Shown here: in pieces, positions 1 through 64,000 of the stretch
Numbering within the stretch: position 1 is the first letter of the stretch
Layout: every line of letters starts with the position of its first letter
Source of the DNA: Endomicrobiales bacterium
GTDB taxonomy: Bacteria > Elusimicrobiota > Endomicrobiia > Endomicrobiales > JAFGIL01
Assembly (NCBI GenBank): GCA_016929635.1
Contig: JAFGIL010000004.1
Coordinates: forward strand, 38,415 to 102,414
Length of the DNA stretch: 64,000 nucleotides
Reading direction: 5' to 3'
The notes under the pieces: model-generated
Seen by the model: the letters and a program-made list of their open reading frames with translations, nothing else
Databases searched by the model: none
Told to the model about the DNA's origin: nothing
Position numbers and translations under genes: made by a program

Positions 1-1
1 T

Positions 2-1559
2 ATCCGGTGTTTCATCTGCTCTTAATTCCGGACCGGATCCCGGCGGGCTATAGGTTTCGCTTGCACGGGTGTCTTTATAATACAACTTTGAATACCATGT
101 ATTGCTTGCAACTTCAACCTGAGTTGTTATACCAGCGGCGAATGGATCGCTTGATGATGAAAAATCGTAATAGTCATTATCAGGAGATGGGAGCCTGTTA
201 GACGTTAAATTGATGAAAATCGTATACGTAGAAATTGCCGGATTGCCGAACTGATCCTGAGGTTCAATTTCAAACTCGCAAACAGGATCCGTTTCTGTCC
301 CTAACCATCCTGCTTCCAATGTATGCACAGGATTATCAAATGCAAGCTTTACGGTTTCGGAATGGTCAACCGTTATACTGCTGACCGCAGTCTGATATCC
401 TCCTTTGATACCTTGTATGGTCCATTTACCCGGACGGCTGTCCTCTCCTGTTGGATAAGAAGACATTTCATCGTAATAATAGAACTGTGCATCATAAGAA
501 CCAAGTTGAATTACAACCTGGGTTACTACCTGATCACTCGGCCATCTGAATTCACCGCTAGGTGAATTTGTTACAAGGCTTACAGTAGTCCTTTCATATT
601 TGGAAGGATTGTTAAAGTCATCATACTGTGCAACTGTTATAGCGGGTGTTAAGCTTCCTGCTTCGAGATTGGACGGTACATTGCTGAACAATAATTTTGA
701 AGGTTCTCCTCCTGTTGTTACAATTTTGCCTGATATATTCTTGTACTGTGAATAGAAACCCGCAGGTATAGTAGTCGGGGCTGCATAAGTTGCAATCCAG
801 ATCCTCGCATAATCGTCGGCTTTGCTGGATACATAGTAGTATAAGGCGGGGCTCAACCCAACGCGGCCTGCACTGTCAGTGGTTGTTGAGGACCATATGG
901 TTCCGGGTGTTTCATCGGGATTTTTCTCCCTTATAGTCCCTGTTGAACCATAAACATCTTTTACTTCCATATATAATGTTACACCCTGTGAAGAAACTTT
1001 ATTATTAAATGAATCCACCATTTGCCCGATAATCTGTATGTTTCCGTACTGGTTCGGAGAGTCTTTTCCGGCAGAGACTTCCGTATCGTGAACAGGAGTG
1101 CCTGTATTAACTGTACTTGTAGATATTACTACCTTACTGAATGCACCGGATTTTACATAAACCTGTGGATTAGAAACCCATCCCGGAACATCTGAAGAAA
1201 TCGTGCTAACAGCCGAATCCCTCACTTTTATCCAGCGTTTATCCGAAGTGCTTTCAGATGCTCTTCTTAATGTGACTCCGTTTACAAACGTCACGGTTCC
1301 GGAATCTGACTGTACCCAAGTATAATCACCTGCATCAGTAGGCAATGTGGCGGTTTGCGGGTCAGGATAAGATTCTGCTTCGAAATGTATTGATCTTCCG
1401 ACGGAATTATCCCAGCTTATTCCCGTTGAAACATGGTTGTGATACTGGTCATAAGCCTGCACTTTAACAGTAAATGCCGATCCTGCGGTCGAGGTTGAAA
1501 CAGTATTTATAAACTTATAATGATGCAAATCATGAGGCCATACGCGCACATATGAAGAA
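2..1559 (-). repeat. Type-3 modules (classical Big_1/invasin-like AG-x-x-F-x-V-x-V-x-A-x-D-x-(Y/F)-x-N units without the LLPGE prefix), continuing beyond the window
   Basis: The translation contains HHYKFINTVSTSTAGSAFTVKVQAYDQYHNHV, KLLFSNVPSNLEAGSLTPAITVAQYDDFNNP and KLAFDNPVHTLEAGWLGTETDPVCEFEIEPQDQFGNPA. The frame is still open at position 2. Confidence 0.6.
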
Positions 1560-4500
1560 GTGCTGGAAATATAATCTGTACCTACACCGTCAATGTCAAC
1601 AGCAACAACCGTCCATGTAGTAGCTGCTGTCCTCGGGAAAGTCTGGAACTCATTTTTACCGTCAACAAGAGTATTGCTTCCGGGCTGGGTATCCTGAGGA
1701 TCCCATGTTAATATCTGGACTTCAGGCTCATTGAGCATAACTCTGTTGTAATAATTATCGGTTAAATAAACTGTTGTAATTAGCAACTGTCCGGCAACTC
1801 TTGTTTGAGGGGTACCTGATCTTCCTGTAAATGAACCTGGTTTATATGTTTCACCGGGCACTAAAGCCAATAATCTTGCAGCTGTGGAGTTCGTTACTGT
1901 AAACTGCGGTGAACTGTCCGAAGTATACGTCGAGCCGATATCAACAGCAGTCACAATATGATCGGTCGAAGATTTTCTTAAAGTTAAATCGAAATAATTT
2001 ATACCTGATTGCAATGTCAAGGTATCTGGCTCAACATCATATGGATCTGAAGAATTCACATGAACTTCAGGTTGAGAAGCGGTTGGGTGGATATTATAGA
2101 ACTGGTCAACGAGATTTACTGTTGCTTCAAAAGTCTTACCAGCTGTTTGTACTGAAGGTGTGCCTGTCTTGCCATACGGCGGAGAATTAATTCCGTTATT
2201 CCATTTACCAGGCACGGCTGTTTCGCCCGGCAGCAATATCTGTAAACGATCAGCATCTGCAGGCAGACATTCAAATACCGTTGAATCATTCGGATCATAG
2301 TATGGAGGAGTTGCATCAGAATCTGTTGCTCTTATATAATGATATGTGGCAGCCCGGGTTAAAGTGAAATAGAACGTATCATAGCCGTCTGCATTATTAA
2401 GTGATTTGGTTGACTCATCAACTGCATAATATGGATCAATAGGATCGTCTGCCTCTGCAATAACCGGTGTATTAGCTTTTTTGTTGTAGTATTGATCACA
2501 TATAGCTACCTTGACAGGGAACTGAGTTCCTGCTGTCTGCACATCAGGAGTTCCGCTCTTTCCTCCATTCGGCACGTCTCCTCCGTCAAACTGTTCTCCT
2601 TCAAGTAATACCAATAAAACATCCGCGGTACCAGCCATTACCGTCATGCCTGATGAAATATGTAATTCAAAATCTGGTTGATCCTGCGGATTATCAATAT
2701 CATCCACGTATATATAAGTCTTAGTAGTCCCTGTAGAAGCGGTAAATAGTGTTACATTGACTGTTGTTGAAGTGTTGATTAAACCTTCCCATGTCGGATT
2801 TGTATCATTTGGATCAGAAGTCCAGACTCTTACAGTGGCTGTATCCGGAGTTAAATTCCAGTAGTCGTCACAAATCCTGACTGTAGCAGCAAACTGTGCA
2901 CCTGCGGTTCTGGTAGTTGGAGTACCCTGACGACCGCTGCCTGAACCAGGATTAGGCGATTCACCGGGGACCAAAACCTGCAGTTTAATAGGATTGCCGG
3001 ATATAACGTCAAAAGATGAAGATTGATGAGTAGTAAGGTCCGGGTATACAGCATCATCTGTTGCTGTAACAGTTGTTGGCTGCATTGTTTTTACAGTGCA
3101 TGACGCAACCGCAACACCGTTTGACATAGGAGTTGCACCTGGATTAGTATCGTTAAGGTCAGACGTTGCAACAACCGGGTTCTGAGTAACTGTACTTACT
3201 ACATTGTAATAGTCATCTATGGCATAAACCGTAGCATAAAACTCCTGACCCGCTGTTTGCGCACTTGGTGAACCTGTTCTTCCTATTGGTGTGGTGTTTT
3301 TACCATTAACCTGGGTTTCTCCAGGTAAAACAACAAGGTATTGACCTGCCTCGTTTGGTTTTACGAACACAGGTGAAGATGTACCCACTGTATATCCTCC
3401 GCCTGTTGCTGTTAATGTATGAGTTGCAGATTGCACAAGATTTACGTCAAACTGTCTTGACCCCTTGTAAAGCGTTTGAGGAGTTGGCGGTGTCCAGTAG
3501 CTGTCAGATGAACCTATGCTGACGGAAGGCATCGAACCTTCGGTAACCTTATTCCAATAACTATCACACAAAGTGACTATAACCGGGAACTGCTCGTTTG
3601 CCGTATCGCCTGCAACCTGCTGTGAAACAGTTCCTGTTTTTCCTTTAGAGAAACCCGGGGCTGCTGTTTCACCAGGCAAAATTACCTGTAGTTTTGTTGC
3701 TGTATTGTAACCGACATAAACAGGAGATGATACACACAAAGTAAGCGTCGGGGTTGTCTCAGCATCAACAGCAGTGACAGTCCACGTATCTGCTGTTACC
3801 ATATTTACAATATACGTTGTCACTCCGTTTTCCAACGGCTTGGTTGACGGATGCACATCGTACGGATCATCTGTATTAATCCCGACCTGCGTTCCTAATG
3901 CCACAAGGTTCCAATATTTATCAACAGCGCGAGTTGTTACTGTAAATGCATTTCCTGCAGTTCTTCTGGTAGGAGAACCCTGTTTCCCTCCACCGGTTAT
4001 ATACGGAGGTTTTCCGGGTTCATAATTTTCGCCCGGCAACAACACCTGAAGTTTAACAGCATCTGATGAAACCAATGTCAATACAGAGCTTGTATACGGG
4101 GTCATCGTCGGTGTCTGTGTGTCTTCTATCAGGAATGTGTGTGTAGTTGCAGTATATAATGTATGCGTTGTTATAACTTTTGCATACTGATCCAATCCTG
4201 TATTCTGATAACCAACGGGCAAATCATCGTAATTATCTGTAGATGTCAAACGTACAACTGAAGTTTCATCCGGTACCCAGTTCCAGTATGTATCACAACC
4301 ATAAGTAGTTACGTTAAATGCTATTCCAGCAGTCAGATTCGAAGGAGTTCCTCCCTTTCCTGTACTGCCGGGCTGGTACGTTTCACCCGGCAACAGTGCC
4401 AGCAATTTCTTAGAAGTAGCTTCTGAGTTAACCCATATTGGTGTTGAAATATAAGGCTGCAGGAAGTTTACAAAACAGGGAGTCCATGAAGCACTTAAAG

Positions 4501-7500
4501 TTGAATAGGTATTTGCCGTGACGAAGAATATATTGTTAAAGACCTTTGACCCTCCAACACCGCTAGTTTCCAGCTGATCAACTATTACGCCCGTAGGATC
4601 ATTCGGATCACTTGATTCTAAATTAATTGTTGGGCTTGAGTTGGTCAGGTTCCACCACTCATCAACCGCACGCACGGTAACTTCCAGAGGGGCTCCTGCC
4701 AGGAAGTCAGTGTCAGGATATCCTGTTTTACCTATCGGTTCAATGTTATATTTACCCTGAGTTGGTGTTTCTCCGGGAACAACAATCTGGAGATAGTACG
4801 GGCTATTTGCAATAACATCAATGTTTCCGGTATTGTCACTTGTATACCCACTGGCTGTAGCTGATGCAACCGTGACTTTTTTGGTCACAAGAGTTAGCCA
4901 GAATGTCGTTGTTCCGTTAAGCAATTCCTTAGGTGCAGGCTCGTATTCAACGTCGTCATATAAATCGTTTGTAGTTACAGTGACTGCCGGGTTTGTGCTT
5001 ATTGGATTGAAATACTGGTCACAAGCATTTACAGTTACCTTAAACGGCACACCCGCGGTCTGCACAGTAGGAGATCCCTGTTTACCATAAGGAGCAACCG
5101 CTCCTTCCCCGCCAGAAAACTCCCCAGGTAAAGCTGTTTCACCCGGTGCAAGTATCTGCATAACTGACGGATTTCCCGGTTTAATATAAACACCGTTTGA
5201 AGTTGCTGAGCTTATTTGTCCACTGCCGTATGTTGCACCTATTGTCTGAGTAGAGTACGTTACCATTGTTAAGTTAAAGTCTTTTATTCCGTAATTCAAT
5301 CCTCCCTGAATAGGGGGGGTTTCATCATCGTAGGGATCAGAAGTATTAAGAGTAACGAGTCCGCCCATATCATCCCTTAAATTATAGTAATAGTCGGTTC
5401 CATATACTGTTATTGCAAATGGTATTCCTGCTGTTTTTTGTGCGGGAGGATTAAGTTTCCCTCCTGTTCCATTATAAGGAGGTTTACCCGGCGTATAATC
5501 TTCTCCAGGTAATACTACATGTAATCTGTTTGGAGTTGAAACACCGACTTCAAATACCGTTGATGTACTAGCTTGATAATAAGGAGGACTGTCATAAATT
5601 TCCTCAGTATCATATGCAAATAAATAATGATATGTATTTGCTGTGACAAGAGTTAATCCGTATATCTGATCTCCGTCATCCAATGATGTTGTAGAGGGCT
5701 CAACATCCCATACATCATTTGAACGTACGGTTACTTCCGGATTAGCTGCTGAGTTCTTATTCCATAATATATCAGTACAATTTACTGTTGCATAGAATAA
5801 CTGTCCGGCTGTCTGAACACTTGGTGTGCCTTCTTTACCTATTCCTGTATTAGGTTTAGCGGTTTCGCCAGGTAATAATATTTGCAGCCTGTCTGCGTCT
5901 CTCGGATCAACACTAATTTTGTCGGAATCAACCAAATCATAAAACTGCCCTGTTTCTGTACCTTCAGCAGTCAATATATGAGAAGTATTTCCTGTTACGA
6001 GTGTAATGGTATATATTGTTGTACCGCCTACAAGTGTCTGTATCCTGGGATCCCATGAATATTGAGGTAATCCTGAACCTATATTATCATTCGGATCAGA
6101 AGATGTTAATTCAACGTTCGGCTGGCCATCAATCATTATATTATTATATCTATCAGTGCAGTATACTTTAACATCAAAACTATATCCTGCTGTCTGCGGA
6201 GTAGGAGTGCCATTCATTCCTGTAGGTGAACCTGGCAAATGGTTCTGGCCTTCCGGCATTACTAAATACTTAAGGTCAGGCCATCTGTCGCTTGCAGGTT
6301 TAACAGTTACTGATGATCTGGATACTATATATCCACTTGCGCTAACATAGAAGGTAGTTCTTCCTTCCAGGTTCTGGTATAAAGTAGCTTTTTTCAAACT
6401 GAATTCAAACTGTTTATAACCTCCTTGGAGAGCGGTCGGTAGCGGATTTCCGGTATAATCAGATTGTTTTGTGATTGTTACAACAGGCATAGGCGCTATG
6501 TTTGGATTAATGTTCCAGTATTTGTCGCAAACGGTAACCGTAACATAGAACGATGTTCCTGCTGTGAGGACCTGAGGATTGTTAACAGCACCACCAGGAT
6601 ACCATCCTCCTGTAACAGGCGCATAAGGAGGATTTCCAGGTGTATGTACTTGTCCAGGCATTAATAACATTAAATAAGTGGACTCTGTTGTATCTCTAGG
6701 CCCTACTGGGACAGTCGTATTACCATTGTTAAGGAATGCAGAGCCAGGCGTTACATCTTGAGCTGTTAGTGTTGTATTTCTATTGTTTGTATTTAATGCA
6801 CCAGCATTTCCTATGATTAATGTCGATCTAAATACAGCATAACCATTTTGAGCTTCCTGGTCAGCAGGAGTATCTGAATAGGTATCATCAGACGTTAACC
6901 TTATTGTCTGTGTCGAACCGTCAACAACGTTCCATTGATTATCTGTAATGTACACTGTAACATCAAAACCTTCACCTGCTGTTTGTACGCTGGGTGTTCC
7001 GGATTTACCTGTTCCTGAACCAGGCAATAAAGATTCACCTGGCAAAAGTATCAGCAATTCGCTGGGCGGTGCGGCTAAAACTTTTACATTGGTGGAAATA
7101 TGCGGTGCAAGATTTGTATATGATGCACCAGTATCAGTTGAAACAGTTATCTTCCATCCTGTAGTTGTAGCAGTTATAAGCGATGTGTATATCTCCTCCT
7201 GTCCGTCGCTGAACTCAATCGGCCCTGTTGGAGGTACATAATATGGATCATCTGTCGCTAATTTAACTCTGGTAGTAACTCCTGCAGATACTCTGTTCCA
7301 ATATTTGTCTGTAACCCTGACCGTCACCTGATTAGATATGCCCGCTGTCCATTGAGAAGGCGTTCCTTCTTTACCGTTAGACGAACCTGGAACCGGAGTT
7401 TCTCCCTGAACCATTATCTGAAGTTTTTGTGCTGTACCGTACGTTGATGGAATTGCAGGGGTTATGTAAGAAGAAAGAACATTACCCTCTGCTGTTGAAA

Positions 7501-10500
7501 CCTTAATAGTATATGACTCGCCTACGCCGCGATGGAACTCTACAGTATCAAAAGTAATGTATCCGTCTGAAGTATAAGCACTGCTTGGATGAACGTCATA
7601 AGGATCACTCGTTATTATTCCGATTTTTGCACTCGTGCTTTCTACCAGGTTCCATTCAGAGTCAGTTATATATACCGTCACTGTAAATGGAACACCTGCC
7701 GTTTGTGCCATGACAGTTCCTGTCTTACCCGGTGTTGCAGTGCCTCCTGAACCAGGTTCATGTTGTTCGTTTGGTACAAGACAAAGCAGTTTAGTCGGAG
7801 TGCTAACATCTACAAGGATATCAGCCGTTGTATAATCAGTATATGCCCCACAATCCGCATTAATCGTCCATCCGTCAGTCGTAGCTGTCTTTAAAGTTGA
7901 GGAGAAAGTACGTTTTCCACTAATTAAAGCAGCACCGTTATCCGTGAATGTCCCATAGTTATCCGTTGTTGTTAAGCTTATATTTGGAGTTACGTTGCAT
8001 ACGTTCCAATAGTCATCGCATGCCCTTACCTGAACGCTAAATGAAGCGCCTGCAGTTTGTGTATCAGGGCTTGATGAATCAAGTTTTCCTACCTGGCCGG
8101 AAGTCTTACCAGGAGCAGCTGTCTCACCTGGTATTATTATCTGCAATTGTTTGCAAACGTTAGGAGCTACATAGATGGCAGTACTTGTATAAGCGGTATA
8201 ATTAGGATCCACTCCGTCCACATCGGCTGCCCTGATAGTCCATGTGCTAGGATTAAGAGGATCACTGCCAGCAGTAAATAATGTGATGTTAAATGTTGTA
8301 GTACCATTGGATAAAGTGTGCGATGAAGGATGGGTATCATAAGGATCTGTTGTTGTTATTCCAACCCACGGCACATTTAATGACAGCTGATTCCAATATC
8401 TGTCAACAAGATTAACCGTTACGACAAACTCATCTCCTGCAGTCCTTGTAGTAGGCGTACCCTGTTTTCCATAAGGAGCAGGGTTACTGCCGCCGACACC
8501 GGAATTATCCCATTTGCCGGACTGAGAAGATTCGCCAGGTACAAGTAATTGTAATTTATAGTAAGCTGAATTGTTGTTCGGAACTACCGTCAAATCAGGG
8601 CTTGAAGTATCCGTAGTTAGAACCGGGGTCGATTCGGCATCAAATGCAGTTATAGTATGGTCATTATCTGCAGTAACCAGGGTTACCTTAAATACTGTAG
8701 TACCCATAAGCAATGAAGTTGTAGCCGGATGAATGTCCCAGCTGTCGGATGTTTCAATCCTGACTAATGAATTATCCGGCGCTAAGTTCCAGTTACTGTC
8801 AACGGAACGGACTGTTACATTGAACTCTATACCTGCTGTCTGGTTAATCGGCGTACCGGATTTACCGGTCTCGGAACCGGGTACCGGCGTTTGATCGGGC
8901 AATAAAACCTGCAATTTAGCAGGTGTATTTGCTTCTACCGTTAAAGAATCAGAAATATTGGATGTCATATATGGAGTCTCTTTATCAAGAGCCTGTATAG
9001 TATGACCTGAACCCACAGTTAAAAGCGTTACCCAGAAATGAGTTGTTCCGTTATGCAGTTGTCTGGTTGACGGATGGACATCGTAAAGGTCAGAAGTAGC
9101 AATACATACGCTGGACCCGTCAGCAGGCTGGAAGTTAAAGTTATCGTCGCATGCATTAACTGTTACTTTGAAAGCAATTCCTGCTGTTTGATTTATCGGA
9201 ACGCCATCCCTGCCGTCGCCTGTTCCCCACTGTTCTGTTTGATTAGGCAGTAAAACCAATAATCTCGTAGCACTGTCCGGATCAACCGGTATCTGCGGAG
9301 ATGTATAGTTTGAATAACCTGCAACATCTGCATTTATTGTCCAGCCGGTATCATTTCTGGTTATGAAAGTTACTGAGTATACGGTTGAGCCGTTTATTAA
9401 ATCCTGTGAATCCAGAATCGGGTCATTAGGATCTCCCGTTGTCAAATCAACGCTTGTCGGATTCTTCCCTGAATGCCTGTTCCACCAGTAATCACATGCC
9501 CTGACAGTTACATTAAACGGTTCTCCTGCTGTTTGCGTATCAACCGTTGTACTGGTTTTACCTCCGGTATTACCCGTATACGGGGGTTTTCCTGGTGCAG
9601 GAGTTTCGCTGGGCACTAATACCTGCAACCTGTCATTTGCCGTGCTGTTATTCGGATTAACAGGGATATTCGCAGAAGTGTAGCTTGTCATTGCTCCTTC
9701 ATGATGTGCTGCTACTGTCCATCCGGAGTTGTTCCAGTTATAAATATCGGTTGCTGATACGAACGTAAGAGTAAACGTTGTTGTACCGTTTAAAAGAGTC
9801 TGTGTGCCTGGCTCAATGTCATAACTATCATTTGTATGCACCCATACAGACGTAAACGAAGATTTTTTGTTCCACCACTGATCAACGGAATTAACGGTTA
9901 TTACCAGCGATTGCCCTGCAGTCTGGGTATCCGGCGTTCCTGATTTACCATAAGGAACCACATTATGCTTTCCACCCACAGCGGTTTCACCCGGAGCTAA
10001 TACAATCAATTTAGTGGGGGTATTAGCAGTAACAGTAACATGATGTACTTCATAAGGAGTTAAAGGATCTAAGTCAGTATCTGTTGCAGTGACTGTATGC
10101 GTTCCTGCGCTTACCAATGTTAATTCTATCTCAGCTTGTCCTGCTATAAGGTCTTCAGCGCCCGGCGGTGTATAATATAGATCTGTCGAAGTTAACTCAA
10201 CGTGAGCGGCAGCATTTATTCGTTTGTTCCAGTAGTCATCACATCCATACACTGTTACATTAAACGGTGTTCCTGCTGTACGTATAGAAGGCTTCCCAAT
10301 TTTCCCTGTGGATGAACCAGGGACATATGTTTCGCCAGGTAAAATTGCCATAAGCATAGTAGCAGTTGAAGCAACGACTGATGCTTGCGAACTTACGTAT
10401 GCATCGTACTCGATACCGACCGAGTCGATATCAGTTGTAGTTATTGTATATGTTCCTGACTTAACCAGCGTTATATTAAACTTCCTGGTGCCATTTGTTA

Positions 10501-13500
10501 ACTGGCCGCTGGGGCTGCTGTCGTAAGGATCAGAAGTTACTACACTTACAACAGGATTGCCTTCTTCCGGAGCTATGCCGAATAATGTATCGTCAACCCT
10601 GTTCCAATAATGGTCACATGCATGAACAGTTATCTCAAACTGCGTACCGGCAGTTTGTTCGGCAGGCGACCCTGTTTTACCACCTGAATTATTGGTATAC
10701 AGACCAAACTCTCCTGACTTACCCCAGGCTGCTTGCTCTCCGGGCAGCAATATCTGTAATTTACGCGGTTTGCCCTCTCCCGGTTCATCCGGTGCCGGAC
10801 CTACTTCAACCAAAGCAGACTGTTCTGTAATATAGCTTCCAGGGTTAAAATCATCACCTGCAATCATCCATCCGGAAGTAGTAGCAGTAACCAATGTCCA
10901 GGTTTTTGTTAATGAATAATTATTTCCTATGTTTAAAGTGTCTTCCACATTGTTTGGTGAATCGTAAGGATCATCGGCAGTCAATCTTACATATATATCC
11001 TGCCCCGGATCTACATTTGTATTATGGTATTCATCAGTAACCTGTATTGTTAAATTAAATTCTTTCCCTGCAGTCATTACATCCGGACTTCCCGATTTAC
11101 CTCCGGTAAATAAATTCAAGTTATACGTGGGTTTTCCGGGAGCTGCGCTTTCTCCTTCTACTAATAACTGTAATCTGGCAGCAACATCAGGATCAATATC
11201 TATGCCCTGGCTTTGCTGTTGCAATAAGGTTCCAGTCATAGATTGAGCTCTTATATATCTGTAGTTATTTGCTGTATAGAAAATTGCCGAAAATGTCGTC
11301 GAGTTAATAAGTGTTTTTGTCGAAGGTGTTACAGTTGCATACGGATCAACAGCGGGATCTATCAGTGGATCAACATCCACTATAATATTTGTTGAAGACA
11401 CATTCCAGTAATTATCGCATGCGTTTACCGTAACTTTGAATTCTGTACCCGCAGTTTGATTTATTGTAGAGCTTGTATCCTTTCCATAAGGCGCTGAAGC
11501 ACTTCCGCTTCTTGCTCCTGTCCACTTACCAGGAACATTCTGCTGATTTGGCACAAGCACCTGAAGCCTGCTGGCAGCGGCAGGTAAAACAGTGAAGAAT
11601 GCCGTTGTTGTAGAATCATAAACCGGTGATATCTCATCAACATCATCCGCCTGGATTCTCTGCGACGTTGCAATAAAAGGCTTGTAAGCTACACTGTCAA
11701 AAACAGCTCTACCTTCAACCATTTGCTTGCTTGAAGGCAGTATTGAGTACGGATCATCCAATGCATCCAGCTCAACCCATGGGGCAACTCCGCTCAGCCT
11801 GTTCCATTGATCATCAACGGCATATACGGTAACAACAAGATTGTTTCCTGCTGTAATTGATGACGGAGGCCCTGATTTTCCATTAGTATGTCCGGGCAGG
11901 CATGTTTCTCCTGGGAGTAATGTCATTAATCTGGAATCATTTGTATCCGGATCAATATCTATTCCTGAAACTGTCTGGGATGACCAGTAAATTTCTTCGT
12001 CTGAATATGCCGTCAAGTCATGCGTAATTGAAACAATATTGCTATTATCTGTCCTTGCCTTGCGCAGTGTGATGGATATTGTCTGATCTCCGCCTGACAA
12101 GTTCGCTGAAGGAACCGATGGAACTATGTACGGATCGGTTGATTGTATTTTTACATTTGCCGTACCTGTGGAATTAAAGTTCCAATATTTATCAACCGAA
12201 CGGACAGTAACAACAAATGATGTACCAGATGTCTTGGTCGAAGGCACTCCGGACTTACCAGCTGAAGTTCCAGGAGCCGGGGTTTCGTTTGAATCTACTA
12301 ATAACTGCAATCCAACAATAGGCGCAGGATCTACGTCAATATCCGGGCTTGTATCAGAATTATAACTTGTTCCGTTTCCTAAAGTATCTGTAACTTCAAC
12401 ATTTCTATCCGTCGGGCCACCTGTCTGGTCAGTAGACACTTTATAGAAAACGGTAAAGAGTTTAGTTCCATTTGAAAGCGTTGCATCTATAGGATCCATT
12501 TCAATGGCATAATCGTTATCCGCATCTATATCAACGCTGACTTCAGGCATGGTTGCATTTTTTACCTTGTTAAAATATTTGTCTACAAGATTTACCGTTA
12601 TATAATAGCTTGTACCTGCATCAAGGGTTGAAGGATAATTATCTTTACCGTAAGGCACTCCCGAGCCATAATAATTTGATTCAGGTTCATTTGCCTTACC
12701 TGGTACTGCAATTTCTCCGGGCACCAAAACCTGCAAATCTTCGGCTGTTGTCGGTGATATATAAATACCGTTTGAAGTATCGCTGGAAATGGAAGGACCG
12801 CTGAATACTTTTGCTGAAACATACTGAGTGGCTGCTGTAATGAGTGTTACCGTAAATCTCGTGGTCCCTCCGGATAAAGGCCTTGTGCTCGGATGAATGT
12901 CCCAAGGATCCGAAGTTACGATTTCTATATCTGCTGTCACGTTAGTTTTTAAATTCCAGTAATAATCTACTGCATCTACGGTAACTTCAAAGGAAGTTCC
13001 TGCAGTCTGAGATGTCGTTGTTGTAGTTGATCGCCCACCTTCAAAGTGCGGCGGATCATAAGGAGGTTTACCCCATGCCCTGGTTTGTCCAGGTACAAGC
13101 ATTAGAAGTTTATTCACTGACCCCGCAGCAACCGGCACTGAGACAGGGGTTGTATACTGAGTCCATGCTGTTGATCCAATATCAGTAGCTGTTATATTCT
13201 GATTACCGCTTGTGACAAAGGTCAAACTGTATGTGGTCGTGCCTTGAGGAAGCCCTGCACCGCTAAGCAGTTGTTTATCCTGCTGCGCAGGTGAATCATA
13301 CGGATCAGCTGTTGTTAATCTAACATTTGTGCTTGTTGAAGGAACAATATTCCAGTATCTGTCACACGCGTCAGCTGTAACAACAAATGCGTTTCCTGCT
13401 GTTCTTGTAGAAGGTGTACCTGAAATACCATTTGATTGGCCTGGAGCACGGCTTACGCCCGGAACAATAATTCTAAGTTTTTCCGGATCAGACGGAGAAA

Positions 13501-16500
13501 CTGTTAAATTAGCCTGCCCTGTAATTGTCTGCTGGGCAACATCGGTTACATAAAGTGTCCTGGCTCCTACTTTAACAAGCTTTAAAGTTTCGGAATCGAT
13601 AGAAATACTAAACGTACGTTTACCCTGGTCCTGGCTCTTGAATTTATAATCTGCCGGCAGCCATCCTTCATATTGTTCGTAAGTCCCTCCATCGTGATAA
13701 TATTCAGGACCAAGAGGACCACCGATAGGACCATCTATAGTAAACCTGACTGTACCCTGATAATTCTGTGCCGAATCATTATTTGTATCCCTTGCTTCAA
13801 TCGTTATGCTAACAGACTGACCCGCTTCTGGTGTTTCATTATCAACAGAAACCGCAAATTGAGAAGCAGGCAGTGTAACAGAAAATCTGGTCCAGTTTGC
13901 TAATGTATCATCTTGAACGTTCGTAGCACTATCATTAGCACGTGATTTTGCCAAGTACCATCTCCCTGAACGCCACTTACCTGTCATATCTTCCGAATAC
14001 CATGCTGCTCCGCCGGAAGCTTGATTCCAGATTAGAGAACCAGTATATAAAGTCCATGTTGACTGAGCACCATCCCATACATAATCTATGCCTGATTCAA
14101 TAAGGTTTTCTGTTCCTGAATCCAAAATAATACAGTAATCAACTCCTCCGCTGGGAATACCGCTTGCATTATATCCCACAGGTTCAATATCATCAGCCGT
14201 ACCTCTGATATATTTTATGTTTTCTACATATTGCCCTTCTAAAGGATCAACTTCAGAATCATCAGGTTTAATTGCTTTCGTAATAACTGAAGTAGGTTTT
14301 GTAACATCATAAATAAATGTATGCGTTGAATAGAATGGTTCTAAATTGCCAATCGTGTCGGAAGACTTTAATGTCATACGATAATATCTACCATCACTCC
14401 ATGTTAAGCTTGGTTCAATATATTCCCAGTTTACTGTCACTCCACCAGGAGCCTGTGTAGTTATATCAATCCAGTACTGCCCGTCTCCTATCCAGTCCTT
14501 CGAACCACCGTCATCATACCATGTTAAATTATCAGACAGGTTTTCAAGCATAAATCTGACTTTCAATATACCTGCGGTCGCGTCTTGAGCAGTTCCTGAA
14601 AGCGTACTTAAAGTACCTGCTTTATATGAACCGTTGTTTGCCGGACATAACATCTTGGATGTTGGGCCTGTATCATCAAACGTAAATGTTGCTCCGCGTA
14701 CAGAATACCAGTTTTCCTGGTTTGTCGCATTATCAACTGCCCTGGCTGTTATATAGTAAGAAGTTCCGCTGACTAATTGGGCATCAGTAAGACCAGCATA
14801 CTCCCATGGAGATGAACCGGTTGGAGTTAGAGGATAAGGATCTGTCCCTCCCTGATCAAATGCCGTACTGCCCCACCAATTCATATTTGAGTTATCTCTT
14901 ATCGCAAGTTTTACATACGAAACTCCGCTGGGCCCGGATTCACCAATTGTTGTCGGTAAATCCTGAGAAGTACCTGAAATAGAACTAAGCGAGGAAATAA
15001 ATGTGCCGTTTGTAGGCAGAGAAACATGAGTTTCCGGATTGGTTGTATCATATCTAAAGAATGACGTTGAATAAACCGTTGAATAGTTCCCTGCTGTATC
15101 TTTCACCCTTGAATTAACCTGATAAGGATATCCTGATGTCCAGGCGCTAAACGTTGCATACCATACATCCCATGTAGATGTATTAGTTACAATAAACCAT
15201 GCATTTTCAGCAGTTAAAAGGCCATTCCAACCAGTTCCATTTTCCCACCATTCATTTGTCTGTTCATTCATAACTCTTATCTCAACAAAACTAAGAGAAT
15301 ATGTATCAGAAGCGTACCCTGAAATTGTAGGCAAGGTATTATAATTTTTACTTGGAGGATAAACTAAAGATTCTTCAGGCATAAGATTATGGCTTTCAGG
15401 AGCAGATACGTCAAAATACCACGTAGAACCGTGATGCAGTTCCCCGTAAGTATCCTTTTCAATGTTACCTGCTACATCGTATGCTATGCATTGAATCTGG
15501 TACTCTTCGTCATCGTTCCATGCAGGCAATCCATCCGTGCTTGTACGGGTCCAGCGCTTCACTCCCAAAGGAAGGCTTTGTAAAGTTGTGCCTAATTCAC
15601 ATTGAGACTGATCAGTACTCCAGTTATCCGGACTGCTCATAAAGTATTTACCCTGTCTGTTCGAACTGCCGTTGTCTGTCACGCAATATATAAATACTTT
15701 AACACTGCCTATTCCGCTTCTGTTGGATGCAGCTGCTGGCATATCGTTTGCCGTACCTGATAAAGTAGTAACTGCGCTATAGTACCCGCCATTAACAGGG
15801 AACTCTACACGGGATTCAGGCCTCGTAGTATCAAATACAAATCTTTCATCATATGCACCCGGAGGACCTTTTGTTTCAACTTCTCCGCCGACATCTTCTG
15901 CTTTTGACCAAATATAATATTCATTGCGATCTGCCCAATTTGGAGTTGATATAAATGTCCAGTAAGGTGAACCCAGGGTAGCTTCAGGCCATGTAGCAGG
16001 CACTGAATCCTGCCAGCTTGTGCCGTTCCAGTATGTCGCACCCCGAGTAACATCTCTTATCAATATTCTTACTTTGCTTATACCGAAAGCATCAAAAGCT
16101 GTTCCTGAAATTGTAGGCAATTCTCTCATATAATCTGAAATACCCACAACAGAGGACGTTGGCTTGTGCGTATCATATACAAACATTGCTGAACTGTATG
16201 TGGTTTCAAAATTACCTGTCTGCGTTCCGTTATCATATGCTTTATCAAAAGTTCTTGCATATATTGTATATGTTGACTGGCTCACTAATGCTGATGAAAG
16301 GTCTCCGTCAAAATAATACCAGAAAGTGTTGTTAGGTGTTAACTGGTAAGTTGCCTGTATAAAGTTTGGTGTTGACTGGCTTACTGTAAAGCCAGAACCA
16401 TCCCACCATAAGGTTGTTATATCATTTTGTATTGCAATCTCGCTCTTTAATATGCCAGCGGCATTTGTCGCGCCAAGAATGTCCTGAGAAGTACCGCTTA

Positions 16501-19500
16501 TTGTAGGCACTGTCTTTAATACCTGTCCGTAAGCAGGATAAGTTATTTTACTTGTTGGTGTGGATTGATCACATATAAATGTTACGGAATTTATACCCAC
16601 GTCAAAAGCACTTTCTACATTGGGCGGTGACGATAAGTCCTGTGCTTTTGTTAATATCATATATTTATGACCGTCAATCCAGTAGTCATTTACTAATGAA
16701 TAATCCCATGTCGTAGAACCATTGACCTGATGGAAAGTTTGCGCTAAATTAAATCCATCCACACCATTCCACCAGCTGTTGGCAATTCCTAAAGACATAT
16801 CCTGAATTGCTATCTGTTCAATGTAATCCTCTGTTATACCGCTTCCGCCGACGCTGGAAGGTAAATCAACAGCCGTACCTGAAAGAGTTGTTAAATTGAA
16901 GTAATAACTCTGATGGGCTGGCAGTTTTACTCTTGAATCCGGATCGTCTTCATCATAAATGAAATATATATCATATGGCGGTATATCACTTACAGCTTCC
17001 GATGATCCTGCAACGTCCCATGCACGAGAAGTAATTTCATACCTTCTTCCGCTTATATAGGTAATTGAAGTTGTGTATGACCATGTTGATGTATACACAT
17101 CGCTAGGATTGACAGCAACCCATGATGAATTTGTAACGGACTGCCATCCCTGTGTACCATACCAGCAGCGCAAAACCGCTTGAGTCTGAGCATTTTTCTC
17201 AACTATTCTAACCTGAATGCTTCCAACTCCTGAATCAGCATCATAGCATCCGCCCTTTATTTCAGAAACAGAGCTTAGATAAGTTGCCGTTTGCGGAGTA
17301 GTAACGGTTGATGTTGGTGATACTTCATCATACCAGAACGTAGATTCCGGATAAGGTATAGTAATAGTATTACCTGCAATATCTTGTATCCAAACAACTA
17401 CTTTGTATTCTTTGCCATTTTCCCAGGTAGGATCTGATGCTCTCTGCCAGTTTGAACCAGCCAGACTTGCAGTTTCCCATACAGCATTTCCTTCGCTATT
17501 GCTAAATCCAACGCTATCCCACCAAGTATCACCGGCACCTGAAGGATTTTCCATATATGTAATACTAGCTTTTGCAATTCCGTAAGCATCGTATGATGTA
17601 CCGGTAATTGTAGCTAGGCTGCTGTGCCATCCACCGTATTCAGGTAGTACAAAATTAGCTAAAGGTGGTGTTTTGTCATATCTGAAAAGAATCGGGGTAC
17701 TGGTATTACTCATGTTTTCAGCTTCGTCAAACGCACGGCACTGCACTCGATACTGATAACCATCCTGTAACGGCGGAGAAGCCCATTCCCATCTGCTTCC
17801 AAGCCAGGTTGCGGTTGAATACACAGGAACGCTGGAACTAAACGTCGAAGTTGCAAAATTCCACCAGCCTCCGGAAGGACTCTGTTCTCTTATGGCAACA
17901 TGCACCCTGTCGATATTTCCCGGATTATCCCAGGCAGTACCTGTTATAGTAGGAACGAAGTTAAGAACTGCTCCGCTTGCAGGGAATTTAACAGTTGCTG
18001 TAGGTTTCTCCACATCATATGTAAATGTCAACTCTTCAATCGGTGATTGTATGTTAGGATTATTCGGAGTACTTGCATCAATTGCGTTATCCTTTGCCCT
18101 TACATAAATCTTGTAGTCCTGAGTGCCCCAAGGCGGGACATCCGTATATTGCCACTGTGCAGGGGAACCAGGTGTTGTGGAAGTTGCCAGCCAATATGCA
18201 GGCGTATCACTGGATATCCAAATTGCGCCGTTCCACCATGTTGTACTATAATTTAAGTCCTGAATGGCTATGTCAACGGTTTTTATGCCGCTTACTTCAT
18301 CTGCAGCTGTTCCGGAAATTGAATTCAGATTATTTGCATACTGGGCATCCGGCACTAAAATAGTCGCTGTAGGTCTGCCTATATCCCAAGTAAATAAACT
18401 CGGTGCTTTGCCCGGAGGAGAAGTCTCAACATTACCTGCATCATCCCATGCTTCAGCTGCAATAAAGTATGAAGTTCCGTCATCGAGGTCATCCTGGTCG
18501 ATTCCAACATAATCCCATGTATTTGTATTATTTGCCTGAATGAACACATAATCATTCTCGCTGAATGAGCCGCCGCTCCACCACTTGCCATCAGATTTTC
18601 TCTGGATAGCAACCTTTACTTTAGTTATACTGCCGCCCGCTGAATCCTGTGCCGTACCTGAAATAGTTGTAAAAGTTTTACAATAATAAGAACCGCTTGA
18701 AGGTAAGCTTACGTAGGATTCCGGAGCATCTGTATCGTAAACAAATGCAGCAGTTGTGAATTCAAGATGATAATTGCCTGCATCATCATAAGCACGGGCG
18801 CTGATTGTATATGTTATTCCGTCGGAGAATGCACCGGTTGCCTGGGTTGTATACCATAATTCATACTGAGGGCTTACTGTAGTCTTTGCAACGAACCACT
18901 CGTTATCTCCTTCGTCTTTATTAAATGCCTGCTGTGCAACATTCCAATACTGGCTCAGGCCCCCGTGTTTTATTCTGACTTCAACTTTATTTAATGTATC
19001 CGTATCTGTAGGATAAGAGTCTTCCGCTGTTCCGCTGATAGTTGGCATGCTGGTTTGTCTTGATGTAGCTACATCTCCCGGAGGCATTACAAGTTTAGTA
19101 CTCGGAGGATCATTGTCATATTTGAATGTCCATGTATATTCAGTTGATTCATTGTTTGCTTTATCTGTTGATTTTGCATATACCTTATACTCTGTACCGT
19201 AGTTCCATGTAGGAGTAGAACCGGTAAACGACCAGCTTACTGATTCAGTATAATCAGGTAAATTAATCTGGTCAGTTGCAAGATATGTAATATCCTCTTC
19301 ATTAAATCCTGACCCGTCCCAATAATTTCCGCCTAAAGTAGGATTTAGCTGTATTGCCACATCAACTCTGTCTAAATAAGATTTTAATCCTGCCGAGCCC
19401 GGCTCATTTGCGGTTCCGTAAATTGTAGCAAGAGGAGCTTTTTCAAATGCAGCATTCGGTTCTTTTATCTCGACTAAAGGAATATTGTCGTCATAGAGGA

Positions 19501-22500
19501 AAGTCCTGGTGGTCCAATTAGACAAATTACCTGCTAAATCCTGGGCTCTTGTATTAATCCTGTACTGAGTTTCATTCTGCCAGTCAGCGCTTGGTTTATA
19601 CAATGACCAGTTAGCCATAGAGCCTGCGCCTTTTGTGCTGTTTGCAACATCCCAGTACGACGTAACAACCCAGGACGAATCTGTGACTCGCCAGTATCTG
19701 TAATCTGACAATCTTCTTATTCGAACATACACATTACTTATACCCGAGAGTGTATCTACAGGAATATCTACTGCGGTACCGGATATGGTTGGCAACGGAC
19801 GTGCAGGGCTGTAATCGACATTTACAACCGGGTCATCAATATATGTATTAGGACCAGTTACATCAAACAGGAAATAGATAGTAGAACCGCTGCTCAGATT
19901 AGTTCCGAGGTCATATGCTTCTGCCATTACATAATAGTATCTGGGGCTGCCGGTCTGCCAGTTAGGCAAATCTTCCGTTGATACCCATACAGTATATGTG
20001 GCTCCGTAGGATAAAACATTTGCATTAATTCTTGCACTTGGCGTTTCGCTGGAATAACTTACACCATTCCAATAATATGTATCGCCGCTGCTTAAATACG
20101 ATATCTTCAATTTAACCTGTGTTACGCCGCTGAAATCATCATTGGCTGTACCTGAAATAGTTGGTAATGAGCTCTTTGTCCCTTGATTAGCCGGGAGTTT
20201 TATAAGCACCTGCGGCCCTTGGTTATCAAAGGAGAATACAACGGAAGAAATTCCAACGTCAAACGTATCGCTGACATTTCCGGAACCGTCTTCCGCCCTG
20301 CTCAGTATTAAATACTTGTGCCCTGACTGCCATCCGTTAACCTCATCCATCAGATCCGGCGGGTCGCCGTAAGTCCAGTTGGCAACCGTTCCTGCATTAT
20401 AACTGTGCCAGTAATCATCAGGATTACCGGATTCAAAGCTGGAGCCGTTCCAATATTCGTTATCGGTTAAATCCTGAATCCTTACCTCTACGTTTACAAC
20501 ACCTGTAAAGTCATCTCCTGATATACCCTGGATCTCCAGTAAATTATTATAACCCGATAAATGCACCGGGACCTGTATTGTTGTCTGTGGATTAAGCGAG
20601 TCAACTTCAAATGTAGTTGTAGAGAATAAAACTTGTACGTTCTTAGCTTTATCAGTTGCAAGTATGTTCAATTTATACTCTTCTCCCGATACCCAGCTGA
20701 TTGGCCACGGGAAGTACCACCACGTACCTCCTGCAGTAAGATTTTCTGTGGCAAGCCATGAGGATGTATTTACCTGCCATCCCGGAGATCCCGGGCCCTT
20801 CCAATAATATTTATCAGTACCGCTTTCATAATATACTCTAATCTTAGTATTAGCAACATTATCCGGCAAATCATCAATAGCAGTACCGGAAAGTGTGGTC
20901 AGCAGTTTTGTCGAAATATTATATTGCCCGCCCTCTTTCGGCAATACTGAAGCTGATTGAGGAGGATCTATATCAACCGTAAATGTTCTTGTAGAAATTA
21001 CGGTATGGTTTTCATAATTAGGTGAAGATGCTATGTTATCCTGAGCACGTACTCTTATTCTGTATCTCTTACCTGATATCCACGGAGGAGCATCTGTTAA
21101 ACGCCATTCTACTGTTGGATCAGTAGGATAATCTTCGTAAGTAATAGTAGTCGTACTCATTGTCTGCAATTCCGTTGTCTGCCATGTTCCGTATTCATTA
21201 TAAGCAACCCACGAACTTGTCCAGCAATCCCACCATTTATCGCCGCTGGACGCTGTGTCCATGCTATAAGGTGATTCGTCTAATCGGATAGAAAGTTTTA
21301 TCTGGTTTACTCCGGCAAAATCAAGCCCGCCGCCTGGATAATCTACGCTTGTTCCGGATATTGTGCTTAGGTAATCATCTGTGGAATATCCTTCATTTTC
21401 TTTTGGGCGTAAAACAAATGAAACCGGTGCATGAGTATCAAAACCAATCGTATATGTAACAGAAGAACATAATACATTTATATTATCCGTTGCTCTAATT
21501 GAAACGTCATATAATTCTCCGCTTTGCCATGTCGGTAAAGTATTGTAGTTAAATGAGGCGGTACCCTGCGTGTCTCCTGTAACAGTTGCTGTCGGCCATG
21601 TTGAGGGTTCCGTTCCTGACCATGAACCGTTCCAATAAGAACTATCAGAATTTCTCTTAATTAATACCTCAACCTGCTTTATGCCTGCTCTGTACAATGG
21701 TGCAACAGGATAATCAAGCGCTGTTCCTGAAATCGACAACAATGACGAATAGAATTGATTATCTGTTATATTTACAAAAGTGGTCTTCGGCGCTGATGAA
21801 TCAAATTTGAAGTAGTTGTTCTGTTCCGTCTGCTTGTTTCCTGGTAAGGGCAAGGCATTATCATATGACCATGCTCTTATACGATACCTGTGTCCATCTG
21901 ACCAGTTTTCATTTAGAACTGCTGTTGATGACCATGTAGACCATGCATCTGATGTTTGCGCTGTCCATGTAGAAGGACTGCTTGTGGTCCAGCCTCCTGC
22001 CGGAGATTCCCAATACATACCGGTATAATCATCATAAATTGTTAACTGTATTGTCCTGACTCCGGATTTCCATGGGCCATCAACTGCTGTCACATCAGTT
22101 GCAGTTCCTGAGATTGTCGGCATTGCAGAATAGAAAGACTCAGCTGCTGTTGGCGTGCTGATTACAGCTTCAGGCGCTGTATTATCAAACATGAACGTTG
22201 AACTGCCAACGTTATACCAGTCTGTCTCATTCCCTGCATAATCGTCTGCCCAGTTTGTAATGTAATAAGAAACACCTGATTTCAATACACCCTGTAATAC
22301 CGCACTATAATATGTCCAGTTGCCAACAGGCGTAAAATTATTTGTGTTTGGACTGTTGCCGTTAAAACCTACAGCGCCATCAAACCACTTTTTGTCTGTA
22401 TTTTGCCTTATTGCAACTTTACGTGTCTTTGTCCCGGAGTTGTTGCCAGGATCAGGCTCGTCCCAAGACGTTCCTGATATTGTGCCAAGCGCTCTCCAGT

Positions 22501-25500
22501 ATTCCCCGTTTGACGGCTTTGTTACTTGTACTTCAGGTAAATCGGTATCGTATAGAATTACATGTGATGAATAAGAAACTCCCCATTGTCCGGATTTATC
22601 TCTTACCCTTACGTTAATATTAAAATACCTGCCGCTATTCCATCTTGTAAACGTTGCATACCATACATCCCATGTGGACGTATTTGTGGCAACGAACCAT
22701 GCTGTTTCAGGCGTCAACGCGCTAGGATTGTTATCATCCCAGTCATCAATGAACCTTTCATACCATTTTGTTAAACTATTATCATAAATACGCACTTGGA
22801 CATAATTGATTGCACCGTTGCTGGCTCCAACAGAATCGCTCGCTGTACCTGAAATTGTAGGTAAAGAATTATATGCATCTACGTTCAAATCCGGTAACGT
22901 TAATGCAACTTCCGGCTGGTCTTCATCAAACATAAACACAACTGCCGCATGTGCTGATTCATTCTGAGACTGATCAACAGAACGTGCCTTGACTAAATAT
23001 TTTGTTCCGCTTACCCATGTTGGAGTGGATGCATTAGGCAAATACCATGTAACTGAATTTTCTTCACCCTGAGAAACCGCTCCGGCTCCTGTTACTTCAT
23101 ACCAGTTTGTAGTGCCTGATGTAAATCCGTCTCCTGCTGAACCAGGAACGAACCAGTTCCCGCTGCCTTTCTGTATAGCAACTTCAACTTTGTCAAGTCC
23201 TGATTTATTAATGCTTGCGCTATCAGGGTCATATGCTGTTCCTGAAATCGTAGGTAAAGTTGTGAAATACGATGTATTTGGTTTTTGCAGAACAACCTGC
23301 GGTACGGTCTCATCCCAGCGGAACTGTGCTGTTGTCCATAATGATAAATTCCCCGCATAATCTGATCCGCGAGAATTAAGTGTATATATTCGCCCGTCAT
23401 CCCACGAAATAGAATCAAAAGTCCATGGAGAAGTACCGCTTACTACAGTCCAAGTTGAGCTTGCATACCAATCAGCCAGAGTGTCAGACCAGTAATCTCC
23501 TCCGGGTGAACGGGAAATACGCAAATAAATTTTGTCCATCTCTGCCTTGATAGCTCCTCCGCCTGTAGGTAAATCATCTGAGGTTCCGGAGATTGTAGGC
23601 AGAGTAACCTGAGGGCCGTAGTAATCTCCATCTGGAATTTCTATACTTGTACTTGGAGCTGACTCATCATAAAGGAACGTAACTGTCGATAAAACAGTAT
23701 CATACTCGCCTGTTCTGTCCTGGGCACGGGATACAATCTGATAACGGGTACCGTCATCCCATGCCGAGTTGCTTATAGGATAATTCCATGTTTTTGTTCC
23801 GGTTCCAACAGTAACGTTTGCAGGGCACCATGTTGAACCGCCCAGCATATCTACCCAATTATTCTGGAAATAACTCCAATACTCATCGTCACCCTCTGCT
23901 CCTGCGATTCTTTGGATTGAAATCGAAACTGATTGAACACCGGATATATCAGCAAATGCTGTTCCGGTAATTGATGCTAAATTATTCAGTTTATCATTAG
24001 CTGCAGGTTTATTAATGCGTGATACAGGAGGAGTTGTGTCAACATAAAAATCAAATCCTGCCCCACCGTTATGCCAGTTGCTGTAGTTACCTACCGGCTT
24101 GGCATTATCATAGCCTCTGGCTTTTATATTATATTTTAAATCGGATGTCAGTTTAGATTGTGCTATGGATTTTGTCCATGTTAAAGGAGATCCTCCGAAA
24201 CTTGCATATGTAGGCGCATCTGCAATAAACGTCTGAGGAGTATCCGCAATCCAGTTATTTCCGTCATAGTACTCTGTGGTTCCCGTTGCTAAATAACGTG
24301 CTAATCTAAGGTAAACTGTTGCACCGCCTGCCAGAGTATCGCTGATCTGGCCTTCTAAATCAAGCACAGGAGGTTTTGCGTCAACTATCGGATTAACATA
24401 TTGGTCACCCGGGTAATCTACAGTTAGAACTGGCACTGCTTTATCAACTTTAAAGTTCATTGAAGATATCGGAACAGAATAAACGTTCTGCTGATTAGTT
24501 GCTTTATCTCTGGCTCTTACAACCGCTGTATATAATACGTTGCTTTCAAGTTCTGAATCAGGGAACGAAAATGTCCAGGAAGTATTGCTTACATTATATA
24601 CGGTTGTAGTTGACCATGATTGAGATACCTCAGTTGTCCAGCCCGGAGGCACGGCTCTCCAGTAACGGCCGCTGTACGTCCCGCTATTTGCCTTTATTTG
24701 AACCCTGACTGAGCCAAATGCTGAATCAGTGTCCAACTCACCCGGCGAGATATCCCTTGCCGTTCCTGATACTGTGGATAAAGTCGAAATCCAGTCTGTT
24801 GTATTGGGCCATTGAATGGTTGCAGTAGGTTTTGAGACATCGTACGTAAATCCATTTTCAGACGTAATTGTAAAGTTTTCCACAGGTGAAACATCGTCGT
24901 ATGCGCGCGCCCTTACATAATAGCTTTCTCCGTCTACCCAGGTGGAAACAAATAATTCCCATTTACTTCCATCCCATGAACCTGTTGAGTTCCATACGCT
25001 AGTCGATGACCAGGATGAATCTTTTACGCTCCAATAGTAGCTGTCTGACCTTCTCACGCTAACATGAATAGAGGTTACGCCTGACGGTGAATCGCTTGCT
25101 GTACCTGACAGTGTGGTTAACTGGTTATAGAATGATTGGATAGGTACGTTTACAACCAAATCAGGATCATTTGCATCTATAGTAACCGTAACAACCTGAT
25201 TAGGTGTCGGGGCATCCATATCAGCGTCACTGCCAAAAGGCGGAGGATTCCATTCAGGCACAGCGTTTGTTCCCACAGCTCTTGCTCTGATTGTATAGCT
25301 TGAACCGTGTACAAACTCAGTGTCTTCCGGAGTCAATGTCCATCTCCAGTATCCGCCTTCGTCATACAATCCTGCAGTCATTGCGGTTGCATAGCTAACC
25401 CAATATCCTCCGGTAGTTTCTGTATCAACATCCGTATAGTATAAACCGTCAGATTCACGCTGTAGAATTACATTTACATAATCTGTTTCTGCTATGCCTC

Positions 25501-28500
25501 CGCTTGCATGCGAAGCTGTACCTGTAATATTAGCTAAAGGAACATAATAATTTCCATCGACGTGCGTTGCAATTACTGATTGCGGATTTGGAGGAATTAA
25601 AGTGAATGTTCTTCCTGTTGTAAAGCCGCTGCTGTTTCCTGCTTTATCATAGGCAACCGCACTAATTGTATAATTTTCTCCCGGAGCTCCTGAATCAGGC
25701 TTCCATTCATTTACAATTGGAGTACGCTGCCATTTACCCTGAGCTTCAATGTACGTTGTAACGAGTAAGCAATCGTTGGAATCACCGCCCCATTTATTAC
25801 TTACTCCGTTATACCATTCTCCTCCTTCATGCTGTATTTTTACATAAACAAGCTCAATTTTACCTATGGAAGAATCAGAAACAGTTCCTGACGTAATCGT
25901 TAAATCAACAAACGAAGGATTGCCTGTTGGCGGCATCTCAACAGTACAAACTGGGTTGGTCGTATCATATATGAAATAATTAGTGTTGCCTGTTCCTGTA
26001 TTCTCAGCGTTATCCTGGCCGCGGCATACAACATTATAAGAAGTATGGTTTGTCCAGTAGTTATCATCTATGTTATAAACCCAGGTATATGAAGATGTGG
26101 CTATTTGGGTTACTGCTGCTGTGCTCCATACAACCGGGGACGAATCGAAACCATTGCTTCCGTTCCAGTATAGATTATCACTTAACCTTTGAATGGATAT
26201 TTCCACTGCCTTAACATCAGATTGAACGCCTCCGGCACCTCTCATATTCGGATCAGTTGCGGTGCCTCTGATTACAGTTAAAGATTTCTGCCATGAATTA
26301 TTTGCAGGGCTTGTACTCCTTACAACTGGTGCCGTTACATCATATATATAGGTATGTGTGGCAAAATTCTGTTCAAAATTCGGGCCCGGCACCTGCACAT
26401 TATCCTGAGCCCTTGCATTTATATAATGAGCAAATCCCTGATACCATGCATTCTGGTCAATCGTGATTTCCTGCCAGTCATTTCCGGTTGGTGTTTCAGA
26501 ACGCCATGAGTCTTCATCTCCTGTCCAATCCTCCGCGCTCATATTCATCCACAAACCATCAGAACGCTGTATCCTGATTTTAACAAGCGCAACACCAACA
26601 CCGGAACCGTCACTGCAATCACCTGATATAGTAGCCAGCTTTGTATTTGTGCTATACACCAGCTCGGGTTCAATAATTGTTGAAGTTGGAGGTGTCCAGT
26701 CAATCTGGAAGTATGAGGTCGTCCATTGACTTGTATTTGACGAACTGTCTATCGCAAGTGCATAAGCATAATAATCAACATTCGTATCCCACGCACCATC
26801 AGGCGGAACATCAGCAATTTTTGTATAAGTCCACGGGAATGTACCATTTGCAACATCCCAGAATGGACTTGTAGGAGAAACATCGAAATCATCAGTTCCA
26901 TTCCAGTAATCTCCGCCATCTATTCTTACTGCTATTTCTACCCTCTGAACTCCTGCAGCTCCCTGGTCTTGAGATGTACCTGATATAGTTGGCAGACTCT
27001 GATACCTTCCATTATTCTGAGGCAGGTTAATAGCTATCTGAGGCGGCTGTTTGTCTATTACAATAGTTACAGATGCAGAGACAGTTTCGTATTGATTAAT
27101 ATTTACTACATTATCCCTTGCTCTTGAGAATATAAAGTATTTACTATTATGTTTCCACGGGTCAGTTGAAATGGTTATGTCCCATTCATCATCTTCCCCT
27201 GATGGGAATGTGCAGGGGTTAAATCTTCCGGCATCAATATCATCAACCCATTCTCTTGTGCTTTCTTTCCAGTATAAACCGTCTGATTCTCGCTGAATCA
27301 ATACTGTCACATCAGCAACGCCTGCTGCCTGTACACCGCCTGTGTCTATTGCAGTACCTGAAATTGTCAATACTTGTATATAACGCCCCATCTCTTTTGG
27401 ATAAACTATCCGGGAAGTAGGCGGCGTGGAATCGTTCTTGAATGATATTGTACTTGTTACGACACTAATGTTATTTCCTAAATCATAAGCCCTTACGCTT
27501 ATGTTATAAGTGTGTGCATCTGTCCAGAATGTGGCAGGATTAGGAATATAGTAAACCCAGCTTCCGCTGGCTCCGTTTACGCAACCGGTGCTAAACCATA
27601 CTGGTTGAGACGGGCTTGCAACCCACTGAGTCCCGTTGTAATACGTCGCTCCCAAAGTAAAATCCTTCAAACATATCTCAACTTTGGAAACACTGCTCGT
27701 AGTATCTTCCGCGGTTCCGCTTAAGGTTGTCAAATTGCTGTAAACCTTGCTTGCCTGATACAAAGGAGTTAACATTGCAACATTGGGAGGAACGTTGTCA
27801 AATACGAACGTGGCTGTTGAAAATACGAACTCCTCATTACCCGCTCTGTCTTTTGCTCTTGCATGAATTTGATATGTTGTATCTCCTGTTAAACCGGATA
27901 ATCCGGCATACGTCCATGAACTTACCCAGAAAGTTACTCCGGCGGTTGTCCAATCAGTCTTCGTATGCCAGCCATCAGCGCTATACGAACTTACTTTTAC
28001 TCTTATTCCATCACCCGGATTTAAACCGCTTAAATCCGCATTTGCTGTACCGCTGATTGTCGGAATAGACTTAAACGCATCCCAATTACTGGGATGCTCT
28101 ATGCCTACCAGCGGTGCTGTAGTATCATAAGTTACATCATAAGTTGACGGGGATGCGGTATTGCCGAGGTCATCTTTTGCCCAATAACTTATTAGATATT
28201 TTGTATCCGTCTTCCAGGTAACTCCATCCAAGTACCATTGCACTCCACTGCCTAATTCTTCCAAACCTGTAGGATCAATAGTACTTACACCGATACCCCA
28301 GTTGGAACCTTTCCAATATGTATTCGGATATGTTAAATCCTGAATTTTAATTCTAATATTACTTGCAATCTGGCTTATGCTGGAATAATATACCTGATTT
28401 GCATCCGTTGACGTACCGGATATACTTGTTAAAGTCTGCAGGAAATGATCGTCAGGGTCAACAAGGGCGCTGGTGGGTGCATAATCATCATATATGAAAG

Positions 28501-31500
28501 ACAAACTTGATGTACCGAGCACAAACTGATTCTGCCAGTTCCCTGCTTTATCCCTTGCCCTTGCAACAACTAAGTATTTATTACCGCTATCCCATGATAT
28601 AGCCGGGTTTGGCACATACATCCAGCTTGATGTATATAATTCAAAGCCCCCGCCTACCGGATTTGATGAGCTTATCCATACAATAGTGTTCGGCTGCCAT
28701 GTACCGTCACCTTTATAGTAGCGGTCTTTAAATGTATTATCCTCTCCGCCTAAATCTTTAATGTATAATTGTGCCTGTATCTGTAATCCCGGAGTTTTAT
28801 CGTAATAATCACCTGATAAAGTTACTAAAGTGGTATATTCTCCATTATGAACCGGATTGAGTATCGTTGACGTAGGTTTCGTTACATCATAAACAAATGT
28901 AACAGGAGTTATACTTTCTGTTTGCGTGTTTCCTGCATCATCCAGCGCCCTTGCTCTTACCTCATATTGGTAGTTACTCTGCAAGACTACATCGCTGGAT
29001 TTCCATTCGGTCCAATCTGACAGCTGTTTTATCGCATCAAACCATGCAGCCGGAGGAGGTGTTGCACCACCTGATATATTAAACGTTGACTGGTCTAGTC
29101 TATACCACATATTCGTGGCTGTTTCTCTAACTGCAATCTCTACTCCGTCTAACCCTGCTGCATCGCTTGCCGTTCCTGTTATTGTCTCAAGAGAACTATA
29201 ATGACCGTTATTAGCCGGTAAAGTAACCTTGGCTACAGGGCTTGATATATCAAATGTAAATAATTTACCGTCTCCCCCGGCGCCTTCAACAACGTCTTCT
29301 TCGTTTCCTGCTGCATCATAGCCTTTTATGTATGCCCTGTATTGATATCCATCCCGCATGTACTCAATCGGGGCCAGCCATCTGTAGACATTCGGGCCCT
29401 GGTATGACGAATATGCATGCCATGAACTTGTTACTACCGTAAATGTGGATATACCATCCCAGTACCTGCCTGATACTACTTCCTGTAATGCAAACCTTAC
29501 AGTGCTTAATCCTGATATATCGTCTTTCGCCGTACCGGAAATTGTTTTAAGTGTATTTTTGTTATAAATATTTCCGCTGATAGGAAGCGTGACAACCGAA
29601 GTAGGCTTATCAACATCGTATGTAAACGTCCTTGATGAGACATTGTCGGTAAATATATCCTGTGTTAACATCGGGATGGAATTATCTTTTGCACGGCTCA
29701 TAACCTTGTATGAATTGCCGTTATCCCAATCAGGCACATTTGCCAGTTGCCACTGTTGATTTGGTTTTGTTCCTGTAATCGTTGCCGTTGAATAGTATTG
29801 AGTGGCTTGCCACTTGCCGCTTGCTGCATTCCAATAAGTGCTGCCGTATGCAAGATCCTGTATCAGTATGCCTACTTCCTTTGCTCCTGACGTTGCATCT
29901 ACTGCCGTTCCGGTAACACTTGCCAGACTTTTAATAAAATCAGCTCCGGGATTAAACAGATATGCTGTAGGTGATGTTTTATCTACCGTAAAAGTGCTTG
30001 AATACTGGTTATACCAGTTTCGGACATTGTCGGCATTGTCATCCACTTTTGTTGTAATGTAATAAGACGTACCATCTGTAAAATCAGTCCAGTCGGGTAA
30101 ATCCGTTACCTGCATCCTCCACTGCCCGCCGCCTAGATTCTGTGCATTCTTTATTGCAAAGCCGCTTAATGTGGCATTCTCAAATCCGGTCCCTGTCCAC
30201 CAGAGCATATCGCTGTTTCTTCTTATAGCTAACTGCATTGTAGCTACGTCCACTCCTGATGAATCACTGCCAGGGCCGGTGCAGCTGTCACTGTATGTTC
30301 CGCTAATTGTTGATACCATGCTACGATATTGATTATTAGATGGAAGTGTTACCTGCATTGCAGGTGCGTCTGTATCATATAAAAACGAACTGGTGGAAGT
30401 TACCGTGTCATACAATCCTGTTTTATCTTTAGCTCTGGCTTCAACAACGTAGTTTCTACCGTTTAACCACCTGTCAGCCCCTGCCCCTGTTGTAAACGTC
30501 GCTCTCCATATTTCCCAGTCCGGATTCTGCATGCTTGGATAACTAAACCACGCAGCACTGGATACAAACTCTGAAGACCAGTCTGTTATGCCTGGATCCC
30601 AATACCCGTTCTGTTCTACATACTTTATTCTTAACTCAACACGATCTAACTCTACATTGTCTATGGCAGTTCCGCTTAATGTCGGCAATGCATTGTACGC
30701 GGTTTTGCTTTCCGCCGGACGCTGTAATTTCGCCGTAGGACTGCTTATATCAAAGGTAAACGTAAACGAACTTATCGGGCTCTGATAGTTGCTTGATTTA
30801 TCTTTTGCCCTTGAATAAATCCTGTATGTCACGCCATTTTTCCATGCAGGCAGGTTCCAAGTATGCCACCAATTTGCAGCAGTACCGCCGTTTGCTTTTG
30901 TCCAGGAAGATACTCCTAAACTGAACTCCTGGTCACCCCAGCTGTAATACTCTTCGCTGGTTACATCGCTGCTGATTGCTATCTCTACAAAATCTAGATT
31001 GCTGTCGCTGCCGGTTCCGCTTATGGTTGGCAATGTTGTGATATATTCATAATCAGGAACTTCTATCCCTGATAAAGGCAATCCCGTATCATAGGTAAAG
31101 GTATGTGTAGATATGACGCTTTCATTTCCTGCATAATCTTTACTCTTTGCTTCTATCCTGTAGATTTTTCCGTTCTGCCATGTAGGAGTGGATATACAAG
31201 TCCAGCTACCGACATTAGTGCATGCTATCCAGCTGCTTACATTTAACTGCCAGCTCTTTATGCCAGGATGCCAGAAGCTTTTACTGCTTGTTCCTGTGCT
31301 TATTCTTATATATACCGTATTTACACCGCTGTTGCTGCTTCCCTGATCATTTGACGTACCGCTTATCGTCGTCAGATCTACTGTCTCTCCGTAATATCCA
31401 TTATTTTCAGGCGCTAATATTTCAACTAATGGATCGCTGATATCGTAGAAAAATGTTATCGTACTATATTCTACAGTCCAGTTCGATGCTTTATCCTGGC

Positions 31501-34500
31501 CTCTTGCTATTATCTGATACGTTGTACCATCCGCCAGCCCCAATCCGCTTAAAGCTGTGTAGGTCCATGAACTGCTCCAGTAATTAACTCCGCTTACCGT
31601 CCACGGTTCAATCTCTACCCACGCGCTGCCTGAGCGGCTGCTTACCTTTACTTCCACGCCGTTAGTGTCATGTATACCGCTCAACTCTGCATCCACTGTT
31701 CCGCTTATGGTCGGGATGGTTGCTAAATCCTGCGCATTAATCGGGTAATCAATACTAATACTGGGCGGTGTAGAATCGAATGCTACGTCAAAAACGTTTG
31801 GCGTTTCAGTATTTCCTTTCTCGTCAATTGCCCAGTATTTAATCCTGTAATACCTGTCACTCTTCCATCCTATGTTATTTCTGTACCATTTAACCCCGGA
31901 TCCCTCTGCTGTGATGTCTGAAGGAGGCAAACTGCTGACATTAACGCCCCAGTTGGTTCCCTTCCAGTATGTATTTGGATATGTCAAATCCTGTATTGTA
32001 ATTCTTACGCTTGCAGGGTTAACAGCGATATCCGCATAATATACTTCCCCGTCGTCTGTTGATGTACCTGAAATAGTATCCAAGTCGTCAACAAAATCAT
32101 CATCAGGCAGGATAATATCGCTTTCCGGTGCATTTGTATCGAAAATAAATGTTATGCTTGAACTGCCTGTTTCAAAATTGTCCTGCAAATTCTTTGCCTG
32201 ATCCCTGGCCCTTGATACTGCCAGGTATTTATTTCCGCTCTGTAAAGGTATGGACGGGTTCGGAATATAAACCCAGCTTGAATTATAAATGAAGAACTGG
32301 CTGCTGACTACGGTATCTGTACTGATCCAGAAAGTAGCGGAATTCCAGTCGCTGTCATCGTTGTAGTATCTGCCTGCGTTTGCAGTAATTTCTCCACCTA
32401 AATCCTGTATATAAACCTGTGCGCGCTCATTCTTTAAATCAGTAATAAGACCGGACAGCGTAGGCAGTGAAATAAGTTCTGCATTATCAACCGGTAAAGT
32501 CACGGTAGCTGTCGGCTTGGTAATATCGTATATAAACTGAACCTCGCCGCTTTGCGCTCCCAGGTTATCTGCTTTATCGGTTGCCTGACATCTTATTCCG
32601 TATAGATAATGGGTCTGGAATACTATGGTTGACGTTGACCATGTTATAGTCTGGTTGGCAGTGCCCGCAGGATTATTTGCATAAAGCCAGTTAGGCCCGG
32701 ATGTAAGAGTAAATGAAGAGGTCGAGGAATCCCACCACATGCCTGTATCAACTTCGCGAATAGCGAACTGAACACCATTGGCCTTAACACCGGCGATATC
32801 ATCCTGTGCGGTTCCGGAAAGCGTTGCAAGCGAATTATAATAGTAACCGTTTTTCGGCAAAGTTATATTACTGGTAGGCCCAAAGCTTTCATAAGTAAAC
32901 GTAACCGCGTTTGCAGCCGGCGGGGTAATCAAAGTAGAATTTTCGTCATAGCCCCATGAATTTGACCCGCGGCTCCTTACGGTATAAGATGAGCCCTGGA
33001 CCCATAAATCATCGCTTATTGAATATGACCAGGTAGGAGAAGAAGGCGCAACGCTCAGCCATCCATTTACTTCGACAGTAGTCCAGGAAGAAGGCGTTGC
33101 GTCAAAGAACTGACCGTCAGAGAGTCTCTGGATAAGTATTTTTAATGATGTTGTCTGTCCGTTGGCTGTTCCTGCAATGGATGTAAGATTGTTATAAAAA
33201 TTATTGTGAGCCGGTGTTTCAATACCAGAAGCAGCATCATCCGGCTTAAAGATAAACGTACGTGTGGTATATGCGATCTGATAATTACCCGCTCTATCCT
33301 GTGCACGGGCACTTAATTCATAACCTCTTTCATAACCATAAAAATCATTATCTGTTACGGAATAATCCCATCTGGATGATGCCGGGGTCCAGGATGTTGT
33401 CAGCCAGCAGCTGCTGTCAAAGGATTTCCAATCCGAACCATCCCAGTACAAGCCGTCAGATGGATTGTTGGTGCGTCTAATGCGAATTCTTACCTCTTCG
33501 ATTTCACATAAGCCGCCTTCCTCAAAATCCTTGGCAGTACCGGAAAGGGTTGTTATCTCAGGCATCTCAACATCATCCGTGTCAGGAAGATTTACTGTTG
33601 ATACCGGGCAAGATGTATCAAATACGAAATAAACACTGCTTGCACTGTATTGCGAATTTACTGCGTTATCGTATGACTTCGCATCAACCGTATAAGAAGT
33701 ATTGCTTGTCCAATAGGAGTTTGCAATGTTATATGTAAATGAAGATGACCACAAACCGCAATCAGGCAAATTTCCTGGTTCAGTATCCTGCCAGCCGCTC
33801 CCTGTAAAATAGTATCCGTCAGACTCACGTTTAATTCTAATTTCTACCAAATTTACATCTGAGTATTTTCCATCACCGGCAGTTACAGAATCAGTCGATG
33901 CTCCCCAGATATACGTTAATGAATTATAATGATCATTATCTACAGGATAATTAACTTCCGAGTCAGGCGGGCTCTGGTCAAATACAAATGTAACTGTCGA
34001 ATAATTAACCTCTAAATTTGTCGCACCATCAACCGCCCTGGACATAATAGAGTATTCATATCCGTCTTGCCATAAAGCAGGGTTAAGCGTGGTTGCCAAG
34101 CTCCAGTTTCCCGGATTTCCATCGGAATATATTGTATTGCCCCATGAATCCGGAGTCCCGTTCCAGAGAAGACCTCCGTTATACCAATCTCCGTTTGAAC
34201 GCAAAATTCTGAAATCTACATCCGTGACGCTGTTGTTTCCCGTGTAAGTATCGTCGGCTGTTCCATATATATTGGTGAAAGTAGTGTTATAATATCCACC
34301 GTCCACCGGAGATGTAGCTATTGAAACAGGCTCTTCGGTGTCGTAGAAAAAGAGAATACCAAAATTATTCCAATCAGCAGGATTTGTAGGTATGTTATTA
34401 ACATTATCAACACCTCTCATTAAGACCCGGTAACTGTAGCCGCTTTGTAGCGTAAAGGATGAATCAGAAATACTCCAATCAGCACCTGTCCTGGCCACAA

Positions 34501-37500
34501 CTCCCCATGAGGAATTATCCAAATCAAAAGCCAGAGTGGTTGGATTCCAGAATTTATTACCTATTCCAAACATATCTCTCATTGCAACCTGCACATATTT
34601 TAAATCTGATACTGTATCCTCAGCTGTACCATATATAGATGTAACTGACTTATAAGCCTGGCCGTAAACAGGATAACTAATTGTAGAAACAGCTACGGAA
34701 TCATCATATGTAAAATCTTTTTCCATAATAGTGGATTCGTTGTTAGCTTTATCTGTTGCTTTAATCCTTATTCTATACAGAACGTCATCGGACCAGGGAT
34801 CGCCGTAGGTTGCAGGTAATAACTGCCATTGGCCATCACCGAGCCCGGATGTAATCTCAAACCAATACTCAGCAGGATTTGCAAGCCATTGTGTGCCATT
34901 CCAATAAGACAGAGCCGCGGTATTTGTTGTTATAGCAACTTCCACTTTTGCAAGCCTGGAAAGTTCATCGTCATCTGCTGTTCCGGAAATTGAAGGTAAA
35001 GTATTGGGGCCTTCGTAGGCATTCCCTGCTCCGTGTCCGTTAGGTTCTACTATTCCGCAAGTCGGCTCATTGGTATCATATGTGAACTTGATTGAATCCT
35101 GTTCCCTGATATTTCCTGCACGGTCGCGGGTTCTAAGCCTGACAAAATATTTCTTACCATTCTCAAGAGTAGGAGTTGTATAAGTCCACTGATTCGGGTC
35201 CGGAACTGTATTATACGTTGTTGTTGTTAACCAGACCTCGCTTGCGCTATTCCATGCATCAACTCCGTTCCACCATGAACCTGCAGGTGTTACTGAATTT
35301 GACGCTATGGCTACTCTAATCCAATCAACCAAACGTTCACTGCTTGTCGGGACATCGTCCCATGATGTTCCCTGAATGGTAATCTGGTCAGTGTCAACAT
35401 ATCCTTCATTAGCAGGATAAGTAACTGTTGATGTAGGATAACTCATATCATAAACAAAAGAATTGTATGAAGTCCAGCTGGACGTTGTTCCGGGAACATC
35501 CCATGCGCGGGCTTGTATTCTATATTCAACTTTATGCAACGGAGCAAAACTGCTCTGCGGCGAATACTCCCAGGTAGGAAGCCCTGATACATCGGTAAGT
35601 ATAGTTGTGCTTCCTGATAAAGCCCATGTCCCGTCACCATCCCCGGTGGGTTGGTCATCGTCTATCCAGTAACGATTGTCATTCATACGCTGAATTCTGA
35701 TTTGCACAGTCTGTACTGCTGAAGTTCCATCTTGTGCTGTACCTGAAATTGTGAACAATGAATTCCTGTAGTTTGTCCCTGTGGGAGGTTTTTGTATTAA
35801 AAGCAACGGCGGTATATTATCAAAAGTAAATGTAGAAGATCTGATGCTATACCATGATTCTTCATTGGCAGGCGATGCATTGTCTCTAGCCATTACTGTA
35901 ACGTAATAAGACGTGCCCGATGTCAAATTACCATCGGTAATAGTGGAATAAGTCCAGGGGTCTCCGGGTGTGCTTATCTGCCTGTATCCTGTAGGAGGAG
36001 CGCTCTGTCCTCCGAAATCAGAAGTACCGTGGTTCCACCACTCTCCATCGCTTAATCTTCGTATTGCTATACGGACACTGCTTACTGTGCCAGGATAATT
36101 TACGCCAGTATCCCTGTCATTACCTGATATTCCTGAAGCGATTGTTCTTACTACTGAACCTTTTGAAGGGAACGTAACGCTTGATATAGGAACATTAATA
36201 TCAAAAGTAAACGTTACAGTTGAATAAATTGACGAATAATTATTTAAGGAATCCTTTGCACGGCTTTCAATCTGGAATCTTTCGTCACTTACATTTATAA
36301 ATGAATGTGTTGTATACCATAATGAATACTGAGGCGTCACTGTTGTTTTAACAACAAACCATGCGCTTTCAGGGTCGCTTTCATTATAATCGGATGTATT
36401 GTATCCATACCCGTCCCAATAATCTCCCAATCTCATATGTTTAATTCTATATTCTACAGATGACATCGAACTTATACCGATATCATAAGCCGTTCCTGAA
36501 ATAGTCACTAGAGTTGAAAGTCTGGGCGTTGCAGGATCAAGAGGCGTGGCATCCTGCGGTTTTGATATAAATGAACTTGGGCCTTTAAGGTCGCAGATAA
36601 ATTTTATTTCTGTATAAGAAGGTTCAGTGTTTGTTGCCCTATCATAAGCTGTAGAACGTATATAATATGTTAATCCATCAGTTAGTGTAGGATTCTGCGC
36701 AAGCGAAATTGTCCAGGTTGATATTCCAACTTTTCCGGTAACATCTGTTGCAGTATGGTAATCTCCGGCATTAATTGTCCATGAGTCACTGCACCAATAA
36801 TAACTATCACTGCCTCGAACAATTGAAACTTGAACAACATTCATACCGGCAACGTTTTCACTTGCAGTTCCTGTAACCTGACTTAATGATGCAATAAATG
36901 TACCGCTGGATGGAAGAGTTGCAAGGGAAGTCGGTGGTGTTATATCCCATGTGAAAGTCCTTGTAGCAAATGCTGTTTCAAAATTGCCCGCTTTATCGTT
37001 TGCCCTGGGCACTATCTCATAAACACCGTCGCTGGGTGTAGAAAGGGCAACGCTAAACGTTCCAAGTTCTGCTTGTTGTATATACCATCTTGTAGTATTC
37101 GAATCATAATGTACATATATCCATTCCGGTACTGTTTTATTCCAGCCCTGAGGCGCATTCTTTCCGTAATAAATACCATTCGAGACTTTTCTTAAAGCAA
37201 TCTGCATGCCTTCATTGAATCCTCCGGCTACAGAATTCGTAGAAACACCGCTTCTGTAATCTGTCCCGGAATCAACGTTATCAACCGCTGTTCCACTTAT
37301 TGTAGGCAGGCTATTTTTCCAGGTGCCGTTCGGAACAGGCGCATAAGCGACTAACGACTCCGGTTTCTTCGTATCATACAGGTAATTAATTCTATCCGTA
37401 ACCGCTTCTTCATTACCTGCTCTATCTATGGCTTTTATCCTGATTTTATATCTAAAACCTGAATCCCAAAGGACATTCTTATATGTCCAGGATGACTGGT

Positions 37501-40500
37501 AATATGTAAATGTCTCCGTAGATGCAAAGTTATCGCTGCCTGACCAAATATTTGTCGGAGGCCCCGTCCAGTAATTAGTAGCGCTTTCAGATAACTGTAA
37601 TATCTTAATCCCCATGGCTTGCCATTCACCATCTCCATAGTCATAAGCTGTACCGCTTATAGTGGGAACAGAATTGTGTATCTCTTTATTCGGATAATAA
37701 AGCACGCTTGTAGGCGGCAAGGTATCAATTATAATAGAATAATTTCCATCTATAGTGGTATAAGCATTACTTGCCTTATCTGTGATTCTTGCATTTACAA
37801 AATACTCTCCCTGGTATTTCCAGCATTCTGTGGGATAAGTTACCTGCCATCTCCAAGGTTCACTGTTTGAATCAAAAGGAGGATTATTAGCTACCGCATT
37901 AATCCATGTATTTGCATTTGTTACCCATCCGGAACCTGTATAGTAATAATTTTGGGTTGTAAACTTCCTAATCTGAACTTCAACTTTATTAACCTGTCCC
38001 GGACTTGTATCCGTGGACTGGCCTGATATTGTAGCCAATGTCTGATGATGAGAACCATTACTAGGTAATGTTATGCTTCCGGCAGGATTTGTTCTATCAA
38101 TATAGAAAATTATACCGCCGCCGGGTGTTTCGTCTCCGGCAGGCCCATATCCTTTTGACTGGACTCTGTATTGTCCTCCGTTCGCCCAAGCATCGCTTGA
38201 TATGTCAATAGACCAAGGACCGGGGTTTCCTTCCGTAAAACTGGTATCTATCCAATAGTTATCATTCTGTATCCATGTCTTTGAATCTTCATCCCATGAT
38301 GTTCCATAGTCAGGAGCGGAGCTGATTCTAATATCAACACCGCCTGATGCAATCTTTGTATATTGATTGGCTGTTCCCTGAATGGTCATTACTGATAAGC
38401 CTTTGTAATAAGCATTGTAAATAGGATAAGTAACCTGGGACTCGGGAAGCGGTGACTGATACCAGAAAGTGTTGGTTGTTGACGCTAGTTCATAGTTAGT
38501 TGCTTCATCCTGTGCTATTGACCACACCCTGTATTCATAACCATTGCCGGATGTAGCATCCCAGGCAACTCCCGAAGAATCATAGGTCCATACGCCTGCA
38601 GCATAAGGTGCATCCAGCCAGGTAGGCGTTGAGGTCCAATCTGTTGGTTGTCCGTTAACCCCGGATGCTAAAGGCCAATACTTATTTGCAGCATTCGGCG
38701 CACTTCCGTCTGCACAATAAATCATTATCCTTACATTATCTACTGTACCAGGCCATGTGTCAGAAGCTGTACCTGTGATTTGCGTTAGGGTATCTATGGG
38801 ATCAGGAGCACCGTCATCATGTACAGGCAGGGTTGGTGCTGAATCCGGTGATGTTGTATCGCAAATGAATGAAGTAGTAGACCATCCGGTTTCATAGTTT
38901 GATGCCCTGTCTTTTGCTTTTGTAATAATGTAGTATGAGGTTGTGTCGTTCCAAACACTAGCCCCTATGTTATATGTCCAAGTCGAGTTTCCCACACCAT
39001 TTACAATAGTTGCGGTTGACCAAATAACGTCCTGTTGAGTAGTCCATGTCCTGGTTATCCAGCCGCTCCACCACTGCGTTGTACTTCCGGCCAAACGTTT
39101 AATACCTATCTCAACTTCATCTACAAGGCTTGCTTCAGGTTGAGCTATTTCATCGTCCTCGCATGTTCCCGAAATAGTAGCCATAGCTCTTGCGTAACCC
39201 GGAGGATATGTGCCGGGTATTGGATGGGAAATAACTTCCGATGTAGGAAGAGTATCATCGTAAGTTATTGTTCCTGTGGAATATGCAGGATTAAGATGCG
39301 CCGGATTTGAAAAGTCCTGGGCTTGTGTGATAACTTCATATCTGTAGCCGTTTGACCATGCCGAAAAGTCGTCAATGTACCATCTGTACAATTTTGTTGC
39401 GGATTCTATCTCATTAATAATAGCTGCTTTTACAAATCCGGGGTTACTGCCCCATGTGGGAGGTGACCATCCCCAATACTCCCAGGTAGATCCATCGTCT
39501 GTTCTTCTAATGTTTACGCGAACATATGCTATGCCCGAGCCTCCTGCATAGTCTATTGCCGTACCGGAAATTGTTGGAATAGAAGAGTTTTGAGCCGAGT
39601 TGTCTGAAGGCAGAGACATAACCGAAGTAGGGGTGGTCTTATCTATTTTAAACTGCACTCCGCCGGTGTTTAACTCAATATCATCATCTGCGTCCGTTTC
39701 AGTCTGATTTCCGTTAGCATATATGATATTACCGTTATAATCTTCGGCTTTTATCCATACCTTGTAGTCGCTATTGTCAGGTAAATCTGTCGGTAATGCT
39801 TTAATCCAGTCAGTTGTTCCTGTGCATAATATCCTGTCCTTGCTGGATACCCAATAAGGTGCAACATAGGTTCCATCCCAGTATTGGCTTAATCCGATAT
39901 TTTTAAGTACTATCCACACATTCTTAACACCGCTTGGGCCATCATTTGCTGTTCCTGAAATTGTATAAACTCCGTTATATTCATCGGCTTCGGGATAAAT
40001 AACCACGGCTGTCGGCGATGATTTATCTATTACAGAAAATACTTCCGTGTAATTTCCTGCTGCGTCATCAGCTCTTGCATAAAACTTGTATGATCCGGTA
40101 CTATCCAAATAACCATCAAATCCTGTAAATTCCCAATTACTACCGTTTATTGAGGCAGCTGAATAAGAAGCATTTTTCGAACCCCCGGTAAAACCTGCTC
40201 CGTCAACATACCACATGCTGTCATATATCCTTTGAATTGTAACGCTTACAGTCGACACATACGAACCAACATCGCTAATCGTACCTGTTGCTGCAGTGTA
40301 ATCAGCCCATGAAGCAAGGTCCGGTTCATAAAGAGTTAAAGTTGGATTTCCATTATCTATGGTAAATGTTATGGAAGAAACAACTGCCTGAACATTAGTT
40401 GCAAGGTCAGTTGCTCTGCATTCAACAGAAAATTGATTATTGTTTAACCACCCGCCAGCAGGAGTAAATGTTGAATACCATATATTATTTCCTGCCTGTT

Positions 40501-43500
40501 GGGCATTATGCCATGAAACTGTAGTTACCCACACCCCAGCAACATATTGATAATATCGAACCTCTACTTTACTAAGTCCTGATAAATCACAATTCGATAC
40601 ACCTGAAATAGTTGTAAGTGCACTTGATTTCTTGTAACTCTTATCTTTAGGATAAGTTACCAGGGATGTTGGAGGTGAGGTGTCAACTATAAACTCAATC
40701 CAACCTCCCCAGCTGCTGGCATTATTCGGAATTGCCTCATCAGTAGCCATTGTTCTTACATAATATCTCTGGTCAGAAGGCATGTTTGTTTCCGCAATAT
40801 CATAATCCCATGTTCCAGATGAATTTCCAGTAAAATATGGATTTTGTTCATTTGTGCCTGTCAGCCAGCCCGTACCTGCTCCATGCCAATAGTACGTTGT
40901 GCCAGTTCCATCAATACGTTTTAATTGAATGTCCACTCCTGAGCCTGCTGCAATATTAGCCGCAACGCCTAATGTTCCGGAATTATCACTGCTTGCTGTA
41001 CCTTGAATTGTAAAGGTTACCGGAGGATTAACCTTTAAGCCATTTGTAGGATAAGTAACAAACGATACAGGTATACCTTCAGGAGTCCTGTCACAATACA
41101 CGCTTCTGGAAGATGTGTCTACAGTAAATGCTGTTTGTAAATTACCTGCATTATCATAAGCTCTGACTTTTAATGTATATAATTTGTCATTTGTTATAAT
41201 CAGCGGTGTTGTATAAGACCAGGTGCTTGTCCACACATCGCAAATTGTCCAGGAGGAGCCATAATTAAAACTATTACTGCCATGATACCAATATTTAGGT
41301 GTTGTGCCACTTTCTTCAATTAGAATCTGTACGGTTCCTACACCAGAGGCAGAGGTTCCTGAGCCGGAGCTGTTATCTGATTGGTCTCCATAAATAGTGG
41401 TCAATGCTGAATGTACTGCCTGATTGTCAGGTGCAGTAAACAAGACATTCGGTGCAGCGTTATCATATGTAAATGCTTTTGATTTTTCTGTGTAATTGCC
41501 GGCTTTATCGGTGGCTCTAAACCTGACGGTAAAATTCTTGGGTTCGTCATGGCCTTCCCATATAACACCGCTTACCATGTCAGCATGAGAATAATAGTAT
41601 CTATTACCACCTGCAGAGGTTGCTGGAAGCCAGGTAGGTGTAGCTGTAAATGTTGACACACCGTCCCAGTACTCACTACCTCCTTTAGCTGTTATTGCAA
41701 ACTCCAATGCAGACAGCGATGGTTGAACAGGATTATCCGAATCAGTGGCTGTTCCTGAAATAGTGGCAAGAGCGCTTAAATTATTGAAACTAGAGAAAGG
41801 CCTCTCAATACCGGTTAAAGGAGCTGTTGAATCTATAACAAAAGTGCCTCCTGTTGTATTAATAGGGGATTCAGCATTAGCGTCTCTCCATGATTTGCTA
41901 ACAACTCTGTATATTCTATTCTGATTCCAGTTAACTCCCGGATTAGGCATAAAATAACGCCATTCACCGCTAGCGGTATCTAAATTATTACCCCAGGATA
42001 CAGGCACAAAAGTCGAAAGTGCTATCCAATCCGAACCATCCCAGCATAAATCATCATCACTGCCAGGGGTTCCCTCCGCATCATCCGGGCCAAAATCCTG
42101 AATTCTTACAGTTACAGTTGAAGACCAGATACAGGTACCTGAGATTGTTGCAAGACTGGCAGCCTGTATATTATCCTGAGTAGCATCCGGGTACAGCACG
42201 CCAGATTCAGGAGGAGGGGTCTCGTAAGTGAAGACATGCGTTGATGTTTTTACATTAAGCGCTTTATCGATAGCTCTTACCTTTATTAAGTATGTTTCGC
42301 CATCCGACCACGAGGGGACTGAAGTACCGTGTATCTCCCACTCATCCGTTCCTGAATTATAATTTGCAGGGAACCATATTTCCGAACCCTCATCAAAATT
42401 TCCATCGCCATCCCACCAATTCCCCGTATGCGCAGGATACTGATATGCGCAGTCAATATCCGTTACGTCTTCGTTTTGGCCTGAAAAACCTTGATAATCA
42501 TAAGCTGTACCGGATATGGTCGTTAGGGTATTTGTTGTTTCAAAATCATCAGGATTAGTGATGGTAAGATATGGGGCTGAACTATCAACAATAAAATAGC
42601 TTACATTTGAATCTGTCCAGTCAGTACTTGCCGTTTCTACGTTTCCTTCTATGTTATTGCTGCTGTCTCGCGCTTTGTCCAAACCCATCGACCTTATACG
42701 GTATCTTCTTCCCGCGCTGTTCTCAAAAGTAAAGAACTGGAGCAGCCACGGTAACGCAGTGGTATGCGTGCTGCTAAGAGGGGTTGTTTCCCACTGGAGG
42801 TTATTTTCACTCCAATATTTATCATCTCCTCCTCCTAAAACGTCATTCTCTCCATAATCTAGCAATTCAACAAAGACTTTTTCTATTCCGGTACCGATAC
42901 CGTCAGGCAAATCTGCGGCTGTTCCGGAAATTTGATCCAGCGTATTGGTTGTTTTATTATATTGATTAGCATATTGCCCACCAGAATCATCAGGAAGTAT
43001 TACAGTTGAGCTCGGGGCTAAAACCTCATAATAGAATGTAGACTTAAGTATTGTATAATCTTCAATATTTCTGTAGCTTGTATCAGGATTGATAGTCCTG
43101 TCTATTGCCCAAACCCAGACCTTAAAGGTTTCAGTTGAAGTGCCGAAAAACGCATTTATATCATTGATAATATATTCCCAGTCACCCTCGCTAGCAGGGG
43201 TACCTCCATTAAATGTGGCTGTATTTGTTGATATAACTGCTCCCCAATTAGTATCGTTCCACCACTGCCCGTCTGTTACCCTTTGTATCTTAATTTTAAC
43301 ACCGCTTCCCGCAATACCTGCTCTTGTAGTTAAACTTGGGTAATCTTTTGCTGTTCCGGAAATAACGCTGAGTTTATCTTTATATGTAGCATTCTTTAAA
43401 GGATATGTAACCTCTGACTCAGGAGCTTCTGTGTCATGCCTGAAATAAACTGTTGTACCCCACTGCAACAGATTGCCTGCAATATCTCTTGATCTTACCT

Positions 43501-46477: not shown

Positions 46478-48111
46478 TTTTTAAGCCATATTATGATTCT
46501 GTTTAAAATATCCTGACTTTCAGATATATGTGCATTTGTGAAAATATCCGTATCCCCTGAAGCTAAAATACGGTCATTTGCTATCATTATTGTTGTATCT
46601 GATAAATCATTTTCACCTTTAGTTAGAGGAGATATCATGCCGGATCCGATATCTTCACCCCAGCACTTCTCATCACCTTTTATCCATACATCAAAATTGT
46701 TTTTTTCATACCCAACTATACATCCTTTATATACAGGATACTCAAAGAAAATGTTATCATCTTTACACAAGGCAAACCTGGAAAAAGTCATGCCAAAATT
46801 TGCCGCAATATCATTTAGAGGATCTCCTAATTTTTCAAATCCCATTTTTCTGGCACTTCTGCATATACTATCAGTCCCTTCCAATGCCAAGTGAAATTCC
46901 CCCAAAAGTATTATTCTCTTAGAAGAAGAAAGATCCGGAATTCTTTTATATTCTTCCAGCGGAGTGGCAATTAAAACTGCGTCATATTCCTTATATGAGC
47001 CTGATGAGCTGGAAAAAGTCAGGATACCGTTATCCCTAAGAAAACATGCCATTTTATACAGCCCGCTCAGCGACGCATCTGCTTTACGGGCGTAATGTGA
47101 TTCATCGATTAGAAACTTCATTCCTTCATTATTTTTAGGTAAAAGAAAATAAACTACTGCCATGCCTTTATCAGAGACGAACCTAACCCAACCATCCTTT
47201 TCAACTTTTATATTCCATACGCTTTTATTTTTTCTCTGTTTTACCAGATTGACCGTGCCACCTGAAATCTCCGGAGTTAAAATTTCTTCAGAGTATAAGG
47301 TAATTTCCATTTCATTGGCAGTAAACAAATTATAATCAGCAGGTATGGTCTTCTTTACCTCTTCTCCTGAAAGCCATTTTATTATTTCTAAAGTGAAATT
47401 TTTATTTTGGCCGTAAATAATGCCCCCATTCCAATAAAACTCCGAGTCCCCGATAGCTATAATTCTGCCATCACCATGCTTTTTATATACACCCGCAACA
47501 GCTTCTCCGTTTTTAATATTCTCATCCCTGACAACCAATAGAGGATTTACATCTTTATCATATGTCAAAGAAGCGCTGCAAAATAATCCAATATTTTCCA
47601 TCTTCAAAAAAGGAGAGGATGCTTTTATCCATGTATGTTTCTGTTTAATAGCTTTTTCTTCCGTTATTCTGATAGCATCGTTATTAAAATGTATGCCGTA
47701 GTTTGCAACAATTCCTTTCTGAAAGTCAGACATCCCCACTGAATTATCATGCTCGCTAATAACAAGTATACCGCCGCCTCTTTTGACAAACTCTCTCACT
47801 GCTTCAATTTCACCTGGTCTGTAGCTGGCATTCACTGCTTCGCTTAAAACCAAAACGTCTCCCTTGCCGAGGTCATTTATGATTTTATCTAAAGGGAGGG
47901 TATTTACGTCTACAATATATCCTTCATCCATTAAGCATGTTGCTAATTTGGATTTCCCAAAGAAACTTGTATCCCACACAGGCCAGCCCTGAAGGAAATG
48001 TGACTCATCAAAAACAACCTTAAAGGAACGGGGTGATTCTGCAAAAGATGCCTGAGATAAAAGAATTATATATATAAACATAATAATTAAACTGAATTTG
48101 CTTTTATGCAT
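46474..48111 (-). CDS. Secreted protein with two tandem class-I glutamine-amidotransferase-like (ThuA/DUF4350-type) domains; function unknown
   Basis: 545-aa ORF in the track. The N-terminal signal peptide is MHKSKFSLIIMFIYIILLSQASFA|E. There are two internally similar halves. The first is KVVFDESHF...GYIVDV...GDVLVLSEA...EIEAVREFVKRGGGILVISEH. The second is KFLIDESHY...GILTF...YDAVLIATP...RIILLGEFH. Its stop overlaps the giant gene's start (ATGA). The fold assignment comes from motif resemblance only. Confidence 0.85.
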   Translation of the reverse strand: MHKSKFSLIIMFIYIILLSQASFAESPRSFKVVFDESHFLQGWPVWDTSFFGKSKLATCLMDEGYIVDVNTLPLDKIINDLGKGDVLVLSEAVNASYRPGEIEAVREFVKRGGGILVISEHDNSVGMSDFQKGIVANYGIHFNNDAIRITEEKAIKQKHTWIKASSPFLKMENIGLFCSASLTYDKDVNPLLVVRDENIKNGEAVAGVYKKHGDGRIIAIGDSEFYWNGGIIYGQNKNFTLEIIKWLSGEEVKKTIPADYNLFTANEMEITLYSEEILTPEISGGTVNLVKQRKNKSVWNIKVEKDGWVRFVSDKGMAVVYFLLPKNNEGMKFLIDESHYARKADASLSGLYKMACFLRDNGILTFSSSSGSYKEYDAVLIATPLEEYKRIPDLSSSKRIILLGEFHLALEGTDSICRSARKMGFEKLGDPLNDIAANFGMTFSRFALCKDDNIFFEYPVYKGCIVGYEKNNFDVWIKGDEKCWGEDIGSGMISPLTKGENDLSDTTIMIANDRILASGDTDIFTNAHISESQDILNRIIIWLKK

Positions 48112-49717
48112 GATGCTGCCTCCAAATAGAAACTAAAACAATAACGTAATAAATATAGTAATTAATAAAATACAGGTTTTCCTGCCATTTTTTCTTTGTC
48201 ACCAAAATATATGATAAAATGCCGAAAATTACCGTATAAGAATAAAGCGCATTTATTCTTAAAATGATAGGAACGGAAATAAAGCCGATAAAAGATAGAA
48301 TACCGACTATTCTTCTGCCGTTTCTTTCGCCAAAAATTGTCGGTATTGTTTTTATGCCTGCCTTAGTATCGCCTTCAATATCTTTTATGTCTTTCATATT
48401 TATAGTCAGAAAGAAAGAAACCAGAAGAGCCAACGCAATCTTGGGCGGAAATGCATACAGATTTTCAGATCCGCTCAGCAATGAAAATCCTATAAGCATG
48501 GCCACAAGCCCGTTAAAAGCTACAAATAATGTAGAGAACGGGAAAATCTTCTTAATCCTAAACGGGGGCACAGAATAAAGCTGATAACATACAATAAACA
48601 GAATAGTTAAAAGAAACGCCCATATACTGGTTGAGAATGCAAAATATAAAGATAATATAAGAAAAATTTTACCAATAATTTTATAATCTTCCATCATTAT
48701 ATTTCCTTTGATCAAAGGCCTTTCGGGATTTGAAATTTTGTCTATTCCCTCATCGGCAATATCATTAGAAACAACCGCATACTGAAACGCAAAGAATAAT
48801 GCAAATGCTAAGCCGAACACCGCAATATAATCAAACGGACACTGAAAGGGATACGGCCAGTTTTTCCCTAAATTCCAGTAGCCGATAAATACTCCGCCAA
48901 CCAGCAAACCCAGATAGTGAATCACGCGATATATTCTGATGTTTTTTATTAATGAAACTAGTACTTTTTTATTATATAGATAAAGCCAAAGTATTGAAAA
49001 AACAGTAACAACAAAAAGCCATACAAGGGCTATTGCATATTCACTCCTGTCAAAAAATCCATATGTTAAAAACACTTTATAATATGCCCCAATATCTCTT
49101 CTGCTGGGAAAAGGAAGGAAATCTATTATATAAGCAGTATAAAGGGGTAATCCCAAAAACATCATCCAAGCATAACCTCCCAAAAAACCTAAAATTGATT
49201 TCCATAATTTGCTGGTTTTTATATAAATATACACTATCACTAATAAAATTATAAGCAGAAATTCTATTCTTAATCCAGTTGAAGCCCATTGCGAAAAACT
49301 TACCATGGGATTAAACGCATGAATAAAGAATCTCATGACTTCTTTTATTTCAAAAACGTATTTCATAGGGCACCCCGCCCCTTTGGAAATAATAAAGTCC
49401 AGAAGCGGCAAGGCCCATATAACAGGAGTAAACAATATGACAACTTTAGATATTTTGTCTATTCTTTCCTTTGTAAAAATATAAAGGACAAAAATTACAG
49501 CTAACGCTGCCCCGGTTATAAATAAATTATAGGAAGTAAATCTTAACAGCGCATAATAAGGCTCCTTCATGAATCCAAGGAAATGATTAGGATGTGATAG
49601 GACCGATTCAAGCATAAGGCGTACAAAAACAACAGAAATATATGCAAGTATCCAGTTCCAAAAACCAAGTTTTGTATTTTCAATTGATTCAATTAATCGT
49701 TTTAAGAATTTAGTCAT
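48104..49717 (-). CDS. Polytopic membrane protein: unknown ~300-aa multi-TM N-terminal domain fused to a UbiA-superfamily prenyltransferase domain
   Basis: 537-aa ORF, hydrophobic throughout. It carries both UbiA Asp-rich motifs: NDIADEGIDKISNPERPL (N-x3-D-x3-D) and KDIKDIEGDTKAGIKTIPTIFG. It overlaps the downstream gene by 8 nt and the upstream gene by 4 nt. Confidence 0.8.
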   Translation of the reverse strand: MTKFLKRLIESIENTKLGFWNWILAYISVVFVRLMLESVLSHPNHFLGFMKEPYYALLRFTSYNLFITGAALAVIFVLYIFTKERIDKISKVVILFTPVIWALPLLDFIISKGAGCPMKYVFEIKEVMRFFIHAFNPMVSFSQWASTGLRIEFLLIILLVIVYIYIKTSKLWKSILGFLGGYAWMMFLGLPLYTAYIIDFLPFPSRRDIGAYYKVFLTYGFFDRSEYAIALVWLFVVTVFSILWLYLYNKKVLVSLIKNIRIYRVIHYLGLLVGGVFIGYWNLGKNWPYPFQCPFDYIAVFGLAFALFFAFQYAVVSNDIADEGIDKISNPERPLIKGNIMMEDYKIIGKIFLILSLYFAFSTSIWAFLLTILFIVCYQLYSVPPFRIKKIFPFSTLFVAFNGLVAMLIGFSLLSGSENLYAFPPKIALALLVSFFLTINMKDIKDIEGDTKAGIKTIPTIFGERNGRRIVGILSFIGFISVPIILRINALYSYTVIFGILSYILVTKKKWQENLYFINYYIYYVIVLVSIWRQHHA

Positions 49718-51009
49718 GGCAAGCTCTCCGCATCTACGCGATTTAAGTAATTTTTCATAATTACAACGCTTAATTTAACGTCTTTAAATATTAATCTTCG
49801 ATGGTCCCAGATTCTTTTTGGAAAACTCATACGAAAATGGTTGTTCAAATCTTCATACACCTGTTTTAATCCTTCCTTTACTTCTCCTGCCGTCATATTT
49901 TTGGGTTTGAAGTTGCAGTTATACCAGGAATATTTTGACCAGTCATAGTTTAGTATCCTTTTTTCTTCATTTAAATGTTTAAACAATTGAGTTCCCGGAT
50001 ATGGGGTTAAGATATATAAAATTGCATCGTCCAGGTTCATTTCCTTTATCATTTCTGCGGTGCAGGAAAAAGTGCTTTTGTCGTCATTGTCAAACCCGAA
50101 CATAAAGAACCCGTCTACAAGGATCCCTTTTTTATGCATGGTTTCAATCGTTTTTTTATACTCATTAACCCTGTTATGGCTGATGTTGCTTAAATCCAGG
50201 GTATCTTGGTTTATGGATTGGAAACCCATGCTTACTGCATAGCACCCGGCCTCAGCCATTAAATCAAGCATTTCTTCTTCTTTTGCAATACTTACGGGTG
50301 ACTGAACAAACCATTTCTTTTTTAAGGGTGTAATTTTTTTCATGACATCTTTTACGTACTCTTTATCTACGAACAGATTATCATCTATCACAAATACATA
50401 CTTATCATTTATCCGGCTTATTTCCTCGTATATTCTTTCCGGGGTTCTCTTCCTGTAGTTTTTCCACGGCACGGACTGAAGATAACAGAAGTAGCAGCTG
50501 TTAACACATCCCCGTGTAAACTGGATGGGGGCGTGTAAATGCTTTTTTGCAAAAAGGTCTCTTCTGGGAATCGGCACATTGTCTAAACTTTCCGAATAAT
50601 TGCCGTTATAAACCTTTTTAAGCTCCTTTTTTTCCAAATCATTCAGCAGCTTCTGCCATACGGGCTCTGCTTCGCCGATTACGACTGAATCGCAGTAATT
50701 TGACGCTTCCTCAGGTATAATTGACGGATGAGGGCCTCCCAAAACCGTCTTTACTCCTGCTTTTCTGAATTTCGTTGAAATCTCGTACGCCCTCTTAGCG
50801 GTAAATGTCACCACTGTTATGCCTACTAAATCCCAATCAGACGAATACGTTATCTCTTCTATATCCTCATCAATGATCCGTACATTGTGCTCCTGCGACA
50901 ATGCTGCTATAATGCCCAAATTCAGAGGGGCAACGCGGTTAAGATCCCTGAATTTGTAAACATCGCCATTGATGAACCATTTTGGTTTTATTAAAAGAAT
51001 ATTCAGCAT
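49714..51009 (-). CDS. B12-binding-domain radical SAM enzyme (class B)
   Basis: 431-aa ORF. The N-terminal cobalamin-binding-like region is MLNILLIKPKW...APLNLGIIAALSQEHNVRIIDEDIE. It is followed by the radical SAM cluster motif FTRGCVNSCYFCY (C-x3-C-x2-C). Confidence 0.85.
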   Translation of the reverse strand: MLNILLIKPKWFINGDVYKFRDLNRVAPLNLGIIAALSQEHNVRIIDEDIEEITYSSDWDLVGITVVTFTAKRAYEISTKFRKAGVKTVLGGPHPSIIPEEASNYCDSVVIGEAEPVWQKLLNDLEKKELKKVYNGNYSESLDNVPIPRRDLFAKKHLHAPIQFTRGCVNSCYFCYLQSVPWKNYRKRTPERIYEEISRINDKYVFVIDDNLFVDKEYVKDVMKKITPLKKKWFVQSPVSIAKEEEMLDLMAEAGCYAVSMGFQSINQDTLDLSNISHNRVNEYKKTIETMHKKGILVDGFFMFGFDNDDKSTFSCTAEMIKEMNLDDAILYILTPYPGTQLFKHLNEEKRILNYDWSKYSWYNCNFKPKNMTAGEVKEGLKQVYEDLNNHFRMSFPKRIWDHRRLIFKDVKLSVVIMKNYLNRVDAESLP

Positions 51010-51029
51010 CTTTTCTCCCTGCTTGTATT

Positions 51030-51509
51030 CTAATTCATGCTTAGTACTTTCTGTCTTAATGCCATCAAATCCTTATACACTTCCCTTGTATTCGTAGGCA
51101 AATCCCCTTTTATATATATAACTTCCTGCTTTTTTTCGGTTACAATTAAAATTTTTGTCAGCAAGCTTTCACCTGTCTTTGTGGGTATTAATTCCTGCTT
51201 GAACCCGCCTTTATCCTTCAGTTTCTGTACCAGTGTTCTAAAATCTTCCTTCGGCTGCGTTATTGTTTTTTTGTCGGAATTAACCCCAGAACCTGTTTTA
51301 GTTCTGATAATTTTCCCGTTATCCTTCAGGGTAAGGATTTCTACTATGTCAGTGCCGAGAAGCTCACGTACTAACTTGATTTCTTTTACAATCTCTCTCT
51401 TGTTTATCCTAACCGTTTTTTCGTTCTCGGCAATGTTTGTCTTGCTGACTGTTGCACAGCCGAAAATAGAAAATGATAGAAATATCAATGCAATTTGTTT
51501 CAGTTCCAT
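51030..51509 (-). CDS. Small lipoprotein, function unknown
   Basis: 159-aa ORF. Its N-terminus MELKQIALIFLSFSIFGCATVSK has a lipobox-like S-I-F-G-C. The mature part is Lys/Glu-rich. Confidence 0.65.
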   Translation of the reverse strand: MELKQIALIFLSFSIFGCATVSKTNIAENEKTVRINKREIVKEIKLVRELLGTDIVEILTLKDNGKIIRTKTGSGVNSDKKTITQPKEDFRTLVQKLKDKGGFKQELIPTKTGESLLTKILIVTEKKQEVIYIKGDLPTNTREVYKDLMALRQKVLSMN

Positions 51510-51844
51510 ATTACTTCCTCATTCGGATCTTTGCTTTGAAATAAAATGCGTCCTTCTCTCATGGCCTGTTTATAGTGAGACAGCTTTGCAAACCCGAACT
51601 GGTCATCATCATCGTTTATCACAATATCCAGCTCTGCTAACGGGTCATGCAGATAACAATAAAAATTTCTCTGCAGATTAGTTAATGCAGAACCAACGTC
51701 ACTGCCGTATGCTCTTAAACTTGTTGAGAGCGGGCAATATGCTAAATATTGATCATTTATTTTTTCTAATATTATTATATATTTCATAAACGCGCCTTGT
51801 ACAAATATAAATAAAATATTCTTACTGACTATTAAATTTTTCAA
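51500..51844 (-). CDS. HicB/UPF0150-like small protein (antitoxin-like fold); the true start is probably the internal ATG at 51787
   Basis: From the internal Met the protein reads MKYIIILEKINDQYLAYCPLSTSLRAYGSDVGSALTNLQRNFYCYLHD. This resembles HicB-family N-termini (MKY-x-V-I-L-E-K-D-x-x-G-Y-x-A-Y-V-P...G.T.EEAL.N...A). An AAGG lies 9 nt upstream of the 51787 ATG. No HicA-like partner is visible. Confidence 0.5.
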   Translation of the reverse strand: MKNLIVSKNILFIFVQGAFMKYIIILEKINDQYLAYCPLSTSLRAYGSDVGSALTNLQRNFYCYLHDPLAELDIVINDDDDQFGFAKLSHYKQAMREGRILFQSKDPNEEVIWN

Positions 51845-51921
51845 AGATAAATCTAGTTTCCGTTACTTTTTTTGATTTTTTAGGGTCTAAACATTGGGTT
51901 TTGCAGGTATGTTTTGAGGTC

Positions 51922-52434
51922 TCATAACCGAAGGGTTTGGGGGGCTGTTTTCCGTCTGAGGAGTGAAAATTTGAGGTTGAAGAGGAAAAAATTGAGGAAT
52001 GATATTTTAAAAGCTAAAAAGCCCAATAAACAAATCAGGGCTTTATCCCACTTCTGTTTTGTATTGGGAGCCAGACAGCTAATGCACCTGTTGACTATAT
52101 ATCGCCAGCGTTTTGTGAATGCGAAAGCCGCCAGACTCAATTTTTTCTTTATAATCTCAAGCGAACGGGATATCGAGTGAATCTCTGAATATAATAATAA
52201 ATTATATAATCCCGAACGGAAAAGCATCTGAAGTTCAATTATAGCATTTTGATTTTCTATTGGTTGGTTATTTTCGTCGCGGGCATCCAAATCCTCAAAA
52301 GAATCACTAATTTGCGGCAGGAAATCTGACAAATAAAAAACTTCCGTTTTACTTGCACCCGTAGCATCCATACTAAATGGAAGTACAGTTAAAATAGCTA
52401 GGCATAAAATTAGTAACGGAAGTTTTACTTTCAT
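51922..52434 (-). CDS. Small secreted or membrane-associated hypothetical protein; first ORF behind the riboswitch-like leader
   Basis: 170-aa ORF. The signal-peptide-like N-terminus is MKVKLPLLILCLAILTVLPFSMDATGA. It is followed by an acidic segment and a hydrophobic C-terminal third. A GAAGG Shine-Dalgarno lies 5 nt upstream of the ATG. I recognise no family. Confidence 0.55.
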   Translation of the reverse strand: MKVKLPLLILCLAILTVLPFSMDATGASKTEVFYLSDFLPQISDSFEDLDARDENNQPIENQNAIIELQMLFRSGLYNLLLYSEIHSISRSLEIIKKKLSLAAFAFTKRWRYIVNRCISCLAPNTKQKWDKALICLLGFLAFKISFLNFFLFNLKFSLLRRKTAPQTLRL

Positions 52435-52437
52435 ATA

Positions 52438-52530
52438 GACCTTCGGCGGCCCGGCTGCCTTGTTCCGACATAACGTCGAAGTTTAGGCCCGCAGCTTTGC
52501 GACCTCTGGTTTCCCGGAGTGTGCCTTTTT
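52438..52530 (-). promoter_or_regulatory. c-di-GMP-I (GEMM-I) riboswitch candidate in the 5' leader of orf170
   Basis: The minus-strand RNA is GGCACACUCCGGGAAACCAGAGGUCGCAAAGCUGCGGGCCUAAACUUCGACGUUAUGUCGGAACAAGGCAGCCGGGCCGCCGAAGG. Its core GUCGCAAAGCUGCGGGCCUAAAC matches the Vibrio cholerae Vc2 aptamer core GACGCAAAGCCUCCGGCCUAAAC, as I recall it, at 19 of 23 positions. A GCACA element lies 5' of the core. A GAAA-capped hairpin (CUCCGG-GAAA-CCAGAG) sits where P2 would be. GCUGC pairs with GCAGC as in P3. The 3' tail GGCAGCCGGGCCGCCGAAGG resembles Vc2 GGUAGCGGGGUUACCGAUGG. The segment is GC-rich and structured within an AT-rich intergenic region, directly behind a strong promoter. Confidence 0.72.
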
Positions 52531-52553
52531 CGGGTATTTTTAGACCCTATTAT

Positions 52554-52582
52554 AATATAGCAGACCATAAAATCTTTGTCAA
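52554..52582 (-). promoter_or_regulatory. Sigma70-type promoter driving the riboswitch leader
   Basis: On the minus strand: TTGACA (52582..52577), a 17-nt spacer (aagattttatggtctgc), then TATATT (52559..52554). The predicted start is near the GGGUC at about 52547. Confidence 0.6.
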
Positions 52583-52674
52583 GTCTTTTTGCTATATATT
52601 TTTTTCTGAAAAAATGAATTTTTATTATTGTTAAAATGCATTGTATTTTGAGTCATATTTAAATCTGCATTAAA

Positions 52675-54438
52675 TCATGCTTTTTTTAACAAAAAACTCT
52701 CCATAACCAGGATATCAATTCCTGACCTGAGAAATGTATTAATTGCATTTTCAGGAGTGTTTACAATAGGCTCGTCTTTCAGGTTAAATGAGGTGTTCAA
52801 AACAAGCCCGATTCCCGCGTCTCCCTTGAATTGATTAATCAAACTCCAGTATCGAGGATTGTACTTTTTTATAACTGACTGGATGCGTGAAGTTCCGTCA
52901 ACGTGCACCACAGCCGGAATCCTTTCGCGCTGGCTGTTTTTTACGGGATAAGTAATCATCATAAACCTTTGTGGATAGTTATTTTCACTCTTTTCAAAAA
53001 ACTCGGATTTATCTTCCTCCAAAACAGACGGGGCAAAAGGACGAAAGGGCTCCCTGAACTTTATTTTGGTGTTGACCAGCTCTTTCATCTTCGGATCTCT
53101 CGGGTCTGCAAGGATGGACCTGTTGCCCAAAGCCCTGGGCCCCCACTCTGTTCTTCCCTGATACCAGCCAACAACTTTCCCCTCACACAAGGCTTCGCTT
53201 ATGCGCAAATTAAGCTTATCATCGTTTAGCTCTTCTGCTTTAAAGCCATTATTGTTCTTTATAGCCCTGGAAACATCATCCTTGGAAAAGCCTTTACCCC
53301 AATAATTGTGTTCCAAAACCTCTTTTCTTTCTTTTCCCAGCACTTCACACCAGCACCATAATGCAGCGCCCAACGCGCCCCCTGCGTCAGTGGAGTTCGG
53401 CTGTATGTAAATATCATTAAATCCGCATTCTGTAAGCAGGCTGTAGTTTGCCTTGCTGTTTAAAGCCACCCCTCCTGCATAGCATAAGTTGGGCTTTCCG
53501 GTCTTTTCTCTTAGATACTTCGCCATTTTCACTACACACTGCTCACACACTAACTGAATAGATGCTGCAATATCAGCATAATACTGGTTTTTTCTTGCCT
53601 GCTCGCCAAATTTTTCAGGGTTATATTCGGGATGTGCAAAATCTTTTGTAAAGAAAGGCGTGCCGTATGCCCGCGGCTCGCCAAAAAGTTTAATGAATTT
53701 ATCGCTGTACATCCTTGAAACCGAATAAGTAAAAGCAAAATAATCCAGATTAAGCCCTACGGTACCGTCACCGTTTATCTTCATGATTTTCATTATCTTA
53801 TCAACGTATTTCGGCTCGCCGTATGCTGCCATACCCATCACCTTATACTCGCCTTCGTTAACTCTAAATCCTAAAAAAGCTGTGAAAGTTGAGTATAAAA
53901 GCCCCACGGAATTGGGAAAATACATCTCATCCGTTATGTATGCCTTACTTCCTTCGCCGTATCCAAGGGAAGCTGTTGCCCACTCCCCGACTCCGTCAAC
54001 TGTAAGAATAGCGGCTTCCTTAAAAGGGGAACAAACATAAGCGCTGTAAGCGTGAGACACATGGTGCTTACAGAAAAGTATTCTATTTTCATTTATTCCC
54101 AGAGTTTTCCTGGCGATCCTTCTGAAATGCAGCTTTTCTTTCAGCCACAGGGGTATGGCTTCTACAAAGACCCTGGAAGATTTAGGGACATTTTTAAGGC
54201 AGGTTGCAACTATGCGCTCAAATTTCAGTATGGGTTTGTCATAGAAAACAACATAATCAATGTCGCCGGCAGATATGCCCGCCTGCTCAATGCAGAAGTT
54301 AATGGCGTTTATCGGGAAGGAGTAATCGTGTTTTATTCTTGAAAAGCGTTCCTCTTCGGAACATGCAATGATATGTCCGTCTTTGAGGATGGCTGCAGCT
54401 GCGTCATGGTACCAGCAGGATATGCCTAAAATATACAT
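52675..54438 (-). CDS. Carbamoyltransferase, NodU/CmcH family
   Basis: 587-aa ORF. The N-terminus MYILGISCWYHDAAAAILKDGHIIACSEEERFSRIKHD, and later GVALNSKAN and VLNTSFNLKDEPIV, are characteristic of this family. Confidence 0.9.
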   Translation of the reverse strand: MYILGISCWYHDAAAAILKDGHIIACSEEERFSRIKHDYSFPINAINFCIEQAGISAGDIDYVVFYDKPILKFERIVATCLKNVPKSSRVFVEAIPLWLKEKLHFRRIARKTLGINENRILFCKHHVSHAYSAYVCSPFKEAAILTVDGVGEWATASLGYGEGSKAYITDEMYFPNSVGLLYSTFTAFLGFRVNEGEYKVMGMAAYGEPKYVDKIMKIMKINGDGTVGLNLDYFAFTYSVSRMYSDKFIKLFGEPRAYGTPFFTKDFAHPEYNPEKFGEQARKNQYYADIAASIQLVCEQCVVKMAKYLREKTGKPNLCYAGGVALNSKANYSLLTECGFNDIYIQPNSTDAGGALGAALWCWCEVLGKERKEVLEHNYWGKGFSKDDVSRAIKNNNGFKAEELNDDKLNLRISEALCEGKVVGWYQGRTEWGPRALGNRSILADPRDPKMKELVNTKIKFREPFRPFAPSVLEEDKSEFFEKSENNYPQRFMMITYPVKNSQRERIPAVVHVDGTSRIQSVIKKYNPRYWSLINQFKGDAGIGLVLNTSFNLKDEPIVNTPENAINTFLRSGIDILVMESFLLKKA

Positions 54439-54441
54439 ATA

Positions 54442-54978
54442 TTAAATCTTGTTATTTTTCAGCCAAAAAAGCACTGCGATTACAGTCTTGGCGTCTCTTA
54501 TGCGTCCTTTTTCTATGAATTTTTTTACAGAAGTTAAAGGAATAACTTCTGATTTAATAAACTCATCTTCATCCGGGCTGTGTTTGGTTTCAACCAGATT
54601 TTTTGCAGAATAAATATGTATGACTTCATCGGAAAATGCGGGTGTGGGCCAGAAGGAAAACAACCTTTTTACGGTTTTTGCGTAATAGCCCGTTTCTTCG
54701 GCTAGTTCGCGCCTGACACAGGCCGCAGGGCTTTCTTTCTTATCAAGCTTTCCTGCAGGAAGTTCATATGTAATTTTTCCGACTGGATATCTGTACTGCT
54801 GAACCAGGATTATATGCTTTTTATCAACAAAAGGAAGTACAGCTACAGCACCAGGATGCTCTGTATATTCTCTAAACCCCTTTTTCCCGTTTGGAAGAAG
54901 AACCATGTCTGCTGAAAAATTGATAACTTTTCCATTATAAATTCTTCTTCTTTTGAAAAGTTTTTCCTTAAGATTCAT
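54442..54978 (-). CDS. NUDIX hydrolase (ADP-ribose pyrophosphatase-like)
   Basis: 178-aa ORF with the Nudix box GKLDKKESPAACVRRELAEETGY (G-x5-E-x7-REUxEExGU). It lies 3 nt upstream of the carbamoyltransferase gene. Confidence 0.85.
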   Translation of the reverse strand: MNLKEKLFKRRRIYNGKVINFSADMVLLPNGKKGFREYTEHPGAVAVLPFVDKKHIILVQQYRYPVGKITYELPAGKLDKKESPAACVRRELAEETGYYAKTVKRLFSFWPTPAFSDEVIHIYSAKNLVETKHSPDEDEFIKSEVIPLTSVKKFIEKGRIRDAKTVIAVLFWLKNNKI

Positions 54979-54979
54979 T

Positions 54980-55324
54980 TTATAATCGCTTTCTTAAATC
55001 AGGAATAAATTTCGGCAGCTGGTCCGTTATTCCTGCTGCAGCCAGTAAAACCAGAGCTATATCAACATATCCAAATGTTTCATTTTGATACACAAACCGT
55101 ACATAAAGTATATGAAGAAAAAGCCACCCAGTAAAGGAAAAAACGAAATGTAACACGAACTCGGCAAACCGGCCTCTGATAAAATCAAAAAAAAGCCCTT
55201 TGCTATCAGAAAATTCCGGAAGAGACATCACTGCCTTAATACCCCAAATTATACTGAAAATTGAGGCAATTATAAGCCAGTTCTCCATAACTAGATAAAG
55301 CAAGCTGTGGAAAACCAATCTCAT
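54980..55324 (-). CDS. Small integral membrane protein, unknown function
   Basis: 114-aa ORF with about three hydrophobic segments. An AAGGGGGTGAG ribosome-binding site lies upstream. It sits 1 nt from the NUDIX gene and is the first gene of that operon. Confidence 0.6.
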   Translation of the reverse strand: MRLVFHSLLYLVMENWLIIASIFSIIWGIKAVMSLPEFSDSKGLFFDFIRGRFAEFVLHFVFSFTGWLFLHILYVRFVYQNETFGYVDIALVLLAAAGITDQLPKFIPDLRKRL

Positions 55325-55349
55325 TTTCTCACCCCCTTATGTTTTTATG

Positions 55350-55378
55350 ATTATATAAATTAAATAAATTTATTTCAA
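55350..55378 (-). promoter_or_regulatory. Sigma70-type promoter for the 55324..52675 operon
   Basis: On the minus strand: TTGAAA (55378..55373), a 17-nt spacer, then TATAAT (55355..55350). Confidence 0.5.
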
Positions 55379-55393
55379 ACTTTATTCGATACA

Positions 55394-55422
55394 TTGAAAT
55401 ATTATTGATAAAGAAATATAAT
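55394..55422 (+). promoter_or_regulatory. Sigma70-type promoter for the LigD-PE-like gene
   Basis: TTGAAA (55394..55399), a 17-nt spacer, then TATAAT (55417..55422). A GAGG ribosome-binding site lies 5 nt before the ATG at 55449. Confidence 0.5.
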
Positions 55423-55448
55423 ATTTCTGATACCATAGAAGAGGTTAT

Positions 55449-55820
55449 ATGGCAATATTTGTTGTTCATGAACATCATGCAAGGAATCTTCATTTCGACT
55501 TTCGCCTGGAAATAAAAGGCGTACTTAAATCCTGGGCTGTGCCAAAAGGCCCTTCAATGAATCCATCGGAAAAACGCCTTGCCATACTTGTTGAAGACCA
55601 TCCTCTTGATTATGCTTCGTTTGAAGGCATAATTCCGGAAGGCAGCTATGGAGCAGGGCGTGTTCTTGTCTGGGATAAGGGTGAGTTTGAAATAAAGGAA
55701 GGTTCTTTAAAAGATAAAAAGATGATTATCGAACTTAAAGGTAAAAAGCTTAAAGGCTTTTTCTCCCTTTTTGCATTAAAAGGGCAAAAGAAAAACTGGC
55801 TCCTCGTTAAAAGAAAGTAG
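55449..55820 (+). CDS. Stand-alone LigD-type 3'-phosphoesterase (DNA ligase D N-terminal/PE) domain protein
   Basis: 123-aa [81 protein letters not shown] matches the LigD phosphoesterase signature (H-x-A-x-x-LHYDFRLE...[12 protein letters not shown]...[14 protein letters not shown]). Confidence 0.85.
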
Positions 55821-55901
55821 CTAGGTTCTAGTAGATAGGTATTAGGAAAAAATTTTTTTATGTATTTTTCCCCTAGCTACTGGCTACTGGCACCTAGCTA
55901 C
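55818..55901. terminator. Inverted and direct repeat cluster between convergent genes; possible bidirectional terminator
   Basis: GTAGCTAGG (55818..55826) is complementary to CCTAGCTAC at 55872..55880, and that sequence recurs at 55893..55901. A nested GGAAAAA/TTTTTCC pair lies at 55846..55852 and 55865..55871. The loop is long and asymmetric, so this is not a textbook intrinsic terminator. Confidence 0.3.
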
Positions 55902-55906
55902 TGTTG

Positions 55907-57751
55907 TTACTCTCGTCTTCTTTCCGCCAATAGAACAATATGCCTTAACTCCTCAATATCTTTTGCGTTCATCCATTCCCGGTCGAAATTAGGGTTCTGG
56001 GTAATCTGTGCTATAGCAGCAAGGACTTTTAAATGGAAATTCCGTTCGTTCTGCGAACCCACTATTACGAAAATAATATGGGCCAGTTTATCATTCGGGA
56101 AGACAATCCCTTCTTTTGCCCTGACTAGAAGTATTTTAAAAATATCTTTCTGCTGCACAATTATGTGAGGTATTGCCAGTCGCTCTCTTACAATTGTGCT
56201 TGATTCCTTTTCCCTTTCGACAAACTGATTATAAAACTCTTTTGAATCAGCATTTAGCTCTTTTCCGATTAGTGCAGAAATTTCCCGAAAGAACTTTCTC
56301 ATGCTCAGCGGCTCTTCTATATCTAAAATCTGCGCTTCTTCAACCAATTTATGAAACCTGTCCTCAATAACTGCATCACGTTCAACTACTATATCCTTTA
56401 ACTCTGTTAGCAATGAATCCCCTGCCAGTTCTTTGTCTTTTGATACAAGCCGCTCAAGCGCATAAATAAGCGCCGTATCCTGGGACGCCTCTTCCTGCGC
56501 ATAGAACTTATACCATAAACCCGCACAAACAAGAAAAACTCCCATCAGAAAAACGATTTTTGAGCCCATCTCAATTAAAAGGAATATTCCTCCGATAATT
56601 CCTAATATCTGAACGTAGGGATATAAAGGAGAATGGAATTTTGGTTTATAGCTTAAAATTTTGCTTTCCCGGAACAGAATTAAAGTCAGATTGGCAAACA
56701 TAAAAAGAAGGATTAACACAGCGGATGCAATTTTTACAAGTAACTCCAGTTTAAGGAACCATATACTAAAAAGCATAAAAGCCCCGGTAAGCAGTATGGA
56801 TAAGTATGGGGTATGGAACCTTGCACTTATTTTCTCAAAAACCGGAGGCAGAAGATTATCCCTGCTCATACCCAACGGGTAACGCGAAGCTGTCATAATG
56901 CCGGCGTTTGCCGTTGAAATAAAAGCCAAAAACGCTCCTACTGATATAATAATCGCAAGAGGATTCCCTCCTATAATAAAGGCCCCGTCAGATATCGGGA
57001 TAAGCGTTGTTTTAAGATCCTGAGGATTAACAACTCCTATTGTTATATAAATTACCAAAGTATACAACAAAGACGTTAGGAGTATAGAGATTAGCATCCC
57101 TAAAGGAAGATTCTTCCCGGGATTTCTTACTTCTTCGGAGATAGCCGCAACTTTTGTCAATCCCCCGTAGGAGATAAATACAAAACTTGCAGTACTGAAA
57201 ACTGAAATCATTCCCCTTGAAAAGAACGGCGAGAAGTGATTTGTGTTAATACTCTTAACACCCAACAGCACATAAAATATAAGTATACCTACAAGGCCAA
57301 AAACCAAAAGTACCTGAAACTTTCCCGCTTCTTTGACTCCTTTTAAATTCAGGACGACAAAAAAGAGGCAGCATATTAAAGCAATGTATTTAATAGGTAA
57401 ATTAGTAAATAGATTTAAATACGCAGCCATACCGATAAGAGCAAAAGCTCCTTTCAAACTTAACGACAACCAGGAACTGAACCCGGCCATAGTACCTAAG
57501 AGAGGCCCAAAACCTCTCATGATGTAAAAATAATCTCCTCCGGCTTTAGGCATTGCTGTAGTAAGCTCCGCTTTGCTGAGCAAAGTCGGTATACATAAAA
57601 CTCCCGCCACTAAATAGGAAAGAATTACTGCTGGACCAGCTTTAGCAAACGCTAAACCCGGGAGAATGAAAAGTCCTGAGCTTACCATCGCTCCTGTGGC
57701 TATACATATAATATCAATAAGCCCAAGTTGTTTTTGCAGGTTTTCGTTCAT
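55907..57751 (-). CDS. APC-superfamily amino acid permease with a C-terminal PTS EIIA(type 2)-like regulatory domain
   Basis: 614-aa ORF. The N-terminal ~430 aa are polytopic and start with a typical APC sequence (LGLIDIICIATGAMVSSGLFILPGLAFAKAGPAVILSYLVAGVLCIPTLLSKAELTTAMPKAGGDYFY). The C-terminal ~150 aa contain RLAIPHIIV...ILLVRAKEGIVFPNDKLAHIIFVIVGS...HLKVLAAIAQI, which resembles an EIIA-2 domain including its His site. Confidence 0.8.
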   Translation of the reverse strand: MNENLQKQLGLIDIICIATGAMVSSGLFILPGLAFAKAGPAVILSYLVAGVLCIPTLLSKAELTTAMPKAGGDYFYIMRGFGPLLGTMAGFSSWLSLSLKGAFALIGMAAYLNLFTNLPIKYIALICCLFFVVLNLKGVKEAGKFQVLLVFGLVGILIFYVLLGVKSINTNHFSPFFSRGMISVFSTASFVFISYGGLTKVAAISEEVRNPGKNLPLGMLISILLTSLLYTLVIYITIGVVNPQDLKTTLIPISDGAFIIGGNPLAIIISVGAFLAFISTANAGIMTASRYPLGMSRDNLLPPVFEKISARFHTPYLSILLTGAFMLFSIWFLKLELLVKIASAVLILLFMFANLTLILFRESKILSYKPKFHSPLYPYVQILGIIGGIFLLIEMGSKIVFLMGVFLVCAGLWYKFYAQEEASQDTALIYALERLVSKDKELAGDSLLTELKDIVVERDAVIEDRFHKLVEEAQILDIEEPLSMRKFFREISALIGKELNADSKEFYNQFVEREKESSTIVRERLAIPHIIVQQKDIFKILLVRAKEGIVFPNDKLAHIIFVIVGSQNERNFHLKVLAAIAQITQNPNFDREWMNAKDIEELRHIVLLAERRRE

Positions 57752-57780
57752 ATCCTTCCCTGTTATAAGAAATTTTGAAT

Positions 57781-57808
57781 ATTATATCATTATTAAATAT
57801 AATAGCAA
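57781..57808 (-). promoter_or_regulatory. Possible promoter for the permease gene
   Basis: On the minus strand: TTGCTA, a 16-nt spacer, then TATAAT. A GGAAGGA ribosome-binding site precedes the ATG at 57751. The -35 element is weak and the context is AT-rich. Confidence 0.3.
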
Positions 57809-57869
57809 ATATCTAAATAAAAAATCTATTGTAAAATTATTGACTATTCTAATTATTCGAACTTTGCTC

Positions 57870-57898
57870 TTGAAATAGCATTTTTTTTCTGCTATAGT
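57870..57898 (+). promoter_or_regulatory. Sigma70-type promoter for the pilin-like operon
   Basis: TTGAAA (57870..57875), a 17-nt spacer, then TATAGT (57893..57898), 31 nt upstream of the ATG at 57930. Confidence 0.45.
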
Positions 57899-57929
57899 TA
57901 TAACGGAAAAAGTTCATTTAAAAAAATAT

Positions 57930-59174
57930 ATGAAAAAAAGCCCCCAAAACTTATCATTTAGGCAAGTTTTAACTTCCTCGCATGGTTCAGCATTGATAAT
58001 TTCAATATTAATAATGCTGATAGTGGCAATCCTCATCCCGGCAGGCACACAACTTCTAATTACATCTTTTAAAGAAGCCAGATATCAGGAATATCACGTC
58101 TCAGAGGCAGGAAATGCTGCAAGAGCCGGAATAGAAGATACTATTTTGTGGTTTCGCAGGCAAACAAACCAGCCTGTCAGAAGCGGCGTGCCCCCAACTT
58201 TCTATGCCTGGGAAGACGGCGCTTTTGATCCTCTTGAAAGTTCCACTACAGTAAAGTTCGGCACTGAAGACGAGAGCATAGGTATCGTCAAGGAATTCCC
58301 TATAAGCAAATCGGGAATGAAATATGCCAGATATGAAGTAATGCGGCAAACGGATACTGCGGTGTCAAGTTACATGGAATTTGCAGTTCACGATATAACA
58401 GGTGAAAGAATACATTCCACAAGCGATCCAAAATATAACGGAGACGGTTTAGTCTGGTTTATTCCCAGCACCGGATATATATACCTAAGACGGGATTCTA
58501 CAAAATCATATAACGAAAGCCCTAACGAGGTTGTTGCAAAAGCAAGAGCGTCAACGGAGATTAGAAGAATCAGCCTGAATACGCAGGGGTGCGCTTCTTT
58601 AGTTTACAACGGAAGCAACGCAAAAATATATAACAGAGGCAGAGTTATCGGGATATGCGGATGCGTAAATGCTCCTTTACCGACCGTATACAGCGGCGGG
58701 CAAGCTGATGACAGATTTTCAGGGTTTGAAGATCCCACGCCCTATTATGTATTTGGATTGACGACATCAGAGATTAAAGCCATTTCAGACCATGTTGTTG
58801 ACAACATTTCTGACTTACCTGATCCAATACCGGACATGTCTCTAATTTTCATAAACGGTAATGCTACTTTCAACTCTGCAAATCCGTTAAGGGCAAGCGG
58901 AATATTGTTTGTAAACGGAAACCTGACTTTGGACTCAATGTCCAACAGCAGGTTCAGCGGCGTTGTTTATGTCACAGGAACAGCAACAATACTTGACGGA
59001 TGCGAAATAAGCGGGAGCGTAATAGCATACAGCGGATTAACCCTTTCCAAATCAAGTCCTACAGATACAGCTGATATACTTTTCGACTCAGGAATTATAA
59101 CTTCCGTCAGGCAGCAAATCTGCAATTATAGAGAAATTAAATCATCGTACAGGTTATTTACCGGAATAAAATAA
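57930..59174 (+). CDS. PilX-N-domain pilus assembly protein (type IV pilus/pseudopilus minor component-like)
   Basis: 414-aa ORF. HGSALIISILIMLIVAILIPAGTQLLITSFKEARYQEYHVSEAGNAARAGIEDTILWF matches the PilX N-terminal pattern (GSALI..L..L.VL..L.....................A...AEAG...A). The C-terminus has beta-helix-like repeats: GILFVNGNLTL, FSGVVYVTGTATI, ISGSVIAYSGLTL. Confidence 0.7.
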   Translation: MKKSPQNLSFRQVLTSSHGSALIISILIMLIVAILIPAGTQLLITSFKEARYQEYHVSEAGNAARAGIEDTILWFRRQTNQPVRSGVPPTFYAWEDGAFDPLESSTTVKFGTEDESIGIVKEFPISKSGMKYARYEVMRQTDTAVSSYMEFAVHDITGERIHSTSDPKYNGDGLVWFIPSTGYIYLRRDSTKSYNESPNEVVAKARASTEIRRISLNTQGCASLVYNGSNAKIYNRGRVIGICGCVNAPLPTVYSGGQADDRFSGFEDPTPYYVFGLTTSEIKAISDHVVDNISDLPDPIPDMSLIFINGNATFNSANPLRASGILFVNGNLTLDSMSNSRFSGVVYVTGTATILDGCEISGSVIAYSGLTLSKSSPTDTADILFDSGIITSVRQQICNYREIKSSYRLFTGIK

Positions 59175-59179
59175 TAAAA

Positions 59180-62100
59180 ATGAAAAAAATAATAGATTTT
59201 ATCAAAAAAAATAAGGGATTCTCTCTAATAGAAGTTATAATTGCTATGGTTGTCATAGTGATAGCTTCGCTTTCCGTAGTACAGCTTCATCATTTTATGA
59301 GCAGCCAGTCCACCAGGGTGCGTAAAAAAGCTTTTGCAACACAAAAAGCAATCCAGATGATGGAAGAACTGCGTTCACTGGTATACGGAGCAGAAAAAAC
59401 AGATATAAACGTCCTCGACCAGTATGACAACGGAACGCAATATCCGTATGAACTTACAATAGATACAACGGTTCCCAGCCCGGATGCCCCTCTGAGCGGC
59501 AACATACCTAACCGCGGCAGCTGGTATTTCTCAAGAAACATCGAAATAAGAAGAATGGCTGACGATGAATTTGCTAGAAAAGTTTTCGTGCGGGTATTTA
59601 AAAACTCAGAATCCACACCGGGAACTCCCGAAGAGACCTTAGCAGAGGTAAGCAGTATATTAAGAACCATAACATCCGAGTATGTGCCTACCCAGGTATA
59701 TGACCTTTACCTTGTTGCCATAGAAAATGTGCCTGGCTGGTGGGTATCCCTGGCACTGCTCAGGCCGATGATGGAAAATATAATCGAAGATTTGCGAATG
59801 AGGAATCCCGGGCTTGAATTCCGCGTACACTGGATTACAAGGCTGTCATATGGGAGAGACAAGGAGTATGTTCCATATGCTAATGATGCAACTACTACGG
59901 AGAATACAACCATACCTTATGTATATTTCTATCCCGGGAGTACAAATTCCGGGTACTATTATGCAACAAATGTTTTAAAGTCAAAATTTAATATTGACGG
60001 GACAGTTGTAAATTCAGAGAGTTACGCTCTTTGCGACCAGTACAACCATGCTGTTAGATACCCCCAGGAAATAGCTGAATTTAATGAAGAAGTCGCTTCA
60101 GCAGAATCTTCAGGGATCTCTGCTCCGGAAATCAGCTTAAGAATGCTAATGGAATACATAAACTCAAATTCCACCACATATAAAAACATTATATTGTTGA
60201 ATCTACACGGAGAAATGGTTCCTTTACCTCCTATGCGCAATTACTCTGATGCTGCAAAAGACCCCATTAATTACCCATATGCCCGGGTTGTAACCCATCC
60301 CCAACGGCTTCAATATTCAACCGGTTCAGAATTTAAATTAAGAGTCTACCCCTATACCACTAATTTGCAATACGGAGCTACGTCTCAGTATTATAATAAT
60401 TCCGACTTCACGGGGCTTGCATTAACAAGGTATGACCCATCCGTTGACTTTGACTGGGCTGCAGGCTCCCCGGACGGTGCCGTAGATGCAGAGACATTCT
60501 CCGTAAGATGGACAGGCAAAATCCGACCCAGATTTTCTGAAAACTATAATTTTTATACAGAAACAGATGACGGGGTGCAGCTATGGGTTGATGGGAATCA
60601 GATTATTAATGACCCGAATATTCATGTTGTCACAACAAACATGGGTGTAATTCCTCTAACTGCCGGCCAGGAATATCACGTAAGAATGGACTACTTCGAA
60701 GATACTGGAGATGCTGTGGCAAAACTGTACTGGGAAAGCGCAAGCCAGCCCAAAGAAATAGTACAGTTTGCGGAAATCCCGATAACTACGGTATATATAC
60801 CCAACAAAAACATTACTCCCGGTACAGTAGAAAAAATACATGGAGATGAGTACCACTCATATTTAAAAGAGTCCGTGCCTCAAGGCACTACCATGTATCA
60901 GGTTACTCATCCGAACGGCGGTGATACGCTAATTACCCTTTATAAAACCCCATTAAGGCATGGATTAAACTCATCAAACCAGGGTATACCGTCTACTGAC
61001 CGGTTATGGGGTATGGAATACATACCATGCCCGCTTGACGCTGAATTTACAAGAGAACTTACAAATACCGCAAGCAACCGGCCTAAAAATACCGCAAGAT
61101 GGATAATTACATTTCCTGCAGCAACACTTACAAGCCCTACAACAGTTTATATACAAACGCGTATAGGAAACGATTACTTCAGTATCGGGGTGGATACTCC
61201 TGCCTGCAATATCTCAGAAACTTATACATGGGTGGGAACAACCCCGCCGGTTACTGAGTTATGCCAGTTCATGGGCGATGCCCGGCACTGCCCTTATTTT
61301 GATGTCAAGTCCGATGCCAGATACAACCGTTATTTCAGGAATGTTGACGATACGGATTATCCCGGGTTTACCCTTGCAAGAGATGGATGGTTCGATTCAA
61401 ACGGCTGGGGAGCAGATTACATACCGATTGACTTGCCAAGATATTTTATGCTGATTAGAGAAGGGTTGCTTACCAGCCAGGGAATCTGGTCTACAATGAA
61501 CGGCGTCAGTTTCTTCTATCACGGACTTGGCGGAGAGATAGGAAATGATAAATCTCCGTGGACCAGTGGAATTCCGATAAGGCAATTACCATGGAGCACA
61601 GGCAGCGCTGATAGCAGTGTCGGGGTAGATGAAATACTTGATGAAGGACATTCCACTATCCGCGGGACGCATTTTATTGCAAGGAAAGACAATTCATGGT
61701 ATGCAAAATATTGGCTGGGAGAGTTGTATCCTGACGAAGTGTATGATACGTACTGGAGGCCGGCCGGTAACCTGCCAACCGGGACATCCAGCAGTTTATT
61801 TTACCGTGCACGTTATAACACTTCGTTTTCAGCACCGAGTGACTTCTATACCAGCACCAGGGGCAGGTGTATCTCCTACAGAGGAAGTGCGTCTTTTATA
61901 AATGGCAGTACAACAAGAGCATTCAGGCACGGATCAAACGATAGTGCTACCGGAAATATAACTAATCTTGGCACTGCTATGTCATCAACCTTTAACTTGC
62001 CGCTGCTCAGCCAGGTATTAGCTACAAGGCCTTATGCTCTGGCAAGCAGTACAGACTATCCTCCTGAATGGAGCCAAAGCCCCTATTCCAGCATCAGAAC

Positions 62101-62764
62101 AACCCTGTCAACGCCAAACATAACACCGACCCATGGCAACAGGATTTTTTATACCTCTTCTATGGGCGGAAGTTACATAGCAAATTCAGTTGTGAAAGTT
62201 GTAAGGAGCAACGATACCTGTTATATGGTTTACTCAGGAGTTGCGACCCAGGGAGAGTTCGGAACAGCACAGATAGGCAAGCTTGTAATTGTTACCTGCC
62301 TCAGGACTTTTCTTGATTCCGGCCTTTACGCAACAGCGCAGGACAGAATAACCCAACTGCCCCTGGTTGACATGACCAGCCCGACTTCGGTTGACGAATT
62401 TCCTGACCCGGGTGACCCGGATTACATTACTATTAATTGGGATCATTCATGGGTAAAGTGGGATGAAAGCACCTATACCGAAGAATATCCTGCCAATTAT
62501 CCGACAGGATACGGCGGAGAGCCTTCAATACTGTATACCGTAAAATATTCTGACGATAATGAGCGCACATGGAAACACTGCATTGACGGCTCCTCGACTG
62601 ACTTCGGCGTTTTAGACACCGGATATTCGACAACTCTAAAACAGTATAAATGGGATATCTCTGCCTTGCCCGGAGGCACATACGTTATTCTCGTTGAATG
62701 CTACAGGCAAAACACCCCGCTTCATTTCAGTTATGAAAAACTTCGCACATACATAAGGAGATAA
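59180..62764 (+). CDS. Very large prepilin-type N-terminal domain protein carrying a PA14 domain (candidate pilus-tip adhesin)
   Basis: 1,194-aa ORF. The N-terminus KKNKG|FSLIEVIIAMVVIVIASLSVV is a class-III signal / N-methylation motif with Glu at +5. An internal PA14 domain is annotated separately. The gene starts 5 nt after the PilX-like gene. Confidence 0.85.
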   Translation: MKKIIDFIKKNKGFSLIEVIIAMVVIVIASLSVVQLHHFMSSQSTRVRKKAFATQKAIQMMEELRSLVYGAEKTDINVLDQYDNGTQYPYELTIDTTVPSPDAPLSGNIPNRGSWYFSRNIEIRRMADDEFARKVFVRVFKNSESTPGTPEETLAEVSSILRTITSEYVPTQVYDLYLVAIENVPGWWVSLALLRPMMENIIEDLRMRNPGLEFRVHWITRLSYGRDKEYVPYANDATTTENTTIPYVYFYPGSTNSGYYYATNVLKSKFNIDGTVVNSESYALCDQYNHAVRYPQEIAEFNEEVASAESSGISAPEISLRMLMEYINSNSTTYKNIILLNLHGEMVPLPPMRNYSDAAKDPINYPYARVVTHPQRLQYSTGSEFKLRVYPYTTNLQYGATSQYYNNSDFTGLALTRYDPSVDFDWAAGSPDGAVDAETFSVRWTGKIRPRFSENYNFYTETDDGVQLWVDGNQIINDPNIHVVTTNMGVIPLTAGQEYHVRMDYFEDTGDAVAKLYWESASQPKEIVQFAEIPITTVYIPNKNITPGTVEKIHGDEYHSYLKESVPQGTTMYQVTHPNGGDTLITLYKTPLRHGLNSSNQGIPSTDRLWGMEYIPCPLDAEFTRELTNTASNRPKNTARWIITFPAATLTSPTTVYIQTRIGNDYFSIGVDTPACNISETYTWVGTTPPVTELCQFMGDARHCPYFDVKSDARYNRYFRNVDDTDYPGFTLARDGWFDSNGWGADYIPIDLPRYFMLIREGLLTSQGIWSTMNGVSFFYHGLGGEIGNDKSPWTSGIPIRQLPWSTGSADSSVGVDEILDEGHSTIRGTHFIARKDNSWYAKYWLGELYPDEVYDTYWRPAGNLPTGTSSSLFYRARYNTSFSAPSDFYTSTRGRCISYRGSASFINGSTTRAFRHGSNDSATGNITNLGTAMSSTFNLPLLSQVLATRPYALASSTDYPPEWSQSPYSSIRTTLSTPNITPTHGNRIFYTSSMGGSYIANSVVKVVRSNDTCYMVYSGVATQGEFGTAQIGKLVIVTCLRTFLDSGLYATAQDRITQLPLVDMTSPTSVDEFPDPGDPDYITINWDHSWVKWDESTYTEEYPANYPTGYGGEPSILYTVKYSDDNERTWKHCIDGSSTDFGVLDTGYSTTLKQYKWDISALPGGTYVILVECYRQNTPLHFSYEKLRTYIRR
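60380..60770 (+). other. PA14 (carbohydrate-binding) domain within the 1,194-aa pilin-like protein
   Basis: SQYYNNSDFTGLALTRYDPSVDFDWAAGSPDGAVDAETFSVRWTGKIRPRFSENYNFYTETDDGVQLWVDGNQIINDP...LTAGQEYHVRMDYFEDTGDAVAKLYWESASQPKEIV follows the PA14 consensus (YY.N.DFSG......D..IDF.W....P......D.FSVRWTG.......G.Y.F....DDGVRLW.DG..VID.......L.AG..Y.I...Y.E..G.A...L.W). Confidence 0.88.
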
Positions 62765-62771
62765 TTCTTCA

Positions 62772-63791
62772 ATGAAAATATTTTTTAGGAAATCATCAAG
62801 AGGCGTTACTATAATCGAAATGATAATGGCGGTTGCGGTATTTTCCGTTATCATGCCGTTGGTGACCCTGTTTCTTACCAGAATTGTGAGCGGTTTTTCA
62901 TTCTATGAGATGTCGAGCCAGCTGAGAAAAATAAACCAGGAAACTCATAACCGGATCCACATGAGGCTTGGCACATGCAAACGTTTATTTCAAAATAACA
63001 CAAATGACAACACATTTTTAAGCGCCGTCCAACTAACAGACTGCCCTTCTGTCCTTACCGGAAGCGTTTTACCCGTGATAGAAGAGACAGGTTCTCTTGT
63101 GCGCAGCAATCCAAATTTTAAACAATCCAGCGTTGGAAACTCAATTTTTTTTGCAGGCAACAATGAAACTCTTGTACTCGCAAACGTCCTTGATTCATCC
63201 TCAACTCTAACAACCGTTAGAATCGACACATACTGTTTTTACTATTATTACCTGACTCCTGACGGCGCAAAAATCGTTGGCAATAAAGAAACCTATAAAC
63301 TGGTGGAGTGGGGCAGTATCGTATATGCAGATTATAACCACATTGCAGGCATATCTGACAGTACTTTAAAACAAAATACAATAACAGCTATTTATAATAC
63401 CGGGATTCATTATGCCTGGGAGCCGTCCCAGACAAACCTAAGCCTGGCTTTTTACGACGTTAATTCAGGAGGCACCGTATCTTTGATCGGATCTCCTTCC
63501 ATTTTAAAAAGTCAATATAAAATTCTTACGGATATAATTACCGGCATAATGGGAAGCAACTACGCTTACGGGTACTCCCCGAACAGTTCTGGGTTATCAA
63601 ACCCACCAAAAACAGTTCCTATTTATGGAACAGAAAGCGGGGAATTCCCCTCGGGTTTTGAAGTGATAATAGTTTCTCAGGCTGCAGGAAGAAAAGTTTT
63701 ATTCAGAAGCGTCCTCGTTGCAAAAGAATCCATGCGTAATGTTATGGGAGAGGAACTAACTCACATAACCAGCGTAAGGGATTTGTGGTAA
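62772..63791 (+). CDS. Prepilin-type N-terminal domain protein (minor pilin/pseudopilin-like)
   Basis: 339-aa ORF. SSRG|VTIIEMIMAVAVFSVIMPLV has Glu at +5 after the predicted cleavage Gly. The gene is 8 nt downstream of the 1,194-aa gene. Confidence 0.7.
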   Translation: MKIFFRKSSRGVTIIEMIMAVAVFSVIMPLVTLFLTRIVSGFSFYEMSSQLRKINQETHNRIHMRLGTCKRLFQNNTNDNTFLSAVQLTDCPSVLTGSVLPVIEETGSLVRSNPNFKQSSVGNSIFFAGNNETLVLANVLDSSSTLTTVRIDTYCFYYYYLTPDGAKIVGNKETYKLVEWGSIVYADYNHIAGISDSTLKQNTITAIYNTGIHYAWEPSQTNLSLAFYDVNSGGTVSLIGSPSILKSQYKILTDIITGIMGSNYAYGYSPNSSGLSNPPKTVPIYGTESGEFPSGFEVIIVSQAAGRKVLFRSVLVAKESMRNVMGEELTHITSVRDLW

Positions 63792-63866
63792 CCTTATCAT
63801 ACCCCCCTAAAATCCTTCCTTAAGACTTTACAAAAAAATATCTGTGGCCGAGCTAAATATTAATTC

Positions 63867-63895
63867 TTGACAAATCAGTCCTGCTTTATTATAAT
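63867..63895 (+). promoter_or_regulatory. Consensus sigma70-type promoter upstream of ndk
   Basis: TTGACA (63867..63872), a 17-nt spacer, then TATAAT (63890..63895). Both hexamers are perfect. Confidence 0.6.
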
Positions 63896-63928
63896 AACTG
63901 AAATTAAATAAACAATTTTGGATGTTAT

Positions 63929-64000
63929 ATGAATGGAAAAGAGGTCCAGCAAGTTCTTGTTTTAATAAAACCTGACGGTTTAAAAAAATCATTAACCGGA
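63929..64000 (+). CDS. ndk: Nucleoside diphosphate kinase, 5' fragment (runs off the window)
   Basis: My translation MNGKEVQQVLVLIKPDGLKKSLTG matches the NDK N-terminus pattern (ERT.V.IKPDGV.R.L.G). It is not in the track because no stop lies in the window. Confidence 0.6.
   Translation, partial: MNGKEVQQVLVLIKPDGLKKSLTG

Follow-up and report, generated by a model that had tools for sequence, protein, structure and literature searches.

A predicted class-I c-di-GMP riboswitch in the leader of a gene string that ends in a giant gene of an uncultured Endomicrobiales bacterium (Elusimicrobiota)

Genes and promoter at the locus

The minus strand of the window, by which we mean the whole 64-kb stretch of DNA that was analysed, carries a promoter, a structured RNA and a string of seven open reading frames. 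They are listed in the order in which they would be transcribed.

52554..52582, minus strand: sigma-70-type promoter, with -35 TTGACA at 52582..52577, a 17-nt spacer and TG plus TATATT at 52559..52554 (extended -10)
52439..52536, minus strand: c-di-GMP-I (GEMM-I, type 1) aptamer, full-length, with P1, P2 and P3 round a three-way junction
51922..52434, minus strand: first ORF, 170 aa; N-terminus like a signal peptide, C-terminus hydrophobic, no match to a Pfam family
51500..51844, minus strand: small ORF of no known family, 114 aa if started at TTG and 95 aa if started at ATG 51787
51030..51509, minus strand: lipoprotein-like ORF, 159 aa, with a 10-nt overlap with the preceding small ORF
49714..51009, minus strand: B12-binding radical SAM enzyme, 431 aa (PF04055 1.9e-19; PF02310 9.5e-12)
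48104..49717, minus strand: UbiA-family prenyltransferase, 537 aa, extended at the N-terminus (PF01040 1.1e-30), with a 4-nt overlap with the radical SAM gene
46474..48111, minus strand: DUF4350 (GldG/ABC-auxiliary-like) protein, 545 aa, overlapping both neighbour genes
1..46477, minus strand: giant ORF, at least 15,492 codons long and still open at the window edge; N-terminal signal peptide

An earlier reading of this DNA, the first-pass annotation, had described a gene string ending in a giant gene for more than 15,000 aa, and the open frame of at least 15,492 codons bears this out. Thr, Ser, Gly and Asp abound in the product of the giant ORF, which gave weak matches to bacterial Ig-like domains. 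A search with its first 600 aa returned no homologues; low-complexity words probably swamped the candidates. In an independent assembly (L001) the first ORF is a called gene as well, and an exact-sequence look-up with this ORF found no record. The radical SAM protein and the UbiA protein each have a counterpart of 100% identity in an Endomicrobiales MAG, for the UbiA protein on a 158-kb contig.

The promoter, TTGACA-17-(TG)TATATT, matches the consensus at 11 of 12 positions, as near to it as had been claimed. It is the only strong site in the 1.1 kb between 51800 and 52900, where three promoter-like sites were counted in total and 3.4 were expected from shuffles. From the spacing to the promoter, transcription is predicted to start at about 52548-52546 (A/GGG), some 12 nt upstream of the aptamer. 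The leader lies between this promoter and the first ORF, again as proposed, with the ATG at 52434 placed 5 nt past the aptamer.

Identity and parts of the aptamer

In a cmscan run over the whole window, the sole Rfam match above its gathering score was at 52534..52441 on the minus strand, covering model positions 1-80 of 80 with 62.9 bits and an E-value of 1.7e-12 (1.1e-14 for the same site in a local rerun). A covariance model of our own, R2, which was built from 109 aptamers of other genomes only, with the window excluded, scored the site at 72.1 bits (E ~1e-20), within the 43-85 bits spanned by its own members; a second model of our own, R1, gave 76.5 bits. A second, weak model match at 24655-24703 inside the giant gene (E 0.4-0.7) was set aside as chance. 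The pseudoknotted class-II fold, c-di-GMP-II (RF01786), proposed earlier as a control, had no match in 52300-52700 even at E<=10. The GC content is ~60% in the aptamer and 19% in the surrounding spacer.

Covariation is in agreement with the fold. Across 21 aligned aptamers, the window's included, pairing holds in 92% of the cells and double changes occur in 14 of 20 pairs; for P2 and P3 the corresponding figures are 97% and 12 of 15 pairs. With its full-length Rfam match and its R2 score, the RNA at the head of the gene string is the GEMM-I RNA that had been suspected there, and the sequence comparisons confirm it as a full-length GEMM-I aptamer, ordinary within its class. Its parts are as follows.

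52531..52535, minus strand: P1 5′ strand, ACCCG, pairing with CG-(AA bulge)-GGU at 52445..52439
52525..52530, minus strand: J1/2, AAAAAG; G52525 corresponds to Vc2 G20
52499..52524, minus strand: P2 hairpin, with GAAA tetraloop at 52513..52510, internal loop C24/U43 at 52521/52502 and conserved C44 at 52501
52496..52498, minus strand: J2/3, AAA; A52498 corresponds to Vc2 A47 and A52497 to A48; position 47 is G in the RF03167 consensus
52449..52495, minus strand: P3, with the tetraloop receptor CCUAAAC...AAGG and the bulged G83 at 52455
52487..52481, minus strand: tetraloop receptor CCUAAAC, within P3
52480..52464, minus strand: P3 distal hairpin, 6 bp, an insertion relative to the models
52446..52448, minus strand: J3/1, CGC; C52446 corresponds to Vc2 C92
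52439..52445, minus strand: P1 3′ strand, CGAAGGU, holding the probable Shine-Dalgarno sequence GAAGG at 52444..52440

The roles of the ligand-contacting nucleotides have been described (PMC3764141, PMC6140456), as has the set of conserved nucleotides (PMC3764141). G20 contacts the G-alpha base of the ligand (PMC6140456, PMC3764141), A47 is the position that intercalates between the two ligand bases, and C92 pairs with the G-beta base in Watson-Crick fashion. All three are present in the window, together with A48, A49, C44, G83, the GAAA loop and the CCUAAAC receptor. Among the 109 independent aptamers, position 20 is G in 107, the base being fixed by the retrieval pattern, C92 is C in all 109 at a position left free in the search, and G83 is kept in 108. 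Position 47 was A in 124 of 124 pattern matches and G in none, though the pattern allowed G.

All pairs of P3 are standard, as are five of six in P2, where the exception is one C.A mismatch. The C24/U43 internal loop is rare, occurring in 2-3% of the aptamers, and the combination is also found in three unrelated genomes (L052, L084, L121). The RF01051 consensus reads gaaAAaGGCAAAc...GACGCAAAgC and the window reads alike. The conserved GEMM-I elements named by the first-pass annotation are present, although the GCACA that it cited is the start of the P2 5′ strand and not a Vc2-type J1/2: it belongs to GGCACAC, with the rare C at position 24, and J1/2 reads GAAAAAG, as in the RF01051 consensus. 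The features of type 1 GEMM-I RNAs are in place, with a P2 GNRA tetraloop predicted to dock into the P3 receptor and a predicted inter-helix pair between C44 and G83.

Compared with RF01051 and Vibrio cholerae Vc2, the window RNA shares the three-helix junction, the GAAA loop with its CCUAAAC receptor, G20/A47/C92, A48, A49 and the C44-G83 pair, and its J1/2 and J2/3 read exactly as in the RF01051 consensus. It differs in the 6-bp distal extension of P3, the one P2 mismatch, the rare C24/U43 and its Elusimicrobiota host. Nothing places it outside the c-di-GMP-I family.

Expression platform and reach of control

No intrinsic terminator was found on the minus strand after the aptamer. The GAAGG inside the P1 3′ strand lies 5 nt before the ATG, which makes it a Shine-Dalgarno site of moderate quality, and other genes in the window have GGAG, GGAGG or GAAGG-type sites. 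It is probably the ribosome-binding site (RBS) of the first ORF. The overlap between P1 and this site, together with the lack of a terminator, points to control of the first ORF at the start of translation. A start codon also directly adjoins about a quarter of 105 other aptamers, an upper estimate because the ORF screen was crude.

We consider it likely that a seven-gene operon carries in its 5′ leader a canonical class-I c-di-GMP riboswitch of the tetraloop/receptor type, which acts on translation and, most simply, as an OFF switch. The transcript would start at the near-consensus extended -10 promoter ~12 nt before the aptamer, which would bind c-di-GMP via G20, A47 and C92. Binding would lock the short bulged P1 helix (ACCCG / CG-AA-GGU), and as the 3′ strand of this helix would be the GAAGG RBS, c-di-GMP would lower translation initiation at the first ORF. 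Expression of the two further small ORFs, the B12-radical SAM enzyme, the UbiA and DUF4350 proteins and the >15,000-aa surface protein may then fall with it, the likely route to the downstream genes being lost translational coupling or Rho-type polarity. The first-pass annotation had implied the reverse logic, with c-di-GMP turning adhesion on; a platform with the RBS in the P1 3′ strand suggests repression and lends that logic no support.

Folding energies cannot give the direction of the switch, because the ligand-free minimum free energy (MFE) fold and the ligand-bound fold both pair the GG of the RBS. The MFE fold has -38.2 kcal/mol against -27.3 kcal/mol with P1 enforced, so that the thermodynamic fold misses the aptamer, and it contains a GGGCC:GGUCU hairpin that would mask the RBS in the ligand-free state also. 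A 5′ anti-P1 hairpin, in which GGGU at 52547-52544 pairs with ACCC, appears in predicted folds as well; we hold it speculative, because no equivalent is evident in the leader of an Omnitrophota relative, L133.

The GGGCC:GGUCU hairpin is also the basis for an ON switch with the same aptamer and ligand, which we regard as possible though doubtful. Here GGGCC, the 3′ strand of P3, would mask the RBS by pairing with GGUCU as long as no ligand is bound, and c-di-GMP would free translation. The hairpin appears in both the unconstrained MFE and the centroid folds, with 52441-52437 98% paired in the ensemble, and two adhesin-gene c-di-GMP-I switches have been reported as c-di-GMP-activated, namely Vc1-gbpA (PMC4744006) and Bc2-cap (PMC4933901). 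Against this, the ligand-bound fold pairs the same GG-U in P1, which leaves no state with a clearly free RBS, the P1/RBS overlap is kept in L133, and the energies ignore tertiary contacts and the energy of ligand binding. If the ON switch were true, the giant surface protein would be made at high c-di-GMP, like classical adhesins.

The window resembles Vc1-gbpA (PMC4744006) and the Bc2-cap collagen adhesin (PMC4933901) in that a second-messenger RNA switch heads the mRNA of a secreted or surface adhesion protein. It differs in that its target is the last of seven genes and larger by a factor of 5 to 10, and in that its platform is a direct P1/RBS overlap and not a terminator or a long platform; the sign may be opposite. 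Several other aptamers that we retrieved precede ORFs of 1,100-2,200 aa.

Between 51509 and 46474, five consecutive junctions overlap or leave gaps of no more than 20 nt. Promoter-like sites in 46300-52450 number 16 versus 23 in shuffles, and the stretch from the switch to the giant gene shows no excess of promoter- or terminator-like sites and no convincing terminator. We infer that ~52 kb may be co-transcribed from one promoter as a seven-gene operon and that control may reach as far as the giant gene.

It is unlikely that the riboswitch governs only the first small ORF or ORFs and that the enzymes and the giant gene are expressed from internal promoters. Such promoters could lie in the AT-rich 78-135 nt that follow the first ORF, where there are weak promoter-like matches (9-10 of 12 positions). 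A 50-kb transcript is demanding, and the L133 aptamer has the UbiA and radical SAM genes on its upstream side, beyond its reach. The shortage of promoter-like sites relative to shuffles, the missing terminator and the tightly spaced junctions argue against internal promoters, as does the presence in both lineages of a same-strand giant gene with homologous repeats downstream of the aptamer.

The second lineage is represented by three Omnitrophota contigs (L132-L134), which count as one independent lineage because they are near-identical. They carry an aptamer-like RNA with two extra hairpins (38.5 bits with R1, E 1e-11) and neighbouring UbiA and radical SAM genes (59% identity). In L133 the RNA, which lies at 5788-5930 and stays under the Rfam gathering score (33.5 vs 59), is followed by a first ORF weakly similar to that of the window (E 2e-5) and, on the same strand after the aptamer, by a 7,297-aa protein with repeats homologous to those of the window's giant ORF. 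The layout is that of the window: promoter type, aptamer-like RNA, first ORF and giant repeat protein. Both loci have a CCGAAGG-N7-ATG junction, and the outermost P1 pair is A-U in the window and G-C in L133, a compensatory change.

Other relatives of the gene string lacked the RNA. The contexts of the closest UbiA homologues (L002-L004) held no riboswitch and only a tRNA; one of them, L004, has UbiA and DUF4350 at 64-66% identity on a contig of only 1.9 kb. A metagenome scan with the radical SAM protein returned four loci (L125-L128), none with an aptamer, and no aptamer was found at the other HEAT-UbiA-radical SAM loci (L129-L131, L135, L136).

Tentatively, c-di-GMP riboswitch control could be a conserved feature of one giant-gene locus family common to Elusimicrobiota and Omnitrophota, with the Omnitrophota aptamer as a five-helix junction. 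The layout of that family is aptamer, small membrane ORF and giant repeat protein, with neighbouring HEAT, UbiA and B12-radical SAM genes. If this is true, the five-helix junction, with two hairpins in the P2 internal loop, would be an undescribed structural variant whose ligand might differ, and the riboswitch would be the first regulatory handle on bacterial giant genes. Like the giant genes surveyed in Omnitrophota and the PVC group (bioRxiv 10.1101/2023.11.21.568195; 10.64898/2026.06.07.730766), the window's giant ORF encodes a secreted, repeat-rich protein of >10,000 aa; c-di-GMP and riboswitches are absent from the text of both surveys.

Ligand specificity and meaning for the giant gene

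The best-ranked Rfam label at the aptamer site is RF03167 (c-di-GMP-I-GGC), whose gathering score of 59 bits is exceeded by the 62.9 bits. One further clan model, presumably RF01051 (gathering threshold 35 bits), was also above its own gathering score. As a surrogate for an RF01051 score there are the 72.1 bits of R2, whose 109 aptamers are canonical ones. A better match to another RNA family, which the first-pass annotation had named as evidence against its claim, was formally found; the label is non-diagnostic, because the window has A47 and 14 of 20 canonical aptamers with A47, taken from other genomes, likewise come out as RF03167 after clan competition.

A true c-di-GMP-I-GGC variant with an altered ligand is very unlikely, for all that RF03167 ranks first. 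'GGC' reportedly (Weinberg et al. 2017) stands for the identities at positions 20, 47 and 92, which agrees with the printed RF03167 and RF01051 consensus lines; the window has G-A-C at these positions, as in the RF01051 consensus, and not G-G-C. At the first position of J2/3 the RF03167 consensus has G (CGCGAAgC), the RF01051 consensus A (CGCAAAgC) and the window A. What the window does have in common with RF03167 is the P1 sequence (C-CG...CGAAG), AAAAAG as J1/2 and a compact P3 base, and P1 with the CCGAAG tail is modelled by RF03167 and left unmodelled by RF01051. Position 47, which defines the variant, is A and not G in the window. The score criterion of RF03167 does not discriminate here, because the 14 canonical aptamers also pass it and win; RF03167 takes in most canonical A47 aptamers with a CCGAAG tail, and the label on the window aptamer is judged an artefact.

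The choice between c-di-GMP and cGAMP had been left open and can be narrowed from the sequence: the presence of G20, where the GEMM-Ib/cGAMP type has A20, speaks for c-di-GMP and against that type (PMC6140456). We infer c-di-GMP as the predicted ligand, rather than cGAMP or another molecule. A GEMM-Ib riboswitch sensing 3′3′-cGAMP, such as the c-AMP-GMP riboswitch Gs1761 of Geobacter, would have the identical fold and belong to the same clan; this reading is extremely improbable, as GEMM-Ib RNAs require A20, cGAMP-selective members have A for G20 (PMC6140456) and the window has G at 52525. Wild-type Vc2, with G20, bound cGAMP only at ~10 uM and c-di-GMP with picomolar affinity (PMC6140456). 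GGDEF, EAL and HD-GYP genes were absent from the 64-kb window. That the RNA is a decaying, non-functional relic, as the C.A mismatch in P2 and the rare C24/U43 might suggest, is hardly credible given that all conserved core nucleotides are intact, the score is typical of the family, C24 occurs with U43 in three unrelated genomes, and promoter and start codon are placed precisely round the aptamer.

The RF03167 model and clan competition name many ordinary c-di-GMP-I aptamers as the 'GGC' variant, and genome annotations resting on this label could wrongly suggest an altered ligand specificity. For riboswitch biology the RNA holds no novelty in itself; the interest lies in its context, the giant gene. 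In an uncultured phylum, the predicted switch would connect c-di-GMP as a lifestyle signal with a gene longer than 15,000 codons and with an unusual enzyme set (B12-radical SAM, long UbiA prenyltransferase and DUF4350). The link to a giant gene, seen again in the Omnitrophota relative, hints at how the expression of giant genes may be timed.

The leader and its gene string

The first-pass annotation had placed a riboswitch between a TTGACA-17-TATATT promoter and the first ORF, at the head of a gene string ending in one for a surface protein of more than 15,000 aa. This layout holds: the promoter agrees with the consensus at 11 of 12 positions and is the only strong one nearby, the aptamer lies between it and the first ATG, and six ORFs are followed by the giant open frame on the same strand.

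Leader and gene string (all minus strand)
52582-52554, promoter: TTGACA, 17 nt, TG, TATATT
52536-52439, c-di-GMP-I (GEMM-I) aptamer
51922-52434, first ORF, no Pfam match
51500-51844, small leader ORF, no Pfam match
51030-51509, small leader ORF, no Pfam match
49714-51009, B12-binding radical SAM (Pfam)
48104-49717, UbiA prenyltransferase (Pfam)
46474-48111, DUF4350 (Pfam)
46477 to window edge, giant open frame of at least 15,492 codons

From 51509 downward the junctions overlap or are at most 20 nt apart, and the stretch from the switch to the giant gene holds no more promoter- or terminator-like sites than expected from shuffles. A single operon is the best, though unproven, reading. The giant protein carries a signal peptide, is rich in Thr, Ser, Gly and Asp, and gives weak bacterial Ig-like matches. 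No GGDEF, EAL or HD-GYP genes were found within the 64-kb window. Two window proteins are 100% identical to "Endomicrobiales bacterium" MAG entries (158-kb contig), and the same region is present on a Logan contig (L001). At 59180-63791 (plus strand), two genes with N-terminal prepilin-type methylation motifs, one encoding a 1,194-aa product with a PA14 domain, look like a putative adhesion module of pseudopilin or type IV pilus-like kind, close to the giant-gene locus.

The aptamer, its family label and its ligand

A cmscan of the whole 64-kb window against Rfam gave a single match above gathering score, at 52534-52441 (minus strand, 62.9 bits, E 1.7e-12), aligned over the full 80-position model. 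We built a covariance model, R1, from 21 aptamers (alignment A1). With it we aligned another 109 aptamers, drawn from 98 other loci (A2), and from A2 alone we rebuilt a second model, R2; the window is absent from the R2 training set. R2 scores the site at 72.1 bits (E ~1e-20) in a family range of 43-85 bits. The full-length Rfam match and the R2 score bear out the GEMM-I-like riboswitch of the first-pass annotation. It had named RF01051 (c-di-GMP-I) as the family to test, with RF01786 (c-di-GMP-II) as control. RF01786 gave no match in a permissive local Rfam scan, which added only noise-level miRNA matches. The printed family was RF03167 (c-di-GMP-I-GGC), not RF01051. The Rfam tool prints the best clan member only, and one further clan model also exceeded its own gathering score at the site.

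The proposed structure is 92% paired in A1 and double changes occur in 14 of the 20 pairs, far above shuffled and slid controls. The window has C44 (109/109 in A2), G83 (108/109) and C92 (109/109), as well as A47-A49 (109/109, partly imposed by the search pattern), and matches the list of highly conserved c-di-GMP-I nucleotides in PMC3764141. The window departs from the family in small ways only: P2 has one C.A mismatch, P3 is extended distally by 6 bp, and the P2 internal loop carries a rare C24/U43 pair (52521 and 52502, minus strand). C24 and U43 co-occur in three unrelated genomes (L052, L084, L121) and may replace an A.A contact isosterically. A further locus, L096, has C24 with C43. The aptamer is ~60% GC within a 19%-GC spacer. 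A weak R1/R2 match inside the giant ORF (24655-24703, minus strand; ~10-11 bits, E 0.4-0.7), with P2 and P3 mostly deleted, was judged to be chance. In several other loci two c-di-GMP-I aptamers lie a few hundred nt to ~3 kb apart, some directly in tandem (e.g. L089, L050; the others are L119, L115, L071, L110, L038, L015, L041, L064, L066 and L081).

The sole conserved junction consensus nucleotide missing in the window is the G of CGCGAAgC, where the window reads CGCAAAGC. In the numbering of the Vibrio cholerae Vc2 aptamer, checked against the base pairs in PMC11705072, this is A47, the base intercalating between both ligand guanines.

Ligand-contact triad (positions 20, 47, 92)
Window: G20-A47-C92
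RF01051 consensus (gaaAAaGGCAAAc...GACGCAAAgC...GcUgCC): G-A-C
RF03167 consensus: G-G-C

The window thus carries the RF01051 triad under the RF03167 label. "GGC" reportedly denotes the identities at 20, 47 and 92, as put forward by Weinberg et al. in 2017, and both consensus lines agree with this. A scan of GTDB representative genomes with the pattern AAAGGCANAC-N-GNRA-N-GGNCGC[A/G]AAGC returned at least 120 loci from many phyla; position 47 was A in 124/124 matches listed and G in none, although the pattern permitted either. Rfam labelled 14 of 20 aptamers from 18 of these loci, all A47, as RF03167 and six as RF01051 (RF03167-labelled A47 aptamers in L008, L012, L018, L021, L025, L033, L040, L041, L045, L049, L052 and L079). 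A47 aptamers are drawn to RF03167 because its score includes P1 (c-cg...cg-aa-g) as well as the CCGAAG tail, whereas the termini of RF01051 are unpaired. An RF01051 match at 72.9 bits had a worse E-value than RF03167 matches at ~62-71 bits; the clan winner is apparently picked by E-value, not bits. The label is therefore no evidence of altered specificity. RF03167 (Rfam 15) combined with clan competition is a general annotation pitfall for canonical A47 c-di-GMP-I aptamers.

Cyclic GMP-AMP-selective GEMM-Ib RNAs have A at position 20, and wild-type Vc2 binds cGAMP at only ~10 uM (PMC6140456). Unlike GEMM-Ib, the window aptamer has G20, which points to c-di-GMP as the predicted ligand.

Direction of the switch

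The promoter position predicts a transcription start at ~52548-52546, ~12 nt 5' of the aptamer. The first ATG (52434) follows the last aptamer nucleotide by 5 nt, and no intrinsic terminator was found 3' of the aptamer on the minus strand. In P1, ACCCG (52535-52531) pairs with CG-AA-GGU (52445-52439). The 3' strand holds GAAGG, 5 nt 5' of the ATG; Shine-Dalgarno-like sites at other window genes are of GGAG, GGAGG or GAAGG type. Ligand-stabilised P1 should therefore occlude the predicted ribosome-binding site. Bound c-di-GMP would stabilise P1, hide this site and turn translation off, and we lean somewhat towards such a translational OFF switch. A translational ON switch seems a less probable, tentative alternative. 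Folding with P1 enforced gives -27.3 kcal/mol. P2 plus P3 without P1 reach -34.7 kcal/mol in a fold that has a 5' GGGU:ACCC hairpin as well as a weak GAAG:CUUC one; the MFE structure (-38.2 kcal/mol) contains a GGGCC:GGUCU hairpin that would likewise mask the site. Such nearest-neighbour energies cannot settle the direction.

The 5' GGGU, which pairs with the P1 5' strand ACCC in the predicted folds, may be an anti-P1 element; no equivalent was evident in the leader of the Omnitrophota contig L133. The predicted transcript 5' end (52548-52541, minus strand, AGGGUCUA) is a near-repeat of the P1 3' strand and ribosome-binding site (52443-52436, minus strand, AAGGUCUA). In a crude ORF screen, whose calls include some spurious GTG/TTG starts, 29 of 105 other aptamers had an ORF beginning no more than 25 nt away. 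Aptamers set right against a start codon are a minority arrangement, but a common one.

An Omnitrophota relative and the putative target gene

Most UbiA or radical SAM homologues lie in HEAT-UbiA-rSAM cassettes that lack an aptamer. One Omnitrophota locus (L132-L134), reached via its radical SAM protein (59% identity), is the exception; its three contigs are near-identical and thus count as one independent lineage. It has a TTGACA-17-TATATT promoter and an aptamer-like RNA at L133:5788-5930 (plus strand; identical in L132:7234-7376 and L134:5788-5930), which scores 38.5 bits with R1 (E 1e-11), 35.9 bits with R2 (E 5e-9) and 33.5 bits with Rfam, under the gathering score of 59. The RNA keeps G20, A47, C92, P1 and P3. 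Its P1 ends in CCGAAGG, 7 nt 5' of the ATG, and the outer P1 pair is G-C instead of the A-U of the window. Its P2 internal loop takes up about 64 additional nt, which fold into two hairpins (MFE z-score -3.6) and would give a five-helix junction. The first ORF is weakly similar to that of the window (E 2e-5); HEAT-repeat and small genes follow, then a 7,297-aa protein whose repeats match the window giant protein at 26-31% identity over 450-490 aa (E down to 1e-26). Giant-protein matches occurred only in this locus among ~135 loci compared. The shared aptamer/giant-gene layout is suggestive, and is not a statistical association.

In Elusimicrobiota and Omnitrophota loci, UbiA and B12-radical SAM genes lie side by side and usually overlap, and a HEAT-repeat gene often comes before them. 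The window has the two in the opposite order (rSAM, then UbiA), and its UbiA carries a ~250-aa N-terminal extension.

Adjacent UbiA/B12-radical SAM pairs
L129:8447-10770
L135:168-4265
L136:1838-4125
L130:27-2183
L132:3-2926
Window 48104-51009

Contig L129, from an Elusimicrobiota MAG, also has a sub-threshold match (4134-4237, plus strand; 46.6 bits against a gathering score of 65.2, E 5e-5) to RF03531, a C. difficile sRNA "included into helicase gene" (Rfam). The match falls within an intein-containing UvrD helicase gene and is probably due to conserved coding sequence.

C-di-GMP-I riboswitches are numerous and well studied; the window RNA belongs to this known class, and the class call is ordinary. 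Examples ahead of adhesin genes are known (PMC4744006, PMC4933901). ORFs of 1,100-2,200 aa follow several other retrieved aptamers. Two bacterial giant-gene surveys leave c-di-GMP and riboswitches unmentioned (bioRxiv 10.1101/2023.11.21.568195; 10.64898/2026.06.07.730766), and searching for such riboswitches in Elusimicrobia brought up nothing specific. More of a surprise is what the switch would control: an Elusimicrobiota gene exceeding 15,000 codons, with a parallel in Omnitrophota. The proposed regulatory link to giant genes and the RF03167 mislabelling are useful, if modest, findings.
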